A DNA stretch of 64,000 nucleotides from an uncultured virus (IMG/VR IMGVR_UViG_3300021079_000006) (lineage: Duplodnaviria > Heunggongvirae > Uroviricota > Caudoviricetes): positions 1 through 64,000 of the IMG/VR virus record IMGVR_UViG_3300021079_000006. The stretch is one strand, 5' to 3'. The translations under genes were made by a program, and so were the position numbers. This document shows, one piece after another, positions 1 through 64,000 of this stretch; positions within the stretch are counted from its first letter, which is position 1, and each line of letters opens with the position of its first letter. The notes below the pieces were generated by a model that searched no databases, was not told where the DNA came from, and was given only the letters and a program-made list of their open reading frames with translations.

Positions 1-26
1 GGGTAGATAGGTATTCGTTTCATTTA

Positions 27-728
27 TTAAAAAAGTCTGTTTAGCCAGAGCGTCCTGGCTCCAATCGGGTCGATCAGAGGTTTTCCGAGGCGCTCGTTGA
101 CATTATTATGCAGACGCACCGACCAGTCAAACAGACGAGTGTAGTCCGGCGGGTCGGCAGCCAGGAAGGCTTCCAGGTGCGCTTTGCACGGGCACCCGTC
201 AAACGGGAGGTCTCCCATCCAGTCCAGGAGCCAATGGTGCATATACCTAGGTTTCCCTTCGTGCCGGAGCGCGTACAGGTGCAGCTCCGCCCAAAACCTC
301 GGGCCGGCCAGCATGATTTGGCTCTTCCGGCTTTCGCCGCGGTCGTAGATGCGCTCAACCTCGTTGCCGGCGTTGATGACCCATTGGTTATGGGCGTCCC
401 AATCAGTTGAGAATGACATTGCGACCGTTTTCTCGGTCAACATGGCCGCCTGGTGTTGGATATGGTACGGCGCCTTGGGATCGTCGCCAGGCTCCTCGAG
501 CTTGGGATGATCGGTGTCAAATTTGGTGACTTCCTCGTCGGTGATCCCGTCGCGCTTACAAAGCCATGCTTCGACAAGCTCATGCAGGGCCACCAGGAGG
601 GCGCTTTGGTCCTGGCCGCCGTAGTCTGGCGCCGTAATCTTCAGCGCGCCGTCTGGGAGCCATTCCCAGTCGCCGGCTGTAGGATAACGCATGGCCGACG
701 CGTCGATGGTCTTAATCTCAATCCTCAT
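27..728 (-). CDS. Fusion of an N-terminal HExxE metal-binding domain and a C-terminal Erv1/Alr-like sulfhydryl oxidase domain (copy A)
   Basis: LHELVEA motif; C-terminal GPRFWAELH...LPFDGCPCKAH...WSVRLHNNVNERLGKP matches the Erv1/Alr signature (W..LH, redox Cys pair, W...HNxVN.RLGKP). Confidence 0.7.
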   Translation of the reverse strand: MRIEIKTIDASAMRYPTAGDWEWLPDGALKITAPDYGGQDQSALLVALHELVEAWLCKRDGITDEEVTKFDTDHPKLEEPGDDPKAPYHIQHQAAMLTEKTVAMSFSTDWDAHNQWVINAGNEVERIYDRGESRKSQIMLAGPRFWAELHLYALRHEGKPRYMHHWLLDWMGDLPFDGCPCKAHLEAFLAADPPDYTRLFDWSVRLHNNVNERLGKPLIDPIGARTLWLNRLF

Positions 729-1993
729 TCGTTAAACACGCTGAGGTTGAGCTTCTCCATTTCCTTGATCTGCTCTCGCACCTGCTCAATGGCAGAGCTT
801 TTTGACTCGAGGTAGTAACCTTCAACCTGCTCTGCGTTCTCTAAAGCGTGCGCAAACGCGTCTTCCATTGTGTCGCCCAGGCCGATAACAGCGCCTATCT
901 CCGGCAGCCCACAGTCCTGGGGGATGCAATAAAAGCCGTCCTTGTTCTTGTAAACGTTCCGGAGCTTAACAAAATCCCGGATCTCGTCGGGGAATTTGAC
1001 CTTCTGCCAATTCTGGTCCGCCCAGGACGAGTGGAGCATGATCTCGGCGCCATAAATGGCCGTCGGCTCAGGATCAACCACAACGCCGTTCGCTCCGTAC
1101 CACATACACTCTGCCAGGTTGGAATACTGCTCCTGGTAGAGCTCGTTTGGAGGACTCGGAGCCCTGGCGCAGAAATCGATCATGTAGGGATCCATGTCTT
1201 TCCCGATCCGGATCTCGGTCGAGAAAAAGCCGCGGTATCCGTAAGCCTCGAAAACCGGCTTCATCGCCTCATTAAAGCGAGTTAAAGGTTCCGGAAGGTC
1301 GGCGTAGTTTTTGAAGACGGAGGCGAACCCGCAATCCTTGATCTCCAGGCCGGAGATGAGCGTATTCGGAAACTGGCCGTCGATTGTCCAGGCATCTGTC
1401 CCAAACTCAACGCGGTCGGGAAGGTCTTCCTCGACAATAAATTTGAGGTCATGCTTGAGCGGCCCGAGCTTGTACTCGACCTCGTCCAGTTTTGGCTCCA
1501 CCTCTTCATACGAGGGCGCCTTGAATGTTTCAAAAGTGCCGCGGTACTTGTCGATCTTGACGTGAACGTCGTCGTGCTCCTTCAGGAAGGAGCGCAGGTT
1601 GTCCATGCCAGTGATTTCCCAATACTTGCCAACAGGCAGGCCGGTGCGCTCGATAATGCGCTTCATGCCGGCGCGGTCCAGTTCCATTTCCTCGCCCAGG
1701 CGAGAACCCCAGACAACCTTACCCATCCGGTCCAGCATTCGCTGCTCCCATCCAAAATAGATATCGGGGAAGCAGAAGAAATCGACGTCGTCAAAATGCG
1801 GGCCGTAGATGGAATCAACCAGCTCCAGGCCGTCCAACCCCTTGCCGATCCAGGCGGTGTTCAGCTTGGCAAAGGCGCACTCCCAGGGGCAATAATAGTA
1901 AACCTTTTTGAAGGTCTTGCTTAGTTTTAGCGCAAGTTCAACAAACAGGCCGTTGTCTACGACAAGACAGACTACGTCTTTTGGGTCTTTCAT
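725..1993 (-). CDS. ATP-grasp ligase, PurD (phosphoribosylamine-glycine ligase)-like (copy A)
   Basis: ELDRAGMK..G(LP) motif, VHVK, FIVEE, GYRGFFSTE, IDFCAR.PSP; 422 aa is typical of the PurD-like fold. Confidence 0.75.
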   Translation of the reverse strand: MKDPKDVVCLVVDNGLFVELALKLSKTFKKVYYYCPWECAFAKLNTAWIGKGLDGLELVDSIYGPHFDDVDFFCFPDIYFGWEQRMLDRMGKVVWGSRLGEEMELDRAGMKRIIERTGLPVGKYWEITGMDNLRSFLKEHDDVHVKIDKYRGTFETFKAPSYEEVEPKLDEVEYKLGPLKHDLKFIVEEDLPDRVEFGTDAWTIDGQFPNTLISGLEIKDCGFASVFKNYADLPEPLTRFNEAMKPVFEAYGYRGFFSTEIRIGKDMDPYMIDFCARAPSPPNELYQEQYSNLAECMWYGANGVVVDPEPTAIYGAEIMLHSSWADQNWQKVKFPDEIRDFVKLRNVYKNKDGFYCIPQDCGLPEIGAVIGLGDTMEDAFAHALENAEQVEGYYLESKSSAIEQVREQIKEMEKLNLSVFNE

Positions 1994-2259
1994 TTGCAGT
2001 TCCAGCGTTTAAGTGATGCGGCTTTACGGGTTGGGCGACCCTTTTCGTCTTTCATCGGACCGGGATTGCCGCTCATTCTAGCGCAGAATGAAGCCTTTCT
2101 GCCAGCGTCGGCCTTGGTCTTTGGGTGCGGCGCAGGCGCCTTCAAGTTGCTGCCAGTTGCCGCGTTGATTTTGGCTCGGCCCTTGGCTGTTAGCCCGGCG
2201 CCCCGGGAAACAGGAAGCTTATCTCCCTTCGATACAGATAGTTTTGGTGTTTTTGGCAT
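1990..2259 (-). CDS. Small basic phage protein, DUF6321-like
   Basis: GLTAKGRAK..GSNLKAP...RKASFCARMSG...SLKRWNC pattern; K/R-rich. Confidence 0.65.
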   Translation of the reverse strand: MPKTPKLSVSKGDKLPVSRGAGLTAKGRAKINAATGSNLKAPAPHPKTKADAGRKASFCARMSGNPGPMKDEKGRPTRKAASLKRWNCK

Positions 2260-2260
2260 A

Positions 2261-5200
2261 TTATTCTTCGTCTTCTCCTTCAGCTTCTTTTCGCAGTTTT
2301 TCTGCCGCTTTGATTGCTTTTTCTTTTTCCATCAATTGCTTCATTAGCCCCTTATTGGGAGACTTAACGCCAGTGAGGTTTGCCTCATCGGCCTCGGACA
2401 AGAGTCGCACTGTTTCCCCTTTACGATCCACTTGGAACAAACCTCCAGCTTGGATGATGTCCAAAGAAAACTTGGCGGCGTCAGCGTAGTCCGCTGGCTC
2501 TGCTCCGCTCGTTGCCGCCCCGTACTTGCCAAACAATTCCTTCTCGTTAAACCACAGGGCAGCCTGCATATCGGCAATGGTAACAACAATCCCGGCTTGA
2601 GCAAGCCTAGCCTGAGCCTGCTCCATCGTTGTCTGCTGAAACGCCCGCTCGTTACTGGCCCGAGGTGCGCCAAGCGGCGTTGTGCGATCCTGCACCCAAT
2701 TCTTGGCGGCTCTTCGTAATTCGGTTTTTCCCTTGAAGCTGCCAGTTCTGAATACTTTTTCAAGGTGCTCCGCAAACTCAAGCATCGCGCCGCTGTCTTC
2801 TAGTAATTTGTGGAATTCTTTTTTCGACCATCTGGGCGCGTCTTCTCCGTAAAGGTAGGGCTCTTCAACTCCTTTTTTAATGAGCACTCGGTCGGTATAT
2901 TCCTTGCCTTTTTTGAGCGCCTGATTTCTGTTGTATTCCTCAATCAACGAGTCTTGAAACCGCTCAAATTGATGCCCTTCCTTGAGAGGATCATACTTAA
3001 ATGAGCGACCAAGAATTCGATTCCACGTTCTGGTATACCAAAGGTCGGCGGTTAGCGTTGAGTAGTCGCCGTGGAGGTTATTAATGAAAGATCCGATCTT
3101 TGGCCCAAAGACCATAAACCCGGTCACCATTTGATTTTTGCCGCCCTCAACAGACAGCGGCTCCCCGTTGTAATACAGGGAGGTGTCTTGCTTCAGATTC
3201 TTGTTCCAATTTGCAACAGTGTCCGTTTTGAACAAAAGGGCTCGGAGCTGACTTGGGGTATGCCTTGTCAGCAACTCGTGCAATTTCAGTATGTTGTTTT
3301 CAATCGCGGCAGTTTTATCGCCGAATGTGCCATGCAGTGCGGTGACAATTTCTGGAAGGGTTTTGCCATTTTCTAACATTAGCGTTACCCGAGTTGCCAT
3401 TTTGCCATTCTCGAAGACGTCGTTGCCCTGAGACGCAATCCCGAGAACCGCATCGAAAACAAGGCTCTTGTCTGCGTCGTGCTGGGGAGACCCAACCTCG
3501 AGCCACGGAAAGAGTTGCGAGTACATTCCCTTCATCCGCTTCAGGGCCGCGTCGTACCATCCAATTGCGTTTGGAGACTTTGGATTCAGCGCGGCCCTCG
3601 CCATGTGCTGCTGAACCTCGTCGGCCACAACTGACGAAATGATATCCATCGCCCTCGGGCTATAGTCTCCGGGCAGGATTACCCCATCACTGGCCGCTCG
3701 ATTCTGCAACGCATGAATCATGTCCGGGACGGCTGTCTCCCGCTTGCCTGCAAGCGTGTACGTTGACCTCACGGGCAGGATTTCGGTTCCTGCCAACAGC
3801 GGACTGGCGCTCCGGGCCATTGGGTCTACCGGGTACAGCTTGTCCTTTATGTACTTGGCGTCGGAGTCACTGAGTCCGTACCGCTTGGCGTAGAGGGCTG
3901 GGTCGAAGATGTAGCCTTGCGCGGCTGCTGCCTTGGCGTAGTCGATAAGAAGGCTATCGATACTTCGTTGTAGTAAGGACTGTCCACCGGAAGTGGCTTG
4001 AAGCCAAACCGGGAGAACTCTCTGGTTGTCTCTTCCCTTGAATATTTTTTCAGTTTCATAAAGCTCTGAGGCTACAATTGTTTCGTATGATTGATCGATT
4101 GATGCTGATTTTTGGATTTCACTGAGCTTGCTGGCAAAGTCCTCGGTCCCAAAGTTGAGTGCCTTGATGCCCTTGCCGTCCGTTGTCGTAGAAACGTCTA
4201 CGCCAACTTCTCTCGCTTTGTCAAAAGCCAACTTCAACTGGTCGTCGGTGAGCTTTGTAGAATGGATCAGGTATGCTGCCTGAGTGCCTTCTTTAAGGTC
4301 AATTGACGGCTTGTAGGTGATGCCAGCGTCTTGAGCAAAAGCAAGAGTTAGAAGCTGAGTGATTTGCTTTGCCTTGTCAAACGTAAGTTCAGGATGAACC
4401 AAATCAAAAGATGGTTCTACCTTCCCCTGCCACGTTCCTGCAATCGGCCTAATCTCCAGACCATCAAGGCCAAAGAAGTCTTTTAGTATCCCGTTGAAGC
4501 CATCGGATTTCAGAATGTCATGCACTGAGTCTCCAAGCTCTGCCATGCTGCGAATTCCAAGCGGATTGGCGGTGAATGGAGCAGGGGTTGCCTTTAGCGA
4601 CACCTCTTCAAACGACCTGTTTAGCTTTTTGACTTGAGCTTTCCACGCGGCGTCTTCCGGGCTCATGTTCTGCATCTTTTCCGGGAACTGCGAGCGCATC
4701 TCTTCGATCTGGGTGTCGAGCGCGGCAACCTTTTCCGCATAGGCGGCCTTCTTTGCTTCAAATTCCGCCGTTTTTTCAGGCTTCTTTGCGTTCTTAGCCG
4801 CCTCGTCTGCCTTGGCAAGCAACTCAAGTTGGCGTTGTTTTTTAAGCTGCAATTCGCCCCATGTTTCAACTGCTGCCTTTTGGCCGGAAACCGTTTTAAG
4901 CTGATCTCTTAGCTCGGATGCCGTTCTGTAGGTGTAACCGTGCTCACCGGGCTTGGCTCCAATCACAACGCTGAACATCCCGCGTTCATCAGTGATGGTT
5001 TTGGGAAGCGGAGCAATTGACGCAAGAGCAGGCAGACGCTCTTCCTCTTTTGGCTCTATTTTTATGCCTTCCAGCGCCCCGGGAATATTTTCGTTGTCCG
5101 GCATAAACCGCACCTGAGCACCTTCAAGGGCTCCCGAGGCGCTGGGGTCGGTTAGGAATGGTTTAATTTCGTCGTATTTTTCACGACTGATGGAGCCATT

Positions 5201-8200
5201 CACCATTTTAGTAAACAGCTTTCGATTAAACGCCTTGATGTCATTGGCATCCGATGCATTTGCATAACGCATTGGCACATCGATGACAAAAATGGCCTCC
5301 TTTCCATCGGGGCCAAGCCCCGAAACCACATTTCCTTCGTGGGCATCTCGCAAAAATGTTTTTGCCTTTGGATTGTAGAATTCAAAAAGATTGCCTCTTA
5401 CTATCCTGAAAAAGTTTCTTTGATTTAAATATGAATCAATTTGGTTAATTGATAACGGGTCTAAAATTTTGACGTAAGGCTGCTCCGTGACAACATACGC
5501 ACCGGGATCAGATCCCGTTACCCTTCCAGTAACAAGGTCTGAAAAATTTCCCTGAACATTGGCTTCCGATTCCTTTGCTTGATCGTGGATTCCCTTAACG
5601 GTGATTTTTGTTTCAGGGAAAAACTCATTGTGCAGTCGAATTCGGTCGAAATAATCACCCCAGTTTTCTTCAAACATGGGAATATTTGTCCGCTTTTCAA
5701 CTTTGCCATTTTCATTTCCAAGAATGACTTGATGCTCGGCCCCTGATTTATACCCCGACGCCCTCCACCTCTCGAGAAAGTCCCGATGATCCAAAAGCGC
5801 CCCGTGCTGGCGTGCTGCATCAACTAGACGGGTGTCTTGCGCTCGCTTTGCTGCCTCTGACGCACGGCGACTTTCAGTTTCTCCTCGAACCTGTTCTGAT
5901 TCTGAATCCTTTCCTCTAACGGAACGCTCGAAAACACTTCCGAGATTCTCACTAGGTGCTCTCGACCCTTGTTTGTTTTGGCTGCTTCCTGCTCTACTAA
6001 CCTCTCCCTCTCTGCTCTGTCTGGAATTAAGTATTCGTTCATATTCTTCTTTTTCGGCAAAATCGCCAGATTCTTTAGGATTACCATCAGGCATAAATCG
6101 AGCCTGACCGCCTTCCACAGAGGAGCGCATCTCGGGAGTAATGGCGACTTTCCAGATTTTGGGATTTTCTCCAATCTCTACAACTTCTCCACCTTCTCCG
6201 CGTCCCCGGTTGTTAAGCGCAACAACTGCGTGAGAACGGTTGGTGAACGTCATTGTTGGAGCGATATTTGGATTTCCTTGAATGACGTACTCTTTCTTGC
6301 CTTCAACCTCACCCGTTTCAACTTTAGCACCCCATTGCTTGACGTACTTGCCAATTTCATTTGGTAGGATTTTGTCGTAAAAGCCTGTCATGCCTTCGCC
6401 GCCAATATCAAGGTCTAATCCGTCAGCTTTTGCGTATGCCGTAACCGGATCTGATTGAGAATTGAGGTCAGCAATAAGCTTTTCTGCAAGTGGCTTCCCT
6501 ATTGTGTCAGCTACCTCCTGAGCAGACAGTCCGGGTTTATTTATTACTGATACAGGAAGGTTTGATCCATCTGTGTTTTGGTATGCACTGACATGATACT
6601 TTCCGTCACCGTCATTTATTAGGTCAATGGCTGAGACATGTTTACTTAGGGAATACCGATCAGCTTGCGCTTCTCCTCCGGTCCAGCCAATCCAATTCTT
6701 GCCGTCAGCAACAGCTTTTTGAAGTGCGTGCTTGAATAGTTGAATGGGCCAATCTTTGCGGAATGGTGCGTCGGCAACGCCGTCTTGACGCATTGCTCCT
6801 GCGTTCATTAAGGCTGTCCATTCCTTGCGCTCTTCAGGTGTTGCCGCTTGCCCTTTTGCTTCAATTTCACGCACCCTATTATAATCGCGAAGTTGTTCAT
6901 TTTTGTACCCTCTTTTCCTAGCCGCCTGATGCAGATCAGATTGCAACTCTTCAATCAGCCTGCCAGTTCCAAAGTCTTGAGTGCGCATATGCGCAACATA
7001 GTTTGGAACGTCTGGAAAGTGGCTTGAGCGAAACTCTCCAACTCCAACAACATCGCTTTCTCCCCTGCCATCAATTCTGGCTTGATCTAATGTGTCATAA
7101 GTGCCTTGTTCTCCATCAATAAATTCAACATCAAAAGATCCATCGTTTAATTTTTTAAATGAAGCAATTGGGTCAATTTCTGTTTTAGACGGCATTCTAA
7201 GAACAACCTCTTCGTAGTTTGTGCCGCCGGGAAGCTTGTATTTGGAGTATTGCGTCTCGTCTTCTCCGTACTCAGAATCGATTTGGTTGGTCTCAGAAAC
7301 GAACTCTTCCGCTTCTGGTCTACTCATCCCAAACATTTCCATTGCAGATTTCTCTGCTTCCTCAATTGTGTTAAATTTTGCAGCGCCTCCCCACTCTTCA
7401 GCTTCAGAGTAGAACTCGCCTTCAAAGGACTTTGCTTCTCGCATCCTCTGCGTCTCAAACTTTGCAACGTAACCGTCTTTCAAGAACTGCTTAACGTCAT
7501 CTTTCGTGACATATCCTTTCTCCGCCTGCGCTGCGTCAATAAACTGATTGATGCCGCTCCATTTCATTTCGTCAGGCTTCACGCCACTACCCTTCTGCGG
7601 GTCCAGAATGCCCCTTATTTGCTCCGCACTGGCCCGATTAGGCATCTTGTTTAATAGAACCCGTCCAGCCTTGCTGTAGAACCCGGGGGCGACCTTTGTA
7701 GGGTCTTCCTCACGCTCTGGCATGAAGCGAATGCCTGACGGGATTTTGCTAGATGCCCACATGCTCCCGCCTTGCGGATCTGGTCTGCCAGTTTCCGTAT
7801 CAAATAATTTTTCTCTTCGTAATGTAGCCTGTTTTGATATTGGCTCTCCGTATAGTTTTGTTGCACCAATGCTTTGAGCATATTTTGCAATTTCTCGGTA
7901 CAAAGCTTCTCCGTATCCTTGTTTTTCAAACCCGGAAGAATTGGCAGACAGCACCACCTTCAGGAGCTCTGGGTCATACGGATCTCTAGTGACAGTTGCG
8001 CTAGCCGCAACCTTGTTAGACATTTCCGGGTAAATGTAAATGTGCGTGTCTGGGTCTTCTTCAATTTCCTCAACTCTAGATTTGTATTTTGGCAACCTTG
8101 CCTTCATTACGTTCAGCTCTTCTTGAGTTGGTACGCGACGGTATTCATCTTCCAATTTCTCAGGTATAAACCGGACCTGCGCTTCTGCTGGCTGAACCGT

Positions 8201-11200
8201 TGCCTTGATTTCACCAGTGCCTTTTGGGTCGTACTTAGCAGAGACTGATCCCAAACCTTTTAGGATACTACCACCGAGCGCAGGACGCTGTTCTTCTTTA
8301 GCCTCCTGTTCGGGCATAAACCGGGCCTTGTACGGGATCGGGTACTTATACTCCGTGTTTGCGTTCTCTTCGGCAGCAGTGTGCGAATCAAGGCGGAATG
8401 ATTTGATGATCTGGTCAAAGCTAGACTGTTTATCGAGCTTGCGTTCGGATCGGCTAAACTTGTTCCGGTCTAGGTCTGGAATAGACTCAACGTCGGGCAC
8501 ATTTGGATTTGGTGCGCCGAGCATCTTTTCGTAAATGGTTCGCTTGAGCTTTGCAACATTTGGGTCTGCATCGAGTCCCTGCCAGCCCGGGACACTTGCG
8601 TCGGGGTTCGCAAGGTTCGGAAGCAGCACCGTTCTAAACTCGTTCCAAAATTTTTGTGTGTCGCCGCCCCAAGGCTCAAACACTCCCTTGGCATATTTCT
8701 CATAAAGCCCAACCTTCCTACGAAGGTCGCTAATATCCCAAGCAGTTGTGTAAAAATTGCCAGCCTTTGAGAGGTGCAATTGCAATGGGACGATCTGCCG
8801 AATCTTTGGAGAAAACGCCTGATAGTTGCCTTTGTCATTCAACCGGGAGGCGTAATCGATATCAAGCACCGTCCCGTCGCCCCGAGTCATTAGGTCGTCG
8901 TACTTAAACAACAGTTCCTTCATTGAGGCTGGAACAATACTTTCAGGAAGTGCAGCAATTGCCGCACGCTGCGCTGGAGTCATTTTTCCAGTGTAGTGCA
9001 GGTCTTCATCATCTTTTCCCTGCCCGCCTTTGATCGCCCGGAACCGTCCCAGCTCAGATGGATCTCCAGCGTTATCGATGGCATCACGGACCATTTGCAC
9101 CCGGCGCTTAATATGCGCTACGGTTTCCTTGTTTTTGCGTTCTTTTGGCTTCCCGGTGGCCTCGTCGTAAGCAATCTGACGTTCTACTTGTACTCGCCCA
9201 CCGACCGGGACTTCGAGTCCAACTAATTCAGGATGTAATTCTCCAAATCCCCGTTCCTTGTTTGGAACATTATCCCCAGTCGTATCGTCTTGGTGATAAA
9301 TCCAACTACCTTCAGATGCGTTGTTGTCAGTTAGGTTAACCGTCTGCACTACCTTACCATCTGCGTCCGTAACTACAGCCACTGGAATCGTCTCAAATTT
9401 CCCTGTGTCCTTAAAATACTTGTTAAGCAACTCTTTTGAGTTTTTTACGTCTTTTGGCGTAATGGGCGCAGCCACCGCTTCTCCCGGCTCTGCGTCAGTA
9501 AAGTCGCCGTCGTACTTCTTCATCTCCCGCTCGACGTTGCGTATCGCACGCATTACCTCAGGGCTGTACGTTGCGCCAACAAGCCCAGAAGTCCACTGTT
9601 TGTACACCGCTGGCCCTGCAATTGCGTACAAGTGATTCAACGCAGATTTGACGTTGTTGCTACTGACACGAGAAGCCAACCAGTTAATTCCTCGCTGCGC
9701 TGGAGACTCTGGGTCGCCAAAGAACCTTCCTGCGTGAGCTTCTGCGAGAGTTTCCTCCCGCATCAATTCAACAATCTTGTTCTTGTTAAAGTCGTTTGCC
9801 GCTTCATCCCAAACTCCAGCGGCTTCAGCGTAATCCTGAACTTGTTCTGCTGTCTTTCCTTCTAAATATTTTTTGTAAAATTTGCCAAACAGATCATCCC
9901 GGGACATTCCGGGCTCCGCAGGAGTGATTTGTCGCACATTGCCATTTTCATCAACAGCCTCTGTGCCGAATATTTTGTTGAACAAAGGTGCGATCCGCTT
10001 GCGGTATTCGTCCTTGCCAAACAAGCCGTGCCCAACAACTTCGTGAGCAAGGACGTTTGAGATAGCCTCCCCAGAAAGCTCTGCCTTTTTTAAAGCGTTT
10101 TCAACATTCACAAACACCGTATCTTTGGCAGGGTCCATCGTAAACCCGTCCTTGGCGGTGCCTTTCCCAATCATAATGCCGTCAGCGGTTGGATTCTTTT
10201 CTAACGCCTGCTCAATAGTCATTGGTGCTCCAACCCCATTGAAATTAGGGTTTTCCGTAATCATCTTGTCGATAATTTGGCTAGATGTAAGCAACTCAAT
10301 GTTCATGTTGCTGTTAGGAGTCAGCACCCCGTTTATGAGGTTTGACACTTTCCCTAGCGACAATTTAATGCCATCCTCGAACGCTTGCCGGGCTTCCGGG
10401 GGCGCAACTATGTTTTCCTGATGGAGTCGATAAGCAAACTCGTAATCTGCTTTGGCCTTAGCCGCTTCAGGTGTATTTGCCCCGTTCACCATTTCGGCAA
10501 AATGCGTTTTCTGAGCCCGATCAAGGCGTTTTTCAGACTGCTTGATGACCTTGTCCCAGTTCAAATTTGTGACATTTTCTCGAGATTCTGGGCTTAACCC
10601 AAGCATAACCCTTTGAGCCTGTCGCATCTCTGCGTCTCGGTTCATTTTGTTGCGAATCGGATCATTCCCTACTAATCCTCCGAGAACCTGCCCGTGAATA
10701 AATCCATAGGTCGCAAACTCAGCCCACATTTGTGCAAACTCTTGAGCGTCCTTGTCTTCAAGTACTCCCATTGCAACCATCATTGGCAGCATTGACACGT
10801 TGTGTTGCACAAAGACGTTTGCGTTTTTTTCAATAAAATCCAACGCTTTGCCGCCACCAGCTTTTTGCGACCAGTTCAAAAATCGTTGCACCTCAGGAGA
10901 TGCTGATTCCATTTTTTCTAACGCCTCAAAGCGGCCCAATTCAGCGCCGGATAACCTTCCAGCTTTAAGTAGCTGCTGCCCAAGGCGAGGCGCAGCCGCA
11001 ATCGCCTTACCAGCAAGCTGAATTCCAAGCCCAGTTCCTGCGCCTTTTAACGCCCCGGCCAGCGGATCATCAGACGCCAATGCACCAGCGCCAGCGCCAA
11101 GTAGAGTCGACCCGGCATATTTTACAGGTTTTGGAAGGCTTTCAAAGGCTGTTTTAGACCGATCAATGGTGTCTGCAATGTTGCCAAGTGGCTTTTCGAG

Positions 11201-12667
11201 CCACCCGGGCTGCTCTCGGGCAATTGCCTCCGCTTCACGCTGCGCTTGCAGTGCCGCGCTATCAGCGGCGTACATAACATTGCGAGCCTCACCAGTCTTT
11301 CCAGCCGCTCTCAACCCTCGACCTATTTGCTGACCTAACATGCTCAAATCTCGCACAACTGCCCCGCCCAACCCAAACACGTTTAATGGCGATGTCATGG
11401 CAATTGCGCCAACTTGTTCAGGGTCTTCCCGTAGACGATTGGCTTCTTTTATTTGAGCTTGCACCCCAGTTTCAGCGGCTGCTTCTGCTTGCAATCGACG
11501 GTTAGCCCTCGCTGCTTCAATATTGCCTCCAAATCCAAAAACAGCGTCTTCTGCTGGGGGCATCAACTTTTCAACAACATCAACCCAGTATTTTTTAACG
11601 GCAGGATCTTGCCACAGGTCATCAATTGTTCTGGCCAAAACAGCGGGATTTTTTTCCCTCTGCATGTGGTCGATATACTTTGCATTCATCCGAGTTGCAA
11701 AGTTCTTCCTAGCTTGATCCATTGCTGGAGCAGCCGCAGCTTCACGCAATGCAGCTTCTTGCTCCATAGAGATGGCAGGAGCAATTGATGGGTCTGCTAG
11801 AGTCCCTTCCGCAGTGGCTTTAGCAATGCCAACCTTAGCCTTGTCCCAAAGCATAGCTCTACCTTCAGAAAAATCCTTTGTTGCCTTTAAAAGGTCTTCT
11901 CTAGCCATCAAAAGGGCATCGCCAAACACCCGAGCGGACCGATACGTTTTGTCTCGGAGCGACAATTCAGCGTCTCGGATTTGCTGTTCGTTTAGTCCCT
12001 TTTTTTGCTCTTCAGTGAGCGTTTTGCCTTTCCCGAAATCTTCAGGGCTACCGACATACACTGCGCCTGTAAGAGCATCCTTTGCTAGCCTGCCAGCGCC
12101 AGCAGCAAGAGGAGGCAAAGACGCCAACATTCCAACCCCGGCCTTCCCTGCGTCTGCAATTAAATCAAACGCACTTGTATCCTTGTTCCACCTGTAATCG
12201 AACAGAGACTGCAACTGCACAGGGTTTTCGGCCATGTTGTACCAAGGAACTGTCTTGTGTAGCTCCTCAAGGTCGTGCGGGTCGGTGATTCCTTTGAACA
12301 CCGTTTCCGTAATCCCCTTGCGGGTGTTAGGATCAGTGATTCCAGCGTATGCATTAAACTTGCCTGTTGGGCCAACCGGGACTGGGGCAAACTGCCCAGA
12401 GCCGAGTGCTCCGCTGCCAATCAACGAAGACTGTTCTGGAGGCGCAGTGCTGCCGACCATTTCGGGACGAAACATCTCGCCGCCACCAGACAGCGTGCCA
12501 CCAGAAGTCTGCATTCCGGGGGATTCCCCCTTGAATGCAGCTAGAATTTCTTCATCAGAAATGCCTTTTGCCTCTTCCTTGCTGTAAATAGGCTGACTGA
12601 CAGATGGCTGTTCTCCCTTAAACGCAGCCAGAATTTCTTCGTCTGAAATCTTTGGAGTTTCAGCCAT
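2261..12667 (-). CDS. Giant polyvalent internal virion/ejection protein (zincin-like peptidase, GNAT, LPD-type domain, polyvalent kinase-like domain, C-terminal glycosylase-like domain)
   Basis: 3468-aa ORF after the ejection genes; HEVVGH..EETLAE; FEKQGYGEALY; IEELQSDLHQ/GFYDKILP; GAEHQV..EQPYV..DAHEGNV..FVID; GWY..GPKIGSF..TADLWY..QAALW. Confidence 0.75.
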   Translation of the reverse strand: MAETPKISDEEILAAFKGEQPSVSQPIYSKEEAKGISDEEILAAFKGESPGMQTSGGTLSGGGEMFRPEMVGSTAPPEQSSLIGSGALGSGQFAPVPVGPTGKFNAYAGITDPNTRKGITETVFKGITDPHDLEELHKTVPWYNMAENPVQLQSLFDYRWNKDTSAFDLIADAGKAGVGMLASLPPLAAGAGRLAKDALTGAVYVGSPEDFGKGKTLTEEQKKGLNEQQIRDAELSLRDKTYRSARVFGDALLMAREDLLKATKDFSEGRAMLWDKAKVGIAKATAEGTLADPSIAPAISMEQEAALREAAAAPAMDQARKNFATRMNAKYIDHMQREKNPAVLARTIDDLWQDPAVKKYWVDVVEKLMPPAEDAVFGFGGNIEAARANRRLQAEAAAETGVQAQIKEANRLREDPEQVGAIAMTSPLNVFGLGGAVVRDLSMLGQQIGRGLRAAGKTGEARNVMYAADSAALQAQREAEAIAREQPGWLEKPLGNIADTIDRSKTAFESLPKPVKYAGSTLLGAGAGALASDDPLAGALKGAGTGLGIQLAGKAIAAAPRLGQQLLKAGRLSGAELGRFEALEKMESASPEVQRFLNWSQKAGGGKALDFIEKNANVFVQHNVSMLPMMVAMGVLEDKDAQEFAQMWAEFATYGFIHGQVLGGLVGNDPIRNKMNRDAEMRQAQRVMLGLSPESRENVTNLNWDKVIKQSEKRLDRAQKTHFAEMVNGANTPEAAKAKADYEFAYRLHQENIVAPPEARQAFEDGIKLSLGKVSNLINGVLTPNSNMNIELLTSSQIIDKMITENPNFNGVGAPMTIEQALEKNPTADGIMIGKGTAKDGFTMDPAKDTVFVNVENALKKAELSGEAISNVLAHEVVGHGLFGKDEYRKRIAPLFNKIFGTEAVDENGNVRQITPAEPGMSRDDLFGKFYKKYLEGKTAEQVQDYAEAAGVWDEAANDFNKNKIVELMREETLAEAHAGRFFGDPESPAQRGINWLASRVSSNNVKSALNHLYAIAGPAVYKQWTSGLVGATYSPEVMRAIRNVEREMKKYDGDFTDAEPGEAVAAPITPKDVKNSKELLNKYFKDTGKFETIPVAVVTDADGKVVQTVNLTDNNASEGSWIYHQDDTTGDNVPNKERGFGELHPELVGLEVPVGGRVQVERQIAYDEATGKPKERKNKETVAHIKRRVQMVRDAIDNAGDPSELGRFRAIKGGQGKDDEDLHYTGKMTPAQRAAIAALPESIVPASMKELLFKYDDLMTRGDGTVLDIDYASRLNDKGNYQAFSPKIRQIVPLQLHLSKAGNFYTTAWDISDLRRKVGLYEKYAKGVFEPWGGDTQKFWNEFRTVLLPNLANPDASVPGWQGLDADPNVAKLKRTIYEKMLGAPNPNVPDVESIPDLDRNKFSRSERKLDKQSSFDQIIKSFRLDSHTAAEENANTEYKYPIPYKARFMPEQEAKEEQRPALGGSILKGLGSVSAKYDPKGTGEIKATVQPAEAQVRFIPEKLEDEYRRVPTQEELNVMKARLPKYKSRVEEIEEDPDTHIYIYPEMSNKVAASATVTRDPYDPELLKVVLSANSSGFEKQGYGEALYREIAKYAQSIGATKLYGEPISKQATLRREKLFDTETGRPDPQGGSMWASSKIPSGIRFMPEREEDPTKVAPGFYSKAGRVLLNKMPNRASAEQIRGILDPQKGSGVKPDEMKWSGINQFIDAAQAEKGYVTKDDVKQFLKDGYVAKFETQRMREAKSFEGEFYSEAEEWGGAAKFNTIEEAEKSAMEMFGMSRPEAEEFVSETNQIDSEYGEDETQYSKYKLPGGTNYEEVVLRMPSKTEIDPIASFKKLNDGSFDVEFIDGEQGTYDTLDQARIDGRGESDVVGVGEFRSSHFPDVPNYVAHMRTQDFGTGRLIEELQSDLHQAARKRGYKNEQLRDYNRVREIEAKGQAATPEERKEWTALMNAGAMRQDGVADAPFRKDWPIQLFKHALQKAVADGKNWIGWTGGEAQADRYSLSKHVSAIDLINDGDGKYHVSAYQNTDGSNLPVSVINKPGLSAQEVADTIGKPLAEKLIADLNSQSDPVTAYAKADGLDLDIGGEGMTGFYDKILPNEIGKYVKQWGAKVETGEVEGKKEYVIQGNPNIAPTMTFTNRSHAVVALNNRGRGEGGEVVEIGENPKIWKVAITPEMRSSVEGGQARFMPDGNPKESGDFAEKEEYERILNSRQSREGEVSRAGSSQNKQGSRAPSENLGSVFERSVRGKDSESEQVRGETESRRASEAAKRAQDTRLVDAARQHGALLDHRDFLERWRASGYKSGAEHQVILGNENGKVEKRTNIPMFEENWGDYFDRIRLHNEFFPETKITVKGIHDQAKESEANVQGNFSDLVTGRVTGSDPGAYVVTEQPYVKILDPLSINQIDSYLNQRNFFRIVRGNLFEFYNPKAKTFLRDAHEGNVVSGLGPDGKEAIFVIDVPMRYANASDANDIKAFNRKLFTKMVNGSISREKYDEIKPFLTDPSASGALEGAQVRFMPDNENIPGALEGIKIEPKEEERLPALASIAPLPKTITDERGMFSVVIGAKPGEHGYTYRTASELRDQLKTVSGQKAAVETWGELQLKKQRQLELLAKADEAAKNAKKPEKTAEFEAKKAAYAEKVAALDTQIEEMRSQFPEKMQNMSPEDAAWKAQVKKLNRSFEEVSLKATPAPFTANPLGIRSMAELGDSVHDILKSDGFNGILKDFFGLDGLEIRPIAGTWQGKVEPSFDLVHPELTFDKAKQITQLLTLAFAQDAGITYKPSIDLKEGTQAAYLIHSTKLTDDQLKLAFDKAREVGVDVSTTTDGKGIKALNFGTEDFASKLSEIQKSASIDQSYETIVASELYETEKIFKGRDNQRVLPVWLQATSGGQSLLQRSIDSLLIDYAKAAAAQGYIFDPALYAKRYGLSDSDAKYIKDKLYPVDPMARSASPLLAGTEILPVRSTYTLAGKRETAVPDMIHALQNRAASDGVILPGDYSPRAMDIISSVVADEVQQHMARAALNPKSPNAIGWYDAALKRMKGMYSQLFPWLEVGSPQHDADKSLVFDAVLGIASQGNDVFENGKMATRVTLMLENGKTLPEIVTALHGTFGDKTAAIENNILKLHELLTRHTPSQLRALLFKTDTVANWNKNLKQDTSLYYNGEPLSVEGGKNQMVTGFMVFGPKIGSFINNLHGDYSTLTADLWYTRTWNRILGRSFKYDPLKEGHQFERFQDSLIEEYNRNQALKKGKEYTDRVLIKKGVEEPYLYGEDAPRWSKKEFHKLLEDSGAMLEFAEHLEKVFRTGSFKGKTELRRAAKNWVQDRTTPLGAPRASNERAFQQTTMEQAQARLAQAGIVVTIADMQAALWFNEKELFGKYGAATSGAEPADYADAAKFSLDIIQAGGLFQVDRKGETVRLLSEADEANLTGVKSPNKGLMKQLMEKEKAIKAAEKLRKEAEGEDEE

Positions 12668-12670
12668 AAA

Positions 12671-14743
12671 TTACTCTTTTGAGGAAGTATTCCATCCGCC
12701 ATCAGCGTTCCATCCGTTCTCAAACTGTGATGGCGCAGGTGCAGAGAAATACGAAGCGTGAAACCCGGGCACTTTGAAGTATGTCAGGGATCCAAAAGCT
12801 TCCTTTTTGGGGTGTTTTAACTCATCAAGGTTCGGAGGGATAAAGCTGTTGTTTTTCAACGCAATGTAATCTTTAACAATCGGGTTTAGTTTCAAAAATT
12901 GCTCACGTTTATCTTTGGGCATTTCCCCCTTTAAAGTGCCAGTTGCGTCATCAAAATACTCACCTTTCAATTTTGCGTGCTCAATCAATGCTTGCTCTAG
13001 ATCTTTCCCTCCGAGTTGCTCTTTCAAGAACTCCTTTGTCTTCAGTAGCGGATATTTTACAGGCAACTTGATAGGCGAAATGTTTGGGTTTTCGCTTTTC
13101 AAAATAGACTCAATATTTGTCAACTGAGCGTTCACCTGATCCGCAGACGTGTTGTAAGTGTTAAGCATCAAATCTTGCATTGTGCGGACATCACGTTCAT
13201 CAAGCGTAGCCCCAGAGTTCCAAAATTGCACTTTTTTGGCAATGCTCTGCCATCCGCTCAAACCTGAAAATGCGTGTTTTGTTTCTTTGAATTGGGCTTC
13301 GGTAGGAGCTTTTCCAGAAGCAAATTGAGCAAACAAATCCATCATTTCTTGATGGACTGCCCCCAATGATGCTTCAGCATTATTTTTACGAGCAATTTTA
13401 TCTTCCGCCACGGCTGTAAGCATGCGCTGCATTGCGTCTTTACGAGTGTCCATCAACTTTGATGTCGGATGCCTTTCGTAATTATTTGCCATTGCCGTCA
13501 CTTTGGCTTCTCGGGAAATATCAAGGCGCTGCTGTTTCAATCCTTGAGTTGCAGCATGTTCTTCAACGGTGCGAATTTCGGCCCTGCGTTCTTTTGTCAC
13601 ATCTATGTAATCAACGTGAAAATAAGGAACTTGCGTGGTCGGATCTTTGGACACCGCCATAACCTCTCCAAAAGGATATTTCCTGTTGAATGTAAGCGCC
13701 TGAAGATTTGCTAAATCTTTTCTTTCTGGATAACGAGTCAGCATGTCTCGCTGATTAACTTTTTGAATGTCTGGTACTCTAGCCAAGGCCCCTTTTGGTT
13801 TTGAGTCTTCAGGCTGAAGTGATGGCTCTCCTAACATTCCCAATGCAGGCAGATATTTAACGGCATCAGTCTGGGAATTGTCTTTTTCCCCGGCAGGAGT
13901 TCCAAGTGCAGGAAGCTCTTCTTTTTTTGATTCTTCTTTTGGTTTTGGAGGTTCAAAAGTTGGTAGTGGCAAGCTTGAAAGCCTTCCCTTTTTGATAATT
14001 TCAGCCTCTTGCTCTGCTGGCGTTAATTCAACAGGAACCGCAATAGGAGCCGCCACAGGAATAACTTTAGGCGGAGCCGCTGTGGAAGCCACAGGAACAA
14101 CCTTAGGTGGAGCGGCGATAGGAGCAACTGAAAGCGACATTGCAGGCCCACCCGTTGGGGCTCCGTTTAATGTCATTGTTGGCATGCTTGGAATAAGAGG
14201 AGAAGCAGTGGCAATGCCTTGCAGTGCTCCAACTTGGTCAGTAGAAGATGCCTGCGGGAGCGGGAGCGGGTCAAGTGTGGGGGCAATGCGTGTGTTGGTT
14301 GCTCCAGTTGATGCATCACCTTGATCGCCTTCATCACCCCCAGCCCCAATAACCGGGTCTAAAGAAAACTGTTGCTTTCCTTTCCCAGAAGAAACAGCGT
14401 CCACCCGGGCCATCGCCTCTTTGTGCATGTCCTCGTTTCGCTTTTCTTGAGCCGCCTGTTTCTGCTCTTGTAAAGCTTGCTGTCTCTCAGCTAACGCTGT
14501 CCTTTTGGCGTCTTTCTCTGCCGCATATCTGGCGCTGATTCCAGCCCCAATGGACTTGATTGCGCTCTCGATCCCTTGAGCAATGTAAGGCTTGCCTTCA
14601 GGAACCACCCATTGAGCACCTGCACTAATTTGAATTGGATTCTGACCAAATGACAACGGACGAATACCTGCCAGCGCATTATAATTAATGTTTGGCGTGG
14701 CTAATTGAATTGGAATTCCAGCGGTGTCGTAAAACAAAGGCAT
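12671..14743 (-). CDS. Putative internal virion (ejection) protein
   Basis: Large ORF with coiled-coil and Pro/Ala-rich segments, directly upstream of the giant protein; start taken at MPLF (TAG-t-ATG coupling). Confidence 0.55.
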   Translation of the reverse strand: MPLFYDTAGIPIQLATPNINYNALAGIRPLSFGQNPIQISAGAQWVVPEGKPYIAQGIESAIKSIGAGISARYAAEKDAKRTALAERQQALQEQKQAAQEKRNEDMHKEAMARVDAVSSGKGKQQFSLDPVIGAGGDEGDQGDASTGATNTRIAPTLDPLPLPQASSTDQVGALQGIATASPLIPSMPTMTLNGAPTGGPAMSLSVAPIAAPPKVVPVASTAAPPKVIPVAAPIAVPVELTPAEQEAEIIKKGRLSSLPLPTFEPPKPKEESKKEELPALGTPAGEKDNSQTDAVKYLPALGMLGEPSLQPEDSKPKGALARVPDIQKVNQRDMLTRYPERKDLANLQALTFNRKYPFGEVMAVSKDPTTQVPYFHVDYIDVTKERRAEIRTVEEHAATQGLKQQRLDISREAKVTAMANNYERHPTSKLMDTRKDAMQRMLTAVAEDKIARKNNAEASLGAVHQEMMDLFAQFASGKAPTEAQFKETKHAFSGLSGWQSIAKKVQFWNSGATLDERDVRTMQDLMLNTYNTSADQVNAQLTNIESILKSENPNISPIKLPVKYPLLKTKEFLKEQLGGKDLEQALIEHAKLKGEYFDDATGTLKGEMPKDKREQFLKLNPIVKDYIALKNNSFIPPNLDELKHPKKEAFGSLTYFKVPGFHASYFSAPAPSQFENGWNADGGWNTSSKE

Positions 14744-14744
14744 A

Positions 14745-15257
14745 CTAAGAGCCCCCAAAGGAGATTTGACCTAAATTCGGGACTTGAAATTGTTTCACCT
14801 CGGGCGGGGTTGCCGTCATTTGGTTTGCCGCCCGGGCAGCTTGTGGGCCTTGAGACACTTGAGCTGCTTGCGGTGACATTCTTGGCGATTGGGTTGTAGC
14901 AGCGGGGGAAACGGGCGCTGCTGCCGCTCCGGGTGCTTTAAGCACGCTCGCGTTGGTTATGCCCTGAGGGGCAGAATATGCCGTTGGCTGCTGCACTGCT
15001 GGTGTTACTGAAGCGGAAGTAGAAGGTGATGCAGATGGCGCTGGAAGCCCTTGTGCAGGCTCTGTCTTTACTGGGTGAGCATCTCCATACGCTTTGGTGA
15101 AATCACCGTAGCTCTGTCCTTTTGCGGGGGGAGGAGCGTCAGAGTGAGCCGCAGCAAACTCACGATTTTTTGTAAAATCCGAGCCAAAAGTAGCATTTAA
15201 AAAGTTGGTTCCACCTATTTTTTCAATAAAGTCAGGGTTTTTAAATTTTCCGCCCAT
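14745..15257 (-). CDS. Low-complexity putative ejection protein ending QFQVPNLGQISFGGS
   Basis: A/P/S/Q-rich, MGG start, lies in the ejection cluster. Confidence 0.55.
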   Translation of the reverse strand: MGGKFKNPDFIEKIGGTNFLNATFGSDFTKNREFAAAHSDAPPPAKGQSYGDFTKAYGDAHPVKTEPAQGLPAPSASPSTSASVTPAVQQPTAYSAPQGITNASVLKAPGAAAAPVSPAATTQSPRMSPQAAQVSQGPQAARAANQMTATPPEVKQFQVPNLGQISFGGS

Positions 15258-15259
15258 AA

Positions 15260-15817
15260 TTAAGATCCTCCAAAGGTTAAGCCCGAAATGCTCGGGAGAC
15301 GAAAGTTGCTCTGCTCTTGCGCTTGTTGTGTAAGAAAAGCTCCACCGCCACCCGGCTTATTATAAACTGGAGCATTTTTTACTGCTTTTGTCATGGAAGT
15401 TGGTGCGCTAAAATTAGTTGGCGACCCATCGCTCGTAGACATTGGTCCCACAGCTTGCATTGGTCCCACAGCTTGACTAGCTGTTGTATCTGGAGCAGTT
15501 GCCGTAACTGGTCCGCCAAGGGTAGCCTGCCCAACAATGTTTGGATGCTGAATGTCATAAAGTTTTTTTGCCTGAACGTCAGAGGCTGCTTTTGCTTGAG
15601 CATCCGCATTAGCTGCGGCCAAGCTATTTGCCTTCATTAAGTTAAGCCCTACGCCCGCAGAAACAAGTCCAATTGGCCCCATGAACGGGGCAGTGGCAAC
15701 CAGTACTGGAGCAAGTTCTTTTGGAACCGCTTTAGTAAATTCTTTTGGAACAGCCTTGGCTATTTCATTGGGAATCATTTTTGCAACGGCACGAAATCCA
15801 GATGACAACCAGCTCAT
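15260..15817 (-). CDS. Low-complexity putative ejection protein ending NFRLPSISGLTFGGS
   Basis: KAVPKE repeats and a hydrophobic helix; start taken at MSWL. Confidence 0.55.
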   Translation of the reverse strand: MSWLSSGFRAVAKMIPNEIAKAVPKEFTKAVPKELAPVLVATAPFMGPIGLVSAGVGLNLMKANSLAAANADAQAKAASDVQAKKLYDIQHPNIVGQATLGGPVTATAPDTTASQAVGPMQAVGPMSTSDGSPTNFSAPTSMTKAVKNAPVYNKPGGGGAFLTQQAQEQSNFRLPSISGLTFGGS

Positions 15818-15818
15818 A

Positions 15819-16301
15819 TTATATTCCTCCAAAAGTTACTCCAGTCGTGCGGGGCATCTGGAATTGTGATTGCTTAGAATTGGGCATAGCTGGGTTTACT
15901 GGGCTCAAGTTGCTTCCAGCAAGATTGGCCGCAGTCCGGGGTAGATAGTATGCCGCTGCGCTTAAATTAGATAGCTTGGCTTGATTTAAGGCATTAACGT
16001 CAATTGCGCCACCAGTAATGGCGGACCCAGCCATTCCCGCCTGAGCTGCCGCCGCCTGTGAGGCAGTAGAATCTTTTGCCTTCTGATAAGCCTGCGCTCG
16101 AAGGAGGCTTTGTTGCGCCTGAGAATTACTCTGGTTCATGCCTAGCTGCGCTGCGTTATTTTGAGCGTCAATCATGGCTCTGCGCTGGGCTTCCGCTGCA
16201 TCCTGCGCTGCTGCCCCCTGTTGTTGGCGCATCAATTCAATCTGCGCGATCATCGGAGTGTAATCAGGAGGTGGTGGTGCTGAGTAATGTGATCCGCCCA
16301 T
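15819..16301 (-). CDS. Putative ejection protein ending QFQMPRTTGVTFGGI
   Basis: MGG..APPPPDY N-terminus typical of podovirus internal proteins; Q/A-rich. Confidence 0.6.
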   Translation of the reverse strand: MGGSHYSAPPPPDYTPMIAQIELMRQQQGAAAQDAAEAQRRAMIDAQNNAAQLGMNQSNSQAQQSLLRAQAYQKAKDSTASQAAAAQAGMAGSAITGGAIDVNALNQAKLSNLSAAAYYLPRTAANLAGSNLSPVNPAMPNSKQSQFQMPRTTGVTFGGI

Positions 16302-16307
16302 AATTTG

Positions 16308-17141
16308 TTATTTCTTAAATAGCCCGGGATTGCCAGCAAATCCTCCTGCAATTGACCCTGCCGCGCCAATACCAGCCCCAACAAGAGCATTGCTTTGATC
16401 TGCGTTATGCTGCGCCCCTTGGAGCATAGCCTGTTGGTAGTTCTGCCAGTCTTTTTTGTTAGCTTCCGCCGCTTGATTGGTAGAAGACATCATCTGATTA
16501 ATCCAGTCTGTCGTTGTCTGAGCAGCGCCTTGCGTGCGCCCCAGCATCGCTTCTTGAAATCCAGCCCGCTGTTGCATTCCCTGAGCTTTAGCGGCCTGCT
16601 GTGCGCCCAGAATCGAACCAACATCAATGCCTGCGGTGGGTGCTGGATTGCCACCAAGATAAGCTTGCGCCCGATCTAGATTTGCCCGTCGCATTGCCAT
16701 CCCTTCGAGCGTTCCAGCGTCGTAGAGCGCCGACTTGCCAACCGTGGAATCAGCCATCCCAGAACCAAGATATTTGGCTAACCCCGCACGTTTTGCCCAT
16801 TGATCCATTTGTTTCTGCCAGTTCCCGGGCGAGAGGTCTTCCTGCATTGCGGCTGGCAGTGACTGGCGCAACGCTGCCATTTCTGGGTTGGTCTGCTTTT
16901 CAAGCTCCTTCGACTTAAAGGAGTTAATTGCAGCAATTTCGCCAGCTTGCGTTGACATGCCATCCTGCCCCCAGATGTCAGGAGTCCAGCTTTCCAAAGG
17001 CATGTTAGCAGCAAAGCCAAGCAGCCTGTTTTGTTGGGCCATCTGTTGGGTGCCCAGAGCCGACTGCATGCCAAGTTGCGCCGCCGAAAGGGCAGGATCT
17101 GGGCGAGTGATAAAAGCTGAAGGGTCAACGGAAGATCCCAT
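16308..17141 (-). CDS. Putative DNA-transfer/ejection protein
   Basis: Q/A/G-rich helical protein with a C-terminal GxxxG hydrophobic segment. Confidence 0.55.
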   Translation of the reverse strand: MGSSVDPSAFITRPDPALSAAQLGMQSALGTQQMAQQNRLLGFAANMPLESWTPDIWGQDGMSTQAGEIAAINSFKSKELEKQTNPEMAALRQSLPAAMQEDLSPGNWQKQMDQWAKRAGLAKYLGSGMADSTVGKSALYDAGTLEGMAMRRANLDRAQAYLGGNPAPTAGIDVGSILGAQQAAKAQGMQQRAGFQEAMLGRTQGAAQTTTDWINQMMSSTNQAAEANKKDWQNYQQAMLQGAQHNADQSNALVGAGIGAAGSIAGGFAGNPGLFKK

Positions 17142-17145
17142 AGTT

Positions 17146-17535
17146 TTAAAAGGTAGGATAGTACAATTCTCTGTTAAGTCTAGTTAATCCAAGTTTTTTC
17201 ATTATGTCTTCTGAAAAATTGCCGATTCCATTGTTGTTGTTGGACGGAACTGCAATGTAGCCCGGATTGCCTGATAGTTGAGAGTGTGTTTTCCAGTCAT
17301 TCATCACCTGAACAACGTCCCTTGGCTTAGTGTGTTCAGGGTGGAACGCTGGGTATGCTGTTGGGATAAAGACCTGATCAATGTATCCAAACAAGCGCCC
17401 ATTTTTGTAATTTGCATAAACCACAATGTTTGGATGTGGCGTTATGACGTGGTTAAACGATTTTGCAAACTCTTGAAGTTCAGAGAATTCAGGAGTTCCG
17501 TCTTGTGTTTTTCTGTAATGGATGGAATTTATCAT
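17146..17535 (-). CDS. Hypothetical protein (GNAT-like position ahead of ejection proteins)
   Basis: Tightly coupled ORF; start taken at MINSIH; ..MKKLGL C-terminus. Confidence 0.5.
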   Translation of the reverse strand: MINSIHYRKTQDGTPEFSELQEFAKSFNHVITPHPNIVVYANYKNGRLFGYIDQVFIPTAYPAFHPEHTKPRDVVQVMNDWKTHSQLSGNPGYIAVPSNNNNGIGNFSEDIMKKLGLTRLNRELYYPTF

Positions 17536-17536
17536 T

Positions 17537-17782
17537 TTATGGGAATAATTGAACACTTACCGTTTCGTCAGCGATAGAAATGTTCTTGGTTGCTTCGTAA
17601 GCTATGACTTGCGCCCGTTGTGTGGAATTTCCGCAAACTACGCACGGGACACACCCAGAGCCAACGCCACTTATTAGCGGAATACTGGAATACAAGGGGA
17701 TAATTCCATCATTGCCATATGGAGAGACAAATTTGTTTGGAAAAACCGAAACCGCCGTTGATGCCGATTTAATGGATGGCAT
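17537..17782 (-). CDS. Small Cys-containing hypothetical protein (CVPCVVC)
   Basis: Fills the gap with stop-1nt-ATG coupling on both sides. Confidence 0.55.
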   Translation of the reverse strand: MPSIKSASTAVSVFPNKFVSPYGNDGIIPLYSSIPLISGVGSGCVPCVVCGNSTQRAQVIAYEATKNISIADETVSVQLFP

Positions 17783-17783
17783 A

Positions 17784-19925
17784 TTATGCGATTGGAGGGT
17801 GAAGCGCCCTATATTGTTGCGCAGCCAACTGCGCTTCTGCTGTTGCTTTTGCAAGCGCAATAGCGTCAGCGTCAGCCTGTGAAATGTACGACGTTGCTGT
17901 AGCGGTGGCTGTGGCAACGGCATTTCCGCGCCTCCCCGAAATGGCACCGACTTGAACGGAGGCTGTTTTTGTAGCGGTCCAAACCATCCTTTGGCTGTTT
18001 GGATTTTCTTGCGGGGCAGGAGCCAGTGAAACCAGTGTTGTTGCCCCCGTTTCGCCTAAAACACAGAATTGCGTCTCGTTGAAAGTTACCTGACCAGTAG
18101 AGCGGTCTTGGAACGGATCTTGATACATGCGAAGGGCCTCGACACCAAGGCCGCCGCACCACTCGATTAAAAGCGAAAACGCCTTGTCAATATTAAGCAA
18201 AAAGTTGCTTTCGCAGCTCTTTTCCGTTGAATTTGGTTGCACGGATTCCGTGATAAGCCTGCGGTGTTGAGTTTGAAGAAACCCAAATTTATCAATGTTA
18301 TTTGATTCGTAGCTTGTCTCGTACTCGTAACCTTCCGTGGCGGCTAAGATGCGAGTGCTTAAAATAGGTTGGTAAGTACCCTTGCTGCCTCTGTAACTAA
18401 TCTTAACGTCAACAGTCCCTGCAATTTGACCGCAATCAACTTCAGCGTAGGCCAACTGCTTTAAGTCCATGCTGTCTCCGAGCAGCGCTGTTTCCATCTG
18501 GCAGTAAATTCGATTCACCAAAGTGGTTGTGCTGCCATCCTCGTTGATATTTAGGTAAGTGTCATACCTTTCTGGCACAAATGCTTCCCAAAGGTGGATG
18601 TGCGAGCCGTCGTTTGTACGCCCGTAATCTACCGAAAACGCAAAGATCCTCGGCGCACTCGTGACAACCCCAGAAACCCACTCAATAGGGCGAATCCCTG
18701 TCCAGACTCCGGCCCAAGCAGGGTTCCTAGCTTGGTTCCACTCGGCGGCGGCGGCATAATCGAGCATCATCGTTACCGAGTTGACGGGCTCAAGGTAAGG
18801 TATTGAGCAAAGTAGGTAATTTTCAAACGAGGCAGAACAAATGCCAGACAAGTTGGACGACATAAGCCGTTTGGCCTTTGCCATCTCCACATCCTTGTAC
18901 AGCACCTGCGACGAAAGATAACTGCTAGCGGCAACGTCCGCGCTTACAAGCCCACCTTGCGAGTACCACCACATCATCCCGGCTTGGAACGCAATGCTTT
19001 TCCCAGCAATGCACCCCACAGTGGGGTAGAGGACGTTCTGAAAGTTCGCGGTAGTCGCCCACTGCGCTCGGTCAAGAATCCCAGACGCTAGCGAATAGGT
19101 TGAACGGTCAGTCCAGACGTAGAGTCGAGAGTCGTTATTCTGCCCGACATAGTCCTGCATGGCGGTAATTCTACGCGGGACCGAAAAATCACCTCTACCC
19201 GATCCAATCGTGCGTTCAATCCAACTGAGGGGATCGCCAAGATCTGACGCTGAAATAATATTTCCAGACGCAACCCAAAGGCGGTTTCCGGAAAATGCCA
19301 TCCAATAGCCGATTGGAATGTCTTTTAATTGCGTTCCAGTTTGGTCTGAGCCATCCCAAACACCAGCATATCGCACTCCATCTTGAACAACGATAATTCG
19401 ATGCGCGGGCGTGATTGAGAAGTCGCCGCCAGACGAGATGGTTGCTGTCTTGGTAGCAGTTACGAAATTGACCCGTTCAACATTAGGGTCTAAAGAGATG
19501 CCTGCCAGCAGGTAGTCGTTCCAGTTCTTGGGCTGAACCAGCGGGAATGGGCAGTAATAAACCTTGCCATCGACGGAAAACACAATGTAGGGCAACTCGG
19601 ACTCCTCAGACTGACCACCTTCAGGCGTGTAGATTGTAGCGACCTGCGAAATCTCTACACCATAAAGATTTGTGTACGTTGAACTCGCCTTGTACTGCTT
19701 GTTGGAATTAAAAAGTATTCCGCCTTGGAAGTTGCCACTTGGAAGCGAAAGCCGCATGGCAAACCCCGGGCGAGTTTGAACAATACCTCCGCGAACGGTA
19801 ACATTTTGCCCCCATTTAAACTGGTCCTCTGGCAGGGTCCACGGGTTGCGAACTGAGTTAACTCCATGCGTCCACCCAGCGGAAACCTTATTGAGCCGCC
19901 CAGAAGTAATATTTGGGCTTTTCAT
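17784..19925 (-). CDS. Tail nozzle / stabilisation (tail tubular B-like) beta-propeller protein
   Basis: 713 aa; NVTVRGG..TRPG, MAFSGNRLWVA, SDLGDP; positioned after the adaptor. Confidence 0.65.
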   Translation of the reverse strand: MKSPNITSGRLNKVSAGWTHGVNSVRNPWTLPEDQFKWGQNVTVRGGIVQTRPGFAMRLSLPSGNFQGGILFNSNKQYKASSTYTNLYGVEISQVATIYTPEGGQSEESELPYIVFSVDGKVYYCPFPLVQPKNWNDYLLAGISLDPNVERVNFVTATKTATISSGGDFSITPAHRIIVVQDGVRYAGVWDGSDQTGTQLKDIPIGYWMAFSGNRLWVASGNIISASDLGDPLSWIERTIGSGRGDFSVPRRITAMQDYVGQNNDSRLYVWTDRSTYSLASGILDRAQWATTANFQNVLYPTVGCIAGKSIAFQAGMMWWYSQGGLVSADVAASSYLSSQVLYKDVEMAKAKRLMSSNLSGICSASFENYLLCSIPYLEPVNSVTMMLDYAAAAEWNQARNPAWAGVWTGIRPIEWVSGVVTSAPRIFAFSVDYGRTNDGSHIHLWEAFVPERYDTYLNINEDGSTTTLVNRIYCQMETALLGDSMDLKQLAYAEVDCGQIAGTVDVKISYRGSKGTYQPILSTRILAATEGYEYETSYESNNIDKFGFLQTQHRRLITESVQPNSTEKSCESNFLLNIDKAFSLLIEWCGGLGVEALRMYQDPFQDRSTGQVTFNETQFCVLGETGATTLVSLAPAPQENPNSQRMVWTATKTASVQVGAISGRRGNAVATATATATSYISQADADAIALAKATAEAQLAAQQYRALHPPIA

Positions 19926-19926
19926 A

Positions 19927-22900
19927 CTAGAACATTACGCAATCGGTTCCATCTCCGTATGTTATGTTGTTTATCTGCGGAGGTTGCATGGCATGCCCGT
20001 CCATTGAATCGCTTTCGCTGCGCAAATACATAACGGATGCCTGCCAATACTTTTGCGCTTGATCAAGAAAGTCTTTGTCTTCCAAATCAACCGCATGAAC
20101 GCCAGCAATAATTGCGCGGGCGTTTTCAAGCGGAATGTAGTCGTAAACACTCGTGATTTCAGGGCACTTTACGCGATAAATCAAGCGAACCCACGCGGAT
20201 TGCTGGCCAATGCGAATGCGCCGATACTTTGGGTTGGTCTCGGACGGGTGATACTGCCCGATCAGCGCCATATCGTTTGAGCGCCCATAATCAAAAGCGT
20301 AGAGCGAAACATAGCCAATCGTTAGTGGCTTTTCAATGTGTTGCACTGACTTCACTAAAATTGGATCAAGGATGGAATCGATGTAGAAAATGGAATCGAT
20401 AGTGTCCCCAGTGCTCAGAAAGTCTATTCTTCCAGTGATGCTGGATGTTGTGGTTGCATGTGGCTTGGTGTCATACAGCTCCACAAAATTATCTCCAATA
20501 GCCCGGGCGTAATAAGTCGAAGAGTCAGACAATGGAACGGGAAGCGTGTCGCCCTGATTTGCCCGAACCAGAACTTGATCCCCCGTGTTTAAAATAGAAT
20601 TTCCTGCAATTACTGCCGTGGATGGCTCGACTGTAAAATCGCGAGAAATATCAAGCGACAAATACCCCTCGCCAAGATTAGTAAAAACAATCGGCGTTCC
20701 GTTTTGTAAGGTTATTGAAACTTTTCCCTTTATTACAGACAACAAGTATACAGTCGATGCACTCAAAGGCGCAGGCAATACTCCCGTGGTTGAAGAAAAC
20801 TTCACCCTCATGCCCGATAACAGGTAAGTCAAGTACGATGGGATAATTTCGTTGTTTGCAACTATTCCACCACTGCGAGCGCCATAAGCGTAATACGCTT
20901 GCCCAGCTCCAAGTTCTTGGACTTGCAATAAGACAGTGGCACCAGAATCCGTGTAAACTCCTGCGCTAAAATTACTTACTGCCTTTAGGTAATACGTTTG
21001 CGCTACACTTGATGGTGGTGAAGTTATTGGCAACTCGTAATCTGTTTGCAACCTTACTGGAAGGACAGTGGTGATTGCAGAAAAGTCTCCATTCCAATAA
21101 TTAGTAAATCCAATCGCGAATGTTCTGGAAATAACCAAGTACAAAGTGCCACTTCCAGTTGACGTTACGTTTACGTCCGTAAAATCAGCATTTTTGACGG
21201 TGAACGAGTTTCCAGAAGACGGATTTTCAGCCCGATACGACTGCCCCTGCACGAGAGGAATCGGAAGCGTTCCAGTGGACGAGAATTGAATAAAAACACC
21301 AGTGGACGGCAACACGGAAACCGTAGGCGCTGTAGTATATCCTGTGCCTTCAGTAACGACATTTACATTTGTCACAACGCCAGTGTATTCAAACGAGAAT
21401 GTTGCCCCTCCTCCCCCTGCGGGAGAGAAAGAAATTTGCGGGTTACTGTAGCCGTATCCGTAATTAGTGATTGTTATTCCCGTGATCTTTCCAGCGGAGA
21501 CGGCGACTGACGCAGTTGCGCCAGTTCCAGTTCCGCTAGATCCGTCCGTGATGAGAGCGGTCAAAGAAGACGAATATCCAGAACCCTGCGTAAGTACGTT
21601 AATTTTACCGATCCCAAATTGATCCAGCACCGCAGTTGCGCTAGCGCCTGTTCCGCCTCCGCCAGAGATGTTGACGGCAGGGACGTTCTGGTATCCAGAT
21701 CCGCCATTTTCAACAACGTACTCGGATACAAATGACGTTGTGATGGTGCTAGATGCCGTTGCCGTTTTAGGAAGGCTGCTTGAGAACGTAATTGCGGGCG
21801 TTGAGCCTCCTGTCATCACGCTAATCGACGTTATTGTCACCCCCGTTGGAGGCGTAATTACAATTGTATCGTTGGATGTTGGAGAAACGGCGGCGGAATA
21901 ACCTCCAACCGTAATTAAAGGAGCCAAACCAGCGGCAACTGTGGAAACGGACGGGGCAGCGGGGGTATTGGTAAATGTAGCAGACAACAAATTTGTAGCT
22001 AACCCATTGACTGTAAGTGAAGTTACGGTTGCGTTTTGTACGCCCGGGCTAGCAATTGTGAGCTGCGGCTTTAGCTGCTGCGGGGCGCTAATGGTCACTC
22101 GTGGCGGATACAGGTAGCCCTGTCCTGACGAAGTGATGTTAATCCCGTTTACAGAACCCGTAATAGAGTTTACGGACAAAGAAGCCGCTGCATCCGATCC
22201 ATATGGCAAAAGTGTAACTCCAGTGATTGTGCCGCTTCCATTGAGAACCAAGGACGCTTTTGCGTGGAATCCGCCAGTCGAAAGACCACCAATAAAAACA
22301 ACCTTTGGTAAATTTGCGACCGTGTAGCCCAATCCGCCGCTGTTAATTTGTATTGAAGCCACATAACTAAATCCAGTGGCTACGTCAGTGCCAAGGATTG
22401 CTTGGAGCGATGCCGCTGTCGTATATGTGCCGCCCACAAGAGACAAATTTGGAGCGGCTGCGTACTTGTATCCTCCAATGTCTGAAATTGTGGCCGTTGC
22501 CGTTGTGTAGCCTGCGCCCCCAGTCACCAACGTCATCAACGTGATTGGCCCGGAAACGCGAGCTGTGATAAGAGCACCTGACCCAGTTGCAGGCGGAAGC
22601 GTCAAACCAGAAACGGAAATGTTATTTTTAGTTCCGGGCGATGCTGTTGCCGTTAAAAGTTTAGCAATACTGTTCTGGCCAGACCCCGCCGTAGTCAACG
22701 CAATTGGGCTAGACCCACTCAGTGCATCCGAGTAACTGTTATGTAATGTAACCGCTGGAAGTAATTCATCTGGCAACACATACACATAATAATTCTGGCC
22801 AATAATTAACGGCTGAGGAAGGGTGCCTCCAGCAGTATTTGCTTGAACTATGTCCCCAGAGGAGTAATTTGGGTCGGACGTAAAAACCAATTTAGTTTGA

Positions 22901-23985
22901 GGACTAAATGGCTTGCGAATGTAAGTCGTCAAGTCGCTCGATGAGCCAGATAAATAAATTGGATTTGTAGAATTTTGAGCATCACGGAGCGAAGCGTAAA
23001 CCTGCAAATTTACAACAGCACTTGATCCAGAGTCAACTTGCTGGGCAAAATAAGTTGTATTTATTTGCAATGGAACTGGAAGCGGATTTGCCCCACGAAT
23101 TGCAAATGTAACTTCGTTGGGAGAGTCAATCGGCACTGGAGGAACGCCATCTTTTAGCGTGACAACCGTAGAAAGCTGGGTTGGACGAGAGTCCGTAAGG
23201 TTTATCCCAGTTGAGCCAACAATAGACGACATCTTGTACGGGTTTGTCCCGTATTGAGCGTCCAACTCGTTGTCGTAAAGCTCAACTTCAGTGCTGGATA
23301 TCACTCCAGTGTAGTACTTTTGCTTGTCCTCAAGGCCCGCTGGCATTGTGCCTGTAGCAGTTAGCTGAACAGACTGCCCAGAGGATAGCTGGTGCGGGGT
23401 GCTGGAAAGTAGCGTGGTAATTGGATCAACAGCAACTGACCGAGTTGTGATCGTCACGCCATCGGGCTGGATTGTCCCGTAAGGAAAGTCGCTTTGCGCC
23501 CGGACGGTGACCAACAGTCCGTCAACGGTTGTCCCGTCTCCTAATTGCGCCCGCAATTCGCGGTTGTTGCCGTCGGTTCCAATTACCCGGATAACTTTCC
23601 CTGCATCGGCTTCATGTTCAGCAACCGCAACAAGCTGGGACGGCTGACGAATATCCATTTGAGTCGCCACCATCCCCCGGTCGTCCCATGCCCACCCGAC
23701 AGGGTTGTACATGCCCCCTTTGTTGATATTGTACTGAAAAAGCCGCCCCCTAAAGTACATTGGAGACCCATCAACATTGACTGCCAGAGGTACTTCTATG
23801 CCTCTTGGCAGGGTTATTGTCTGCCCGTCCCATCCTGAACATACATCGACCTCAGCGTTCGTATGAAAATAGTGCCCACTCTGCATGAGCACCTGAACAG
23901 CTTGCGTCAATTTCCGGAAAGCCTTGGGTTTGTCTGTGGTCCCGAGGATCTCAAGAATTTCGTCGATGATTTGGGAGACAAACAT
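19927..23985 (-). CDS. Head-tail adaptor-like protein with a large insert of repeated beta domains
   Basis: N-terminal ITLPRGIE.PLAVN and C-terminal ETNPKYRRIR..helical end flank repeated GxLP.PL...YY and GSGYxxAPxVxI units. Confidence 0.6.
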   Translation of the reverse strand: MFVSQIIDEILEILGTTDKPKAFRKLTQAVQVLMQSGHYFHTNAEVDVCSGWDGQTITLPRGIEVPLAVNVDGSPMYFRGRLFQYNINKGGMYNPVGWAWDDRGMVATQMDIRQPSQLVAVAEHEADAGKVIRVIGTDGNNRELRAQLGDGTTVDGLLVTVRAQSDFPYGTIQPDGVTITTRSVAVDPITTLLSSTPHQLSSGQSVQLTATGTMPAGLEDKQKYYTGVISSTEVELYDNELDAQYGTNPYKMSSIVGSTGINLTDSRPTQLSTVVTLKDGVPPVPIDSPNEVTFAIRGANPLPVPLQINTTYFAQQVDSGSSAVVNLQVYASLRDAQNSTNPIYLSGSSSDLTTYIRKPFSPQTKLVFTSDPNYSSGDIVQANTAGGTLPQPLIIGQNYYVYVLPDELLPAVTLHNSYSDALSGSSPIALTTAGSGQNSIAKLLTATASPGTKNNISVSGLTLPPATGSGALITARVSGPITLMTLVTGGAGYTTATATISDIGGYKYAAAPNLSLVGGTYTTAASLQAILGTDVATGFSYVASIQINSGGLGYTVANLPKVVFIGGLSTGGFHAKASLVLNGSGTITGVTLLPYGSDAAASLSVNSITGSVNGINITSSGQGYLYPPRVTISAPQQLKPQLTIASPGVQNATVTSLTVNGLATNLLSATFTNTPAAPSVSTVAAGLAPLITVGGYSAAVSPTSNDTIVITPPTGVTITSISVMTGGSTPAITFSSSLPKTATASSTITTSFVSEYVVENGGSGYQNVPAVNISGGGGTGASATAVLDQFGIGKINVLTQGSGYSSSLTALITDGSSGTGTGATASVAVSAGKITGITITNYGYGYSNPQISFSPAGGGGATFSFEYTGVVTNVNVVTEGTGYTTAPTVSVLPSTGVFIQFSSTGTLPIPLVQGQSYRAENPSSGNSFTVKNADFTDVNVTSTGSGTLYLVISRTFAIGFTNYWNGDFSAITTVLPVRLQTDYELPITSPPSSVAQTYYLKAVSNFSAGVYTDSGATVLLQVQELGAGQAYYAYGARSGGIVANNEIIPSYLTYLLSGMRVKFSSTTGVLPAPLSASTVYLLSVIKGKVSITLQNGTPIVFTNLGEGYLSLDISRDFTVEPSTAVIAGNSILNTGDQVLVRANQGDTLPVPLSDSSTYYARAIGDNFVELYDTKPHATTTSSITGRIDFLSTGDTIDSIFYIDSILDPILVKSVQHIEKPLTIGYVSLYAFDYGRSNDMALIGQYHPSETNPKYRRIRIGQQSAWVRLIYRVKCPEITSVYDYIPLENARAIIAGVHAVDLEDKDFLDQAQKYWQASVMYLRSESDSMDGHAMQPPQINNITYGDGTDCVMF

Positions 23986-23991
23986 GGGCGA

Positions 23992-24354
23992 TTATCGGGA
24001 CTTCAAGTTGCCTTCTTCCATCATTGAGCGCAGAAAATCTTCATCTTCGGGAGCCGCTCCACCGGGAGGCATTTCTCCGCCCATGTCGCCGCCCATGTCA
24101 GGAGGCATTTCTCCACCCCCGGGAGGCGCTCCTGCGGCCTGTTGGTTGACCTCTTTGGCAAGCTGATCGAGGCCGCTGGCCAACTGCATCACAATTTGAT
24201 GCATGGTATCAAAGGCGGCTTTTGGGAGATTGATCATTACATCCCCGCCGGGTCCGCCGGGTCCGCCGGGAGGCATTGAGGGATCGCCGCCTCCGTAAGA
24301 AGGTGATGGCATGGAGCTTGGGTCGTTAGGAGGCATTGTTTTGTCGGTGGCCAT
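23992..24354 (-). CDS. Pro/Gly/Met-rich hypothetical protein
   Basis: Low-complexity ORF with one central helix. Confidence 0.6.
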   Translation of the reverse strand: MATDKTMPPNDPSSMPSPSYGGGDPSMPPGGPGGPGGDVMINLPKAAFDTMHQIVMQLASGLDQLAKEVNQQAAGAPPGGGEMPPDMGGDMGGEMPPGGAAPEDEDFLRSMMEEGNLKSR

Positions 24355-24392
24355 AATGGTTGTGTGTAAAAGTCAAAATTTTCCTAAAAAAA

Positions 24393-25103
24393 TTACCATT
24401 GAAGTGGCGTCATGTACAACCAATTCATTCTGGTACATCTGCCCTCGTGCCGAATGTAATCTAAGACGTAATCAGGCAACACTATGCCTTCCGGGAGCCT
24501 TGGAATTGTCTTATTCCAGTCGTCTACAATGTTGATGATCCTGTGGGTTCGCTGAAATCTAGCTATCAGCTCGTTTGTGACGCCCATCCTAAAACAATCG
24601 TGCATTTCTACAGTGATTGTAGCCCTCGATAAGTCCGGGGCTTCTGCCGGGTTTAGTAAGTCAGCCTCAGCTCCTTCTATATCCACAAAGACCCAAGGGT
24701 TATTGCTCCCGGCAAGAGCCGCCTGAAGGCTCTGATTATTGAACTCGTTCCGAAACGTGTAATCTGAAATCCCATTCAAGTTACACGACAGCTTGACCTG
24801 TTCCAAGCAGGCGGAATCGATGTCCACCATGAGCAAGTTTGTGCTTGGGCTTCTGAGTTTCACCCCGACTCCATAATAGCCGTCCCCACAACCAATATTG
24901 ATAAAAAGGTCGTGGTTTTTAGCCAGTTCGGAATTAATGCTTCTGTGGATTGGCTGCTCAAATGTCCCCAAAAGTTTCACAACGGAATGACCAACTCCGA
25001 AATGAGCAATGTCACTCATCTGCATCCCCATAAATGGCCCAGAGATTGCCTTTCCAAGGCAGGCGGCGTGAATCTTGCGCTCAATGTCTTCCATATTATT
25101 CAA
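24393..25103 (-). CDS. SAM-dependent methyltransferase (FkbM-like)
   Basis: NIGCGDGYY motif I, VDIEGAE, VEMHD. Confidence 0.8.
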   Translation of the reverse strand: MNNMEDIERKIHAACLGKAISGPFMGMQMSDIAHFGVGHSVVKLLGTFEQPIHRSINSELAKNHDLFINIGCGDGYYGVGVKLRSPSTNLLMVDIDSACLEQVKLSCNLNGISDYTFRNEFNNQSLQAALAGSNNPWVFVDIEGAEADLLNPAEAPDLSRATITVEMHDCFRMGVTNELIARFQRTHRIINIVDDWNKTIPRLPEGIVLPDYVLDYIRHEGRCTRMNWLYMTPLQW

Positions 25104-25989
25104 TTAATTTTACCCAAGGTTCGATGCGGTTACTCCAGTCAAAATTTTCCCTAGCGTACTGCTGAGACCGCTCGCAGGTTTCTTTGTAGATTATCGGGTC
25201 TTGGTGCGCCAGCAAAGCAGCTCTAGCGTCTTTTACCCACTCATCTTCCGGGAGACGGCAATTGATGCCAAAATTCCCGTCAAAGTAGCCAACCCCGGCG
25301 GAGCACAAAACCAATCGGCCAGCAGCCGCCGCTTCCATCATGGGCAGTCCGCAGGCTTCATAGCTAGAGGGCAACAAAAGAGCGTCTATCGTCTGGTAGA
25401 ACGAAGCCATGCACAAATGATGCATGAAATTGTGGTCTTTAAACTCAAGCGGCAACCCATCCAGCACCCTTGGGATAAGTTCTTTTCGTTTGCAGTCAAC
25501 TCCATCAGGACGGTTATGGAACAGCGCCCCGGCGTACCCGGCAATCTTCACTGCATTGCCTATAGGCGAGTAGAAAAAGTCAAAATCAATGCCGTTGAGT
25601 ACGACATCTGGAATTCGCGTCAGCCCAAACTGCTGACTAGACGATACCAGCGACTCGTGGACAGCTCCGTAGGCTTTCAGGCCGTCAAACATCTCAGGAC
25701 CAGCAGCCATGACTGCTTTGTGGATGTCGTCGTCGGCGTGAGCAACCGTAATGATCCGCTCTTTTGGAATTCCAAAAGTCTGCATCAAAACAGGAACCTG
25801 CGGAGGGTTTGTGTACCAGTACTCAAACTTTTGCCGCAAGTACTCTATCTCAAGAGCACTGTAGCTCAGATTCCAGTCGAGAATGTGAGAGTAAATACCA
25901 TGCTCCCACAGCCTTTTAATGAGGGCATTGTGGATTGTTCCAAACGCCCAAGCGTTCCGCGTAAAAAACAGGACAGAACGGCTATACAT
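25096..25989 (-). CDS. Glycosyltransferase, GT-B fold (GT4-like)
   Basis: NGID, LLPSSYEACGLPMMEAAAAG (Ex7E), FDW. Confidence 0.85.
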   Translation of the reverse strand: MYSRSVLFFTRNAWAFGTIHNALIKRLWEHGIYSHILDWNLSYSALEIEYLRQKFEYWYTNPPQVPVLMQTFGIPKERIITVAHADDDIHKAVMAAGPEMFDGLKAYGAVHESLVSSSQQFGLTRIPDVVLNGIDFDFFYSPIGNAVKIAGYAGALFHNRPDGVDCKRKELIPRVLDGLPLEFKDHNFMHHLCMASFYQTIDALLLPSSYEACGLPMMEAAAAGRLVLCSAGVGYFDGNFGINCRLPEDEWVKDARAALLAHQDPIIYKETCERSQQYARENFDWSNRIEPWVKLIE

Positions 25990-27124
25990 ACAGGCTCTTG
26001 TAATCCAACCCGAGCGAAGTCAATGGTCTGTCGTGCAACTCGTACCAGCCTTTGCCGTGCATTACGTCCGAGAAATCGGCAAACGCCCGTTCAAACTTGG
26101 GGCGCACCGCATCGAGCGAGAAATTGTCCTGAGCAAAACGAATCATTCGGTCCCGGTTAATAGTTGGAACAAGCCTAATGGCCCGGAGGATATCTCCCAT
26201 TGTGTTGCACCTAAATCCATTCACGCCATCAACGATATATTCTGTCATTGCCCCCGAGTCAGTACAGACCGGGACACAGCCCGACAGCATTGATTCAACG
26301 GCAGTTCCGCCAAACGGCTCCCAGTATGTTGAGAGGAGGAATGAAAACGATGCCTCCCCTAGTAGGCGCTTTCGCGTCTCAAGGTCTGCGTATCCAATGT
26401 ACTCGACGTGATCTGGCCATTTCTCGTACCCCACGTCCCGTGGGCCTCCCTGCCCGGCCACGACCAGTTTAATGCCAGCCCGGAACGAAGCCTCAATTGC
26501 GATATCAACGCCTTTATTTGGGCCGATGCGGCCCAGCGCAACGGCATAAGGCTGACGCTCGCTTTTTGCCTCAAAGTCTCGAAGATCAAAATAGTTTGGG
26601 ACAACACGTCCATACCATTCTGGGTTGCAATAAGCGACAGTTTGCGTCCCGGCAAAAGCCGCCTTGAGCGGATAGGACTCGTAGCATCTAAATTGAGCAA
26701 AAGCGTACCCAGAGCCAATCCCGGGTTCCACGATGATCAGATCGCCGTCTTTGTTTGCGTCATGCGCGGACTGAGCCGTGCCGCCCCAAAAGCACAAAAC
26801 AAAGTCTCCCCGTTGCTTTCGAGCGTAGATCTCTTTACCAGCGTTTTCGTTAAACGTCTTGTGGGCGTGGTCGTCGATTGAATGTTTAAACAACCCCTTT
26901 TTCCAATCGTACCCCCCGTAAGCCTTTTTGAGAGTTTCGTTGTCGGTGACCGTCACCTGCTCGTCGGCATCCGTCACAGAGTCTTTGTGGCCGTAGTGAA
27001 TTGTCTTATAGCCACGTCCCTTGAACATGGTCAGAAACTTACGCACCTTTTGGGTAAAGGCGCACGCTACATAGTCAGCGTTGGAAATTGTATGTGGAAG
27101 TCCAAGGCAATGTATCTGAGTCAT
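25982..27124 (-). CDS. Glycosyltransferase, GT-B fold (GT4-like)
   Basis: LGRIGPNKG, EPFGGTAVESMLSG (Ex7E), DGVNGF. Confidence 0.9.
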   Translation of the reverse strand: MTQIHCLGLPHTISNADYVACAFTQKVRKFLTMFKGRGYKTIHYGHKDSVTDADEQVTVTDNETLKKAYGGYDWKKGLFKHSIDDHAHKTFNENAGKEIYARKQRGDFVLCFWGGTAQSAHDANKDGDLIIVEPGIGSGYAFAQFRCYESYPLKAAFAGTQTVAYCNPEWYGRVVPNYFDLRDFEAKSERQPYAVALGRIGPNKGVDIAIEASFRAGIKLVVAGQGGPRDVGYEKWPDHVEYIGYADLETRKRLLGEASFSFLLSTYWEPFGGTAVESMLSGCVPVCTDSGAMTEYIVDGVNGFRCNTMGDILRAIRLVPTINRDRMIRFAQDNFSLDAVRPKFERAFADFSDVMHGKGWYELHDRPLTSLGLDYKSLYV

Positions 27125-27387
27125 TTAATAATGTTTACAATCCGGCTGTTGGGTTCGAGAGCTATGAACTCATGCTCTTGATTGGCTGGAAGATCAATAA
27201 CTTTACCACACTCTACATCGTCTGTCCAGTTTCCTGCTGTGACTCGTATTTTGCCCTTAGCCACAATCGTGATGTGAGCAGTTGCGTCATCATGCCTGTG
27301 CATGGGAAGAACGTCCCCTACCTCAGGAAAATCGTAAATAGCCCCTTTTAATTTCCCAAACGCAATTGGGATTGAAGTCACTATCAT
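27121..27387 (-). CDS. Cupin-fold protein
   Basis: PMHRH...H.....G and PANQEHEF cupin motifs. Confidence 0.75.
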   Translation of the reverse strand: MIVTSIPIAFGKLKGAIYDFPEVGDVLPMHRHDDATAHITIVAKGKIRVTAGNWTDDVECGKVIDLPANQEHEFIALEPNSRIVNIIK

Positions 27388-27620
27388 ACCACCGTAGGAG
27401 TTGCATCAGTATTAACTGGAGGCTCAACAGGTGGTGCTGGTGGGATTTCAACAAATTGAGTGCCATCCCATGTGTGCGTTGATGGAGACACTCCTGCGGG
27501 ACAATTCACCCAAAAAAACTCAGGTTCCGTAACTGGAAACTGCGCCTCGGATGTTTGTAAAAAACAATACGGTTGTTCTGCGTATATTGTGGAGATTAAT
27601 GCGAACATAATTTTTACCAT
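27384..27620 (-). CDS. Small tail-fibre-associated protein
   Basis: FWVNCP..WDGTQF pattern directly after the Gly-rich fibre gene. Confidence 0.5.
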   Translation of the reverse strand: MVKIMFALISTIYAEQPYCFLQTSEAQFPVTEPEFFWVNCPAGVSPSTHTWDGTQFVEIPPAPPVEPPVNTDATPTVV

Positions 27621-28654
27621 TGAACGATAACTGCACCTTTACCCGCACCGCTGCCAGCCGCACCAACAGTCACAGAGTTTGAGTAAGTATTGCCTGACGT
27701 GACGGCAATCGTATAGGTTGCGTACCCACCTCCTCCACCATCACTCCCTGCACCGAACTGGGTGGTATCACCAGAACCACCAAATCCAGCTCCTCTACCC
27801 GGGAGTGCTATAGGACTATTGGCAATAACGACCATACTTCCATATCCGCCTCCTCCAATACCACACCCCCCGCCAATATACCCTGATCCCGGGTAACACC
27901 CACCCCAAGAGCCATATCCATTACCCCCGCCGCCATACCCGCCGCTTGTACCAGTGCCATTTGTTTGGGAAACGGTGCCAGAGGATGATCCTGTACCTCC
28001 CGTACCAGCCCCCAACCCAACCCCAGCCACAGCAGCCACAGAACCACCGCTTCCTGTTCCGCCACCGCTAATCCCGCCACCCGCAGTTATTGTAGTTCCC
28101 CCGATGGAGCAAGTGGATGCGCCCCCGTTGGTAGACCCACCGCCACCGCCGATCACTGTTATCTGGACGCTTGTGACCCCAGTAGGGACAGTCCAAGATT
28201 GGTTTGCACCTACCGTATCAAAAATTTTGATCCCGCCGCCGCCGCCGCCGCCGCTTGCCGAGGAGTTAATCGTGATTGCTCCAGCCCCATTGGTGATCGT
28301 TACGTTCGTTCCTGCCGTAATGGTAGCAAGAGTGTATCCAGTGGCGTTACCGATTGGGATCTGCCCATTAGCCGGTGTGGCAGTAAGGCCAGTGCCGCCT
28401 TTACCAACCGTCACGGTAGCAAGCGTTGCGGCAATCGTTCCACCTTGGGCTTCACTCGTAGCGGTCGCAGTAGATCCGGTAACGTCACCGGTCAATATGA
28501 CGCGAGCGGGATCTTGCACCGCAGCAGACTCCGTTTTAACGTAAAGCCGTCCGGTGAATTTGTTTTCGGCAAGTTCACCAGCAACCAGTGCCGACGCAAG
28601 CGGCGCGGTGGCCGACCCAGCAGTTGAATTTGTTTTTGGAATAAGCGCGGCCAT
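27614..28654 (-). CDS. Glycine-rich tail fibre / receptor-binding protein
   Basis: GELA.N...LY N-terminal motif, GGTG motif, WTVPTGVT..VIGGGGG Gly-rich domain. Confidence 0.75.
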   Translation of the reverse strand: MAALIPKTNSTAGSATAPLASALVAGELAENKFTGRLYVKTESAAVQDPARVILTGDVTGSTATATSEAQGGTIAATLATVTVGKGGTGLTATPANGQIPIGNATGYTLATITAGTNVTITNGAGAITINSSASGGGGGGGIKIFDTVGANQSWTVPTGVTSVQITVIGGGGGSTNGGASTCSIGGTTITAGGGISGGGTGSGGSVAAVAGVGLGAGTGGTGSSSGTVSQTNGTGTSGGYGGGGNGYGSWGGCYPGSGYIGGGCGIGGGGYGSMVVIANSPIALPGRGAGFGGSGDTTQFGAGSDGGGGGYATYTIAVTSGNTYSNSVTVGAAGSGAGKGAVIVQW

Positions 28655-28656
28655 AA

Positions 28657-29871
28657 TTAGTAAGTCCCAAATGCGGTTTGAGTGAGTACGTTATCACGAA
28701 CAGACACAGACGTTGTCAAATACAAAGTATTCCCGTCCCATTCTGCGGCGTTGGCTTGAGGAGAAGCCATCAAAGTTGCAGGCGTTTGAAAATAAAACGG
28801 AGCTTGGTTGGCAGAAGCGCCATTTGCCCTAAATGTCTGCGGGCCTGTATATGTATTTGCCCCAAGGCTTTGAACTCCTGTCGCTCCATTATAACCTGTC
28901 CCGCCTTGATACCCGGTTGCCCCCAGCCCGGTAGCTCCCTGAAAACCCGTCGCGCCCAGCCCGGTCGCCCCTTGAAAACCCTGAGTCCCAATACCCGTGC
29001 TTCCTTGAAGGCCCGTCGCGCCCAGCCCAGTCGCTCCTTGAAAACCCTGAGTCCCAATACCCGTGCTTCCTTGAAGGCCCGTCGCGCCCAGCCCAGTCGC
29101 TCCTTGAAATCCAGCACCTGTACTGCCTTGGTATCCTGTCGCGCCCGGTGATCCAATTCCAGTAGCGCCCGTAGCCCCAGCGGGTCCGTTGGCTGGCCCT
29201 GTGGCCCCTTGATAACCCGTAGCGCCCTGAAATCCAGAGCCTGTACTTCCCTGCAATCCTACCCCAGTTGCGCCTTGATAACCAGTTGCACCGACTCCAG
29301 TTGCGCCAATTCCAGTGCTGCCGCGAAGCCCAGTACTGCCTTGATACCCCGTACTTCCGTCGTTGCCAGCAACTCCAATACCTGTGCTGCCCTGATACCC
29401 GGTGCTGCCTTGATAACCTGTTGCTCCAGCGCCAGTTGCGCCAATTCCTGTACTTCCTTGCAACCCTGTACTGCCTTGATACCCGGTACTTCCGTTGTAA
29501 CCAGTTGCGCCTGACCCAGTTGAGCCACGAAGCCCAACCCCGGTCGCCCCTTGGTAGCCTGTACTCCCCTGATACCCAGTCGCCCCGATGATGCTTGAAG
29601 CTTGAAGCGCCCTGATAAAGTAGCACATCAAGCCCTCGCCTTCATTTCGAGGAACCCCAAAAACTGTTGCGCTTTGAGTGGGATCGCAAGTAGTCCAGAC
29701 CACCTTTCCGCTCACTACGGATTTTTGCACCGTCCCGTACAGTGCCTGCGTTAAATTTGAGATCAGGCTCGGGACAGATTCTGCCGATACGCTCGGGTAT
29801 GGAACCTCCGGGGCGCAGGCGGCGTAGTATGCGGAATTTTGCCCAAATGGACTATTGCAATCGCAGCTCAT
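28657..29871 (-). CDS. Collagen-like fibre protein (short)
   Basis: GATG/GSTG/GYQG repeats; C-terminal EWDGN..YLT..FGTY domain. Confidence 0.75.
28870..29590. repeat. Gly-X-Y collagen-like coding repeats, including a near-exact 60-bp tandem unit
   Basis: [26 protein letters not shown] unit repeated around 28950-29110. Confidence 0.85.
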
Positions 29872-29872
29872 G

Positions 29873-30136
29873 TTAATGGTTCTCTCTTTGTTTAAGGGCA
29901 GAAACCGCAGTTATGGCGTCTTGCTCGCATGCAGCGTAACGAGCCGCAGAATGCCATGTCTCATTGCCCGCTGCTGTGTACGTCTGGCCCGGGGACAGCC
30001 TCAAGATTCCGCTGGGCGGAAACACTGAGTCCCGAGGAACTGAGGAAACGCTGGTGCAGGAGGTCTGCGCGACCGTCATCGCCAGCAGAGCGAGCCTTGA
30101 GGATTTGATTCTGAACGTCGTCACAATAATTTTCAA
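29873..30136 (-). CDS. Putative o-spanin-like lipoprotein, overlapping the upstream ORF
   Basis: Basic N-terminus, hydrophobic stretch and QTSC lipobox-like Cys; overlaps in an alternate frame. Confidence 0.45.
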
Positions 30137-30227
30137 TGTCTCGTTCCAGCTCCCATTTGGCCCGGACCGATTTGATGTTTAGGAAAGCCTCAAGAGACTT
30201 TAGGATCGACAGGAGCAGCGGTAGCAT
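29961..30227 (-). CDS. Putative i-spanin-like protein
   Basis: N-terminal hydrophobic helix plus coiled coil, downstream of endolysin and holin. Confidence 0.45.
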   Translation of the reverse strand: MLPLLLSILKSLEAFLNIKSVRAKWELERDIENYCDDVQNQILKARSAGDDGRADLLHQRFLSSSGLSVSAQRNLEAVPGPDVHSSGQ

Positions 30228-30396
30228 TGGTCTTTTCCTTGCGAACGACGTTAATGACGCCCATTAGCGCCAACCCGGCAGAAATGATGGACTCCGCGAG
30301 GTCTGGGCGTAACTTAACTCCGAGACCAGTGATTAGAGAGATGACTCCACGCCAAGTGGATGGCTCGTTAAGTCGTTCAGTGATGTATTGAATCAT
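30190..30396 (-). CDS. Putative holin
   Basis: ERLNEPSTWRG followed by two hydrophobic helices, next to the endolysin. Confidence 0.65.
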   Translation of the reverse strand: MIQYITERLNEPSTWRGVISLITGLGVKLRPDLAESIISAGLALMGVINVVRKEKTNATAAPVDPKVS

Positions 30397-30914
30397 ACAA
30401 TTATGGTTTTTTTGAGGTCAGAAACTCGGTTTAGCCATCCGTTTTTGGCGTAGTTATATTCAGGCTTTGCCTTGCAAAGCGCAACGTAGAACTGTTCTTT
30501 CTTTTGGCAGTATGCTAATGCCACCTCTGTGGGCGTTTTGAGCGTGCAGGCCGTAATTGCAGCTCCAATGGTAGCAGGACCAATGATGCCGTCATCTTTG
30601 GCTCCTACGGTGCGTTGGAGCAGTAAAACACCTTGATGCACCCCGGAATTAACGCAGGCGTCAAAATATGCAAGCGACAATGGCCAAGGTAGCTTGTCGG
30701 CCTTGCAGTCGAGCCATTCCTGCCAGTAAATTGCGGTCGCCATCTCCTCGTTGAGGTTTTCCACGTCCACCCCCTTATGGCTACGGGCATCAATCCCGTA
30801 TTTCGTGAGGCCACCCGGGTCCCGGGGGTCATGCTCACTGAGCACCTTGCCACGAGACATCACGTTCTCGTGTTCAAAGATGAACTTCATGGCATTTTTA
30901 AAATCATTTGTCAT
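30393..30914 (-). CDS. Endolysin, glycoside hydrolase family 108
   Basis: HE..DPRDPGGLTKYGI, FDACVNSG, DGIIGPAT, GWLNRV; start taken at MTNDF. Confidence 0.9.
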   Translation of the reverse strand: MTNDFKNAMKFIFEHENVMSRGKVLSEHDPRDPGGLTKYGIDARSHKGVDVENLNEEMATAIYWQEWLDCKADKLPWPLSLAYFDACVNSGVHQGVLLLQRTVGAKDDGIIGPATIGAAITACTLKTPTEVALAYCQKKEQFYVALCKAKPEYNYAKNGWLNRVSDLKKTIIV

Positions 30915-31150
30915 TGTGCGCTCCTTCCAAGAACTTTTGCCCATAACTCTTTGCGGTCTCGCTCGCACTCAAGAATTGCTTCTTTAAGGTCGTTAATTTG
31001 ATCGCCGAGAGCCTTCATATGCTGATTTCGCTCTTCGTTTAGCCTTGTGATTAACCCTTTATTCATTTGCTGGATAAAGCCAATCGCGACGCAGGCCATT
31101 AAAAACGGAAGCCCTTGGTTTTTTGACGCTTCTATGAGTAATTCGTTCAT
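30911..31150 (-). CDS. Small membrane/coiled-coil protein (holin-like)
   Basis: One hydrophobic segment plus coiled coil, upstream of the endolysin. Confidence 0.5.
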   Translation of the reverse strand: MNELLIEASKNQGLPFLMACVAIGFIQQMNKGLITRLNEERNQHMKALGDQINDLKEAILECERDRKELWAKVLGRSAQ

Positions 31151-31152
31151 AA

Positions 31153-34100
31153 TTAATACGTTCCGAATGATGCTGCTGTTAAAATTGCGTCTCTGTTGGC
31201 TATAGTAAACGAAGTGGCAGTTGCTGCTGCGTTTGTTGGGTTAGCTCCAACAGTAAACGTCGTGAGGCTGTTGATTGCAGTCACATACAATTGTGCCGCC
31301 CCAGTGATCCCAGACGCAATTGCCGCCCCGACAACGAGGCCAGACGTTGTCCCAGTTGTTAGCGTAATAAGCGCACTTCCCGTTGTCCAAGTGCCAGCCA
31401 ATGAGACAAGTGCCGTCAGGTATTCAGTGTTTCCATCCCATTCTACGGAATGCACTACTGGCGTTGTTTGAACTACCCCAGCTTGAAACTTTGTTGGGGC
31501 ACTCGTAAGCGTTCCTGCTGCAAAATTTTGCGTTGAACTTGCGGTAAAAGTATTACTTGCTAAAACTGCGTTAGTGTTTCCCCTTGAAGCAACAAGGCTA
31601 ACGGTTAACGAGTCAACGCCAATTTGCGTTCCAGTTGCGCCTGCCACTAAACTCACTGTCAAAATAGCCCCTTGGTTGCCTGTACCAGAGGTAATTGTGA
31701 CTAAAAGAGGCGCAGTTATATTTCCTGTAAACCAGCTTGGACGAACAAGAGAAACTCCAGTGCCAATGCTACTTACAACCCAAGGACCACTTTGCGCCAA
31801 CGCCGTTTGACTCAAAAAAACAGTATCTCCAGTTGCAAGGGTTTTACCATCAACTGTCAAAAGAGATGCCGTAACAAGCGTTGTAGGCGTTGAGTTGTAA
31901 AGTATTAGAGCCCCAGATCCAGTTGCCCCAGCACCACTGCTCATCGTGATCTGCGTCGCGCTATCAACTGTTTTAATAACGCCCGCAGCCACCCCCAAAT
32001 TGATGCTCATCCCAACAACCGGAGTTATTGAGGAGGTTGCAAAAGTAATAACACCAGAGTTTTGAGTCCAACTTGCTCCTGCAATCGTTCCGGCAGTTGC
32101 GGGAATTACGTTTGACGTTTGCCTGACTGTAACTAATTGCGGCCCTCCAACAACGGCCCTTGCGTCTCCTGCGGTTGTAGAAGCAGTCCCACCATTTGCA
32201 ATCGAAACAGGCGTTGCAATTGCTGGACCTGTAGCTCCAGTGGCTCCTAGCGTGCCAATTCCTGTGGCCCCGGTAGCTCCGACAGACCCAATCCCGGTTG
32301 CTCCAGTCGCTCCAATACTTCCAATACCCGTAGCTCCCGTAGCCCCAGCGGACCCAATGCCCGTGGCCCCCGTGGCCCCGATTGTGCCGATCCCTGTGGC
32401 CCCAGTCGCGCCAATGCTTCCAATTCCCGTTGCGCCCGTCGCGCCTTGCGTTCCAATTCCCGTGGCTCCTTGAATACCAATGCCCGTAGCTCCCGTTGAC
32501 CCCTGTGTGCCAACGCCTGTGGCTCCTTGGAACCCTGTAGCGCCCAACCCTGTAGCACCTTGAAGTCCTTGCGTTCCGACTCCTGTGCTTCCCTGAGTTC
32601 CGACCCCCGTGCTCCCCTGAAAGCCCGTCGCACCAAGCCCGGTTGCCCCTTGCAAACCTTGAGTTCCAAGCCCGGTTGCTCCTTGCAATCCCTGAGTGCC
32701 GACGCCAGTAGAACCCTGATAACCAGTGGCCCCCAATCCAGTTGCTCCTTGTAAACCTTGAGTTCCAAGACCCGTCGCCCCTTGTAAGCCTTGAGTTCCA
32801 AGACCCGTCGCCCCCGTCGCCCCAATGGCTCCGATGCCAGTAGCCCCAGTAGATCCAATATTTCCAATCCCGGTTGCTCCTTGCGTCCCGATGCCTGTAG
32901 CCCCCGTGGACCCCTGAGTTCCGATCCCGGTTGCGCCCTGATAACCAGTTGCGCCCTGCCCGGTTGCGCCCTGTACCCCGGTAGACCCAATGCCAGTCGC
33001 CCCTTGTAGTCCTTGTGATCCTATGCCTGTGCTGCCTTGATAACCAGTTGCGCCAACGCCAGTTGCACCTTGGGACCCAATTCCTGTCGCTCCCTGATAC
33101 CCAGTGCTTCCTTGATAACCCGTTGATCCAATTCCAGTTGCGCCTTGATAGCCCGTGCTTCCCTGTAATCCAGACGTAACAATAGCCCAAATCAACTGAT
33201 GGTTATTGGCAAAATTCGTTGTACCGCTGCCGCCAGAAGTTTGAAGCGTTACAGGAATTACAATGTAAGAATTGTCGCCAATTGTGGGAGTGCCATTAAT
33301 TTTCCAACTTTGATAATTATCGGAATTGTTTTGATCTTGAATAACAAACGTGTCCCCATTTTTATAAAGCGGGAAAAATACATCAATGTCATTTCCATTG
33401 CCGTCAATGTGCGAGAATGCAATATTTGCGGAAAGTCGCTGTGTAGCGTTGTCCCATAAAATGTGCCCATTGGTAATTGGCCCAGTAGGAGGCAGAACTT
33501 GAGTAGACGTGTCCGCTTGGTAATTAAAGAATGAGGCCGACTGCCCGTTTGCCCCCGTCAACCCGGTCGCGCCCTGATACCCGGTACTCCCAATCCCAGT
33601 CGCCCCTTGATTTCCTACACCAGTGCTGCCCTGATACCCGGTGCTGCCCTGATCCCCGGTTGATCCGATTCCAGTAGCCCCTTGATATCCAGTTGAGCCA
33701 ATCCCAGTGCTACCTTGATACCCGGTCGAGCCGATGCCAGTTGCCCCCTGTAACCCTTGAGATCCAATCCCGGTGCTGCCCTGATAACCAGTGGCTCCGA
33801 TGCCCGTAGCTCCCGTGTCTCCTTGAGTTCCGACCCCGGTTGCGCCCTGCGTTCCAACGCCCGTACTGCCTTGCAATCCAGTTGCGCCGACGCCTGTAGC
33901 CCCTTGAATTCCAACGCCAGTACTGCCCTGCAATCCCTGAGTGCCAACGCCAGTGGCCCCTTGGAACCCCGTTGCGCCCAACCCCGTTGCGCCCTGAGAT
34001 CCCTGCGTGCCGATGCCAGTCGCACCCTGCAAGCCCTGAGTGCCGATTCCAGTAGAACCCTGAAATCCCGTCGCACCAAGACCAGTTGCGCCCTGAATGC

Positions 34101-35070
34101 CCTGAGTTCCAACCCCCGTTGCCCCCTGCAAGCCAACTCCTGTTGCCCCTTGCGTGCCGATACCCGTGGCTCCGACGATTCCGATGCCTGTCGCGCCCTG
34201 CAATCCAATCCCGGTGCTGCCCTGATAACCCGTGGCTCCGACGCCCGTGGCTCCCGTGTCTCCTTGAGCGCCTTGCGTGCCGACTCCTGTGCTACCCTGA
34301 TACCCGGTCGAGCCGATGCCCGTGGCTCCCGTGTCTCCTTGAGCGCCAATCCCAGTGCTACCTTGATAACCCGTGGCTCCGACGCCTGTAGCTCCTTGAA
34401 CCCCTTGCGTGCCGACTCCTGTGCTCCCTTGAGTTCCAACCCCCGTGCTCCCCTGAAAGCCCGTCGCACCAACCCCGGTAGCGCCTTGCAAGCCCGTGCT
34501 GCCTTGATTTCCAACTCCTGTTGCCCCCTGAAGACCAACACCAGTGCTGCCTTGATAACCCGTGGCTCCGACAGTTCCGATGCCTGTCGCGCCCTGCAAT
34601 CCGATGCCTGTGCTGCCTTGATATCCAGTTGCCCCGGCCAAACCAGCCCCTGTTGAACCTTGAGTTCCAACCCCGGTTGCCCCCTGCGTGCCGATACCCG
34701 TACTGCCCTGATAGCCCGTGGCTCCAACGGTTCCGATGCCCGTGCTGCCTTGAGTTCCAACCCCGGTTGCCCCTTGGAAGCCAACACCAGTGCTGCCCTG
34801 ATAGCCTGTAGCCCCGAACCCCGTAGCCCCAACCAATCCAGCTCCTGTTGAACCCTGATACCCGGTCGCCCCCTGATACCCGGTCGCGCCGATACCGCTG
34901 CCGCCACCCCCGCCATGAGTAGCAATGTATTCCAGCAACGACAGGACGTATTGCCTGTAAACCGCTGTAGACAAATTGCTGTGAATGCCCACAATTCCAG
35001 ATGCTCCGGCAATCTGCTGGAGCAAAGTGAGTGCGTATTGCTGAAAAACTGCGGTAGACAAATTAGACAT
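31153..35070 (-). CDS. Long collagen-like fibre protein
   Basis: 1305 aa with two long GATG/GSTG/GxQG tracts separated by a globular domain; C-terminal EWDGN..FGTY. Confidence 0.8.
32230..34895. repeat. Two tracts of interrupted Gly-X-Y coding repeats (about 32230-33170 and 33550-34895)
   Basis: Visible degenerate repeats of GATG/GSTG codons. Confidence 0.85.
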
Positions 35071-35087
35071 AACCTTGCGTAAGCTAA

Positions 35088-35126
35088 TCAGAAGGGGCTG
35101 GCAATCTAACCAACCCCCTCTTCATT
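35088..35126 (-). terminator. Hairpin after the major capsid gene
   Basis: Minus strand GGGGTTGG-ttagattg-CCAGCCCC followed by a weak U tract. Confidence 0.4.
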
Positions 35127-35140
35127 AACTCACGTTAAGA

Positions 35141-36355
35141 TTAAAGCCCAGTTGCTGCTGTGCTGCAAGGCAACGGCTGACCGTCAAACGGGCAACGCTT
35201 GTACAGAATTGGCATGACATTTTGCGGACGAATTGGCTGAATTGCACGGCTGATTTGGTAGATGTGCTGACCAAAGTCGCCGTACAAGTTACAGTCATTG
35301 TCGCGGAAGTAAGTCCATTCCAGTTCGCCCATTGCAAGCTGCGGGGCAAATTTAAACGTGCCTTCTCCAGCGTAATTTTCTGGAACCAAACGCTTGAATG
35401 CGTCTCCTGCAACAACAAAGCCTACTTCGTAAGGAGCAGAGACCCAATCAGGGTTCCGGCGCTGGGCAAACCCGTTCGTGACAGCAGTGCTGATGATAGG
35501 ATTTACAAGCACCAGATTGCCGTTGGAATCAAACCCCGTGGATCGAAGCGGTTGCTGGTCAATCCCGAACGCAAAGCCACGATAGCCTTGGAACTGGTAT
35601 CCAGAAATCGAGTCTTCACCGAGTTTGAAGCTGCCAGCGGTTAGGTAGAGCAAGTCTTCCTTCACGTCAGCGTCGTTGCGAATGTTTTCAATCGCATCGG
35701 CAGAGAGCATTACTTGGAAAAACTCACCTTCCTTAGCTGCAAACGGTTCTGCGAGCATTTCTTCACGCAGGAACGTGCCAGCCCGGTACAACGTCTTGAA
35801 GTTCAGCGGACCGTCAGGAAGGGTCTGCGCGAACTTCGTGTTGATGTTCTGCATGTCGCCCGTCAAATTGCTCGTGAACGACGCAGTGGTATTCACGACA
35901 TACTTGACCCCGGACTGGATGAGGTACTGGTAACGGATGTCGGCGTTGATGATCTGAAGAATGGTCTTCTCCAAGCTGACCTGCGCCTGCAAGTACGAAC
36001 CCTTGAACGCCGTCCGGGCCTGCTTAACACAGACGCGAGGGCCAGCGCCACGAAGCGTCTGGAGGCTGAACTGGTACTCCGTAGAACCCACTTGGTCGGG
36101 AGTAGCGCCGACGCCGCAAAGCGTGGTGTCCTCGACAAACGTGGGGCTTGCCAAAGAAGCAGCCGGGACGGCCATTTCTTCGACTACGGAACGCACAACA
36201 TCAGAGACGTTAGGAAGAGTTCCCCCGTCTATGCTGTTTATGTATGGTGACTTACGAGCCAAGACCTTTGCGATCTGGCCGATGATCCTGTTAACATCCT
36301 TGGATGCAAAGTTTTGGATCGTTGCGAGTGGGATACAATTGTTTGTGTCTGCCAT
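35141..36355 (-). CDS. Major capsid protein
   Basis: 404 aa in the head module downstream of the scaffold, with an A/C-rich leader and a downstream hairpin; assignment rests on size and position. Confidence 0.75.
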   Translation of the reverse strand: MADTNNCIPLATIQNFASKDVNRIIGQIAKVLARKSPYINSIDGGTLPNVSDVVRSVVEEMAVPAASLASPTFVEDTTLCGVGATPDQVGSTEYQFSLQTLRGAGPRVCVKQARTAFKGSYLQAQVSLEKTILQIINADIRYQYLIQSGVKYVVNTTASFTSNLTGDMQNINTKFAQTLPDGPLNFKTLYRAGTFLREEMLAEPFAAKEGEFFQVMLSADAIENIRNDADVKEDLLYLTAGSFKLGEDSISGYQFQGYRGFAFGIDQQPLRSTGFDSNGNLVLVNPIISTAVTNGFAQRRNPDWVSAPYEVGFVVAGDAFKRLVPENYAGEGTFKFAPQLAMGELEWTYFRDNDCNLYGDFGQHIYQISRAIQPIRPQNVMPILYKRCPFDGQPLPCSTAATGL

Positions 36356-36416
36356 AACAGTAGGTATTTAAGGTTTTTATCTAGGGTTGGTTTGGTTGGT
36401 TTGGTTTTGAGTTGTG

Positions 36417-37400
36417 TTAGTTTGTGAAGACACGGAACCCAAAGCCTGCTTCTTGACGAGCCGGGTCGGAATAGCTGCGGATCATCGTGCGCTGCGAATT
36501 TGCGTCTTGTAACCAACAGCCGCCACGGACTCGGCGACCGTAAATAGGAGCGGCGTCGTCAAAGCACCATTCGTTGACATTTCCGCCCATATCGTAGAGC
36601 GATAACTCATTTGGCGTTTTGCCACGCACTGCTTGAGCGCCTTGGCCATAGGTCAAGTTGTCTCGAGACCATGCAACAGCAGTTGACGTGTTTGACCCCG
36701 GATAGGTGTACGTTCCGCTGGAAACCCCGCCGAACGCCGCCCACTCCCATTCTTTTTCACCCGGGAGACGATAGCCAGTAGCGGCTGCGTCCACGGAAGG
36801 AACAACATCTCCGACGGTGTAAATCACCTTGGCCGTGAGTGTGCCTGTCGCCGTTGCCGTCCCGCTTACAACCGTCCTGTATGTGAACGCCGTTGGGCTA
36901 GTAACGGTGACGCTACGGACTAGGTTGTACCCAGCCGGGGTTGCGCCTGCGACCTGCACCCAGTTACCCGTGGAAAGCTTGTGCCCTAGTGGGACAATAG
37001 CGGTTGCAACAGTGCCTGTGCTCGTTAGTGACCCAACACTCAGGATGGTGGTGTAATAAACCGGGGTGAGTGTTCCTTGATTTAATGTAGCGGCATTGCA
37101 CCATTTCAAGGCGTCGTACCAGTTTAGCGTTTCAACCGGGGCAGTGGCAGAATTGCCAGACCCGGAAAGCTGAAGGTCAAAGCCGTTGGCGTTAGCAAAC
37201 GTCCGTTGAGCCTGAAACTCAGTCCAGTTCACTTCGGTTTCGCCAGCCTTAAAAGCAGTTACAGCCTGCCCCTTAAAATTAGTGGCGGCACTCATCGAAC
37301 TAGTCCCGGTGACGGTGACCAGCGTATTCCAAACAGCTTCGCTCGTGGTAACGCCAAGAGCGGAGATTGCAACGATCAGAATTCCCTTTAGGAACTTCAT
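36417..37400 (-). CDS. FGE-sulfatase (C-type lectin) fold protein with signal peptide and an inserted beta domain
   Basis: TEV.W, PVE.LNWYDA..WCN, YRLP.E.EWEWAA.GG, PNELSLYDMGGNVNEWC, RGG.W, GFRV. Confidence 0.85.
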   Translation of the reverse strand: MKFLKGILIVAISALGVTTSEAVWNTLVTVTGTSSMSAATNFKGQAVTAFKAGETEVNWTEFQAQRTFANANGFDLQLSGSGNSATAPVETLNWYDALKWCNAATLNQGTLTPVYYTTILSVGSLTSTGTVATAIVPLGHKLSTGNWVQVAGATPAGYNLVRSVTVTSPTAFTYRTVVSGTATATGTLTAKVIYTVGDVVPSVDAAATGYRLPGEKEWEWAAFGGVSSGTYTYPGSNTSTAVAWSRDNLTYGQGAQAVRGKTPNELSLYDMGGNVNEWCFDDAAPIYGRRVRGGCWLQDANSQRTMIRSYSDPARQEAGFGFRVFTN

Positions 37401-37595
37401 AGGTGTGTTTTCTAGTGGTTGAGTTTGTTCTGCCTGAACAATAACCAGTTAGAAAACTAGGCTACGTCCAAGCGTGCGGCTTCCTGTGCGGAAACGCAAA
37501 AGTCTTGTTTGTAGCCCCCGTCGTCTGGGCGGATGTTACGACCGTTTGCAGGTTTAGGTCCTGCAACCAGCTTCATACGGAGAAGCCATACCGTG
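37401..37595 (-). ncRNA. Candidate structured leader RNA of the capsid operon
   Basis: Five consecutive stem-loops between a promoter and the ATG; no ORF. Confidence 0.5.
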
Positions 37596-37600
37596 ACTTG

Positions 37601-37629
37601 CTTATACCTCGCCCAATACGCTTAAGCAA
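37601..37629 (-). promoter_or_regulatory. Sigma70-like promoter TTGCTT-17-TATAAG
   Basis: 17-bp spacer and an A/T-rich upstream element. Confidence 0.5.
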
Positions 37630-37658
37630 ACTATTTTTATAACAAGGTGAAAGATATT

Positions 37659-38246
37659 TCAGCTCGCTTTTTGCATGCTAAACATTTCCTGCATTATTGC
37701 TGATCTCTTCTTGTCGCCGCTGCTTTTTATATGTGCCACTCGCTCAAGTAATAAACCAAATCCCGGATCGCACCCAAGGATGTCTATTTCCGGACAAACA
37801 ATTTCATTTTTGCTCAACTCTTCGGAAATAAATTTACGAATTGCGCCAAGGCAATGATCCGGCGAGGCGTAAAATAAATACGCAGGACCTTCATTCAGCA
37901 TAAGCGTGTTTGTTGTTTCGCTTTTTGCAATCTGCGGAGTCAAATCTAGATTAAGGACATCGTAATCGGACATCCAACCTCCTCCAGCGGCATGCAGGGC
38001 GCACCAACGAGTGAACCGAAATTGAAACCATGCAGCGCGGGCCACAAGCCCGTTGTTCTTATTAAGCTCTTGGGCCAATTTTTGCTGTAACTTATTGTAC
38101 AATGGACTTCCCTGTGCGTGAGATCGGTTGAGCATCACGGGATTCCACCCGTTAGCCGTCCACGATGTCTTCCACCAGTTGGCGCAGGCAAATTCCTCGG
38201 GCTGATCTGCGGTCGGAATTGATTGATAAAATGCGTAAATATTCAT
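37659..38246 (-). CDS. DXD-type glycosyltransferase-like protein (GT-A, GT32-like)
   Basis: WKTSW...W, F.RW.AL...GGGWMSDYD; start MNIYAF by TGATG overlap. Confidence 0.6.
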   Translation of the reverse strand: MNIYAFYQSIPTADQPEEFACANWWKTSWTANGWNPVMLNRSHAQGSPLYNKLQQKLAQELNKNNGLVARAAWFQFRFTRWCALHAAGGGWMSDYDVLNLDLTPQIAKSETTNTLMLNEGPAYLFYASPDHCLGAIRKFISEELSKNEIVCPEIDILGCDPGFGLLLERVAHIKSSGDKKRSAIMQEMFSMQKAS

Positions 38247-39259
38247 CAGTACGTTTTGTAACCGAGGTGCTTTACAGGAATTCCAAGGTCGATATGGCAT
38301 TGATGCCCCGCCTTTTTTGCTCGTCTGCAAAAAGCAACATCCTCACTGGCTCCCGTTGTTGGTAAAAAGTAATCGCCTTTCACTTCTGGTTGCGTGGCGG
38401 CAATGTCTTCAAACACTTTTCGGTGGATCATAATACAACCAGCGCCGATCCAGTCTACAGCAGCCACTTTGTCGGCAAACGCCCGGGCGTCAGCCACAAG
38501 CGACTGGTCGCTGCACATCAGCCGTGCGCCTTCCTGCCTGCCAAAGTAAGCGGCCCCGACAAGTTGCTTGCCCGCGCCCATAAGGCGGTGCAGAACGTGT
38601 CGCAGCAGCGGCTGATCCAGCATGCTGCGAGTTGACTCTACCCAGCTCTTGTACCAAGCCGCTCGGCCAATACTCGGGATGATGTCGTGGTCCAACATGA
38701 ACAGCCACTTGGCGTCTGTTTCAAGGAACTTTTGAGCAATCATATTTCGGGCAACATGGATCTCTGTGTTAATCACGCAATCAAACCGAATGCGGTCTTT
38801 CCCAAAATCCAGCGCCATTGCCAAAAGCGCCATCGTCGTTACTGGGTTGCTTGTTCCATACCAAGGCAAACCAACAAATATATCCCGCCCGGCAAACTCG
38901 CAGCGGTACGAAGGCATTCCGTTTTGATCGTGGGACTCTGTGATTGGATTGGTGAACAATTCCTCTACGGTTTCTGGTCCTTGCGCAGAAACCGTAACGT
39001 CAGCAGGCTCTAGCTCCTTGATTTCTTCAAGAACGGCCTTGGGGCGTCGGCGCCTGCGCTCCTTACTTTCAATGGCAATGTCAATCAAATCGTCGCCTTC
39101 TATATCCCGTTGCGTAATTGGATCTTGGTCCGGATCAGGCATCCTTGCGGCAGGGCGACCACCCAACGTCTGCGGCGGGCGCACCGGGGTTGAAAACGGG
39201 TTAGCGGAATCTAGCGCCGAAAGAGTACGACGCTCCATTGGAGAGATTTTTTGCTCCAT
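38246..39259 (-). CDS. Glycosyltransferase, GT-A fold (GT2-like), with a disordered N-terminal extension
   Basis: ARN....FL...WLFMLDHD, GAGCIMIHRKVFE, SEDVAFC, HLG. Confidence 0.8.
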   Translation of the reverse strand: MEQKISPMERRTLSALDSANPFSTPVRPPQTLGGRPAARMPDPDQDPITQRDIEGDDLIDIAIESKERRRRRPKAVLEEIKELEPADVTVSAQGPETVEELFTNPITESHDQNGMPSYRCEFAGRDIFVGLPWYGTSNPVTTMALLAMALDFGKDRIRFDCVINTEIHVARNMIAQKFLETDAKWLFMLDHDIIPSIGRAAWYKSWVESTRSMLDQPLLRHVLHRLMGAGKQLVGAAYFGRQEGARLMCSDQSLVADARAFADKVAAVDWIGAGCIMIHRKVFEDIAATQPEVKGDYFLPTTGASEDVAFCRRAKKAGHQCHIDLGIPVKHLGYKTY

Positions 39260-39261
39260 AA

Positions 39262-40527
39262 TTAAGCTCCAGCCTCATCCAGCCCCATGTCAATTGCGTC
39301 CGATGCCGACATCTTAATGCGGTCATTAACATTCCCGCTTTTTGATGACGTTTGGCCTGAAACGGAATTGCGCGGCATTTTCCCAGATGCCTTAATTGAA
39401 TTCAATTCTTTGGTTAGCTGCGCAATCTGTTGCTGAAGCTTTGCTCCGTTGGACTGCTCGTAACGGAGTTGGTTTGTCACCACATGGCTTAAAGTGGCGG
39501 CTGCTGCAATTGCAGCTCGCTCACTAGAGCTTTTTGGATACAATGCCGAGTTAAACTTAGATTCTAAATCCTTCACTCCCTCATTGTGGGCCTGAATGCG
39601 TTGCATTTGCTCTGTGGTAGCTCCGGGCGGGATCTCTTGGTAGCGAGCCCACGGAACATCTTTTGTTAGGTTTTGGACGTAACCGTGAACCTGTTGAGAC
39701 TCCTGCTGATGCATCTCCTGCTGCTCGGCCTGACGCTGTTGCATCCACACCTCTTGATTTTGGGACGCCGATTCAAGATCTTGCTCACGAGCCAATTCAA
39801 TGTCATCGATTTGAAGTAATGCATTTTCAAGCCTGCGAGCGTCAACATACCCGTCATCAGTTGCGGCCAGACGGTCTATGGCATTCTTTTTCCACCATGC
39901 TTTACTGACTTTTCCGGGACCTCCAGCCTCCTCAATAGACTTGATGACGTCTTCCCCAGCTTGGTGTTTTCGGAGGAGCCAATATATGTTCTCGGTGCTT
40001 TGCTTTAGAGGGGCTTCGTATTTTTGCTTAAAACTAGGGTCATTTTTAAGATCAAACGTAGCTCGAAATTTACGAAGCTCCTCGTAGTCTGGGGGCGTTT
40101 GCTGCGACGTTTCTGCGAGTTTTTGCCGTAAAATTTCAGTCTCTGCTGCTTGCTTTTTGGCGAGGCTGGCACTTTCTGTCAGTTTACGCCAATTGCTTTG
40201 CTGCTTCTCTGACATGTTTGGCGGCATCGGGATTGCCGCAATGTCGGGGTCAATTTCGGGCTGTTGTTTCCCAAAATTTGTCTGGAAATTTGCCCCAAAC
40301 GGATTTTGTACATCCTGTTTTACCTCAGGTGTTTCTGTTTGGACGCTTCTCTTGTATGTGGATGTATTGTCCGGAGAATTGTCCGGAGAATTGGTTTCGG
40401 CTGCGTCCAATGCGGAATCGATTGAATCGCTGAGTGACTGGCTGATTGGGTCAGCATCTAGCCGCGCCGCTCCTCCGTCAGGATTTGCTGCCGTGATTTC
40501 TGGTACTGTGTCTTCGGTGTCGATCAT
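39262..40527 (-). CDS. Scaffolding protein (putative)
   Basis: Acidic low-complexity N-terminus, long coiled coils, between portal and capsid. Confidence 0.65.
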   Translation of the reverse strand: MIDTEDTVPEITAANPDGGAARLDADPISQSLSDSIDSALDAAETNSPDNSPDNTSTYKRSVQTETPEVKQDVQNPFGANFQTNFGKQQPEIDPDIAAIPMPPNMSEKQQSNWRKLTESASLAKKQAAETEILRQKLAETSQQTPPDYEELRKFRATFDLKNDPSFKQKYEAPLKQSTENIYWLLRKHQAGEDVIKSIEEAGGPGKVSKAWWKKNAIDRLAATDDGYVDARRLENALLQIDDIELAREQDLESASQNQEVWMQQRQAEQQEMHQQESQQVHGYVQNLTKDVPWARYQEIPPGATTEQMQRIQAHNEGVKDLESKFNSALYPKSSSERAAIAAAATLSHVVTNQLRYEQSNGAKLQQQIAQLTKELNSIKASGKMPRNSVSGQTSSKSGNVNDRIKMSASDAIDMGLDEAGA

Positions 40528-40532
40528 ATAAA

Positions 40533-40772
40533 CTACATTGTGGTGTGACTGCCAGACGCTGAATCGTCTGCTTGCGGAACGTCCGCTAAGATGTTTTCAA
40601 TTGCGCGAACGATACGTTCGCACCCTTCCTTGTGCTTTGCCTCTAAGGCAACAGACTCAATTGTTGTTCCAAGCAGCGGCGGAATTTGGTCCCGCAGATA
40701 CTTGAGAAGCTTGCCCCCAGTCTGCTGGTGATATTGTCGAAATCTGGCACTGTCGGATTGATTCCACGTCAT
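40533..40772 (-). CDS. Small portal-adjacent protein (Bbp19-like)
   Basis: GGKLLKYL...EG...V..IE pattern; position after the portal. Confidence 0.5.
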   Translation of the reverse strand: MTWNQSDSARFRQYHQQTGGKLLKYLRDQIPPLLGTTIESVALEAKHKEGCERIVRAIENILADVPQADDSASGSHTTM

Positions 40773-40773
40773 A

Positions 40774-41238
40774 CTATTTATTTTGTGCGTTATTTAATCC
40801 CGCTTCAATTGCATCTAAGTCTCTAACAACAGGCTTTGGCTCAACAAACCTTGGCTTAGTATTTGGTGATTCTTCAGGCAAAGCAAACACAGGCTTTCCT
40901 TCTTGCTCGCGTTGAATTGCGTGCCCAATTGCCTTGTGAATGATTCCCTTAAAAACTTCTGGGTCAGCCTGCTCGTGCTGCTCAACCGGGACATTAAGCA
41001 AGTAGTCCCGTTCTGCGTCACTTAAAGTTGGAACCATTAACGGAATGTCTGTTTGTTTCCCTCTATTCAAATCATCAACTTGAAATCCCATAGACAACTC
41101 GCTGGATTTTTTCCCAGACCCGTCGCCTCGGTCATACAATCCCAAAAAGCCGTGCCCTTTTTGCGAACCGTCAGCCCGTTTCCAGTCTGCTCCTTGTTCT
41201 TCTGTTGGTGGCTTTACGCCTAAGTTTACTCCTCCCAT
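40774..41238 (-). CDS. Hypothetical phage protein
   Basis: RADGSQKG.GFLG, SELS, IPLMVPTL; tightly coupled ORF. Confidence 0.6.
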   Translation of the reverse strand: MGGVNLGVKPPTEEQGADWKRADGSQKGHGFLGLYDRGDGSGKKSSELSMGFQVDDLNRGKQTDIPLMVPTLSDAERDYLLNVPVEQHEQADPEVFKGIIHKAIGHAIQREQEGKPVFALPEESPNTKPRFVEPKPVVRDLDAIEAGLNNAQNK

Positions 41239-41239
41239 A

Positions 41240-43639
41240 TTAAGCTGCTGTTGGTGGTCTTGGTGGTGTTGCTACGCCCGAAATCATTGCGTTCTGGTTT
41301 GGTGTTTGCTGCGTATAAACTTCGCCCATTTGTTTTTGTGCAGCCGCCGTTTGTTGCGGCCTTCCGCCTTGATGCGCGGCTGCGGGCGTAAGATCTGGAG
41401 GAGGCGGAGTATTGTGCCCTTTGGTAAGATGGTCGTGCGCTTGCCTGTACATCTGTTTGTATTTTCCAACAGCGTCCGAAGGCATTCCTTTGGCTTCCGC
41501 TGCTTGAATGTGCATGCCAAAATGCTCCATCGCTTTTGTGAGCATCATAACAAATTCAGGCGTCAATCCTCCCGCAGGAACGCCCTGAACAGCAGGCATT
41601 AACTTTTGAACCATCGTGTCCAGATGCACTTGATCGTTGTCACGAGGGGAAACAGGGATGTCCTGACCAGCAATAATAGACTGAAGCTCAATAATTTGCT
41701 GGCGGGTAGCCTCAATGGCCATTGCCTCCACTTGATCCTTTGGTAGAATCACTTCATTGGCCGTTGTCTCCCCTAACTTCTTGACCCAATCCATTTTCAT
41801 CAAGGCGTCTTGATTAATGTTTGGGTTGCCCATGTATCGCTGCACCATAACATCCAAGATCTGGTTGTCTTGCGCCGAATTGTCGGGAATCAACTCACTA
41901 GCAGGGCTGTAAGCCATCAGCAAGATATCTGCTGGAGAGATGTTTTTTTCAATCATCTCAAGGCAGCAATTGATTGCATCCTCGTCCAAGTGTTCAGGGA
42001 TTTCAAATGGGATAAGGAACGGCGGAAGTTCGAGCATTGAGCGGTCAAATGCATCAACTACTTCACGACGAGCCCAGATTGCAAATTTTTCTACCTGCCG
42101 AGCAAGGTCTAGTTTTCCCTTCAGATCGGCGGCTGCCTTGAGATGCTCTGGATGACAGATGCCACGTTGCATGCGCTCAACCCCGTGGGAAAATTGGCGA
42201 GAGAAGCGCATGAGAACGCCTTGTCTAAGTTGGTTCTCGATAGCTGCAACTCGGTTTACTTCCGATGCTGTCTTCTTTCCTTGCGTCTCCACCGGGCTTC
42301 CGGGAAGAAATGTCCCAACCTGAATTTCTGCAAGCTGAGAAACGAATCGGTCGAGTTGCAAAAAGTCCTCCACATTAGCTGGCAGGCCCTGCGGCACAAC
42401 ATCGTACCCTTCGGACACAAACGCAACAGGATGATGCACTGTTAAAGGAGCCATGTTTGGCTTTGCTGTTGGACCCTTTTTGAGCAGTAGCAACCCCTTA
42501 ATGTAGCTGTTGTCTACCACAAGGTTTCGAGCCTTGTCCACAGCGACGTGGGTGTTGTAAAGGTCACGGCCAGCGCCGCGACTAGACATTAAGTTCCCCG
42601 ATCCGATTTCAATGGCAAAGAGCGCAAGTGTCTCTGACATGCGGTTATAGCGATCAACCTGCGTACAAATTTCGTCTCCGCTTTTGTCGTCGAAAAGGAA
42701 GCGGGATATTTTTCCATGCGGTTCTTTGACCAAGATTTCACCCAGTTCCACATACTTTGCATCGTTCTCATAGCTGGCCCCATAGGACCCTTCTCGCTGC
42801 CAGTCTTCGTACCTGCGAGCGTCGTCATCTGCATCAAGCGTGCGCCCAGCAGGGATGGCGTTGTTGATAGCCTTAACTAGGTTTTTGATGTGCCACCCGG
42901 CCAGAATGGACATCTGTTCGTTTTCGAGGATCGGTAAAAGCTCGGCGATTTGATATCGACGTTTCCTTGCCCAGATTGGAGTTGCGTCAGAAAGCATCGG
43001 AGTTTCAATGCTAAAAAACGTATAATCTTGCCTGAGAAACTCAGGCTTCCAATCTCGGGTGTCGTCCCAACACCAGCCGCAATATCCGAACGTCGTATTT
43101 TCATGCACTGTTTGGGCGACAAGATCATCAAACCCGTTCCAACCCCGGATGCACTTGGTAATCGCATTCCGAAAGACTTTCGTCTTGTGTTCGGTGTCAA
43201 TGCCGTCCACCGGGTACTTTGCAAATGTAAGTGTCGCAGCCTGTTCTATGACTTCTCTAAACGGCGGCTGAATACGAGACACCATAGTAGAAAGGAAGCC
43301 AGTAGGGCGATTGGAGCGCCAATTTTGACCCATTGATTCGAGCTTTTTTGGCTGGTACGGTGGTTCATTATTTAATTTTTTTTGAATTAATTGATTCTTC
43401 CGATTGCGTTCGACGTTTTGCTGTTTAAGACGGCGGTACGCACTGTGAGCTTGCTGTGCGTCCTTGAACGTGCGCCGAACTTTAAGCGTGTCTGGATCTA
43501 CGGTATCAGTGTTTCCTACGTCCGGGTCCGTTACGTCCAACCCAAGAATCCGTGGCTTATCGTGATGATCACTTACTCGGGGGGCTTTGTCGGCAAACTT
43601 GTCAGTGATCCGAGGGTCAAGAGGCTTTATGTTTGCCAT
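41240..43639 (-). CDS. Portal protein
   Basis: 799 aa, KKTASEV motif, between terminase and scaffold. Confidence 0.75.
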   Translation of the reverse strand: MANIKPLDPRITDKFADKAPRVSDHHDKPRILGLDVTDPDVGNTDTVDPDTLKVRRTFKDAQQAHSAYRRLKQQNVERNRKNQLIQKKLNNEPPYQPKKLESMGQNWRSNRPTGFLSTMVSRIQPPFREVIEQAATLTFAKYPVDGIDTEHKTKVFRNAITKCIRGWNGFDDLVAQTVHENTTFGYCGWCWDDTRDWKPEFLRQDYTFFSIETPMLSDATPIWARKRRYQIAELLPILENEQMSILAGWHIKNLVKAINNAIPAGRTLDADDDARRYEDWQREGSYGASYENDAKYVELGEILVKEPHGKISRFLFDDKSGDEICTQVDRYNRMSETLALFAIEIGSGNLMSSRGAGRDLYNTHVAVDKARNLVVDNSYIKGLLLLKKGPTAKPNMAPLTVHHPVAFVSEGYDVVPQGLPANVEDFLQLDRFVSQLAEIQVGTFLPGSPVETQGKKTASEVNRVAAIENQLRQGVLMRFSRQFSHGVERMQRGICHPEHLKAAADLKGKLDLARQVEKFAIWARREVVDAFDRSMLELPPFLIPFEIPEHLDEDAINCCLEMIEKNISPADILLMAYSPASELIPDNSAQDNQILDVMVQRYMGNPNINQDALMKMDWVKKLGETTANEVILPKDQVEAMAIEATRQQIIELQSIIAGQDIPVSPRDNDQVHLDTMVQKLMPAVQGVPAGGLTPEFVMMLTKAMEHFGMHIQAAEAKGMPSDAVGKYKQMYRQAHDHLTKGHNTPPPPDLTPAAAHQGGRPQQTAAAQKQMGEVYTQQTPNQNAMISGVATPPRPPTAA

Positions 43640-43642
43640 ATG

Positions 43643-44221
43643 CTATAATGTAACCCAGCAGGCGCTAGGAAGGTTTGTTGCTCGTTGAAGGACCGAGCGG
43701 TCCATGAAGATTGCAGCCCTGTTGTCGTGGCGCATCAGTGTGCAGCCCCCGAGAACGGCGGAAGATTTGGTGTCACGGGCTTGCCGAACCGAGGCGCACA
43801 GCCTGTCTGTGGATGCGATACATGAATTGCAGCCGCCCCTCCAATTGACGTTGTTTGGGCAGGCCCGGCAAATCTGCGCTCGGGTCTCTGCGAGGTCCTC
43901 AGACACGAGAGGATGCGGTTCGTTTGAGTGCAGGATTCCCTTGGCCCACGTCCCAATGTCGTTCATCAGTTCGCCAGTTGCGGTTGTAGCGTTCACGCTT
44001 GTGATCGAAACCATGTCTACACCGTGGCAAAAGTTGGGCCAGTTCGAGCATATGTAGCTCGCCACGTCCCCTTCGATGTCGCCCCCGGGCAGGTGATTCT
44101 CGGCTCGGTACGTCTCCACGGCCTTGAGCAAGTCTGCATGACTATACCCTGCCAGCTTCACGTCGCTCTGGTAGTAGTGCCATCCCCCGGGAGGGACCAT
44201 GCCTATGATTGGTTTTGCCAT
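43643..44221 (-). CDS. Cys-rich hypothetical protein
   Basis: C..(5)..C, CRAC, CNSC and further Cys residues; PPGGW N-terminus. Confidence 0.7.
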   Translation of the reverse strand: MAKPIIGMVPPGGWHYYQSDVKLAGYSHADLLKAVETYRAENHLPGGDIEGDVASYICSNWPNFCHGVDMVSITSVNATTATGELMNDIGTWAKGILHSNEPHPLVSEDLAETRAQICRACPNNVNWRGGCNSCIASTDRLCASVRQARDTKSSAVLGGCTLMRHDNRAAIFMDRSVLQRATNLPSACWVTL

Positions 44222-44224
44222 AGA

Positions 44225-44740
44225 CTACAGAACAAACTCGTGGTGACACTTTGGACAGATTGTAGTGTCTGAGGGCTCTTTTTGCGGTTTTTCCGCAGAA
44301 ACAGGCTCAATATCTGGAGAACCGAGGAGTTCATCCAATTCTTCCTTACTGAACCCCAGCGCACTCACGTCAAAGTCTTCTTCCCGGAGAGCGTCAACCT
44401 CTGCGGCCAGCACGTCGTAATCCCACGCAGCCATCGTTGCCAGTTGATTGTCTGCAATGGTGTAAGCCCTAACCATTGCGTCATCAAGGTGCGCCAACAC
44501 GATGCAGGGGATCTGCTCGAGCCCTGCTTTCTTTGCTGCCAACACCCGTCCATGCCCGGCGATGATGCGCCCAGAGGAGTGGATGAGCACAGGGTTCGTA
44601 AACCCAAAAGTCTTGAGCGAGTCAGCCAGTGCCTCCACCTGTGCGTCAGAATGCACCCGGGCGTTCTGTGCGTATGGTTCCAGCTCACCAACCGAGCGCA
44701 TGACTACTTCAAGTCGTTCTTTTTTAATGGCGCTTTTCAT
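44225..44740 (-). CDS. ParB/Srx-like N-terminal domain protein with C-terminal zinc ribbon
   Basis: NAR.H, FGFTNPVLI, IIAGHGR, IADN, CPKC. Confidence 0.85.
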   Translation of the reverse strand: MKSAIKKERLEVVMRSVGELEPYAQNARVHSDAQVEALADSLKTFGFTNPVLIHSSGRIIAGHGRVLAAKKAGLEQIPCIVLAHLDDAMVRAYTIADNQLATMAAWDYDVLAAEVDALREEDFDVSALGFSKEELDELLGSPDIEPVSAEKPQKEPSDTTICPKCHHEFVL

Positions 44741-44918
44741 GGCTGGGACAGAGATAAACCTTCATGCCGTTCTCTAATGTGACCTGCTTAGATGTGAGTG
44801 TTCCGCATTTATCGTATTCCATGCCACTGGGGCCTTTGCGTGAGTCAATATGACCGCACTCGTACAGTTTACGAATTTGGGGTTCCTTTTTGGCTTTAGT
44901 TGGCTTGTAATCTCTCAC
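44724..44918 (-). CDS. Small hypothetical protein
   Basis: Coupled ORF with C/H residues. Confidence 0.45.
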   Translation of the reverse strand: MRDYKPTKAKKEPQIRKLYECGHIDSRKGPSGMEYDKCGTLTSKQVTLENGMKVYLCPSHEKRH

Positions 44919-45364
44919 GATTTATTTATGACAGTATTCTGATTTCTTTTAGATTTCAACTGAATGACCACGGTGTCTTTCCCAAGGCACTCCTTACAGT
45001 CTTCAGCCTCGTCAATGTAAATGATAGACCGGGCGTTCACCCCAGCTGCGTGGCCGCATTTTGAACAATGCTTTTCATTGTCCCGGACAAACACCTTGCG
45101 CTGTTCTCGTTTAAGTCGTGTCATGGTTCGTGGAAGCACTTCAGGGACGTTTACTGGGCCAAACCAAACAAGGCAGTCTTCGCTGAGTAGAAACTCTTCC
45201 GCCAAATTGTGCCTGACATTCTTGAGCACATAAGACTGTTGATCTTCCACTCCTTGCTGTGCGTTTTCTTCAGCATAGTACAAGAATCCAATATAATAGA
45301 TCCCCGGCTTATCGGGTCTTTTTGTCGCGTAAAGAGTCCAGCTTTTCTTGCCTCTGTTTTGCAT
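44915..45364 (-). CDS. Hypothetical protein with C-terminal CxxC..CxxC
   Basis: PDKPG.Y, WFGP, CSKC, CKEC. Confidence 0.55.
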   Translation of the reverse strand: MQNRGKKSWTLYATKRPDKPGIYYIGFLYYAEENAQQGVEDQQSYVLKNVRHNLAEEFLLSEDCLVWFGPVNVPEVLPRTMTRLKREQRKVFVRDNEKHCSKCGHAAGVNARSIIYIDEAEDCKECLGKDTVVIQLKSKRNQNTVINKS

Positions 45365-45677
45365 ATATTGATTTTCTAACTGGCTTTTTTGTTGGCGTTT
45401 TGTGATTAAGTGTCTGCATGAAATAACTTATCCACAAGAAATTAAGCGATACTCCAACATTTAAAAGCACCTCGCTCCATGTTGGCGTGGATAACGTCGC
45501 AACATTTGCAACTGCTCCGCAGAATGTGACGGAAGCAGCGGCTTTGCAAGCATACGCACCCCATTTATTTGCATACACAGGACTGCGTGGGTTTCCAAAC
45601 ACCCTGACAATAAGGTGTAGCATGGACCCCATGCAAATAATGTTAGCGACGACGTTGATTGCGGTTAATTGGCTCAT
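45309..45677 (-). CDS. Membrane protein (3 predicted TM helices)
   Basis: Hydrophobic helices and a basic tail. Confidence 0.6.
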   Translation of the reverse strand: MSQLTAINVVANIICMGSMLHLIVRVFGNPRSPVYANKWGAYACKAAASVTFCGAVANVATLSTPTWSEVLLNVGVSLNFLWISYFMQTLNHKTPTKKPVRKSIYAKQRQEKLDSLRDKKTR

Positions 45678-45957
45678 CTTGAGTTGGAGTAAATATCTTG
45701 TTGCTTATGGTTTCAACCGCTCTAAGACCGCAAAAACCAAGAAGAAAAGCAGCAGCATAACCATAGTGTGGATCTGAGTCTAAGTGTGAAATCTTGAGCA
45801 ATAACGGAGTCACATAGTTGGCCGACGCAGCGCCTCCTACAAGCGAAGCAATCGTGGCAATAAGGCTTTGCCCAGAAGTCTTGCTGCTCATCAGTACACT
45901 TCCAAACAAACCCGCAATCGCGAGTCCAATATCAATTCCTTCTTCCTTTAAGTTCAT
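45643..45957 (-). CDS. Holin-like membrane protein
   Basis: IAGLFGS, ANYVTP, AFLLGFCGLR; three TM segments; start taken at MNLKEE. Confidence 0.55.
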   Translation of the reverse strand: MNLKEEGIDIGLAIAGLFGSVLMSSKTSGQSLIATIASLVGGAASANYVTPLLLKISHLDSDPHYGYAAAFLLGFCGLRAVETISNKIFTPTQDEPINRNQRRR

Positions 45958-46025
45958 AACATAAGAGGGGGGCCGTCGCCCTCGGGGGGATAATATCATA
46001 AACCCCCTGTGGGGGCGTATTTTTT

Positions 46026-47900
46026 TTATTCAGAGAAATCCACAAAGCTCACAGCCGAATCCACCAAGGACACTAGTTCCTTTCCAACAGGCTCTGGCTT
46101 TTGCTCACTCATAGTAGCCACGTTCCCGCCCCTCTGCCTCATCAAATGCACAAGCATCGAAAGAGAATCCAGCGCATCGGGCGACCCCAGCCGAGTTCTC
46201 TTAATGTAATCCTTCTTGCTCTCCACCCGGACCATGCCCTGCCCCTTTTGCATGTATCGCCGAGAGATAGCCTGCTTGGTCAGATCCTCATTCCGAAACC
46301 CCGGGCTGATCTTGAGCCACTCAAACTCAAGGTACTTACCCAGCGCAAACAGTAGCTCAGTCACCAGCCCGTTATACAGCTCGCTTGCCTTCTGGCTGTC
46401 GTCTCCCATCACAGGCGTGTCCGTCGCCGCCCAGCTATAGTTCAAGCCCATCACCTCGCTGCCAAACGTCGAGCACAGCACATCGTGAATCCCCGCGCCG
46501 TTCCCGGTTCGGTCCACGCACAGCCAACGGGGGCTGATCTTCATCTGCTTGCAGAACTTCGCGATGGCCTGCGCCTGCTCAAGCGTAGCCGCCTTAGGAA
46601 AGGGCATCTGACTGTCGAGCTGCATCATCGTCCGAGGGCGTTTGAAGTCGTGGAACTTCCCAGAGCGGTCGGTCCAGCCGTCGCTCAATCCAAACCGTCC
46701 GTAGCTGCACAACACTTGGTCAACGCCTTCTAGGGCAAGATCGAACGAAGCCAACGGTACAACCGGACCTATGAACCTCACGATGCCCTGTGCGTTGTCC
46801 ATCATCGCTGGACTGATAATGCCCATGCTGATGCCTTCGTCAGGGAACCAGCCGCGAGCCATTGTCGATGCCTCTGCCGTGCGTCCCTTGCTCACGTAGG
46901 CCATGTAGCCTTCGTACGTCTGAAGCCCGTGGAACACCACCCGGCGTTCCTTCACGTTCTCGGAGTCTGCTCCGTCCAGCCGGATCACCTGCCAGTCGTC
47001 TCGGCTTCGCCAGTCCCTGTCCAACTCCATGTCTATGCTGCCCCATCCAAACTTCGGTTCGCACCGCTGGCCGAACTGGCTTGTCCTGTCTCGAGGGTTC
47101 GACGCAGCAAACACCTTGATCCGTCCCGGGGTGCTCGAGTCCGCTGCCGTCAGACAGTTCATGACGCCAGCCCAGACGCCGTCCGGGACCTCCTCAGCCT
47201 CATCCAACACTATGTGCGTCCGGGACACCTTGCCCCACCGGGGGTGCGCCGGGCCAAACCGGGGCGACGGGTGGAACCCACGCAGGCTCCCGTGGCCGCT
47301 CTCCCCCTTTGGTATGGCGACCAAATGGATGCCTTGCTTGCTGTCGGTCGTGGATTGGATGCTCGTGGCGAGGTCGTCGTCCATGCCCCCGGGGCGGACC
47401 AGCGCCGTCCGATGGAATGTCTTGATCGAGGCGAAGATGTTTCGCGTAGCGTGAGCAGCCGTCAGCGAGACGACCTTGATGCACGTCCAGTCCGGGTCCC
47501 TGTACCAGTCAAGGTAGAACCATGCCGCTGCCCCGTAGCTCTTGCCCATCGACCCGGCTCCCTGCACCAACAGCTTGTCCGTGCCCATCAGGCCCTCCCA
47601 TACCCGGCGGCAGCTCTCGGGCCTCCAGTCGAACGCCCCGGGTCCCCACAGCAGGATGGCCGCAGGCTCGAACAGGTCAGCGTCGAGCAGGTGCTGAACG
47701 TAGCTGCGAACGATCCGTTCCGCCATTGCCTCGGTGAGGGCTAGCTTGCCTCGGTGCTGGAGTGCCGCTGAAGCAATGTAGGCCGCGCAACGGATTAGCC
47801 CGCGCTCCTCACTAGAGTCAGCCAGCTCCCGGGCCTCGGTAGCGATGCGGATCGCCCGGGCTACCGGGGGTGGCAGTGTGGTGAGGAGGTCGTCGCTCAT
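46026..47900 (-). CDS. terL: Terminase large subunit
   Basis: Walker A GAGSMGKS, Walker B IVLDEAE, ASNP, nuclease acidic residues FDLA..D, VDRTGNG, SPDALD. Confidence 0.92.
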   Translation of the reverse strand: MSDDLLTTLPPPVARAIRIATEARELADSSEERGLIRCAAYIASAALQHRGKLALTEAMAERIVRSYVQHLLDADLFEPAAILLWGPGAFDWRPESCRRVWEGLMGTDKLLVQGAGSMGKSYGAAAWFYLDWYRDPDWTCIKVVSLTAAHATRNIFASIKTFHRTALVRPGGMDDDLATSIQSTTDSKQGIHLVAIPKGESGHGSLRGFHPSPRFGPAHPRWGKVSRTHIVLDEAEEVPDGVWAGVMNCLTAADSSTPGRIKVFAASNPRDRTSQFGQRCEPKFGWGSIDMELDRDWRSRDDWQVIRLDGADSENVKERRVVFHGLQTYEGYMAYVSKGRTAEASTMARGWFPDEGISMGIISPAMMDNAQGIVRFIGPVVPLASFDLALEGVDQVLCSYGRFGLSDGWTDRSGKFHDFKRPRTMMQLDSQMPFPKAATLEQAQAIAKFCKQMKISPRWLCVDRTGNGAGIHDVLCSTFGSEVMGLNYSWAATDTPVMGDDSQKASELYNGLVTELLFALGKYLEFEWLKISPGFRNEDLTKQAISRRYMQKGQGMVRVESKKDYIKRTRLGSPDALDSLSMLVHLMRQRGGNVATMSEQKPEPVGKELVSLVDSAVSFVDFSE

Positions 47901-48310
47901 AGTAGCTTGAATTCAGCGATGGGGATGTGCGCCATCGACTCGATATCTTGTGCGTCTGCCCTGTCCCGCCTGCCGCCCGAACGCACTTCGTATCGCTCGG
48001 GTTGCACCCATCCAAGGCAGTCCGTCCACTGCACCACCAACATAAACGGCAGGTTAGTCTGTTCAGCAAGGGCGCGACCCGCCAGCATCTTTGCCTCGGA
48101 CACTGCGTAGGTGTCGTACTGCGATTGAGGGTTGCTGCGGCACTTGATCTCGACCCACGCCATCAGCCTGCCGTTGCGATACAGGGCATAGTCCACCCCG
48201 CATAGCTTCGGCATCCGCAACCCCTGACATCGCCACCGCTCAAACAGTGTCTCCATCACTGCCGCCTCGTTGGCTCGGTCCGCCTCTGTCTCGTAGATGG
48301 GTCGGCTCAT
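47897..48310 (-). CDS. PD-(D/E)XK nuclease-like protein
   Basis: VDY...WVEIKCR; start taken at MSRPIYE. Confidence 0.65.
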   Translation of the reverse strand: MSRPIYETEADRANEAAVMETLFERWRCQGLRMPKLCGVDYALYRNGRLMAWVEIKCRSNPQSQYDTYAVSEAKMLAGRALAEQTNLPFMLVVQWTDCLGWVQPERYEVRSGGRRDRADAQDIESMAHIPIAEFKLL

Positions 48311-48421
48311 CGCCACGGGTTTGCCCAGCGCCACATGTACGCCAGCGCCCCCAGCGACACCATCCCGTAGAGGATGCCGATGAAGTCGCCGACACGGATG
48401 TCTACTCCGATGATCATGCGG

Positions 48422-48724
48422 TCACGGACGAAGGATGATGCGGCCATTGCTGCGACCCAGTGGCTGTACGAACAGTCCCGTGGCATCCCGGCGGACCCGA
48501 AGACGCTGTGTCTGGCCGAGCAGCCAGCCGGGGTTGGCCGTGGGACCGCTGCCTGTGGGCTGTGTGCGCTTGAAGACAGCGAACGTCTTGGAGACGGCCA
48601 CGCACAGGAACGTCAAGTCAGGCATGACTGCGGCCTCGGCGTTGTTCTGCTCGTCGTAGGGGCGCAGTCCGTAGTTAGTCAGTGAGTTGGTGTAGGTGTT
48701 ACCCTCGGTGAAGTAAGTTGCCAT
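48422..48724 (-). CDS. Hypothetical protein
   Basis: ORF with an A/C-rich leader between terS and the nuclease. Confidence 0.5.
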   Translation of the reverse strand: MATYFTEGNTYTNSLTNYGLRPYDEQNNAEAAVMPDLTFLCVAVSKTFAVFKRTQPTGSGPTANPGWLLGQTQRLRVRRDATGLFVQPLGRSNGRIILRP

Positions 48725-48838
48725 AATAGGTGTAGGTTGCTGATTGGTTGATGTTTACGAGCTAAAAGCAGTGGGGTTTTCCACTCCATATGACTTATGT
48801 TGTACGGGGTTATGGGTAAGTTGTTGAGTTTTAGATGC

Positions 48839-49387
48839 TTACAAGGGTGCTGTTGTAGCGTGCTTTAGAACCTCGTCTAACCCGGGCTGATTCATCGGTG
48901 CAGACTGATACATCAGCTCTGCTGCCTCAGGGGCGACAATGACGGCCTCCATCCATTCCCGGGGTGGGTTGGGATGGTTGCGATGGTAGACCTCGAAGGT
49001 CAGCTTAATGTCACCACCAGTGTCCAGCGTCACATTGTCAGCCAGTTCCCCAGCGAGCTTAGCGTCGGCCATCAGAGCGCCCAGACGGTCAAAGGTCGCC
49101 TCGATCTTCCCGTCGGTCTTCTTGACGACCCGGGTTGGCACGGTCCCCTCGATCATTTGCCGCAGCAGGTCCCGCTTGTTGTCGATGGCCATGAGGGACC
49201 GACAGTTGACCTCGGTCTGGATTTCCGCGATGCGGGCCTTGATGTCAACCTTCTTGTAGAGCTGGTAGCCGATCTGCCCGGGATTGTTGGCATGCGGGGC
49301 AAGCTGGGTGTAAGCCGACTTGCGGTCCAGTCCTTCGGCGACAAGCCAGCAGAATCGCTCGTGCAGTCTGTTGGTCAAACGAGGCAT
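48839..49387 (-). CDS. terS: Terminase small subunit
   Basis: L...HERFC...G.....AY..., IKARIAEI helix-turn-helix pattern, upstream of terL. Confidence 0.7.
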   Translation of the reverse strand: MPRLTNRLHERFCWLVAEGLDRKSAYTQLAPHANNPGQIGYQLYKKVDIKARIAEIQTEVNCRSLMAIDNKRDLLRQMIEGTVPTRVVKKTDGKIEATFDRLGALMADAKLAGELADNVTLDTGGDIKLTFEVYHRNHPNPPREWMEAVIVAPEAAELMYQSAPMNQPGLDEVLKHATTAPL

Positions 49388-49547
49388 GATCAGCGGGTTA
49401 GAACAGAGACGGCAGAAAAGGGGGCGCGACCCACAGTGTTGGAGTTTGTTGTCATTGTAGTGCTTTTGGGTTGGATAATGCCTGTTTACATCATTGAGGT
49501 CAAACGGATGATTTTGGGCGTTGTAGTCAGAATTGTTAAAATATACG

Positions 49548-49588
49548 AAAAAACCGTCAAACCACTTGATTTGGCTTGACGGTTTTGA
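49548..49588. terminator. Inverted repeat, probably a bidirectional terminator ending the early region
   Basis: AAAACCGTCAA...TTGACGGTTTT with A/T tracts. Confidence 0.6.
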
Positions 49589-49906
49589 TTACCCTTATTT
49601 CCGACAGGCTATCGATGGACTGAGGATAGAGCGGCGGCTAAGGCGGCTGCGACGGGATTGATGGGTGCGACCTTATGACCTTGGGTTTGCTTGTAGCTGG
49701 CGGCTGATCGATTGATGTTTTCGACCCGATGAATAGCCTTGATGGCCTTAGCAGCCTCAGCCTGCTGGTGTTTAGCGATGACGACTGGCGGCGATTCGTG
49801 GGTGAGGTCGCCGTTGGTTAGCTCTTCGTAGACTGGGCAGATGTCCCGGTGGAAGTCGGTTAGTTCAGCCCCGCAGGAACAGGCGACGGTGCGGTTGTGG
49901 AATCGT

Positions 49907-50251
49907 TTACTCATAACATTGCTTGGATTTTTCTGCATCCTCCCATTTACCCAACGCCCGCAGGAAAGCCTCTGCACGTTGGCGGGCGGTGGCATTCCAG
50001 ACGTACCGCGATGCTGGATGATTTTCTAAACGCTCGCGCAGGTGTTTTCTGATGAAAACACATTGTTCATCCGTCAGCACCTTCTCCGCCTCATGCATGG
50101 CGTTGAGGTCGTTACAGTAGTCCTCAATTCCAGTCCGGCCCCCGTCGTGCGTTTTCGAATTAACCCCCATCAACCCAAACTCTGGGTGCTCAATGATGTC
50201 AGTCCACCCGCACGCCTCGGCTATCGCCGTGTTGATCTGTTGGTCGTTCAT
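49907..50251 (-). CDS. Conserved phage hypothetical protein
   Basis: IN.AIAE..GW, YCNDLNAMHEAE, ATARQRAEAFL; start taken at MNDQQ. Confidence 0.65.
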   Translation of the reverse strand: MNDQQINTAIAEACGWTDIIEHPEFGLMGVNSKTHDGGRTGIEDYCNDLNAMHEAEKVLTDEQCVFIRKHLRERLENHPASRYVWNATARQRAEAFLRALGKWEDAEKSKQCYE

Positions 50252-50574
50252 TTCCCCTCCTTTGCTGCCGCGATAAGTTCGTCCGCTTCGTCTAATGCCA
50301 TATCTGCCCCGTAGCACCAATCTTGCGCCAAGAACATCGCCGCAATCTCCAGCCGCGAGGGTTCTGGGCGGGTGTGCGCGGTCTCTGCAAGGGCTTTCTC
50401 AAGCTTTTCCAGTTCGTGTCCTCTGCTGACTCGCCGGGCGTTTGCTTGGCCCTCGAGCAGCTCGGCCCGCTCGGAGTCGACGATGACTGTGACGTGGGGG
50501 TGACGGTTGTCTGCGAGCCACTGCATGAGTGGCATGGCTGCTTCCCGGAAGGCCTTGAATTCTTGTTCGATCAT
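50248..50574 (-). CDS. Hypothetical protein
   Basis: HPHVTVIV..AELLEG plus an SRLEIAA..AD.L segment. Confidence 0.55.
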   Translation of the reverse strand: MIEQEFKAFREAAMPLMQWLADNRHPHVTVIVDSERAELLEGQANARRVSRGHELEKLEKALAETAHTRPEPSRLEIAAMFLAQDWCYGADMALDEADELIAAAKEGK

Positions 50575-50704
50575 GGTGTTTTGGTTTGATGAATGATTGT
50601 GATGTTTTAGAGTGACGGCCTAACCAAACGCTGGGCGGCGTTGGTGACGTGGACAGGAAAGCCCCGGCCCGTCATGTGACGGTGTCCGGGGCAATCTGTT
50701 GTGG

Positions 50705-51250
50705 TTATATGGTTGCGGCCATGCGTGCGCCGATATCTTTGGCCCGTTTGATGATGAGGTCGATGTCGTCTTTGTGGCCTGCGAGCAGCCTGTTGGCTGA
50801 TATGAGGTCTGCCCGGAGTAGGAGGCTATTGAGCACCGTGTTGGCGTGGAGCTCGGCTTTGGATAGCATGGGCATGACTGGTTGCGCTGGCTGTTTGCGG
50901 TATGGAGGCGCAAAACTTCTAAGTTGATGTTGGTCATGCAAGGCTTCGGCCATTCTTACTGTGGCCTGCTCGCATTCATGCTTCCACTTGTCGCGATCTT
51001 CCCGGGTCTTCTCAAGCTCGGCATTCGTTTTGACGCAAGATTGTTTCCATTCATCCCGGGCTGATTTCAGAGCTTCGATCTGAATATCCCGGAAGGTGAC
51101 CTTGCTTTGCAGTTCGCTGATACGCTGGGCGACTATAGGCTTGGGTTCTTGTTTAAGCTTTTCCAGCTCGGTCATTACTTTCCCGTGTTCAGCCTGCCAC
51201 CAGTCCCGGTTATCGATGATTTCCTGTATGTCTTTAATGGTCTGGTTCAT
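50705..51250 (-). CDS. Coiled-coil hypothetical protein
   Basis: Heptad pattern; start taken at MNQTIK. Confidence 0.55.
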   Translation of the reverse strand: MNQTIKDIQEIIDNRDWWQAEHGKVMTELEKLKQEPKPIVAQRISELQSKVTFRDIQIEALKSARDEWKQSCVKTNAELEKTREDRDKWKHECEQATVRMAEALHDQHQLRSFAPPYRKQPAQPVMPMLSKAELHANTVLNSLLLRADLISANRLLAGHKDDIDLIIKRAKDIGARMAATI

Positions 51251-51690
51251 AATGTTTTGATGGCTTGATCTACTAATATGTCGATGATTTCTCCTGCGAG
51301 TTGTTTTGCTGTTGTTTTTTCTGCTCCGGAATCTGAAATGAATCCGATGAATTGCTTTTGATTGTGAGCGAGAAACGAGATGAGTAGGTCTAGGTGTAAC
51401 CAATTGAGCTGATCACTGTAGTGTAGCAAAAACGCGGGGGTGCGTTCGCCAACGTGGGCTCCCGCGATGTTGAAGTCGAAGAATTCCTCCGCGTCTTCAA
51501 GGTCTACCCCTGCGCCTTCCTTGATGCCTTGTATGGTGCGTTCTTGGTCGTACACCGCAATGGCAGTGTGGTTAATGAATGCAACTCCGACGAACGCATG
51601 ATCATGGCCGTCCGCGAACAGAATGGGCTCTTCTGGGGCGGCAGCCTCGCACCATTGCTCAATGTTCCTTCTCTGAGCGCAAGATGGCAT
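51247..51690 (-). CDS. Conserved acidic phage protein
   Basis: ADG.D.AFVG, AVYD, DAEEFFDFNI.GA.VGE.TP; start uncertain. Confidence 0.6.
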   Translation of the reverse strand: MPSCAQRRNIEQWCEAAAPEEPILFADGHDHAFVGVAFINHTAIAVYDQERTIQGIKEGAGVDLEDAEEFFDFNIAGAHVGERTPAFLLHYSDQLNWLHLDLLISFLAHNQKQFIGFISDSGAEKTTAKQLAGEIIDILVDQAIKTL

Positions 51691-51845
51691 TAACGGCCTC
51701 GAGAGCTTTTTGGCCTTCTGTGTACGGGCTCCAACCTGAGGCTTGGAGGATGCCTTGGATGTTGATGGCTGCGGCTTTCCAGAGGTCTCTGGAATAGGTG
51801 AGACCGTCGATTTTGGCTTTAAGGGCTTGGATGGTTTTTTCATGG

Positions 51846-52232
51846 CTATTCTTCATCGGTTTCTATGCTGTTGCTTTTAAGGTATTCCAGATCTGGAAAA
51901 TAGGAGTCAACTTGTGATTTTTTGAGGACAAATACGCCCCTGAGATCCGGGTGATCCCGGAGAATAAAGCGGACGTACACGGCTGCGAGCGGATCGCTTA
52001 TCTTGAAGCCCTCGGTCTTGACGGTCTCGACGTTAATCTTCCATCGTAAGACTTCAAACAACATGTTGATGCCGATGTTTCTCTGTCCTGACCGTGAGAC
52101 CTCGTAGGCCATGTTTACCAAGAGGGGCATGACATGAGGATTGGCCTTGTGATAAACGTGAAACCGCTCCCACAGGGTTTTCTTCAGCTTCTTTGGCTTC
52201 TCATCGAAGTCAAACTCGGGATGCTCATTCAT
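51846..52232 (-). CDS. Conserved phage hypothetical protein
   Basis: FH..NPHV, LFEVLRW, FKI...YVR. Confidence 0.6.
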   Translation of the reverse strand: MNEHPEFDFDEKPKKLKKTLWERFHVYHKANPHVMPLLVNMAYEVSRSGQRNIGINMLFEVLRWKINVETVKTEGFKISDPLAAVYVRFILRDHPDLRGVFVLKKSQVDSYFPDLEYLKSNSIETDEE

Positions 52233-52542
52233 GTTCTATTTGTTTAAAGAAAATGAGGTTGCGAACCGCATGAACAAATTCCACGTCGCCAAAGTAAATA
52301 TCAAAGACGGCCAGCCAATGCTGTTCATCCACTGATGCCTGCCCGGTTTCCCCTTTCTTTTTAATTTGGGCAAGCGAATCACAGAACGCTGCTATCATTA
52401 GGTTTGCAGCTCTATATGAACTGATTTCTCCTTTGATCGGAAAAGCGCCGATAGAAGTGCCGAGGCCAGTGATCTTCTGCCCAATGATTACCAATGCCTC
52501 GCTGGCGTTTTTTGGAACTTCAAATATGTGTCGTTCGTTCAT
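52225..52542 (-). CDS. Hypothetical protein
   Basis: Coupled ORF; start taken at MNERH. Confidence 0.5.
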   Translation of the reverse strand: MNERHIFEVPKNASEALVIIGQKITGLGTSIGAFPIKGEISSYRAANLMIAAFCDSLAQIKKKGETGQASVDEQHWLAVFDIYFGDVEFVHAVRNLIFFKQIEHE

Positions 52543-52793
52543 AGCTTTCCTGCTTTGCAAAGGTTGAGTGTTTCGAGCCATTCAAGGCACTTGTTCCCGC
52601 TGTGCTGCACGACTGTTGGCCGGGCGGCATCGCAAAGCGCCGTGAGCGCCTTGACTGTGGCTTTTAAACGCCGAATCTCGGCCTCGGCCAATTCGAGGGC
52701 GTGGTCTTCATCCATGATGGGAGGTGGCTCGCCTTGACCGTATCCAGACCACTCTACGTGGCGGACAAATGTGGGATCGTTTTTGCTTCTCAT
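52539..52793 (-). CDS. Hypothetical protein
   Basis: Coupled ORF. Confidence 0.5.
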   Translation of the reverse strand: MRSKNDPTFVRHVEWSGYGQGEPPPIMDEDHALELAEAEIRRLKATVKALTALCDAARPTVVQHSGNKCLEWLETLNLCKAGKL

Positions 52794-52794
52794 G

Positions 52795-53250
52795 TTAAGC
52801 TAGTTTGATGATGGTTTCTGCAACCGCGTCTAAAGTCCCAGCTTTTTTAAGAACAGAAATGCGTTCGCATAATTCCACGAACTCTCGCAATCTCGCAATT
52901 TCTCGGTCGTGTTCAGCGCCAACAAAAAAAGTGCGAATGTCCTGAAGTTCTTTTTTAATAGTATTAATTTCAGCAACGTAGGCTATTTTAAACCCCTTGA
53001 TTGCAGAGATGTTGTTTTTCATGTTTTCCCGGTGGCGATCCATGTCACCGCCTATGCCTCTGTACAGTTCGTCAATGATTGATCGTGCGTCCTGAGCTGC
53101 CAGCACCATAGGTCTGGTTTCTCTTGGCATTTTCCCTATCTGCTCCGCGATTAAGACAGCTAAGTCGTCGAAGGAATAGCATTCCTCGCCTCTGAACATT
53201 TGCGTTCTGATTTTGCTGTCGCTGTCTGTGCTGCTTTTGATTTCGGACAT
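52795..53250 (-). CDS. Helical hypothetical protein
   Basis: 151-aa ORF with an AT-rich leader. Confidence 0.6.
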   Translation of the reverse strand: MSEIKSSTDSDSKIRTQMFRGEECYSFDDLAVLIAEQIGKMPRETRPMVLAAQDARSIIDELYRGIGGDMDRHRENMKNNISAIKGFKIAYVAEINTIKKELQDIRTFFVGAEHDREIARLREFVELCERISVLKKAGTLDAVAETIIKLA

Positions 53251-53271
53251 AATTTATCTATTTATTTTTAG

Positions 53272-53607
53272 TTACAGGCTTTTGATTTTGAACACTCTCG
53301 CCAACACTTCCCTGCTGGTCTGCGGGATGGATAGCGTCGTGGGGCCTTCGTCCGGGGTGTTGTAGCTGACGACCTCTACGCCGTTCTGAAGCAGCACAGC
53401 AATAGCCTGACGCTCAAAGTCGCAGATGTTTGTGTCGTATGGGATTGTCAGGCTGCGCCCCCGGGCTCGGTAACTAAGTTTGACCCGGTCGCCACGCTTG
53501 GCTGTGGATGGCAGGTAACGCACTTCGATTTCGTCGTGCTTAGGTGTTTTGGAAGCGACCTGTATTGTGAGTTCGCCTGTTGTTTTGGTGTTTATGGCTT
53601 CTAGCAT
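53272..53607 (-). CDS. Early hypothetical protein
   Basis: IEVRYLP.T..RG.RVK...TIPYD pattern common in phage early genes. Confidence 0.6.
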   Translation of the reverse strand: MLEAINTKTTGELTIQVASKTPKHDEIEVRYLPSTAKRGDRVKLSYRARGRSLTIPYDTNICDFERQAIAVLLQNGVEVVSYNTPDEGPTTLSIPQTSREVLARVFKIKSL

Positions 53608-53701
53608 ATATATGTGTTTGGTTTAATGGGGCTTGATTGCCCCCTGCTACCTACGGTTTGTGCCCGGGGACAGAAACCGTAGGCAGACGGGGACACTCAC
53701 G

Positions 53702-53947
53702 CTAGTTTAGCGACATGATGACGGTTGGCGCACAGCCCTCTGGAACGTCTTCCAGAACTTCACGAACGGCCCGGAGGTGAGCTTTGATGGCACTTTCCTT
53801 GTTCCCGGTGTAGACGGCCTCGCCAATCTGGTCGCAATTGGAATTTTTGATCTGCGTGAGGTAACTGCGCTCTTGTCGAAGATACCAAGTTTCGACGAAC
53901 CGGGCGTCGTGGGCAGGCGTGGCCTTGATGTAGTCGTGGAGGTGCAT
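53702..53947 (-). CDS. Early hypothetical protein
   Basis: ORF downstream of a promoter-like site. Confidence 0.5.
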   Translation of the reverse strand: MHLHDYIKATPAHDARFVETWYLRQERSYLTQIKNSNCDQIGEAVYTGNKESAIKAHLRAVREVLEDVPEGCAPTVIMSLN

Positions 53948-54034
53948 TAGGCGAGGGAAGCTGTGATGTCTTTGGTTGGGATGTCCCAGAGCGCACTGGC
54001 GTCGATGTATGGTTGAAATTGACTGACAGGTGAA

Positions 54035-54063
54035 GCGATACCCGAATCAAATTTCCCGGGCAA
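54035..54063 (-). promoter_or_regulatory. Promoter-like TTGCCC-17-TATCGC
   Basis: Follows a terminator, has an A-rich upstream element; similar elements near 54975-55005 and 61068-61096. Confidence 0.35.
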
Positions 54064-54087
54064 GCAATTTTGTAAAAACAATTCAAA

Positions 54088-54128
54088 CAAAGCCGCAAGC
54101 TGCTGTTTTGTAGCAACTTGCGGCTTGT
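54088..54128 (-). terminator. Intrinsic terminator-like hairpin
   Basis: AAGCCGCAAGTTGCT...AGCAGCTTGCGGCTT followed by a T-rich tract. Confidence 0.6.
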
Positions 54129-54136
54129 TGTTTTTT

Positions 54137-54403
54137 TTAAAATAAAACTGTTTTTGTGGCTATAGCGACCCGTTCGTACACATCGTCGTCCGAGTACGCC
54201 TGAAATACTATCCCGCCTCCGTACTGCTTGTTGTGGAAGCGTTTACCTCCAAGTTTGCGGGCTTTCTTTAGCGCAAACTCGTACAAGTCTACAAGAGTAA
54301 GCGCGGAGCGTTCTTCGGGCGTAATGAATGCGAGGAAATGGATGACCCGGCGCGGGTTGCCATTAATGTCGTTCTTGATGCGAGTGATGCTGTAGTCGTT
54401 CAT
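54137..54403 (-). CDS. Early phage protein
   Basis: D.NGNPR.V.HF, GGKRFHNKQYGGGIVFQ; start taken at MNDYS. Confidence 0.65.
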   Translation of the reverse strand: MNDYSITRIKNDINGNPRRVIHFLAFITPEERSALTLVDLYEFALKKARKLGGKRFHNKQYGGGIVFQAYSDDDVYERVAIATKTVLF

Positions 54404-54410
54404 AAAATAA

Positions 54411-54929
54411 TTAAGCCAAAAGTTCTGATGCGTAGCCTCCAAAGTATTTTCCTCGGGCGTTGCCAAGCAGGTCGGCAAAGTTATCAAACTCAAATTGGGA
54501 GGGATTATCCCGAATGTATTTGATGCGTTCTGATGCCGAATAGCAGTCCGCCCAAACCCTGTGCGCCTCTTCATACTCGCGCCGGGACAAGTCCTCGTCA
54601 TCAAGCACGGGGTAGTCCTCGAGGGACAGGTGGATATCAAGAGCGATCTCGTAATCGGTCGTCCCTTCCCGGACTGCGAGGTACTCGATCCAGCCACAGG
54701 CCCAGTGCCCGATGCGGACAACCTCTACGTTCTCGCCCTCACCTCCGAGTTGCTCGAGGGCTACCTCGAAGTTGGAGTTTGCGAGCAGGTCAGAGTCACG
54801 GTTGCGGGCGACCACAACGCCCCATCCATCGTCCGGGAGTTGCCCGGCATAGTTGGACAGCGAATCGAGGCCAGTAGGGCTAGAAACAGCCTTTCTGAGC
54901 GAAGGCAGGGAGAATTCAGTTTTGTTCAT
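54411..54929 (-). CDS. Acidic early phage protein
   Basis: RDSD.L..SNF, GHWACGW.E, L.DYPVLD. Confidence 0.7.
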   Translation of the reverse strand: MNKTEFSLPSLRKAVSSPTGLDSLSNYAGQLPDDGWGVVVARNRDSDLLANSNFEVALEQLGGEGENVEVVRIGHWACGWIEYLAVREGTTDYEIALDIHLSLEDYPVLDDEDLSRREYEEAHRVWADCYSASERIKYIRDNPSQFEFDNFADLLGNARGKYFGGYASELLA

Positions 54930-55114
54930 AAATGTACAGTGTTTGAGTTAGATGGTTGCTTGCTGACTGAGGACATCCAACCATACCACTCGTTGTCTGG
55001 CAACTTAATTTGCATTCTTTTTTTAAGCTGCCCGCAAGTGACGCAAGCCCAGCGTTTTACGGAACAAAAAAAAGCACCAACGAACTTAACCGTTGGCGTT
55101 TTTTTACATTTTCA

Positions 55115-55282
55115 TCACCAGTTTTTGTCCTCTGGCTCGCCATCTGGCTCAAATATCTCTCCGCAATCTAAGCATTTGGCTGAATCTGTGCCGTTTGGGA
55201 CGACAACGCCGTTGCATTTAGGGCATTCTGATTCTTCTTCGTCTCGGTCGTCGAAATCTCCCGGAAATCCTGTGCAAGTCAT
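55115..55282 (-). CDS. Small acidic zinc-ribbon protein (55 aa, not in the ORF track)
   Basis: MTCTGFPGDFDD...CPKC...CLDCGE; ATGA overlap with the upstream gene. Confidence 0.55.
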   Translation of the reverse strand: MTCTGFPGDFDDRDEEESECPKCNGVVVPNGTDSAKCLDCGEIFEPDGEPEDKNW

Positions 55283-55575
55283 TGTTTTTGTTTGGTTAAG
55301 AATTCGAGTTTCACTTGCAATACGGCTCTCGCCTTTGCCGACGCCAACTGAAGGCGCTGGTAGTCGATTAGCCTGACAACACGGCCAACAAGGGAATCTT
55401 CAAGGTGCATTGGCTCATACACTTCCAGATCGTCGCACCCTTTTTCAATTGCATCAAATTCCTTTAACATCTTTGCTACCTTTTCTTTAAGGGCGTCACG
55501 TTCAATCCGCAGCAACGTAAACTGCTGGGATTCCGAGAGGATAATTCGTTCGTCTGTTTGTATTGTGTTTTCCAT
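55279..55575 (-). CDS. Hypothetical coiled-coil protein
   Basis: Start taken at MENTIQ, coupled to the DnaC-like gene stop. Confidence 0.55.
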   Translation of the reverse strand: MENTIQTDERIILSESQQFTLLRIERDALKEKVAKMLKEFDAIEKGCDDLEVYEPMHLEDSLVGRVVRLIDYQRLQLASAKARAVLQVKLEFLTKQKQ

Positions 55576-55576
55576 G

Positions 55577-56242
55577 TTAAACTGTTCTGTATGAGGGCCA
55601 ATCGCACACTGCAACGCCCCCGGTTTCAAGTATGCGGCTAGATATGCTTTCGCCAACGGATTGAAGAAATGTTTCCTTGGTCTGATTTGAGATAAGGAGC
55701 GTATCTCTTTCGGACTGATAGCGTCTATCGATTAGGTGGGTAAGTAGGCGATCCTCCCAAGCTGTTTCTCCTCGTTCCTGCATTTCGTCGAGCACCAAGT
55801 AGGCGGGGGCGCAGTAACGCTCGATCACATCTTTCTCAGATCCGCCCTTGTCCCTAAAGGACTCTTTGATGTCTATAAAGAACCCCATCGCCGTTGCGTA
55901 CAATGGGCGTTTCCCGGCGTTTGCAATCATCTTGGCTATCTGCACCGCCATTTGAGTCTTCCCGGTGCCCCTGCGCCCTACCAGCGCAATAATGAATCCA
56001 GTGCCAAGTCGCTTCTCCACCCGAGCCTGAACTTTCAGCCAATGCCCCCCTTGCAGGTCAACGGAAGTAACATTGCGGTGCCGTGGCGGGATGTTCGCTT
56101 TCGCGAGGTACTCGATGCCCTTTTCACGGAGCATCCGAGTCTCCTGCTCTTTCTCGCGTTGCTGGATCTCGTCCTTAGACAAGGTCAGGAACCTCGATTG
56201 TTTCAACAAACTCTCTGCTACGTTTTTCGCTTCGGTGATCAT
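55577..56242 (-). CDS. DnaC/IstB-like AAA+ helicase loader
   Basis: GRRGTGKT, LVLDE, LIDRRY, ISN, I.SRI. Confidence 0.9.
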   Translation of the reverse strand: MITEAKNVAESLLKQSRFLTLSKDEIQQREKEQETRMLREKGIEYLAKANIPPRHRNVTSVDLQGGHWLKVQARVEKRLGTGFIIALVGRRGTGKTQMAVQIAKMIANAGKRPLYATAMGFFIDIKESFRDKGGSEKDVIERYCAPAYLVLDEMQERGETAWEDRLLTHLIDRRYQSERDTLLISNQTKETFLQSVGESISSRILETGGVAVCDWPSYRTV

Positions 56243-56969
56243 GGTTGATTTTTGACTTTTCCTGCTGTTCGTAAAACTGACTGTACCCGGCTGCCATTGC
56301 CGCCCTGAGCGCTGGAATGGCTTTCTCTAGCCCTAGATCCTCGGCTCTCAGCAAAGCATTGCGAAGTGCCGTTGGGGTCATGGGCTTTTTGATCTCGACT
56401 CTGTGCTGCTGAAATTCCGCAAAAACAGATTTAAATTCAACAGTATCGAACCCCGCAGGGTAATCAATTTCCCCCGCAGGGGGATTAAGGGGGGTGCTCT
56501 TTAATTTGGTTCTTGGTTTATGGTTCTTGGTTCTTGGTTCTTGGTTCTTGGTTGGTATACCAGTGTCCGTATACGGCGACTGGTATACCGTGGGTATGTT
56601 TTCTGATACCGTCGGTATGTTTTCCGATACCGCCGGTATACCGTCGGTATTTTTAGACCACCGCTTGGAAACTCTGGCCCTCTGTTGTTCTGAGAGTGAT
56701 TGATACTTTTCCAGCTCTTTGTCGGCTCGCTTATGCGACCAAACGCCGTTGCAGTGAGAAAAGAACTCCCGCAAAACTCGTTCCACGGCTTCGCGTTCGT
56801 CCTGTGCCCGGGCGGACAGCTTTCGGATCAGGTCGTCAACAGTGAGTTGAAGCGGTCCGTTGTTAAGGTAGTAGAGATCGAGCAGGCGGCTGTAAACGCC
56901 GTGCTCAAGTAGGGACAGGTGACCTGTGTCACGCAGGTAGTCCCCAATGTGTCGAGGGTAATGGTTCAT
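56175..56969 (-). CDS. Replication initiator with N-terminal DUF1376/YdaU-like domain
   Basis: YPRHIGDYL.DT.HLS..EHG.Y..LLD.YY, HKR, internal iteron-coded repeats; start taken at MNHYP. Confidence 0.8.
   Translation of the reverse strand: MNHYPRHIGDYLRDTGHLSLLEHGVYSRLLDLYYLNNGPLQLTVDDLIRKLSARAQDEREAVERVLREFFSHCNGVWSHKRADKELEKYQSLSEQQRARVSKRWSKNTDGIPAVSENIPTVSENIPTVYQSPYTDTGIPTKNQEPRTKNHKPRTKLKSTPLNPPAGEIDYPAGFDTVEFKSVFAEFQQHRVEIKKPMTPTALRNALLRAEDLGLEKAIPALRAAMAAGYSQFYEQQEKSKINHDHRSEKRSREFVETIEVPDLV
56505..56652. repeat. Iteron-like repeats / probable replication origin inside the initiator gene
   Basis: Tandem GGTTCTT heptamers plus several GGTATACC / ATACCG..GGTAT units. Confidence 0.65.
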
Positions 56970-57384
56970 CGATTGAATAAATTGATAGATTGATGGATGG
57001 GGACTCCCCCTTGGCAGCGTAGACCTTTTCAACGGTCGCCCGGACGATCTGCCCGTCGTCCTCCCAAAAGCCCTCCAAGGCATCTTGCGTGCCTTTGCAG
57101 AGGTTGTCCCAGTCGGGGCGAGCGTCCATCCACATGCGCCCCTCTGGGTCTTTTTTCCGCTGTAGCCGCTGCGGGCGGGCCATCACAAATAACACTTCAA
57201 TTCCCATCGGCCCGGTGATGGCGGCTACGGGCCGATGTTGGTTTGCAAACAGGCGTATCGCGTCCAGATACCTCGTCGTGCGCTTGTCCTTGAAGAAGAC
57301 TGGCTTGCCTCCTTTAATAAACATTCGCTTGCCCCCGGTCTGAACTGGGATGGCCTCAACGGGTATCTGGAACGTGACCCTCAT
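56929..57384 (-). CDS. rusA: RusA-family Holliday junction resolvase
   Basis: RPDWDNLCKGTQDAL....DDGQIV. Confidence 0.9.
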   Translation of the reverse strand: MRVTFQIPVEAIPVQTGGKRMFIKGGKPVFFKDKRTTRYLDAIRLFANQHRPVAAITGPMGIEVLFVMARPQRLQRKKDPEGRMWMDARPDWDNLCKGTQDALEGFWEDDGQIVRATVEKVYAAKGESPSINLSIYSIDEPLPSTHWGLPA

Positions 57385-57386
57385 GC

Positions 57387-57986
57387 CTAGAACGGGATGT
57401 CGTCGTCGGTCAGATCAATCGGGTCCGATGCGTACACCGTGCGCTGCGGAGTTGCCGGGCGGGACGCTGGAGCGGCTGCTGGAGCTGCCCCGGTCTCGGC
57501 CTGAATGGACTTCGCCACGGCTTGCAGCTTCCGGGACAACGCCGACATTTTGGTGCGGTCGAGCGGTGTTCCCGCCGGGCGGGCGTCGGGATCGTTGAGC
57601 CACGTCGCTTCATACATAGGCTCGCCCTTTTTTGTGTACGCTAGCTCCCGGCCTCCATTCTGGCCAGCCTTGGTCCGCTGCTCGATTGTCACGAGCACTG
57701 CCCGGCCTTCGAGGAACCCGTCGCCTTGAGCCAGTAGGTCAAACCAGTTTGCCGGGGCCTTGAGAGCCTCAAGAAGCATGCGAGACGTGCGTGCTATTGA
57801 TTTATCGGACGAGATATACCCCTCCCAGATGATAGTGCATCCGCCCTGCGCGGGATCTTCTGGATCGATGACAAGAGGTATGCGGACAAACTCCGCTCCG
57901 TTGTCGGTTTCTGACAACCAACCCCCGGTCGTGGGGCGCTGGACATATGCCCGGAAACGTCCGGGTTGCGTGATGTATTTGCTCAT
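57387..57986 (-). CDS. Single-stranded DNA-binding protein (DUF669-like)
   Basis: PG.F.A N-terminus and acidic DDDIPF tail; follows the Sak4-like gene. Confidence 0.7.
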   Translation of the reverse strand: MSKYITQPGRFRAYVQRPTTGGWLSETDNGAEFVRIPLVIDPEDPAQGGCTIIWEGYISSDKSIARTSRMLLEALKAPANWFDLLAQGDGFLEGRAVLVTIEQRTKAGQNGGRELAYTKKGEPMYEATWLNDPDARPAGTPLDRTKMSALSRKLQAVAKSIQAETGAAPAAAPASRPATPQRTVYASDPIDLTDDDIPF

Positions 57987-57988
57987 GG

Positions 57989-58867
57989 TTATTGTAGTGA
58001 CTGAAGTTTAACTATCCCTGCCTTAATGCGGTCAGCTGGAAGGGTTTCAATTGGGGTTTTGGTATACGCAACCTTCTGCTCTTTTGTGAGCGTTGAGGTG
58101 GTGAGTAGTGCAGTGAATTCCTGACGCAACTTTGCTGGAGAATTGGCGTCAACTGCGGCTGCAAACTCTTCGTAAGACAGGTTCAACGTCTCTGGCAGTG
58201 AGAGGCGATTCTTGGCATCCCAGCCCGGGCTCCAACAAGTCTGAATGATGCGGCCTCCACCGATAGTCTTGTCTGGCTTGCCCCCAGCGGACTTAGTTTT
58301 GAACACCTCGTACACGGCGAACAGGCAAGCGTCTGGCCATTCCCGGAGAATCCCGGTGAATCCCTTGTGCCCCTTCATCTCGTAACGGTCCCACTGCTCG
58401 CCCCCGGGCTGAGTAAAGGTCTTAATCTGGACGTGGCTGAGAAGAATGATGCCAAACTTCTGGCGTTCTCGGAGCGTGTCGAGTTTGTTGAGCAGTGCAG
58501 ACAGCTCGAACTCGGCAACCTTGTAGCCTTTGCCAAAGCCGTAGCTTTCAATGTTAGTCTGGCCATCTCTTTTACAGACGTACCCGTGGATAGACCGCTC
58601 CAAGGAGTCTGTGGTGTCAACTACGAGGGTTTTGAAATCCCCGGGATTGGTGGTCAACTCATCGACTGTGGCCAGCGTGTCACCAAACGAGTCAGGGGTG
58701 ATGCGGGCGACATGATCGAGCCCAGTGAGCCCTTGCTCTTGGCTGATAAACAACGGCGATGGCGCTGCTGCTCCAAATGTTGACTTACCGATGCCTTCTG
58801 GACCGGAAAGAAGGATGCGTGGGGGGAGGGATTCTCCGCCTCGTTTAATTTTTGCTAGTATGCTCAT
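57989..58867 (-). CDS. Sak4-like AAA ATPase (single-strand annealing recombinase)
   Basis: GPEGIGKST, LVVDTTD, GFGKGY, LLSH, AKNR. Confidence 0.85.
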   Translation of the reverse strand: MSILAKIKRGGESLPPRILLSGPEGIGKSTFGAAAPSPLFISQEQGLTGLDHVARITPDSFGDTLATVDELTTNPGDFKTLVVDTTDSLERSIHGYVCKRDGQTNIESYGFGKGYKVAEFELSALLNKLDTLRERQKFGIILLSHVQIKTFTQPGGEQWDRYEMKGHKGFTGILREWPDACLFAVYEVFKTKSAGGKPDKTIGGGRIIQTCWSPGWDAKNRLSLPETLNLSYEEFAAAVDANSPAKLRQEFTALLTTSTLTKEQKVAYTKTPIETLPADRIKAGIVKLQSLQ

Positions 58868-58877
58868 ATGTATCGAT

Positions 58878-59933
58878 TTACTGGTTAACTACGAAGTGCC
58901 GCAGAAACTCTTCTGCCGCGTTGTGGAAGCCTGTGCCAAGAGCAAGGGCTTCGTCAATCTCTCCCAGCCTTTTTGTTGGCTGTTCGTAACGGAGAAAGTG
59001 ATACCTGCTGCACTTGCGAAGTGCCGTCAGGCGCGAGTTGGTCAGGAGCTGTTTTTCTCCTTCCTTGAGGGTCAGCTCTGCGTGTTTTGTCGCAGGTCCG
59101 AATCGGATGTTGTCCACGGTCGCCCGGCCTGCGCACAGGTCGTAGAACTCGCAGGTTCCGTACTGCGTGCACGCTCCCGGGTTTCGTGGCCATAGGTTGC
59201 GATTGCGGAAATACAGAAGTTGCTGGGACATGGCCCACGCATCCCCCATGTACTCAAGCAGGTCGTTGTCGGTGCGTCCGACTTCCTTTACAGCAAAGTA
59301 AGAATCCCGCTTTTCATTGATCTCACCAAGCGTCCGGGCGGATAACTCCTCGAGGGTCTCTGGCCGGGTTTGTAAGACGTACCCGGCGTCAGTGTCCGCC
59401 GTCTGTCTCCACTTTTTTCCGTCCTTTGTGCGTACCCGCTCCCCGGCTGCGTCGAGGACGATCTTGACGCCCTCCTCGTCCAGCAACGGAATGTTGCCAA
59501 GCTTATACCCGGGCTTGCGGACAACGTCGTACACGACCGTGTTGGCGTCGATGCCCCGGGAGCGCAGGCTTAGGATGTACTTGCTGATCTGGGTGTCCAT
59601 TGTGAGACGCCCCCAATACATCGAGTCGGCGTCGATTGAGTCGCTGGTCGTTTTGTGCTCGAGGACCTTGAGCACCCCGGTCTGCTTGTGACGCAGGACC
59701 CCGTCGATCTTCCCGGCTTCGAGGAAAGACCGAGAGGGAGCCTCGGTCTCCGGGTTTAGCAGTGGGAACGTGAATTCCGACTCCACTTCAAGAACGTCGT
59801 GCGCCTCGAGCACCGGGATGAATGACTCCACCCAGCCCATGAATAGGCCCCGGGCTTTGGCCAGCGCCACGTCGGTTGCCGGGACCCGGGAAAGACCGCC
59901 AGTGACTGCGGTACGATAGATTGATGTGTCCAT
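58878..59933 (-). CDS. Cas4/RecB-like PD-(D/E)XK exonuclease, circularly permuted
   Basis: E.EF, GKIDG, EHKT, Q...Y, C.....C.....C, followed by the normally N-terminal TNSR....C.R...Y..GT.FH...E segment. Confidence 0.85.
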   Translation of the reverse strand: MDTSIYRTAVTGGLSRVPATDVALAKARGLFMGWVESFIPVLEAHDVLEVESEFTFPLLNPETEAPSRSFLEAGKIDGVLRHKQTGVLKVLEHKTTSDSIDADSMYWGRLTMDTQISKYILSLRSRGIDANTVVYDVVRKPGYKLGNIPLLDEEGVKIVLDAAGERVRTKDGKKWRQTADTDAGYVLQTRPETLEELSARTLGEINEKRDSYFAVKEVGRTDNDLLEYMGDAWAMSQQLLYFRNRNLWPRNPGACTQYGTCEFYDLCAGRATVDNIRFGPATKHAELTLKEGEKQLLTNSRLTALRKCSRYHFLRYEQPTKRLGEIDEALALGTGFHNAAEEFLRHFVVNQ

Positions 59934-59934
59934 G

Positions 59935-60552
59935 TTAGATTTCGGTTTCTGCTTCTTCTGTTTCGATTAATTCGTCGTCTCCGTCAACCCGGCGATTGGC
60001 AACAAGCTCTGGGTAGCCGCAAGTGATTAGGTTTCTACGGAGCGTTGTGCTGCTCAACAACTGGTTGTTTTTAAAACCAACGACCCACTGGTCAAACTTG
60101 GAAAACTGGCCCTTCTCCCCGGCAATAGTGTCGCCCACGATGTCCCACCAGATAACGCAAGCTGTGTGCGCTCGTTCTGGCTCTGGAAGAAAGCCGACTT
60201 GCCATACCCATTCCTGCACCTTTCTGCCTTTTTTTAGGACACTGAACTCTTGAGTGGCATAATAAAGCGCCTCCTCTTCCAATGTGTAAGGTCTCCACGA
60301 GTTTTCATAAATTGAGTCACAGACTCGATAAAGCGCTAAAAACTGACTTGGACTTAATTTAAGTTCCGCTACTTCGGCATCCCGATTTTTAGGCTCCATG
60401 CGATTGATAAGCACAACCCTTCTTAACATTGAGGTGGCGCTGAAGTTCCCGGCAACCGCTTTGAGCATTGAGACCTGTTTTGCATCGGACCCGGTGACGG
60501 CCTGTAGCAGACCTCGGGCAATTTTGCTGTCCCACTTTTTGAGTGTTTTCAT
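59935..60552 (-). CDS. Hypothetical protein
   Basis: 205-aa coupled ORF. Confidence 0.65.
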   Translation of the reverse strand: MKTLKKWDSKIARGLLQAVTGSDAKQVSMLKAVAGNFSATSMLRRVVLINRMEPKNRDAEVAELKLSPSQFLALYRVCDSIYENSWRPYTLEEEALYYATQEFSVLKKGRKVQEWVWQVGFLPEPERAHTACVIWWDIVGDTIAGEKGQFSKFDQWVVGFKNNQLLSSTTLRRNLITCGYPELVANRRVDGDDELIETEEAETEI

Positions 60553-60767
60553 TATTCAAGACGTGAAAGGGTTTCGATTGCTGTGAAGAAGGTGATGGCG
60601 AGAAGCGCCAGAATGGCGAGGAACTCGTATGGGGTTTGCGCCAGCCTGTAGAGCCAGTACACGTCTGCTGCGCCAAGGACGAGCAGCGCCACAACAAAGG
60701 GCAGTGGGCGCTCTGGAGCCCGGTCTGCGGGGCTGCTGGGGAGGAGAATGCGAGGTGGTTTAGACAT
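60552..60767 (-). CDS. Small two-TM membrane protein
   Basis: Two hydrophobic helices; first gene 3' of the ribozyme. Confidence 0.6.
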   Translation of the reverse strand: MSKPPRILLPSSPADRAPERPLPFVVALLVLGAADVYWLYRLAQTPYEFLAILALLAITFFTAIETLSRLE

Positions 60768-60800
60768 ATGATCGATTAATTTTAATTATTACACTCTGAC

Positions 60801-60851
60801 GGCCTCGTCAGCGCCCGCATTACGGGTCGGACCCCCGGAGGGGTTTCGGCC
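60801..60851 (-). ncRNA. Hammerhead ribozyme, type II
   Basis: Minus strand GGCC-GAAA-CCCC(UCCG)GGGG-UC^-CGACCCG(UAAUG)CGGGCG-CUGACGA-GGCC contains all core nucleotides and three stems. Confidence 0.88.
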
Positions 60852-61024
60852 TAGGCTTTACGCACACTGTAGTCAATACCTTCTAGCCCCCCGTTTTCAC
60901 TAAGGTGCTGGCGGGCCAACTTCCTTGCGTCCTCGGAAGTTACGGCCTCAACTGTGAAACTGCCATTACAAGAGGAAGGATAGTAGCGGCAAGAATAAGA
61001 GCAGATGAAGGATGCGGCGTTCAT
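60851..61024 (-). CDS. 57-aa early protein (not in the ORF track)
   Basis: MNAASFICSYSC...FTVEAVTSEDARKLA...RKA*; A-rich leader; the VEA....A...A motif is common in phage early proteins. Confidence 0.55.
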   Translation of the reverse strand: MNAASFICSYSCRYYPSSCNGSFTVEAVTSEDARKLARQHLSENGGLEGIDYSVRKA

Positions 61025-61156
61025 TGGATTAGTTTATTTTTAAGGTTCACTGCGACCGACGAAATGAACTTATTCCACATCCATTTTACTGGCGAGCAAT
61101 TTGTGAATTTATTTTCAGATCTTTTCCACAAAAACACACAAGTGGCTAGTTTTAAA

Positions 61157-61330
61157 CTAGTAGCGATAGGTGGTTTTTGCCCCTTTTTTCTTTATTGGTG
61201 TTCCCAAAACAGGCCCGCGACCTTGAATTTTGTCAAAATTGGCGCGAAACTTTACGCGGTCTACCGGGCGAGCTTCATCTCCTTTTCCTGCGCCGTGTCC
61301 AAACTGGTTAGATGCAATTGGTTGCGACAT
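61157..61330 (-). CDS. 57-aa basic phage protein (not in the ORF track)
   Basis: GAGKGD..RP.....F..NFD.I motif, widespread in small phage proteins. Confidence 0.55.
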   Translation of the reverse strand: MSQPIASNQFGHGAGKGDEARPVDRVKFRANFDKIQGRGPVLGTPIKKKGAKTTYRY

Positions 61331-61517
61331 GCGGATCGATGTTAAATGTGATGTTTTTTTCTATCAATAGCTGATCAGAACGAAAGTGCCGAATGCGCCC
61401 GTCATGCAGCGCAACGGCCCAAACGTCGTTTGCAAAAGTCCCTGATTCAGAGACATATATTGCCATGCCGTCGCCTAGATCCGTTTTCACCGGGATGGGG
61501 CGTCTGAATTCAAGCAT
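61308..61517 (-). CDS. Small hypothetical protein
   Basis: PIPV.T.LG.G.A......ND.W.V...G...HF. Confidence 0.6.
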   Translation of the reverse strand: MLEFRRPIPVKTDLGDGMAIYVSESGTFANDVWAVALHDGRIRHFRSDQLLIEKNITFNIDPHVATNCI

Positions 61518-61520
61518 TAC

Positions 61521-61715
61521 TTACAGCAGTTTTTTGTGGGGATGCCCTGCATTCCCTTTTTGAGACCGCCAATCTTGCCGTTTAACTTTTTCTTTGTCTT
61601 CGGACTTAATCTGCTGTTCATCAACTCGTTTTGAGTCTCTGTGATTTCGATATGGCGCTTGAGGTGCGGATTTTTGTGGGTCATAACGTGGGATCTTTGC
61701 GGGAGGAAAGCGCAT
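61521..61715 (-). CDS. Small basic hypothetical protein
   Basis: Coupled short ORF. Confidence 0.45.
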   Translation of the reverse strand: MRFPPAKIPRYDPQKSAPQAPYRNHRDSKRVDEQQIKSEDKEKVKRQDWRSQKGNAGHPHKKLL

Positions 61716-61869
61716 GCCTGCGCAGCAAGTCTGTGCGTTTTGGTCTAGTCTCTTTGCTCCCGCCAGTTTCAGACACGGCGATTGCGTGAGCGTGACTGCG
61801 AGGAGCCATCGCTTGTTCCGCGCCTTTAATTGGCTTATGCGCTCGAGTGAATTGACTTTTAGATTTCAT
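61681..61869 (-). CDS. Small basic hypothetical protein
   Basis: Start taken at MKSKSQ; AHAIAVSE motif. Confidence 0.4.
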   Translation of the reverse strand: MKSKSQFTRAHKPIKGAEQAMAPRSHAHAIAVSETGGSKETRPKRTDLLRRHALSSRKDPTL

Positions 61870-61896
61870 GTCACAAGACAGCAACTTTAGCAGGAG

Positions 61897-62103
61897 TTAA
61901 GGCGCAGCCGAAAGAGCAGCGGCAAGCTGTTCTTGCTGTTCTTTTGGATGTTGAATTATATCTAGAAGCGTAGACGCAAGTGCCATCCGGAAAGCAAATT
62001 GCCCAGATTGTTCAATGACATCTTTTAAGATTTCTTCGGCGGTTACTTTGGAGAGATCAATGTTTTTTATGGCCTCAAGGATAGGATCAGTTTTATCGGA
62101 CAT
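61897..62103 (-). CDS. Small helical hypothetical protein
   Basis: TAATG overlap with the upstream ORF. Confidence 0.55.
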   Translation of the reverse strand: MSDKTDPILEAIKNIDLSKVTAEEILKDVIEQSGQFAFRMALASTLLDIIQHPKEQQEQLAAALSAAP

Positions 62104-62330
62104 TATTTTCTTCTTTTAGGGAGTCGCTTTGCGGGGTTTTTTTCTTTGCGGTCAAGAGGTTTGGAATCTGATGCGCCGGGCATTATCATCTTTTTGTTTT
62201 TTGGCATACTCTCCACAGGAGCAGCCATAGGCATGGATTTCTTTTTAGAGCCTCTCACAGCATCCAGCCCAATGTTAATTTCGGGAGATGCAAACTTTAG
62301 CGTAGCAGCAGATGATGATGGTGATTTCAT
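62103..62330 (-). CDS. Small K/P/M-rich protein
   Basis: ATGA overlap; low complexity and basic. Confidence 0.5.
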   Translation of the reverse strand: MKSPSSSAATLKFASPEINIGLDAVRGSKKKSMPMAAPVESMPKNKKMIMPGASDSKPLDRKEKNPAKRLPKRRK

Positions 62331-62554
62331 TGGAAAATCTCTTTGTAGAACTCGTCTGCCAAATCAAACGCAAGCGGAATTCGGTCTTCGATGTCGGTGG
62401 TAAGGTCCGGGTTGTTGATCAGGGCGTGAAATATAAGAAGCGCAGCAAGCTCTCTGATCCCCACTCCGGAATTGGCTTTCTGGGGAGGATTTACGGCATC
62501 CCCGGGATATGGCGCAACTGGCATTACTGGAAAGTTTTTTGGAATGTATGACAT
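62327..62554 (-). CDS. Small hypothetical protein
   Basis: G.GIRELAA....AL.......AF.LADEF motif common in phages. Confidence 0.6.
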   Translation of the reverse strand: MSYIPKNFPVMPVAPYPGDAVNPPQKANSGVGIRELAALLIFHALINNPDLTTDIEDRIPLAFDLADEFYKEIFQ

Positions 62555-62557
62555 AAA

Positions 62558-63268
62558 TTAGAACGTCCTAGTCTCCCACAACTTCCGAGCGCCCGCAACA
62601 TCAATGCTTGACTTCCCGATGCGGTCATTCACTGCGTTATGCAGACAAACTCCCCACGCAAAGAATTCACCAAAGTCAGCAGGGTTAAGTGCCATCCATT
62701 CTTTAAGGTGTGCCTCGCACGGGCAACCGTCAAACGGGAGAGAAGCCACCCAAGCCTCAAGCCAGTATCGCATGTCACCAAACGGGATGCATGTGGCATC
62801 AGCCCGGAGGCTATAGAGGTGCAGCTCCGCCCAGTACCGGGCTCCCTGCATAAGAATGCGGCTCTTTTGAAGTTCGCTACGCTGCTCAATCCGTTCAACC
62901 TCATTGCCGACATCAAACACCCATTTGTCGTGCGTTTCCCAGTCCGTGGACGTGGCTATTGCGGCTTCCCGCTCCAATGCCATTGCTACGACGTGCTGAC
63001 GGTGATACGGGGCAGCAGGGTCGTCCCCGGGCTCCTCGAGCTTGGGGTTGTCGGTGTCAAACTTGGTCACCTGCTCATCGGTAATGCCGTCGCGTTTGCA
63101 CAAAAACGCTTCGACCATCTCGTGGATTGCCACGAGCAGGACCGAAACGTCCCGGCCACCGTACTCTGGGACCTTGAGCATTAGTGCTCCATCGGCCAAC
63201 CATTCCCAGTCGCCAGCCGTTGGGTAACGCATTGCGCTGGGGTCTACAGTCTTAATTTCAATCCTCAT
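62558..63268 (-). CDS. HExxE domain + Erv1/Alr-like domain fusion (copy B)
   Basis: Colinear paralogue of 27..728; IHEMVEA, WAELHLY, LPFDGCPCEAH, LHNAVNDRIGK. Confidence 0.7.
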   Translation of the reverse strand: MRIEIKTVDPSAMRYPTAGDWEWLADGALMLKVPEYGGRDVSVLLVAIHEMVEAFLCKRDGITDEQVTKFDTDNPKLEEPGDDPAAPYHRQHVVAMALEREAAIATSTDWETHDKWVFDVGNEVERIEQRSELQKSRILMQGARYWAELHLYSLRADATCIPFGDMRYWLEAWVASLPFDGCPCEAHLKEWMALNPADFGEFFAWGVCLHNAVNDRIGKSSIDVAGARKLWETRTF

Positions 63269-64000
63269 CGAATGTTGATAGCCCGATTTCTTTCATCTTA
63301 TCAATTTGCTCACGCACCTGCTCAATCGCCCCGGTCTTTCCCTCGAGGTAGTACCCCTCGACAAGCTCGGCGTTCTCGAGCGCATGATCAAAAGCTTCTT
63401 CTAGCGTGTTTCCAAGTCCAACAACTGCGCCAATTTCCGGGAGTCCGCAGGATTGTGGAATAACAAAGTACCCACGGTCATCTTTGTAAATATTCCGCAA
63501 TTTAACGTAATCTCGGATCTCTTCAGGAAACCGCAGCGGTTGCCAATTCTTGTCTGCAAAGCTGCTATGAAGCATGATCTCCGCCCCGTACTTAGCAACG
63601 GGCTCCGGGTTGATCACAACTCCGTTTGCCCCGGCCCAGATACACTCGGCCAAATTTTTGTACTGTTCTTGGTAAAGCTCATTCGGAGGACTAGGAGCCC
63701 GAGCGCAGAAATCGATCATGTACGGCTTGTGGTCAGCCCCAATGCGGATCTCGGACGAGAAAAAACCACGATAGCCGTAAGCCTGAAACACCGGGACCAT
63801 GCGGTCGTTGAATCGGCGAAGAGGTTCCGGGATGTCAGCGTAATTCTTGAATACTGATGCAAATCCGCAGTCTTTAACTTCAATGCCGCTAATCAGCGTC
63901 TTGGGAAATTGGCCGTCAATTGTCCAAGCATCGGTTCCAAATTCAATCTTATCGTCGAGAGCCTCTTCGACCGTGAATTCGATGATGTCTTTGAACCTAC
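63258..64000 (-). CDS. PurD-like ATP-grasp ligase (copy B, 5' part outside the window)
   Basis: Frame is open to the window edge: EFGTDAWTIDGQFPKTLISGIEVKDCGF...IDFCARAPSPPNELYQEQ, matching 725..1993. Confidence 0.8.
   Translation of the reverse strand, partial: RFKDIIEFTVEEALDDKIEFGTDAWTIDGQFPKTLISGIEVKDCGFASVFKNYADIPEPLRRFNDRMVPVFQAYGYRGFFSSEIRIGADHKPYMIDFCARAPSPPNELYQEQYKNLAECIWAGANGVVINPEPVAKYGAEIMLHSSFADKNWQPLRFPEEIRDYVKLRNIYKDDRGYFVIPQSCGLPEIGAVVGLGNTLEEAFDHALENAELVEGYYLEGKTGAIEQVREQIDKMKEIGLSTFDED

Follow-up and report, generated by a model that had tools for sequence, protein, structure and literature searches.

A CPC-type Erv/ALR-fold domain encoded by a tailed phage and its either/or relation with DUF6171 among related genomes

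Erv proteins are flavin enzymes that make disulfide bonds in eukaryotes and in giant viruses. The 64,000-nucleotide stretch of DNA analysed here (the window) begins with a gene whose product ends in an Erv/Alr-like domain, and family searches identify the window as tailed-phage genome, with matches to a small terminase, a holin, an endolysin, collagen-like fibres and virion proteins. What would a bacteriophage do with such a domain? An earlier note on this DNA had proposed a phage-encoded pathway forming disulfides in the cytoplasm for four Cys-containing virion proteins. The best reading of the data reported below is a broader one, in which a thiol-oxidation step is required in the cytoplasm and is supplied by either of two genes, Erv or a member of the family DUF6171.

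The Erv-fold domain and the contig that carries it

The domain occurs twice in the window (Table 1) and in both copies scores above the gathering cut-off of Pfam Evr1_Alr (PF04777), with 33.8 bits for copy A and 29.3 for copy B against 27.6. The best PDB sequence match is pB119L of ASFV (E 2.8e-8, or 2.9e-15 using a profile of phage Ervs), and the C-terminal domain has the Erv helical-bundle fold; together with the phage context, these results bear out the proposal of an Erv/Alr-like domain in a tailed phage. Two cysteines lie at the start of the third helix, C181 opening helix 181-191 and C179 preceding it, and their spacing is not the canonical flavin-proximal CxxC: among 88 aligned homologues the motif is CPC in 85 and CGC in one, and both cysteines are lost in two (P0070, P0087). 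The earlier note had made its reading depend on the conservation of this pair, and conserved it is. Because CPC replaces CxxC, the domain is, as judged from its sequence, a variant rather than a canonical member of the Erv/ALR sulfhydryl oxidases. The pocket motifs (W..LH, the His after the Cys pair, and HN.VN.R), whose positions we take to contact FAD, align to pB119L and are conserved in 85-88 of the 88 homologues. In copy A they read GPRFWAELH, LPFDGCPCKAHL and WSVRLHNNVNERLGKP; all three are present in copy B, where the earlier note had called them conserved, but with substitutions (GARYWAELH, LPFDGCPCEAHL and HNAVNDRIGK). A homodimer is predicted with a score of 0.76, against 0.00 for the control, a value that may reflect the solved Erv dimers.

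Table 1. Features of the window discussed in the text
Feature	Position	Strand	Description
Copy A gene	27..728	-	233 aa; HExxE domain fused to Erv-fold domain; final gene in the virion-gene arm
Erv/ALR-fold domain	30..329	-	residues 134-233; predicted homodimer via helices 143-155 and 166-173
C179-P180-C181 dithiol	186..194	-	C181 aligns with second Cys of Erv CxxC; H184 after
N-terminal HExxE domain	339..728	-	H49-E53 at 570-584; H92, E99; weakly zincin-like; also a common stand-alone viral protein
ATP-grasp (PurD-like) gene	725..1993	-	overlaps copy A start (ATGA); weak TIGR00877 match, E 0.006
81-aa protein	17537..17782	-	invariant CxxCxxC; 3 Cys in 33/33 genomes; candidate substrate or metal site
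Virion protein (PHROG 511-like)	17784..19925	-	5 invariant Cys; candidate substrate absent from the earlier note
Collagen-like tail fibre	28657..29871	-	N-terminal domain with 4 near-invariant Cys; candidate substrate
Putative major capsid protein	35141..36355	-	synteny and high conservation; no family match; 6 near-invariant Cys; candidate substrate
192-aa protein	43643..44221	-	before putative portal; 8 invariant Cys, 33/33 genomes; candidate carrier or substrate
Copy B gene	62558..63268	-	236 aa, 63% identical to copy A; CPC at 62717-62725; from second related phage

No match to the domain was found in 50,697 GenBank phages, PHROGs or NCBIfam, and neither phage Ervs nor DUF6171 were described in any of the openly available papers searched. 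Of 14 phage-type Erv loci in GTDB, 11 lie inside records named Planctomycetota or Verrucomicrobiota. Elsewhere, Erv domains are fused to long glycosyltransferase-like regions (L071:9794-10909, a weak GT8 match at E 0.034; L247:9986-11563 and L251:6763-9924 by eye) or to the C-terminus of a Cys-containing tail protein (L242:2621-3958, L248:5705-10213). Ervs with CxxC occur in contigs binned as an archaeon and Elusimicrobiota (L246:1857-2513, L250:9971-10384), which may be misbinned viral DNA.

Copy B could be taken for a paralogue of copy A, but three observations rule this out. The ends of the 66,054-bp contig overlap (68% for 175-1995 vs 62706-64531 and 91% for 2250-3531 vs 64773-66054); L082, a record of 62.7 kb carrying copy A at 100% identity, matches the window over 1-5005 and elsewhere in patches only; and a further record with copy A at 100% (L002) has a capsid gene (L187) just 85% identical to that of the window. 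The contig thus reads as two related phages of ~62 kb joined together, either an assembly chimera or a recombinant, with copy B as the homologue from the second phage, and the structural genes named in the earlier note most likely belong with copy B. The large terminase, portal and capsid gave no firm family match (the best for the terminase only E 0.025), so that their names rest on synteny and motifs.

Other features of these genomes deserve mention. A giant protein of 3,468 aa (2261-12667) has a Kinase-PolyVal domain at residues 2274-2464, and six consecutive putative internal virion genes (2261-17141; 4,960 aa) contain zero cysteine, while outer virion proteins keep invariant ones; the putative scaffold (39262-40527; 421 aa) is likewise cysteine-free. 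A gene with an FGE-sulfatase (formylglycine-generating-enzyme-like) domain immediately before the capsid gene (36417-37400) is found in 4 of 22 genomes. In three relatives the terminase frames reach ~960-980 aa (G001:57668-60574, G002:23022-25976, G035:49666-52575) vs ~625 in the others, possibly by an insertion such as an intein.

Erv and DUF6171 among relatives

Relatives were gathered through the capsid gene, as the best 80 of 145-166 in each search. In the first set, Erv was present in 10 of the 21 records at least 90% complete, and clustering brought out a protein of ~80 aa with six cysteines enriched among the Erv-less genomes. Its representative in G006 scores 26.6 bits against PF19668 (DUF6171), just below the cut-off of 27, and matches phrog_13558 (E 8.5e-10); many homologues carry PF19668, as do 12-22% of the members of its Atlas clusters. 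A profile found the protein in 10 of 11 Erv-less genomes of this set and in one of 11 with Erv. The pattern was repeated in 14 further near-complete records, of which two had been selected by their Erv gene and one was the longer contig that contains the window: DUF6171 was present in all six Erv-less genomes and in none of the eight bearing Erv, besides a weak match (E 0.002) in G043.

Across 35 near-complete genomes, a tally that leaves out the window's own longer contig, 17 have Erv only, 16 DUF6171 only, one both (G016) and one neither (G013); in the last, the contig stops within the giant gene, shortly before the position where Erv would be expected. Every Erv-less genome in which the Erv site is covered carries DUF6171. 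Among 21 less complete records, 17 have Erv only, two DUF6171 only and two neither. The exclusion (Fisher p 7e-8) is the strongest among 137 families and, as a link between Erv and DUF6171, is new here, not being found in the literature searched. The DUF6171 gene lies at most 1.4 kb upstream of the terminase in 12 of 16 genomes, and in G004 and G012 it overlaps the stop of a stand-alone HExxE gene. In G016 (1701-2991) a longer DUF6171 directly follows extra Cys-rich genes of the 17537 family and resembles a separately acquired cassette.

The six cysteines of DUF6171, in the pattern CxxC..CxxCxC..C, are invariant in 116 of 116 sequences. A structural model (pLDDT 92) gave no Foldseek match at E 0.001, no PDB sequence matches, and for PF19668 or phrog_13558 we found no function, structure or paper. 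In L662 (5364-6133) three tandem DUF6171 genes stand behind a 560-aa protein.

In other phages, both genes tend to stand behind Cys-rich tail genes. With a Cys-rich neighbour defined by at least 7 Cys and 3% Cys, and with DUF6171 loci drawn using one clade's query, 19 of 39 distinct DUF6171 genes directly follow such a gene, vs 40 of 574 background genes (kinship uncorrected). The same threshold is reached by the gene directly before Erv in 8 of 18 other phages or prophages, and six more of these Ervs follow genes with 11-19 Cys. PF04777 was found in none of 18 DUF6171-bearing records, 10 of them near complete (positive controls matched in 6/6), and DUF6171 in none of 12 Erv records, mostly fragments and searched with no control. 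The two also meet in single proteins: a four-Cys DUF6171-like module fused to Erv is supported in L251 (iE 6.5e-6) and probable in L245 (score reached by 0/500 shuffles), weak in L079 (6/500), and unsupported in L252, L077 and L073, where 27, 58 and 417 of 500 shuffles reach the score.

Candidate substrates and rival readings

The earlier note had proposed surveying related phages for co-occurrence of Erv with Cys-rich structural genes. Such co-occurrence was not found: Erv is missing in about half of the near-complete relatives, and these retain the same cysteines. Those of the capsid (6), the 43643 protein (8), the 17537 protein (3), the 17784 protein (5) and the fibre N-terminus (4) are equally conserved in 16 Erv-less and 17 Erv genomes. 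Column by column, seven proteins gave no difference, and the number of cysteines did not differ either in six proteins, among them the capsid, 43643 and 17537. Portal C187, present in 17/17 Erv vs 4/16 Erv-less genomes, follows clade and occurs in DUF6171 genomes (G007, G012, G014, G039). The named proteins do not depend specifically on the Erv gene, and their link to the proposed pathway is unsupported; the wider idea of cytoplasmic thiol oxidation still stands, since DUF6171 is present wherever Erv is absent from a covered site. The C-terminus of the putative capsid (35141-35190), CPFDGQPLPC, resembles LPFDGCPC of the oxidase, probably by chance.

It is likely, as the genome distributions suggest, that Erv and DUF6171 do the same job, oxidising virion cysteines inside the bacterium. 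On balance we lean towards the CPC domain being a dimeric FAD thiol oxidase for disulfides of virion or assembly proteins, with DUF6171 covering the same step in the Erv-less relatives. Expressed late, it would take electrons from virion-protein thiols in the host cytoplasm, directly or through the 43643 protein, whose C-terminal half is weakly DUF6171-like (score reached by 0/500 shuffles). Electrons would pass from the substrate or carrier dithiol to C179/C181, then to FAD and O2; by alignment C181 would be the flavin-proximal cysteine, and C179, on a loop two residues longer, would meet the substrate. The first candidate for the role of carrier or of substrate would be the 43643 protein; next in order come the fibre N-terminus, the 17784 and 17537 proteins and the capsid. 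If DUF6171 performs this oxidation in the half of the phage family without Erv, the lack of any correlation between substrate cysteines and Erv would be accounted for. Against the oxidase reading, the CxxC-type clusters of the candidate substrates may bind zinc, DUF6171 could be a zinc ribbon, and virion disulfides are also able to form spontaneously in air (available part of PMC13576161). A bolder proposal, tentative and rather doubtful, is that tailed phages have a cytoplasmic disulfide pathway of their own, in which DUF6171 would be an unrecognised class of disulfide catalyst that replaces Erv, with a metal or Fe-S cluster bound by four of its Cys and a redox CxC as well, and the 43643-type protein a carrier fed by both.

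The two genes might instead be interchangeable in a non-structural job, such as removing zinc from, or supplying it to, the Cys clusters of proteins involved in assembly, or depleting the host thioredoxin pool late in infection. The same exclusion data fit this unlikely reading, and so do the spacings: the CxxC of the 43643 and 17537 proteins is typical of metal sites, and DUF6171, one member of which (P0347) is named a predicted Zn-ribbon protein by one source, has CxxC..CxxCxC..C. Against it, both genes stand directly behind extracellular-looking Cys-rich tail proteins in unrelated phages, as expected for a folding helper.

Less probable still is that the oxidase is an accessory gene and that the exclusion reflects two host lineages or habitats each favouring one gene. 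Host lineage is a confounder, because other genes also split with Erv, such as an endolysin-like family (0/18 vs 12/17); moreover, 17 of 35 genomes lack Erv and nine DUF6171 genomes form one clade. However, close sisters differ (G014/G018, G039/G042, G012/G015), the tree needs at least six changes, every genome with a covered site has at least one of the two genes, and DUF6171 separates more strongly than any other family, while 5 of the 17 Erv-less genomes do not have the endolysin-like one. Six of seven independent pairs run in the expected direction (sign test median p 0.03, range to 0.125), only 6-7 independent contrasts lying behind the exclusion and G014 being itself a joined record.

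That the domain is a non-catalytic or metal-binding derivative, its CPC unable to form the flavin-proximal disulfide, seems improbable. CxxC is given as the family signature (available part of PMC10598087), both Cys are gone in the two homologues mentioned, and spacing varies among phage Ervs (CC, CxC, CxxC), some of which have no His after the pair. Nevertheless, the pair and the flavin-pocket positions are near invariant in our homologues, and CPC is described as the redox-active site of Mia40 (available part of PMC4019985).

The HExxE domain, which has no Pfam match, shows HExxE in 73 of 88 homologues (scored by HExxE alone, without the additional EPG) and not the zincin metal motif HExxH. 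The fusion of Erv to this domain and the gene overlap could suggest that Erv works for the ATP-grasp/HExxE module, perhaps as the oxidant of its product or metal site, a very improbable reading largely refuted by independent gain and loss of both parts: among 18 Erv genomes, 10 lack an ATP-grasp gene and have lost HExxE with CPC kept, and four genomes without Erv have ATP-grasp and a stand-alone HExxE. ATP-grasp and HExxE are coupled among Erv genomes (8/8 vs 0/10); by this distribution the ATP-grasp gene is the partner of the HExxE domain and not of Erv, and in our preferred reading, the oxidase one, HExxE would be a passenger from the ATP-grasp module.

Relation to known systems

The CPC-type phage Erv extends the Erv family to bacterial viruses, a known kind of enzyme in a new host range, and probes whether CxC works at the flavin. 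The either/or pattern suggests that thiol oxidation is a required step in this phage family and gives DUF6171, a viral family that is abundant and uncharacterised, a function open to direct testing; it may also point to a new kind of catalyst for disulfides. Both proteins are candidates for disulfide making in the E. coli cytoplasm.

The poxvirus cytoplasmic disulfide pathway runs in the order E10R, A2.5L, G4L. Our reading resembles it in that a virus-encoded oxidase would serve virion disulfides (available parts of PMC10598087 and PMC13576161). In contrast to it, a Pfam scan of 57 ORF translations from the window gave no thioredoxin-fold carrier, and for this role the candidate is the 43643 protein with its resemblance to DUF6171. 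In comparison with the Mia40-Erv1 relay, the phage CPC is part of the putative oxidase itself, at its flavin-proximal position. Unlike Erv1, ALR and Erv2 (3w4y, 3o55, 1jr8), the phage domain has no flanking shuttle cysteines and would be cytoplasmic rather than compartmental. The closest solved relative is pB119L of ASFV (PDB 3gwl), a compact viral Erv sulfhydryl oxidase, from which the phage gene differs in having CPC for CxxC, a two-residue-longer loop and a HExxE domain in front; the phage domain, a putative oxidase, is bacteriophage-encoded and appears replaceable by DUF6171.

Follow-up and report, generated by a model that had tools for sequence, protein, structure and literature searches.

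A recurrent RF(M/I)P(E/D) tag marks the module borders of a giant phage polyvalent protein and is a candidate processing signal

The giant ORF of the window (the whole 64,000-nt stretch analysed) encodes a phage polyvalent protein, in which unrelated effector-type domains are joined in one chain, and a short tag, RF(M/I)P(E/D), stands at each of its internal module borders. This tag may be the window lineage's form of a signal that the whole family of phage polyvalent proteins carries between modules. Sequence comparison and structure models lead us to read it, tentatively and at somewhat less than an even chance, as a proteolytic processing site whose most likely reader would be the protein's own HExxxH zincin-like domain. 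The mapped tag would then give concrete candidate cut sites to the processing predicted in 2017, when an MPTase was proposed to process the polyvalent chain into functional units (Iyer, Burroughs, Anand, de Souza, Aravind 2017, PMC5512222). No described cut-site motif for polyvalent proteins was found in the literature.

The protein holds at least two unrelated effector domains (Kinase-PolyVal, the GNAT cassette, a GNAT-like 540-aa module and a zincin-like region) and is phage-encoded, lying in a 66-kb virus record among virion genes: those for tail fibres and an endolysin, and an ORF that PHROGs match weakly to an internal virion protein. Judged by this gene position and by analogy with N4 vRNAP and phi24B gp47, it is probably packaged and ejected with the DNA. 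Its layout is a constant N-terminal part of ~1,450 aa followed by swappable GNAT, 540-aa, Kinase-PolyVal and C-terminal modules:

2261..12667, minus strand: giant ORF, 3,468 aa (382 kDa), phage polyvalent protein
8324..12667, minus strand: aa 1-1448, the constant N-terminal part or "chassis"; of 34 proteins split at the motif, 22 have it (cluster 1)
9485..10327, minus strand: putative zincin-like (MPTase-type) region, aa 781-1061; invariant motif and weak fold matches
8174..8311, minus strand: ~50-aa spacer separating tag 1 from tag 2; shared by P0001, P0003, P0007 and P0009 as cluster 9 (50-52 aa)
7730..8161, minus strand: GNAT cassette, aa 1503-1646; sub-threshold profile match, passing in relatives
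6101..7717, minus strand: conserved 540-aa module; alignment A2, 51 sequences; GNAT-like core in the model
5111..6088, minus strand: kinase cassette; Kinase-PolyVal at 5276-5848
2264..5098, minus strand: C-terminal module of 945 aa, matching no family and ending without a tag

The kinase-like domain proposed between copies 4 and 5 in the preliminary description is confirmed as Kinase-PolyVal (PF18762; aa 2274-2464, E 3.6e-16, 60 bits against a cut-off of 27). The GNAT domain proposed between copies 2 and 3 falls below the cut-off in the window copy (PF00583, E 0.016, 15.9 bits against 20.7), but cassettes of the same cluster exceed it in P0008 (E 3.8e-8, 34 bits) and P0012 (E 2.3e-6, 28.3 bits). 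Between copies 3 and 4 the module is real and conserved, but the label "LPD-type" finds no Pfam LPD match. This 540-aa module has no Pfam and no PDB sequence match, and in a wide fold search with its model (mean pLDDT 73.6) the 50 matches listed were all described as GNAT-type acetyltransferases or relatives (Z 7.7-9.2). The region after copy 5, formerly called glycosylase-like, has no Pfam or PDB sequence match to bear out that name.

A pattern search of the 3,468-aa ORF places RF[MILV]P[ED] at five positions:

8309..8323, minus strand: junction tag 1, RFMPE, aa 1449-1453
8159..8173, minus strand: junction tag 2, RFIPE, aa 1499-1503
7715..7729, minus strand: junction tag 3, RFMPE, aa 1647-1651; pLDDT <50; F in 45, M in 43 and P in 51 of 51 aligned sequences (A2)
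6086..6100, minus strand: junction tag 4, RFMPD, aa 2190-2194; pLDDT <50 from Q2188 on; F in 49, M in 40 and P in 48 of 51 (A2)
5096..5110, minus strand: junction tag 5, RFMPD, aa 2520-2524

All five internal module borders thus carry the same tag, and the last module is without one. Shuffling the protein 2,000 times gave a mean of 0.011 copies and a maximum of 1. No sixth copy exists in the six frames of the whole window, and FMP was seen 0 times in the remaining 61 ORFs (16,063 aa) against 0.63 expected. The five copies had been located correctly before, although the coordinates given span the 5-residue core rather than the seven-letter strings quoted with them. Codons differ between copies for Arg (CGG three times, CGC, CGA), Phe (TTT four times, TTC) and Pro (CCC, CCT twice, CCA, CCG), and the Ile of RFIPE is encoded by ATA; both the variation and the selection on the peptide that it was taken to indicate are supported.

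Among relatives, RF[MILV]P occurs at 137 sites in 98 proteins, with at least two sites in 34 proteins, and the third residue is Met at 119 of the 137. The segments between tags act as cassettes whose order and number change, so that the variable cargo sought in an earlier proposed check is present. A tag with the core F-M-P follows every internal cassette of these relatives, and unrelated folds (GNAT, kinase, ART, PBECR5 and the N-terminal part) end in the same tag. Ends of BLASTP HSPs within aa 1300-2700 lie at most 5 aa from the motif in 97 of 279 cases and at most 15 aa away in 186 of 279 (11% expected), which makes the motif a cassette border here and in relatives.

In other lineages the same domain tails bear other tags: QFMPA, FMAE, RFAGEPGEK, RFAPE, RFSL, RFQLSEDAF, FSRA and YSQFG. 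The aromatic residue is almost invariant, and the family-wide pattern is [R/Q/K/L]-[F/Y]-[M/L/A/S]-[P/A], with the core F-M-P, opening a charged, variable linker directly after the module. Within a protein the tag tends to be uniform, the two residues after the aromatic being identical at two different junctions in 22 of 25 proteins (permutation mean 12.6, maximum 18 in 2,000).

This variation bears on the proposal that the tag acts in translation, either by arresting or pausing the ribosome to pace the folding of domains or by offering an internal ATG start for separate modules. The arrest peptide of SecM, GIRAGP, has an R-x-x-P spacing, and junction 3 reads GIRFMP. The preponderance of Met at the third place, and the opening MPK of the gene next after the giant ORF, would suit an internal start; Shine-Dalgarno sites are hardly used by the phage, so their absence at junctions is uninformative. 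However, one of the five window copies has Ile (ATA), which is no start codon, and whole lineages lack Met (RFAPE, RFSP, FSRA, FQLS, YSQFG) or lack Arg or Pro (QFMPA, FMAE). A folding pause would also be expected 30-40 residues past a domain end, not on the end itself. A role in translation is accordingly regarded as very improbable.

The tag type appears, from sequence comparison, to go with the N-terminal part and the upstream genome and not with the cargo. In L006 and L031 the C-terminal module is 95% and 91% identical to that of the window and the downstream genes are identical, while the N-terminal part is ~30% identical and the tags are FMAE and RFAGEPGEK. Tags have switched in concert while flanking modules kept 43-91% identity. 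Where N-terminal parts are at least 60% identical, the tags of a pair are the same or F-x-P variants of each other, FAP/YAA being the one exception. As to the covariation of tag and peptidase anticipated earlier, the major tag type tracks the N-terminal part, but tags and peptidase variants do not pair off singly: RFMP is found beside HExxxH, HEAGH and HEIGH, and QFMPA beside HETGH, HEMQH and HEVQH. Furthermore, a pattern search of the whole proteins found neither HExxH nor HExxxH in the tag-bearing P0047, P0053 and P0056.

If the tag had no reader, it would be a structural C-terminal cap together with the start of the linker, and shuffling of cassettes or gene conversion would keep the copies alike, as a recombination scar or site. 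Breakpoints do cluster at linkers, and in one clade ~25 nt of DNA are common to non-orthologous junctions. GQ-x-[L/R/Q]-F closes the 540-aa module in its very remote relatives too, and among 15 tails where the module is terminal 5 still have the aromatic; for this module, then, the motif may be partly structural. We nevertheless consider a readerless tag quite unlikely. It is shared by unrelated folds and changed in concert between them, the five window copies differ in codons, and the modelled tags are unpacked on the fold. The TTC/CCA codon bias of relatives is equalled at other conserved Phe and Pro columns (e.g. F1969, TTC in 51/51), and two recent recombinants have their breakpoints ~28-31 residues downstream of copy 5, outside the copy itself. 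The reading of the tag as a recombination site is weak; so is the cassette-exchange junction suggested previously, for which the clustering of HSP ends near tags speaks and against which the five window copies share little DNA. Border marking, variable cargo and selection on the peptide are among the parts of the earlier interpretation that stand.

The structure model took in tags 3 and 4 of the five. In this AlphaFold2 model (aa 1630-2215) the core is confident, and the only terminal stretches to drop under a pLDDT of 50, residues 1-24 and 559-586 of the model, hold the two tags, unpacked against the fold; both modelled tags thus lie outside folded domains, as had been anticipated. In alignment A2 the conserved F, M and P of these junctions stand between flanks of 2.5-3.4 bits entropy with many gaps. 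F[MLAS][PA] is kept in 43 of 47 internal tails of the 540-aa module, versus 1 of 15 terminal tails. The motif, its position, conservation, uniformity within a protein, lineage variants and placement in predicted coil are observed.

A conserved island inside a disordered linker is the usual form of a short linear motif, and the tag could be such a motif, left uncleaved, providing each module with a docking or handling signal for head packing, tail threading, or recruitment of a chaperone or of a partner from host or phage. We rate this as unlikely, but as an alternative of some weight. Concerted, lineage-specific change would suit any co-evolving reader, not just a protease. N4 vRNAP, ArdC and TraC1 bear an MPTase yet travel uncut, vRNAP being packaged unprocessed (PMC5512222), which counts against processing. 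On the other hand, the last module is untagged and terminal modules mostly lose the tag, so a role between modules fits better than a role for each module. No partner is known, and the 5-kDa spacer between two tags has no clear docking role.

For the favoured reading, a processing site, the candidate reader lies in the constant N-terminal part, which closes with a conserved tail, YKYPIPYKA, ahead of junction 1 (Y1446 and K1447 invariant in alignment A1). As described earlier, a zincin-type signature is conserved N-terminal to every tag copy, although its HEVVGH has the form HExxxH and not HExxH. This motif spans 10028-10045, and the candidate third ligand, E972, lies at 9752-9754. Across 25 and again across 30 aligned relatives H875, E876, H880 and E972 never vary, nor do N854 and Y934 in the 30. 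No Pfam peptidase match was obtained for the window copy of the region at E up to 5; in relatives the region matches Peptidase_M48 at E <=1 in 8 of 30 (best 5.9e-4) and SprT-like in 5 of 30. With the model of this region (mean pLDDT 70.8) Foldseek returned nothing at E <=0.001. In the wide fold search zincin-type proteins made up most of the top ten matches; its matches include lethal factor (Z 3.9, rmsd 4.4, 136 aligned) and PPEP-3 (Z 3.8, 132 aligned), with further weak ones to YbeY (Z 4.0) and the Certhrax N-terminal domain (Z 4.8), and all scores for the region (Z 3.6-4.8) lie under the level that the tool calls reliable. The putative zincin assignment of the window copy is thus based on its invariant motif and on fold scores that are weak (Z <5).

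Cut at the tags, the 382-kDa chain would yield some six products (158, 5, 17, 60, 37 and 105 kDa), and the separated effector modules could then act individually once packaged or ejected. As the reader we favour the zincin-like domain at aa 781-1061, with its invariant HExxxH...E and its weak zincin-type fold matches; a search of the 61 other window ORFs found no second peptidase catalytic domain. A hydrophobic P1' pocket is usual in zincin-type enzymes, and the near-invariant aromatic would fit such a pocket. We infer cleavage itself, the position of the bond and the identity of the protease. An N-terminal Phe is destabilising in bacteria (N-end rule), and a cut before Phe would create one, which counts against this proposal. 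The built-in reader is further opposed by the tags of P0047, P0053 and P0056 and by stand-alone 540-aa-module proteins without a peptidase; these carry a tag-like NF[ML][AG] ~20 aa from the N-terminus beside neighbours without a zincin motif, which points to a reader in trans.

The same proteins would suit a cut by another protease, either a separate phage enzyme (one of the unannotated ORFs might encode a head-maturation protease) or a protease of the host acting after ejection. Tag type tracks the upstream genome as a whole no less than the N-terminal part, and an aromatic P1 with a small P1' suits chymotrypsin-like or ATP-dependent host proteases. In known phages the prohead proteases T4 gp21 and phiKZ gp175 trim packaged or ejected proteins in the head at short motifs, as SPN3US gp245 reportedly does. 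The window protein resembles their substrates as an ejection-bound phage protein with short motifs as putative cut sites. Their motifs, however, occur also in capsid and scaffold proteins and their protease has a gene of its own, whereas in the window a single protein has the motif and no protease gene is recognised elsewhere. Peptidase catalytic domains were found neither by Pfam in the other 61 ORFs nor by PHROGs in the 29 larger ones; many window ORFs are unannotated. The absence of FMP from the other ORFs also leaves capsid and scaffold candidates without a site. Against a host protease, tag types differ between phages with 91-95% identical cargo and identical downstream genes, unless their hosts differ. 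Altogether, cleavage by another protease is judged rather unlikely.

Like the polyvalent proteins described in PMC5512222, the window protein joins many unrelated effectors in one phage giant, its family having Kinase-PolyVal, GNAT, ART-PolyVal and PBECR5 cassettes and a putative MPTase of the HEXXXH variant that section 8 of that paper describes for polyvalent MPTases. The main text of the paper names no cut site or inter-domain motif, "cleavage site" occurring there only in a reference; here every junction is assigned a conserved, lineage-varying tag. Nor do the peptidase region and 540-aa module of the window match any Pfam polyvalent family, a further difference from what was published. 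The phi24B gp47, an LPD-bearing polyvalent protein of 2,811 aa with a metallopeptidase domain, was seen in podovirus virions by proteomics and proposed as an ejection protein (bioRxiv 10.64898/2026.04.10.717836). The available text of that account contains neither processing data nor a junction motif, unlike the tagged window protein; the two are alike, by description, as giant polyvalent phage proteins with a metallopeptidase-type domain.

In RNA-virus polyproteins the virus's own protease (picornavirus 3C, potyvirus NIa) cuts short conserved junction motifs. There cleavage is shown and replication proteins are released; here it is predicted, in a DNA phage, by a putative metallopeptidase and between swappable anti-host effectors. 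Common to both are the single chain, a single protease domain (putative in the phage) and a motif repeated at each border, uniform per genome and variable between lineages.

The giant open reading frame of this phage carries a short junction peptide, here called the tag, five times between its modules.

2261–12667, minus strand: giant open reading frame, 3,468 aa, 382 kDa

Copies of RF[MILV]P[ED] lie at aa 1449, 1499, 1647, 2190 and 2520 (tags 1 to 5, N- to C-terminal), in agreement with the preliminary description, whose positions are those of the five-residue core. Shuffling the protein 2,000 times yielded a mean of 0.011 copies and a maximum of one. No further copy of RF[MILV]P[ED] occurs in any other frame of the window, FMP is found in none of its other 61 ORFs (0.63 expected), and the tag is absent from the C-terminus of the giant protein itself. 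The copies had been said to differ in their codons, and they do: three Arg, two Phe and four Pro codons are used across the five tags, so that conservation within the giant gene is at the level of the peptide. In the sequence, Glu, Asp, Lys and Pro abound among the 20 residues following each tag.

The tags separate an N-terminal part, which contains a zincin-like region (aa 781-1061), a spacer, a GNAT, a 540-aa module, a Kinase-PolyVal cassette and a C-terminal module. The kinase-like assignment between tags 4 and 5 is solid (Kinase-PolyVal, E 3.6e-16). The GNAT proposed between tags 2 and 3 is sub-threshold in the window copy and above threshold for the same cassette in two relatives. Between tags 3 and 4, where an LPD-type domain had been suggested, lies the strongly conserved 540-aa module; it matches no Pfam family, LPD families included, and no PHROG, NCBIfam or PDB sequence. 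The label "glycosylase-like" for the last module finds no support in Pfam or PDB sequence searches, and neither this module nor the zincin region gave anything meaningful against the PDB by sequence. For the giant protein, PHROGs and NCBIfam returned 0 families and the protein atlas solely unnamed clusters, below 0.9. Among GenBank phages, the N-terminal part had no match and the 540-aa module two weak matches only.

Analysis of an AlphaFold2 model of the 540-aa module (mean pLDDT 73.6) provides a lead. All 50 matches listed by a wide structure search are annotated as GNAT-type acetyltransferases or their relatives, AtaT/TacT toxins and AcrVA5 among them (Z 7.7-9.2); the alignments comprise about 105-150 residues spread over model residues 105-550. 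On this model, the module may be a much-inserted acetyltransferase. Foldseek searches of the PDB with this model and with that of aa 781-1061 gave no match at an E of 0.001 or below.

With aa 1400-2600 as the query, 97 proteins of 2,000-5,900 aa were recovered, and two viral contig scans contributed 70 and 79 further loci. RF[MILV]P occurs 137 times in 98 proteins, 34 of which have at least two copies. Conserved C-terminal tails of particular modules precede the tag; whichever module comes next follows it. As had been anticipated for homologues, the cargo between tags is variable: when 34 proteins were cut at the tag and the pieces clustered, a constant N-terminal piece of ~1,450 aa was followed by recurring cassettes differing in order and number, among them GNAT (~150 aa), the 540-aa module, ART-PolyVal, PBECR5 and several unknowns. 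BLASTP alignment ends gather at the tags: of the 279 in aa 1300-2700 of the giant protein, 97 are no more than 5 residues away from one and 186 no more than 15, as compared to 3.9% and 11% for a uniform spread; the ends are not independent, and the effect is large.

The tag is characteristic of internal junctions and lies outside the fold where this was modelled. Internal tails of the 540-aa module carry F[MLAS][PA] in 43/47 cases and an aromatic in 47/47; where the module is the last domain, the corresponding values are 1/15 and 5/15, with nine of these 15 tails from one clade. The last helix modelled with confidence (model of aa 1630-2215) ends at E2185, and tags 3 and 4, the two modelled, are in the two terminal stretches with pLDDT <50 (model residues 1-24 and 559-586), not inside a folded domain.

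The F-M-P core reaches far outside the clade of the window, as MR-FMP-E, LQ-FMP-A and PK-FMP. An alignment of 51 diverse 540-aa modules has F/M/P in 45/43/51 sequences at the upstream junction and in 49/40/48 at the downstream junction, between flanking columns that are variable (entropy 2.5-3.4 bits) and often gapped. In other lineages these homologous tails are followed by another peptide, with three to seven repeats per protein: (R/L)FMAE, RFAGEPGEK, RFAPE, RFSP, RFSL, RFQLSEDAF, (R/L)YSQFG, (R/L)FSRA, FSNR, YQLK or SMAAP. The near-constant feature is a large hydrophobic residue, usually Phe/Tyr, after Arg, Gln, Lys, Leu or Met. The residue pair after the aromatic is identical at the 540-aa-module tail and the ART tail in 22/25 distinct proteins (permutation mean 12.6, maximum 18 in 2,000), an agreement that relatedness inflates; the rare types MA, SQ, AA and QL all agree between these two anchored junctions. 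A cultured cyanophage, Dolichospermum phage Dfl-JY45 (L153, PP438435.1), encodes a 2,387-aa protein (XAI97106.1) with an HEVVGH motif (3997-11160 of its genome) in which the 540-aa module lies between GQPAFSR and GQPMFYR tails. This phage is a possible laboratory system for junction cleavage.

Two related loci, L006 and L031 (protein P0006), are natural recombinants. In L006, three downstream genes are 100% identical and the C-terminal module is 95% identical to those of the window; its tag is FMAE, its N-terminal part is about 30% identical and its upstream genes differ. In L031, the C-terminal module is 91% and the N-terminal part about 30% identical, and RFAGEPGEK occupies the two junctions where the giant protein has RFMPD. 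High identity begins 28-31 residues after R2520 in both; therefore, the tag and linker go with the upstream partner. When all pairs are compared, a major switch of type (FMP, FMA, FAG) between proteins whose cargo is at least 60% identical coincides with an N-terminal identity of about 25-30%. With a single exception (FAP vs YAA), pairs that reach 60% N-terminal identity show no differences beyond those within F-x-P. These sequence comparisons suggest that any factor recognizing the tag, its reader, is linked either to the N-terminal part or to the upstream genome inherited with it, two options that pair comparison does not separate. As to the covariation with the peptidase raised in the preliminary description, the major tag type follows the N-terminal part and upstream genome rather than the cargo, and the link to the peptidase variant itself is loose: RFMP accompanies HExxxH, HEAGH and HEIGH, and QFMPA accompanies HETGH, HEMQH and HEVQH.

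The same exchanges bear on the proposal that the tag is a structural cap plus a recombination scar. Although breakpoints do cluster at linkers, the five window copies have little DNA in common, recent exchanges broke downstream of the tag, and the TTC bias at the tags of relatives is equalled by other conserved Phe columns (for example F1969, TTC 51/51). We regard this origin as distinctly unlikely, and the suggested "junction for cassette exchange" is weak on the same grounds. Linkers tolerate breakpoints, and the tag is not needed for making them. At 109 distinct [RQK]FMP sites in relatives, TTC is used 92 times (48 expected) and CCA 79 times (57.5 expected); codon bias was dropped as a junction-specific signal, because conserved Phe and Pro columns elsewhere in the module are just as biased and the sequences cluster phylogenetically. 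In the LQ-FMPA clade (L009, L012, L017 and L025), about 25 nt of near-identical DNA surround the tag at non-orthologous junctions of one gene, which suggests linker duplication or gene conversion; shared junction DNA of this ~25-nt kind was not seen in the window.

Taken together, the border position, flexible linker, within-protein uniformity and concerted change tracking the non-cargo genome point to a site for a lineage-encoded reader. The closest precedent for this pattern is polyprotein processing, as by picornavirus 3C and potyvirus NIa. By analogy, the tag would be a processing site and the built-in peptidase its reader. On the sequence evidence we tentatively place this possibility first, because the peptidase is the only recognized peptidase-like element in the phage and a P1' preference common among zincins would suit the constant bulky hydrophobic residue.

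The zincin-like HEVVGH domain of the preliminary description retains its signature, with H875, E876, H880 and E972 invariant in 25 full-length and 30 regional relatives; its motif is HExxxH, where most relatives have plain HExxH. HEXXXH is a variant described among MPTases, the zincin-like metallopeptidase domains of polyvalent proteins (Iyer et al. 2017, PMC5512222). Pfam found nothing in the window copy; some relatives gave weak M48 and SprT matches. With the model of aa 781-1061 (pLDDT 70.8), most of the ten best matches in a wide structure search are zincin-type, all below the reliable level of the tool: Z scores were 4.8 for the Certhrax N-terminal domain, 4.0 for YbeY, 3.9 for the anthrax lethal factor catalytic domain, and 3.8 and 3.6 for Pro-Pro endopeptidases.

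Several observations count against the built-in reader. The relatives P0047, P0053 and P0056 carry tags and no HExxH or HExxxH, and stand-alone module proteins have a tag-like peptide near the N-terminus and neighbouring ORFs without a zincin motif. Cleavage by another protease would accommodate these cases; with the built-in element the only one recognized in the phage, we consider it unlikely. A further point against the first-placed reading is that N4 vRNAP, ArdC and TraC1 travel uncut, according to PMC5512222. An uncut docking or handling motif would share the features of a site for a reader, and is somewhat less improbable than a second protease. These readings overlap and are not fully exclusive. 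A translational role is very improbable; the Shine-Dalgarno test for internal starts was uninformative, because the genuine genes in this genome mostly lack such sites. A beta-clamp-binding motif (Q-x-x-hydrophobic-hydrophobic) was rejected, as Gln is at -2 in 52/137 sites only.

Few anti-host weapons of phages and conjugative elements are larger or more common than polyvalent proteins, a class to which the giant protein adds a new member. An embedded metallopeptidase was predicted in 2017 to cut such proteins into separate effectors (PMC5512222). No named cut site or junction tag of polyvalent proteins was found in the literature searched, which took in passages of the main text of PMC5512222 and where "RFMP" denotes unrelated acronyms; within that literature, the junction tag is a feature not found in print. 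With the lineage-varying tag the 2017 prediction becomes exactly testable, through point mutants and through cutting at five bonds, which would leave six fragments of about 158, 5.3, 16.8, 60.2, 37.1 and 105.1 kDa. If cutting holds, the tag helps to delimit unknown effector modules, allows the set of mature proteins to be read off metagenomic sequence, and opens protease-substrate co-evolution during cargo exchange to study. If the tag is instead an uncut docking signal, it would point to an undescribed step by which proteins of 380 kDa are packed or ejected. A broader and doubtful proposition casts phage polyvalent proteins as genuine polyproteins that follow a readable "cleavage code", in which a per-lineage junction peptide (FMP, FMA, FAG, FSRA, YSQFG, others) co-evolves with the specificity of the built-in MPTase. 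If so, DNA phages would have a counterpart to the polyprotein processing of RNA viruses, cassettes would be freely swappable between phages provided the tag and linker of the recipient are kept, and sequence alone would suffice to predict the mature effectors of any giant protein of this kind.

The window covers 64,000 of the 66,054 bases of a record rated complete, and nearly all its genes are on the minus strand. They encode collagen-like tail fibres, a GH108 endolysin, ParB, a PDDEXK_14 nuclease and glycosyltransferases; one ORF has a weak PHROG match to an internal virion protein. Further features are:

1990–2259, minus strand: DUF6321 protein gene (E 2e-23), directly after the giant ORF
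27–728, minus strand: Erv1/Alr sulfhydryl-oxidase-like ORF, 233 aa
62558–63268, minus strand: Erv1/Alr sulfhydryl-oxidase-like ORF, 236 aa
36417–37400 and 25096–27124, minus strand: FGE-sulfatase-like protein and two group-1 glycosyltransferases, adjoining tail-fibre genes
12611–12649 and 12524–12562, minus strand: exact duplicate copies of the 13-aa peptide ISDEEILAAFKGE (aa 7-19 and 36-48 of the giant protein)

The DUF6321 gene begins MPK, one base past the giant stop codon. In PHROG alignments DUF6321 lies at the C-terminus of larger proteins; no fusion to a giant was found among those collected. Most window genes lack a Shine-Dalgarno-like site (mean anti-SD duplex energy -2.3 kcal/mol, 30 starts), a hint that the host makes little use of them. 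The Erv1/Alr-like pair, near both window ends, could be paralogues or terminal redundancy. A 94,385-nt viral contig (L004) carries a giant gene 100% identical to that of the window. Like the duplicated peptide at the N-terminus of the giant protein, triple acidic-aromatic repeats (DDPFAEF, PDLSDIFG, PDLDEAFG) open three distant relatives, and such N-terminal repeats may be a packaging or ejection signal.

Follow-up and report, generated by a model that had tools for sequence, protein, structure and literature searches.

Type II hammerhead ribozymes flank variable genes in prophages, where long transcripts were proposed to be processed into gene-length mRNAs (Perreault et al. 2011; PMC3088659). 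According to the accessible text of that paper, tandem prophage hammerheads cleaved both in vitro and in E. coli, and many hammerheads have no recognisable tertiary contact. Two reviews, in their accessible parts, call the function of phage hammerheads open (PMC6765202, PMC6155905), and the available text of a further one holds nothing more on function (PMC13481778). As for tertiary contacts, a conserved reverse Hoogsteen pair is described for types I and III in the accessible part of PMC6155905. In the minimal hammerhead, a U seven bases past the cut forms a trans-Hoogsteen pair with an A of loop II (O'Rourke, Estell and Scott 2015, as described in the available text of PMC9217987).

Hammerhead motif and its genomic setting

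The window, which is the whole 64,000-nt stretch of DNA that was analysed, belongs to a 66,054-nt contig that encodes tail, baseplate and virion families and is thus of phage origin. An initial annotation had placed a type II hammerhead at 60801-60851, at the head of a recombination/replication operon. The complete core and all three stems that it described are indeed present on the minus strand (Table 1), and run from 5' to 3' as stem II, GAAA, stem III, GUC, stem I, CUGACGA and stem II. The core follows the pattern C3-U4-G5-A6-N7-G8-A9, G12-A13-A14, A15.1-U16.1 and H17, and is surrounded by the three stems, with stem II closed by G10.1-C11.1. Loops close stems I and III; stem II is open, which makes the hammerhead type II, as annotated. 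The predicted cut also coincides with the annotated one, with C17 of the GUC at 60830; we take its position from the established hammerhead consensus, in which cleavage falls between GUC and the following C. It lies 62 nt from the ATG at 60767, close to the annotated distance of about 60 nt.

A descriptor covering types I-III yielded a single match in the contig, namely this hammerhead, and none in 60 block-wise dinucleotide shuffles. A relaxed descriptor gave a weak match near 1284 on the plus strand, which has a UUGA core and a 2-bp stem II and runs antisense to a gene, and was treated as chance. The Infernal search with Rfam models suggested in the initial annotation gave a divided result: Hammerhead_II (RF02276) aligns over the full model length with 25.2 bits (E 0.012), yet stays below the gathering score of 37 that defines curated membership. 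RF02276 models a pseudoknot class, and the window hammerhead lacks that pseudoknot. At the gathering level Rfam had no match in the whole window or in 14 related loci, and a family model found no second hammerhead in the window (next match E 0.76). The isolated 51-mer has the hammerhead fold as its minimum free energy (MFE) structure (-22.7 kcal/mol), with a z-score of just -0.79. Altogether, the element is a real ribozyme of an already known kind in an ordinary setting, and its sequence makes it highly probable that it is genuine and able to cleave.

Table 1. Features of the hammerhead locus, in window coordinates unless a related locus is named
Feature	Position	Strand	Basis
Type II hammerhead ribozyme	60851-60801	minus	sequence; descriptor and shuffles; Rfam RF02276; compensatory changes in 10 family copies
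Stem II, 4 bp, GGCC/GGCC	60851-60848 / 60804-60801	minus	sequence
Core GAAA	60847-60844	minus	sequence
Stem III, ACCCC/GGGGU with UCCG loop	60844-60831	minus	sequence
GUC, C17	60830	minus	sequence
Stem I, 6 bp, bulged A60827, loop UAAUG	60829-60812	minus	sequence
Core CUGACGA	60811-60805	minus	sequence
Predicted cleavage site, GUC/C	C60830/C60829	minus	hammerhead consensus
U1.7, first base of loop I (UAAUG)	60822	minus	U in 10/10 family copies and in 95% of the 17-nt class among the matches listed
A directly 5' of stem II, middle base of UAG, predicted U1.7 partner	60852	minus	A in 10/10 family copies
Anti-core hairpin CUGACG/CGUCAG, 6 bp, loop AGGC; tail GUCAG at 60800-60796	60796-60811	minus	folding, family, covariation with N7
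Predicted early promoter: -35 TCGCCA (61095-61090), 17-nt spacer, -10 TAAGTT (61072-61067), start near 61060	61067-61095	minus	read by eye
57-aa accessory ORF; UAG stop (60853-60851) overlaps the ribozyme	60851-61024	minus	ORF list
Translation initiation region, 28 nt, A/U-rich, without Shine-Dalgarno, ending ATCGATCAT	60768-60795	minus	sequence
71-aa hydrophobic ORF, first gene past the predicted cut	60552-60767	minus	ORF list, relatives
Downstream block: 205-aa ORF, PD-(D/E)XK exonuclease, Sak4-like annealing protein, SSB, RusA, DUF1376 protein, DnaC-like loader	55577-60552	minus	Pfam, PHROGs
T-arm-like hairpins in related loci	L006:895 and 1085, L011:5096, L014:301, L017:4480, L010:11332, L009:6286		

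All ORFs of at least 250 aa lie on the minus strand, and a Shine-Dalgarno-like motif precedes 4 of the 52 long minus-strand ORFs. The promoter-like boxes and leader recur, again by eye, at the equivalent place in four related loci (L002, L010, L554 and L555); a consensus promoter scan did not include the site among its listings. This site is compatible with the annotated separation of the first early cistron by self-processing, the cut itself being predicted. The 57-aa ORF has no Pfam or PHROG match and only Atlas matches under 0.9, and its tblastn matches are confined to loci identical to the window. Past the predicted cut, leaders similar to the translation initiation region stand ahead of other cassettes, and the 71-aa ORF is kept in close relatives but has no family match in Pfam or PHROGs. 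The recombination and replication genes announced by the initial annotation do follow, from the exonuclease to the DnaC-like loader. On the same strand, a 236-aa ORF with an Erv1/Alr domain lies at 62558-63268. The window contains neither tRNA nor tmRNA, and a tRNA-linked role was rejected on this ground. Two features were absent from the initial annotation: the ribozyme starts inside the upstream UAG, and the GUCAG that follows stem II is able to pair with the core.

Hammerheads in related loci and in the wider type II class

Related loci were gathered via the exonuclease, Sak4 and the small gene ahead of the promoter. Screening of 81 loci revealed 10 distinct hammerheads, in L001 (identical to the window), L002 (two), L006, L012 (three), L015 (two) and L555. 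No variation occurs among these 10 copies in the core, stem II, U1.7 or the A that immediately precedes stem II, whereas stems I and III carry two or three Watson-Crick pair types at eight positions, with one A-C exception, which amounts to compensatory change in both stems. A stop triplet lies 6-8 nt 5' of G12 in eight copies, and the other two have a spacer after the stop. Three copies (L002:2430, L012:4736 and L012:5121) bear an extra U between A9 and G10.1, to which the first descriptor was blind.

The placement of these copies bears on the annotated link to the replication operon. Among 18 related promoter-to-exonuclease early regions, selected for being distinct and of sufficient length (L014 and L555 are truncated), five have a hammerhead, and the 13 that have none keep the anchor gene and the downstream block; the ribozyme is therefore not tied to the replication operon, although the genes named by the initial annotation do lie downstream of it. 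The seven copies in early regions stand behind six different ORF families, and copies elsewhere separate accessory genes or belong to a second array that follows the DnaC-like gene (L012, L015). Compared to L010 and L554, in which the same gene comes directly after the promoter, L555 has an extra unit of ORF, hammerhead and start region ahead of that gene. Such slots are filled in L006, L011, L014 and L017 by a T-arm-like hairpin of 7 bp with the loop UUC-N-A-Y-C, shortly ahead of start codons, and in some relatives by neither element; the window has no T-arm-like hairpin. In L002 and L015 this hairpin doubles as hammerhead stem III. Against cultured phages, the exonuclease matched only Tunturiibacter phages, at ~30%, and within the 17 kb examined these relatives have no hammerhead. 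Taken together, the sequence comparison indicates that a swappable accessory-gene cassette has the ribozyme as its 3' end, and that the ribozyme travels with cassettes and is no fixture of the replication block.

Several observations concern the arrays themselves. Some relatives encode in their first early array the cassette proteins that others encode in the second (window 54137-54400 and 53702-53947; L006, L012, L014, L015), so cassettes move between arrays. At the head of the second array of the window stand two further early-promoter-like sites of similar -35 box and leader (~55005-54960 and 54085-54030, minus strand), near a terminator-like hairpin at about 55100-55065 on the same strand. 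A strong minus-strand hairpin at 53702-53620 (-44.6 kcal/mol, z -6.2), with an alternative short 3' hairpin, lies in this array, in the gap that separates the stop of an 81-aa ORF from the following ATG. It has no Rfam match; L005/L009 contain a copy at 90% identity that has undergone a U-G-compatible change, and L017/L018, L558 and L581 contain partial look-alikes. L008 and L018 belong to one 94-kb viral record, which combines one window-identical copy with another Sak4 module of 72% identity, and is probably two related phages joined.

Three pattern scans of IMG/VR viral sequences and one genome scan returned at least 135, 131, 137 and 120 stretches, respectively; for the third viral scan, the total was estimated at roughly 2,900 viral stretches. 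After the structure filter, and with repeats and filter failures dropped, at least 395 distinct type II hammerheads were obtained, at least 89 of them new from the third viral scan (at least 137 loci) and at least 11 from the genome scan (at least 120 loci). Because parts of the stems are specified in the patterns, class sizes carry a bias; position -5, position 1.7 and the tail beyond stem II were left free. An ORF stop lies 5-12 nt upstream of G12 in 187 of the 287 with enough flank among the first 295 matches listed, against a control mean of 8.6, and the median distance from cut to ATG is 57 nt among the matches listed.

Among the matches listed, two classes differ in stem I. The long class has a stem I region of 19-26 nt and a loop I-tail pseudoknot in 64% (12% in the control), whereas the short class has this pseudoknot no more often than the control (5% and 5%). 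The short-class members with a 17-nt stem I (n=199 among the matches listed) have a 6-bp stem I and a 4-bp stem II, with a fifth pair in 6%; stem II is paired in 97-100% of them, its first three pairs having been a selection criterion. The window hammerhead falls outside the pseudoknotted class, which requires at least four pairs, since its loop I UAAU faces the tail GUCA with one A-C mismatch. Within the family, only L006 and one L012 copy pair loop I fully with the tail, with one wobble. The pseudoknot was also rejected as the reason for GUCA, as the short class shows no excess of it. The pseudoknot-less class escapes the Rfam threshold and is thereby under-annotated. In the long class, the cultured Streptomyces phage Paedore (L609, NC_054671.1) and Rhodobacter phage RcRudolph (L610, OP009285.1) have, in the stretches read, five and two unannotated type II hammerheads between small genes, respectively.

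The putative U-A contact and the tail complementary to the core

U1.7 and the A 5' of stem II occur together in 189 of the 199 listed members with a 17-nt stem I. The swapped arrangement, A1.7 with U before stem II, accounts for 7 of the 199; short-class members with swapped bases occur in L261, L312, L333, L359, L416 and L420, and the seven cases are probably one subfamily. In the window, U60822 lies (after the bulge) seven bases past the cut, and A60852 occupies the equivalent of the end of loop II. These positions and their conservation suggest that U60822 and A60852 probably form a tertiary pair, with the A inside the stop codon; both A60852 and G11.4 are part of the UAG. The available text of PMC3088659 mentions no core-masking tail, and no single U-A pair for type II. 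A pseudoknot-less class with a conserved pair of U1.7 and A was not found in the literature searched. That literature, mostly without subscription papers, also held nothing on a core-masking tail or a stop-codon overlap, from which their absence from print is not established.

The tail GUCAG, together with the last C of stem II, can form an anti-core hairpin that cannot coexist with the active fold. With the tail included, the masked fold becomes the MFE structure, 1.9 kcal/mol below the active secondary structure, with tertiary contacts left out of the calculation. In ViennaRNA predictions of the tailed precursor, stem II reaches a probability of at most 0.04, against 0.5-1.0 for the masked hairpin; some 5' flanks make stem II improbable even before the tail appears. 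In the 3' product, the hairpin has a probability of ~1.0 up to the start region and of 0.51 at 60740, when the next ORF is added. The family tails are GUCAG in nine copies and GUUAG in one, and stem II and tail are invariant within the family, so neither yields covariation there.

The wider class does provide such evidence. A perfect complement of the own core lies within 21 nt in 54 of 211 short-class members among the matches listed, compared to 1-5 in six control windows; ~70% of the listed short class is without the tail, and none of the 11 bacterial-genome copies listed has it. The first tail base tracks N7: among the matches listed, which include related sequences and one family copy (L164), GUCAG and AUCAG occur 32 and 1 times with C7, and 7 and 22 times with U7. 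After clustering at two mismatches, the counts among the matches listed, in the same order, are 21, 1, 6 and 18 (p 8e-7); the independent viral set alone is weak (7, 1, 4 and 6 among 87 listed, p 0.066), and looser clusters chain together, with loss of the covariation (p 0.24 and 0.49). Wobble variants at U4 and G5 show no enrichment among the matches listed. The non-pairing A6-C variant is enriched there (11 against 0-4), probably stemming from GCC-AG at the stem II end, and the tail equals the 3' strand of stem II plus AG in 31 of 61 listed cases. Overall, we judge it probable from these patterns that the tail is selected as RNA pairing. Tails are commoner with C7 (32/74) than with U7 (29/122) among the matches listed, and the window has C7; masking of the AUG in CUGAUGA was rejected for these reasons.

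Proposed function and comparison with known systems

We favour, at a probability of roughly 0.6, the reading that the hammerhead at the cassette 3' end cuts the early transcript 21 nt after the stop and acts as an insulator, with the tail as lock and cap. Punctuation or insulation as such we consider rather likely, and within the case of a selected tail a slightly larger share goes to a lock and cap than to a switch. A transcript from the predicted early promoter would run through the cassette gene and the hammerhead. With the UAG free of the ribosome, stem II would form, U60822 would dock on A60852, and the RNA would be cut at GUC. The cassette mRNA upstream would retain its stop codon, with a 3' end 21 nt further on that is formed by the stem III UCCG hairpin and bears a cyclic phosphate; the downstream mRNA would begin with a 5'-OH. 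The tail would then capture the core as CUGACG/CGUCAG, driving out the 4-bp stem II and preventing re-ligation, which would make the cut irreversible. The product would carry two stacked 5' hairpins, stem I and the core-tail hairpin, followed by the open 28-nt A/U-rich start region, and its 5' end would be identical whichever cassette stands upstream. The tail, favoured by 1.9 kcal/mol, also competes before the cut, for which reason we expect slowed, incomplete cleavage.

The same folds could instead serve a translation-gated switch, in which a ribosome ending at the UAG covers A60852 together with the 5' strand of stem II during synthesis of the tail. The masked hairpin would then win and the message stay intact, with cutting mainly when the cassette gene is poorly translated. 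The stop would supply the sole tertiary contact and the start of stem II, and the selected tail would drive the RNA into an inactive fold for as long as the ribosome occupies the stop. We regard such a translation-sensing ribozyme as unlikely, though several features fit it: the tertiary A and G11.4 lie inside the stop codon, active and masked folds are within 3 kcal/mol of each other in 52 of 61 tailed copies among the matches listed, and completion of stem II precedes that of the tail by just 5 nt. A stop within 7 nt of G12 is also likelier in tailed than in untailed copies (32/60 vs 50/146 among the matches listed, which are non-independent; p 0.013), but many untailed copies have a stop equally near and the difference is gone at 12 nt (p 0.24, matches listed). 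Moreover, two of the 10 family copies have a spacer after the stop, and refolding can presumably follow once the ribosome departs the stop codon. Less probable still is that the tail keeps the ribozyme mostly off, and that a silenced or near-neutral element persists mainly as a repeated DNA unit which, with the start region, serves cassette recombination. The masked MFE fold, the 13 of 18 relatives that manage without a hammerhead, and the near-identical copies and leaders that recur between cassettes would agree with this. Against it, stem sequences vary by paired changes while the core, the lengths of the stems, U1.7 and A(-5) stay constant, a pattern indicative of selection for the active fold, and the excess of U7-G wobble (7) over C7-A (1) fits pairing on the transcribed strand.

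The narrower reading of the initial annotation, a dedicated processing element tuning the recombination/replication genes, draws on the position of these genes downstream on the same strand and on HHphage of haloviruses HF1/HF2, which stands before an early helicase with a 5' end mapped near the cut (PMC3088659, accessible text). We consider it improbable, as the hammerhead is missing from most related early regions that keep the anchor gene and the downstream block, and other copies stand in accessory and second-array positions. The least probable proposal is cut-and-religate, whereby cistrons between two copies would circularise or shuffle via the shared GGCC stem II under control of the tail. 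Tandem copies with identical stem II do exist in L002, L012 and L015, but the window has a single copy, and according to the accessible text of PMC3088659 Perreault et al. found no circular or spliced products. Tailed copies also have neighbours no more often than untailed ones (6/30 vs 27/88 among the matches listed), which leaves the tail unsupported as a circularisation guard.

One more hammerhead copy adds little by itself; the two added features permit single-base tests. The tail can be broken and repaired against N7, and the tertiary A can be changed while a stop codon is kept, and together these features could separate constitutive punctuation, a post-cleavage lock and translation gating. 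A self-masking tail is a testable idea on the control of such ribozymes, and the pseudoknot-less class represents a small natural insulator that synthetic biology might employ. Should translation sensing prove true, each swappable gene would report its own translation by keeping or severing its link to the downstream phage operon, and the design would extend to about three in ten of the short-class hammerheads in phages.

The processing idea favoured here is the one already published (PMC3088659, accessible text). The window hammerhead resembles RF02276 and the type II hammerheads of Perreault et al. in topology, core and place between small variable phage genes, often in tandem. It differs in having no loop I-tail pseudoknot of four Watson-Crick pairs, in its fixed 6-bp stem I and 4-bp stem II, and in a tail that pairs with the core. 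With the minimal hammerhead it shares the U 7 nt past the cut and an A where the last base of loop II would be; however, its stem II is open, the A comes from the 5' flank within a stop codon, and the contact is proposed from conservation only. Like HHphage, it stands ahead of early replication genes. According to the accessible text of PMC3088659, HHphage has a variant core, lies 13 nt ahead of the first ORF and has had its end mapped in vivo, whereas the window copy is canonical, intercistronic and known from its sequence. Finally, like RiboJ as described in the available text of PMC6206723, its self-cleavage would place one and the same hairpin-capped 5' end before the start region in any upstream context, a likeness of working only. 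RiboJ was engineered from the sTRSV ribozyme with an added hairpin, whereas the caps in the window would be stem I and the core-tail hairpin.
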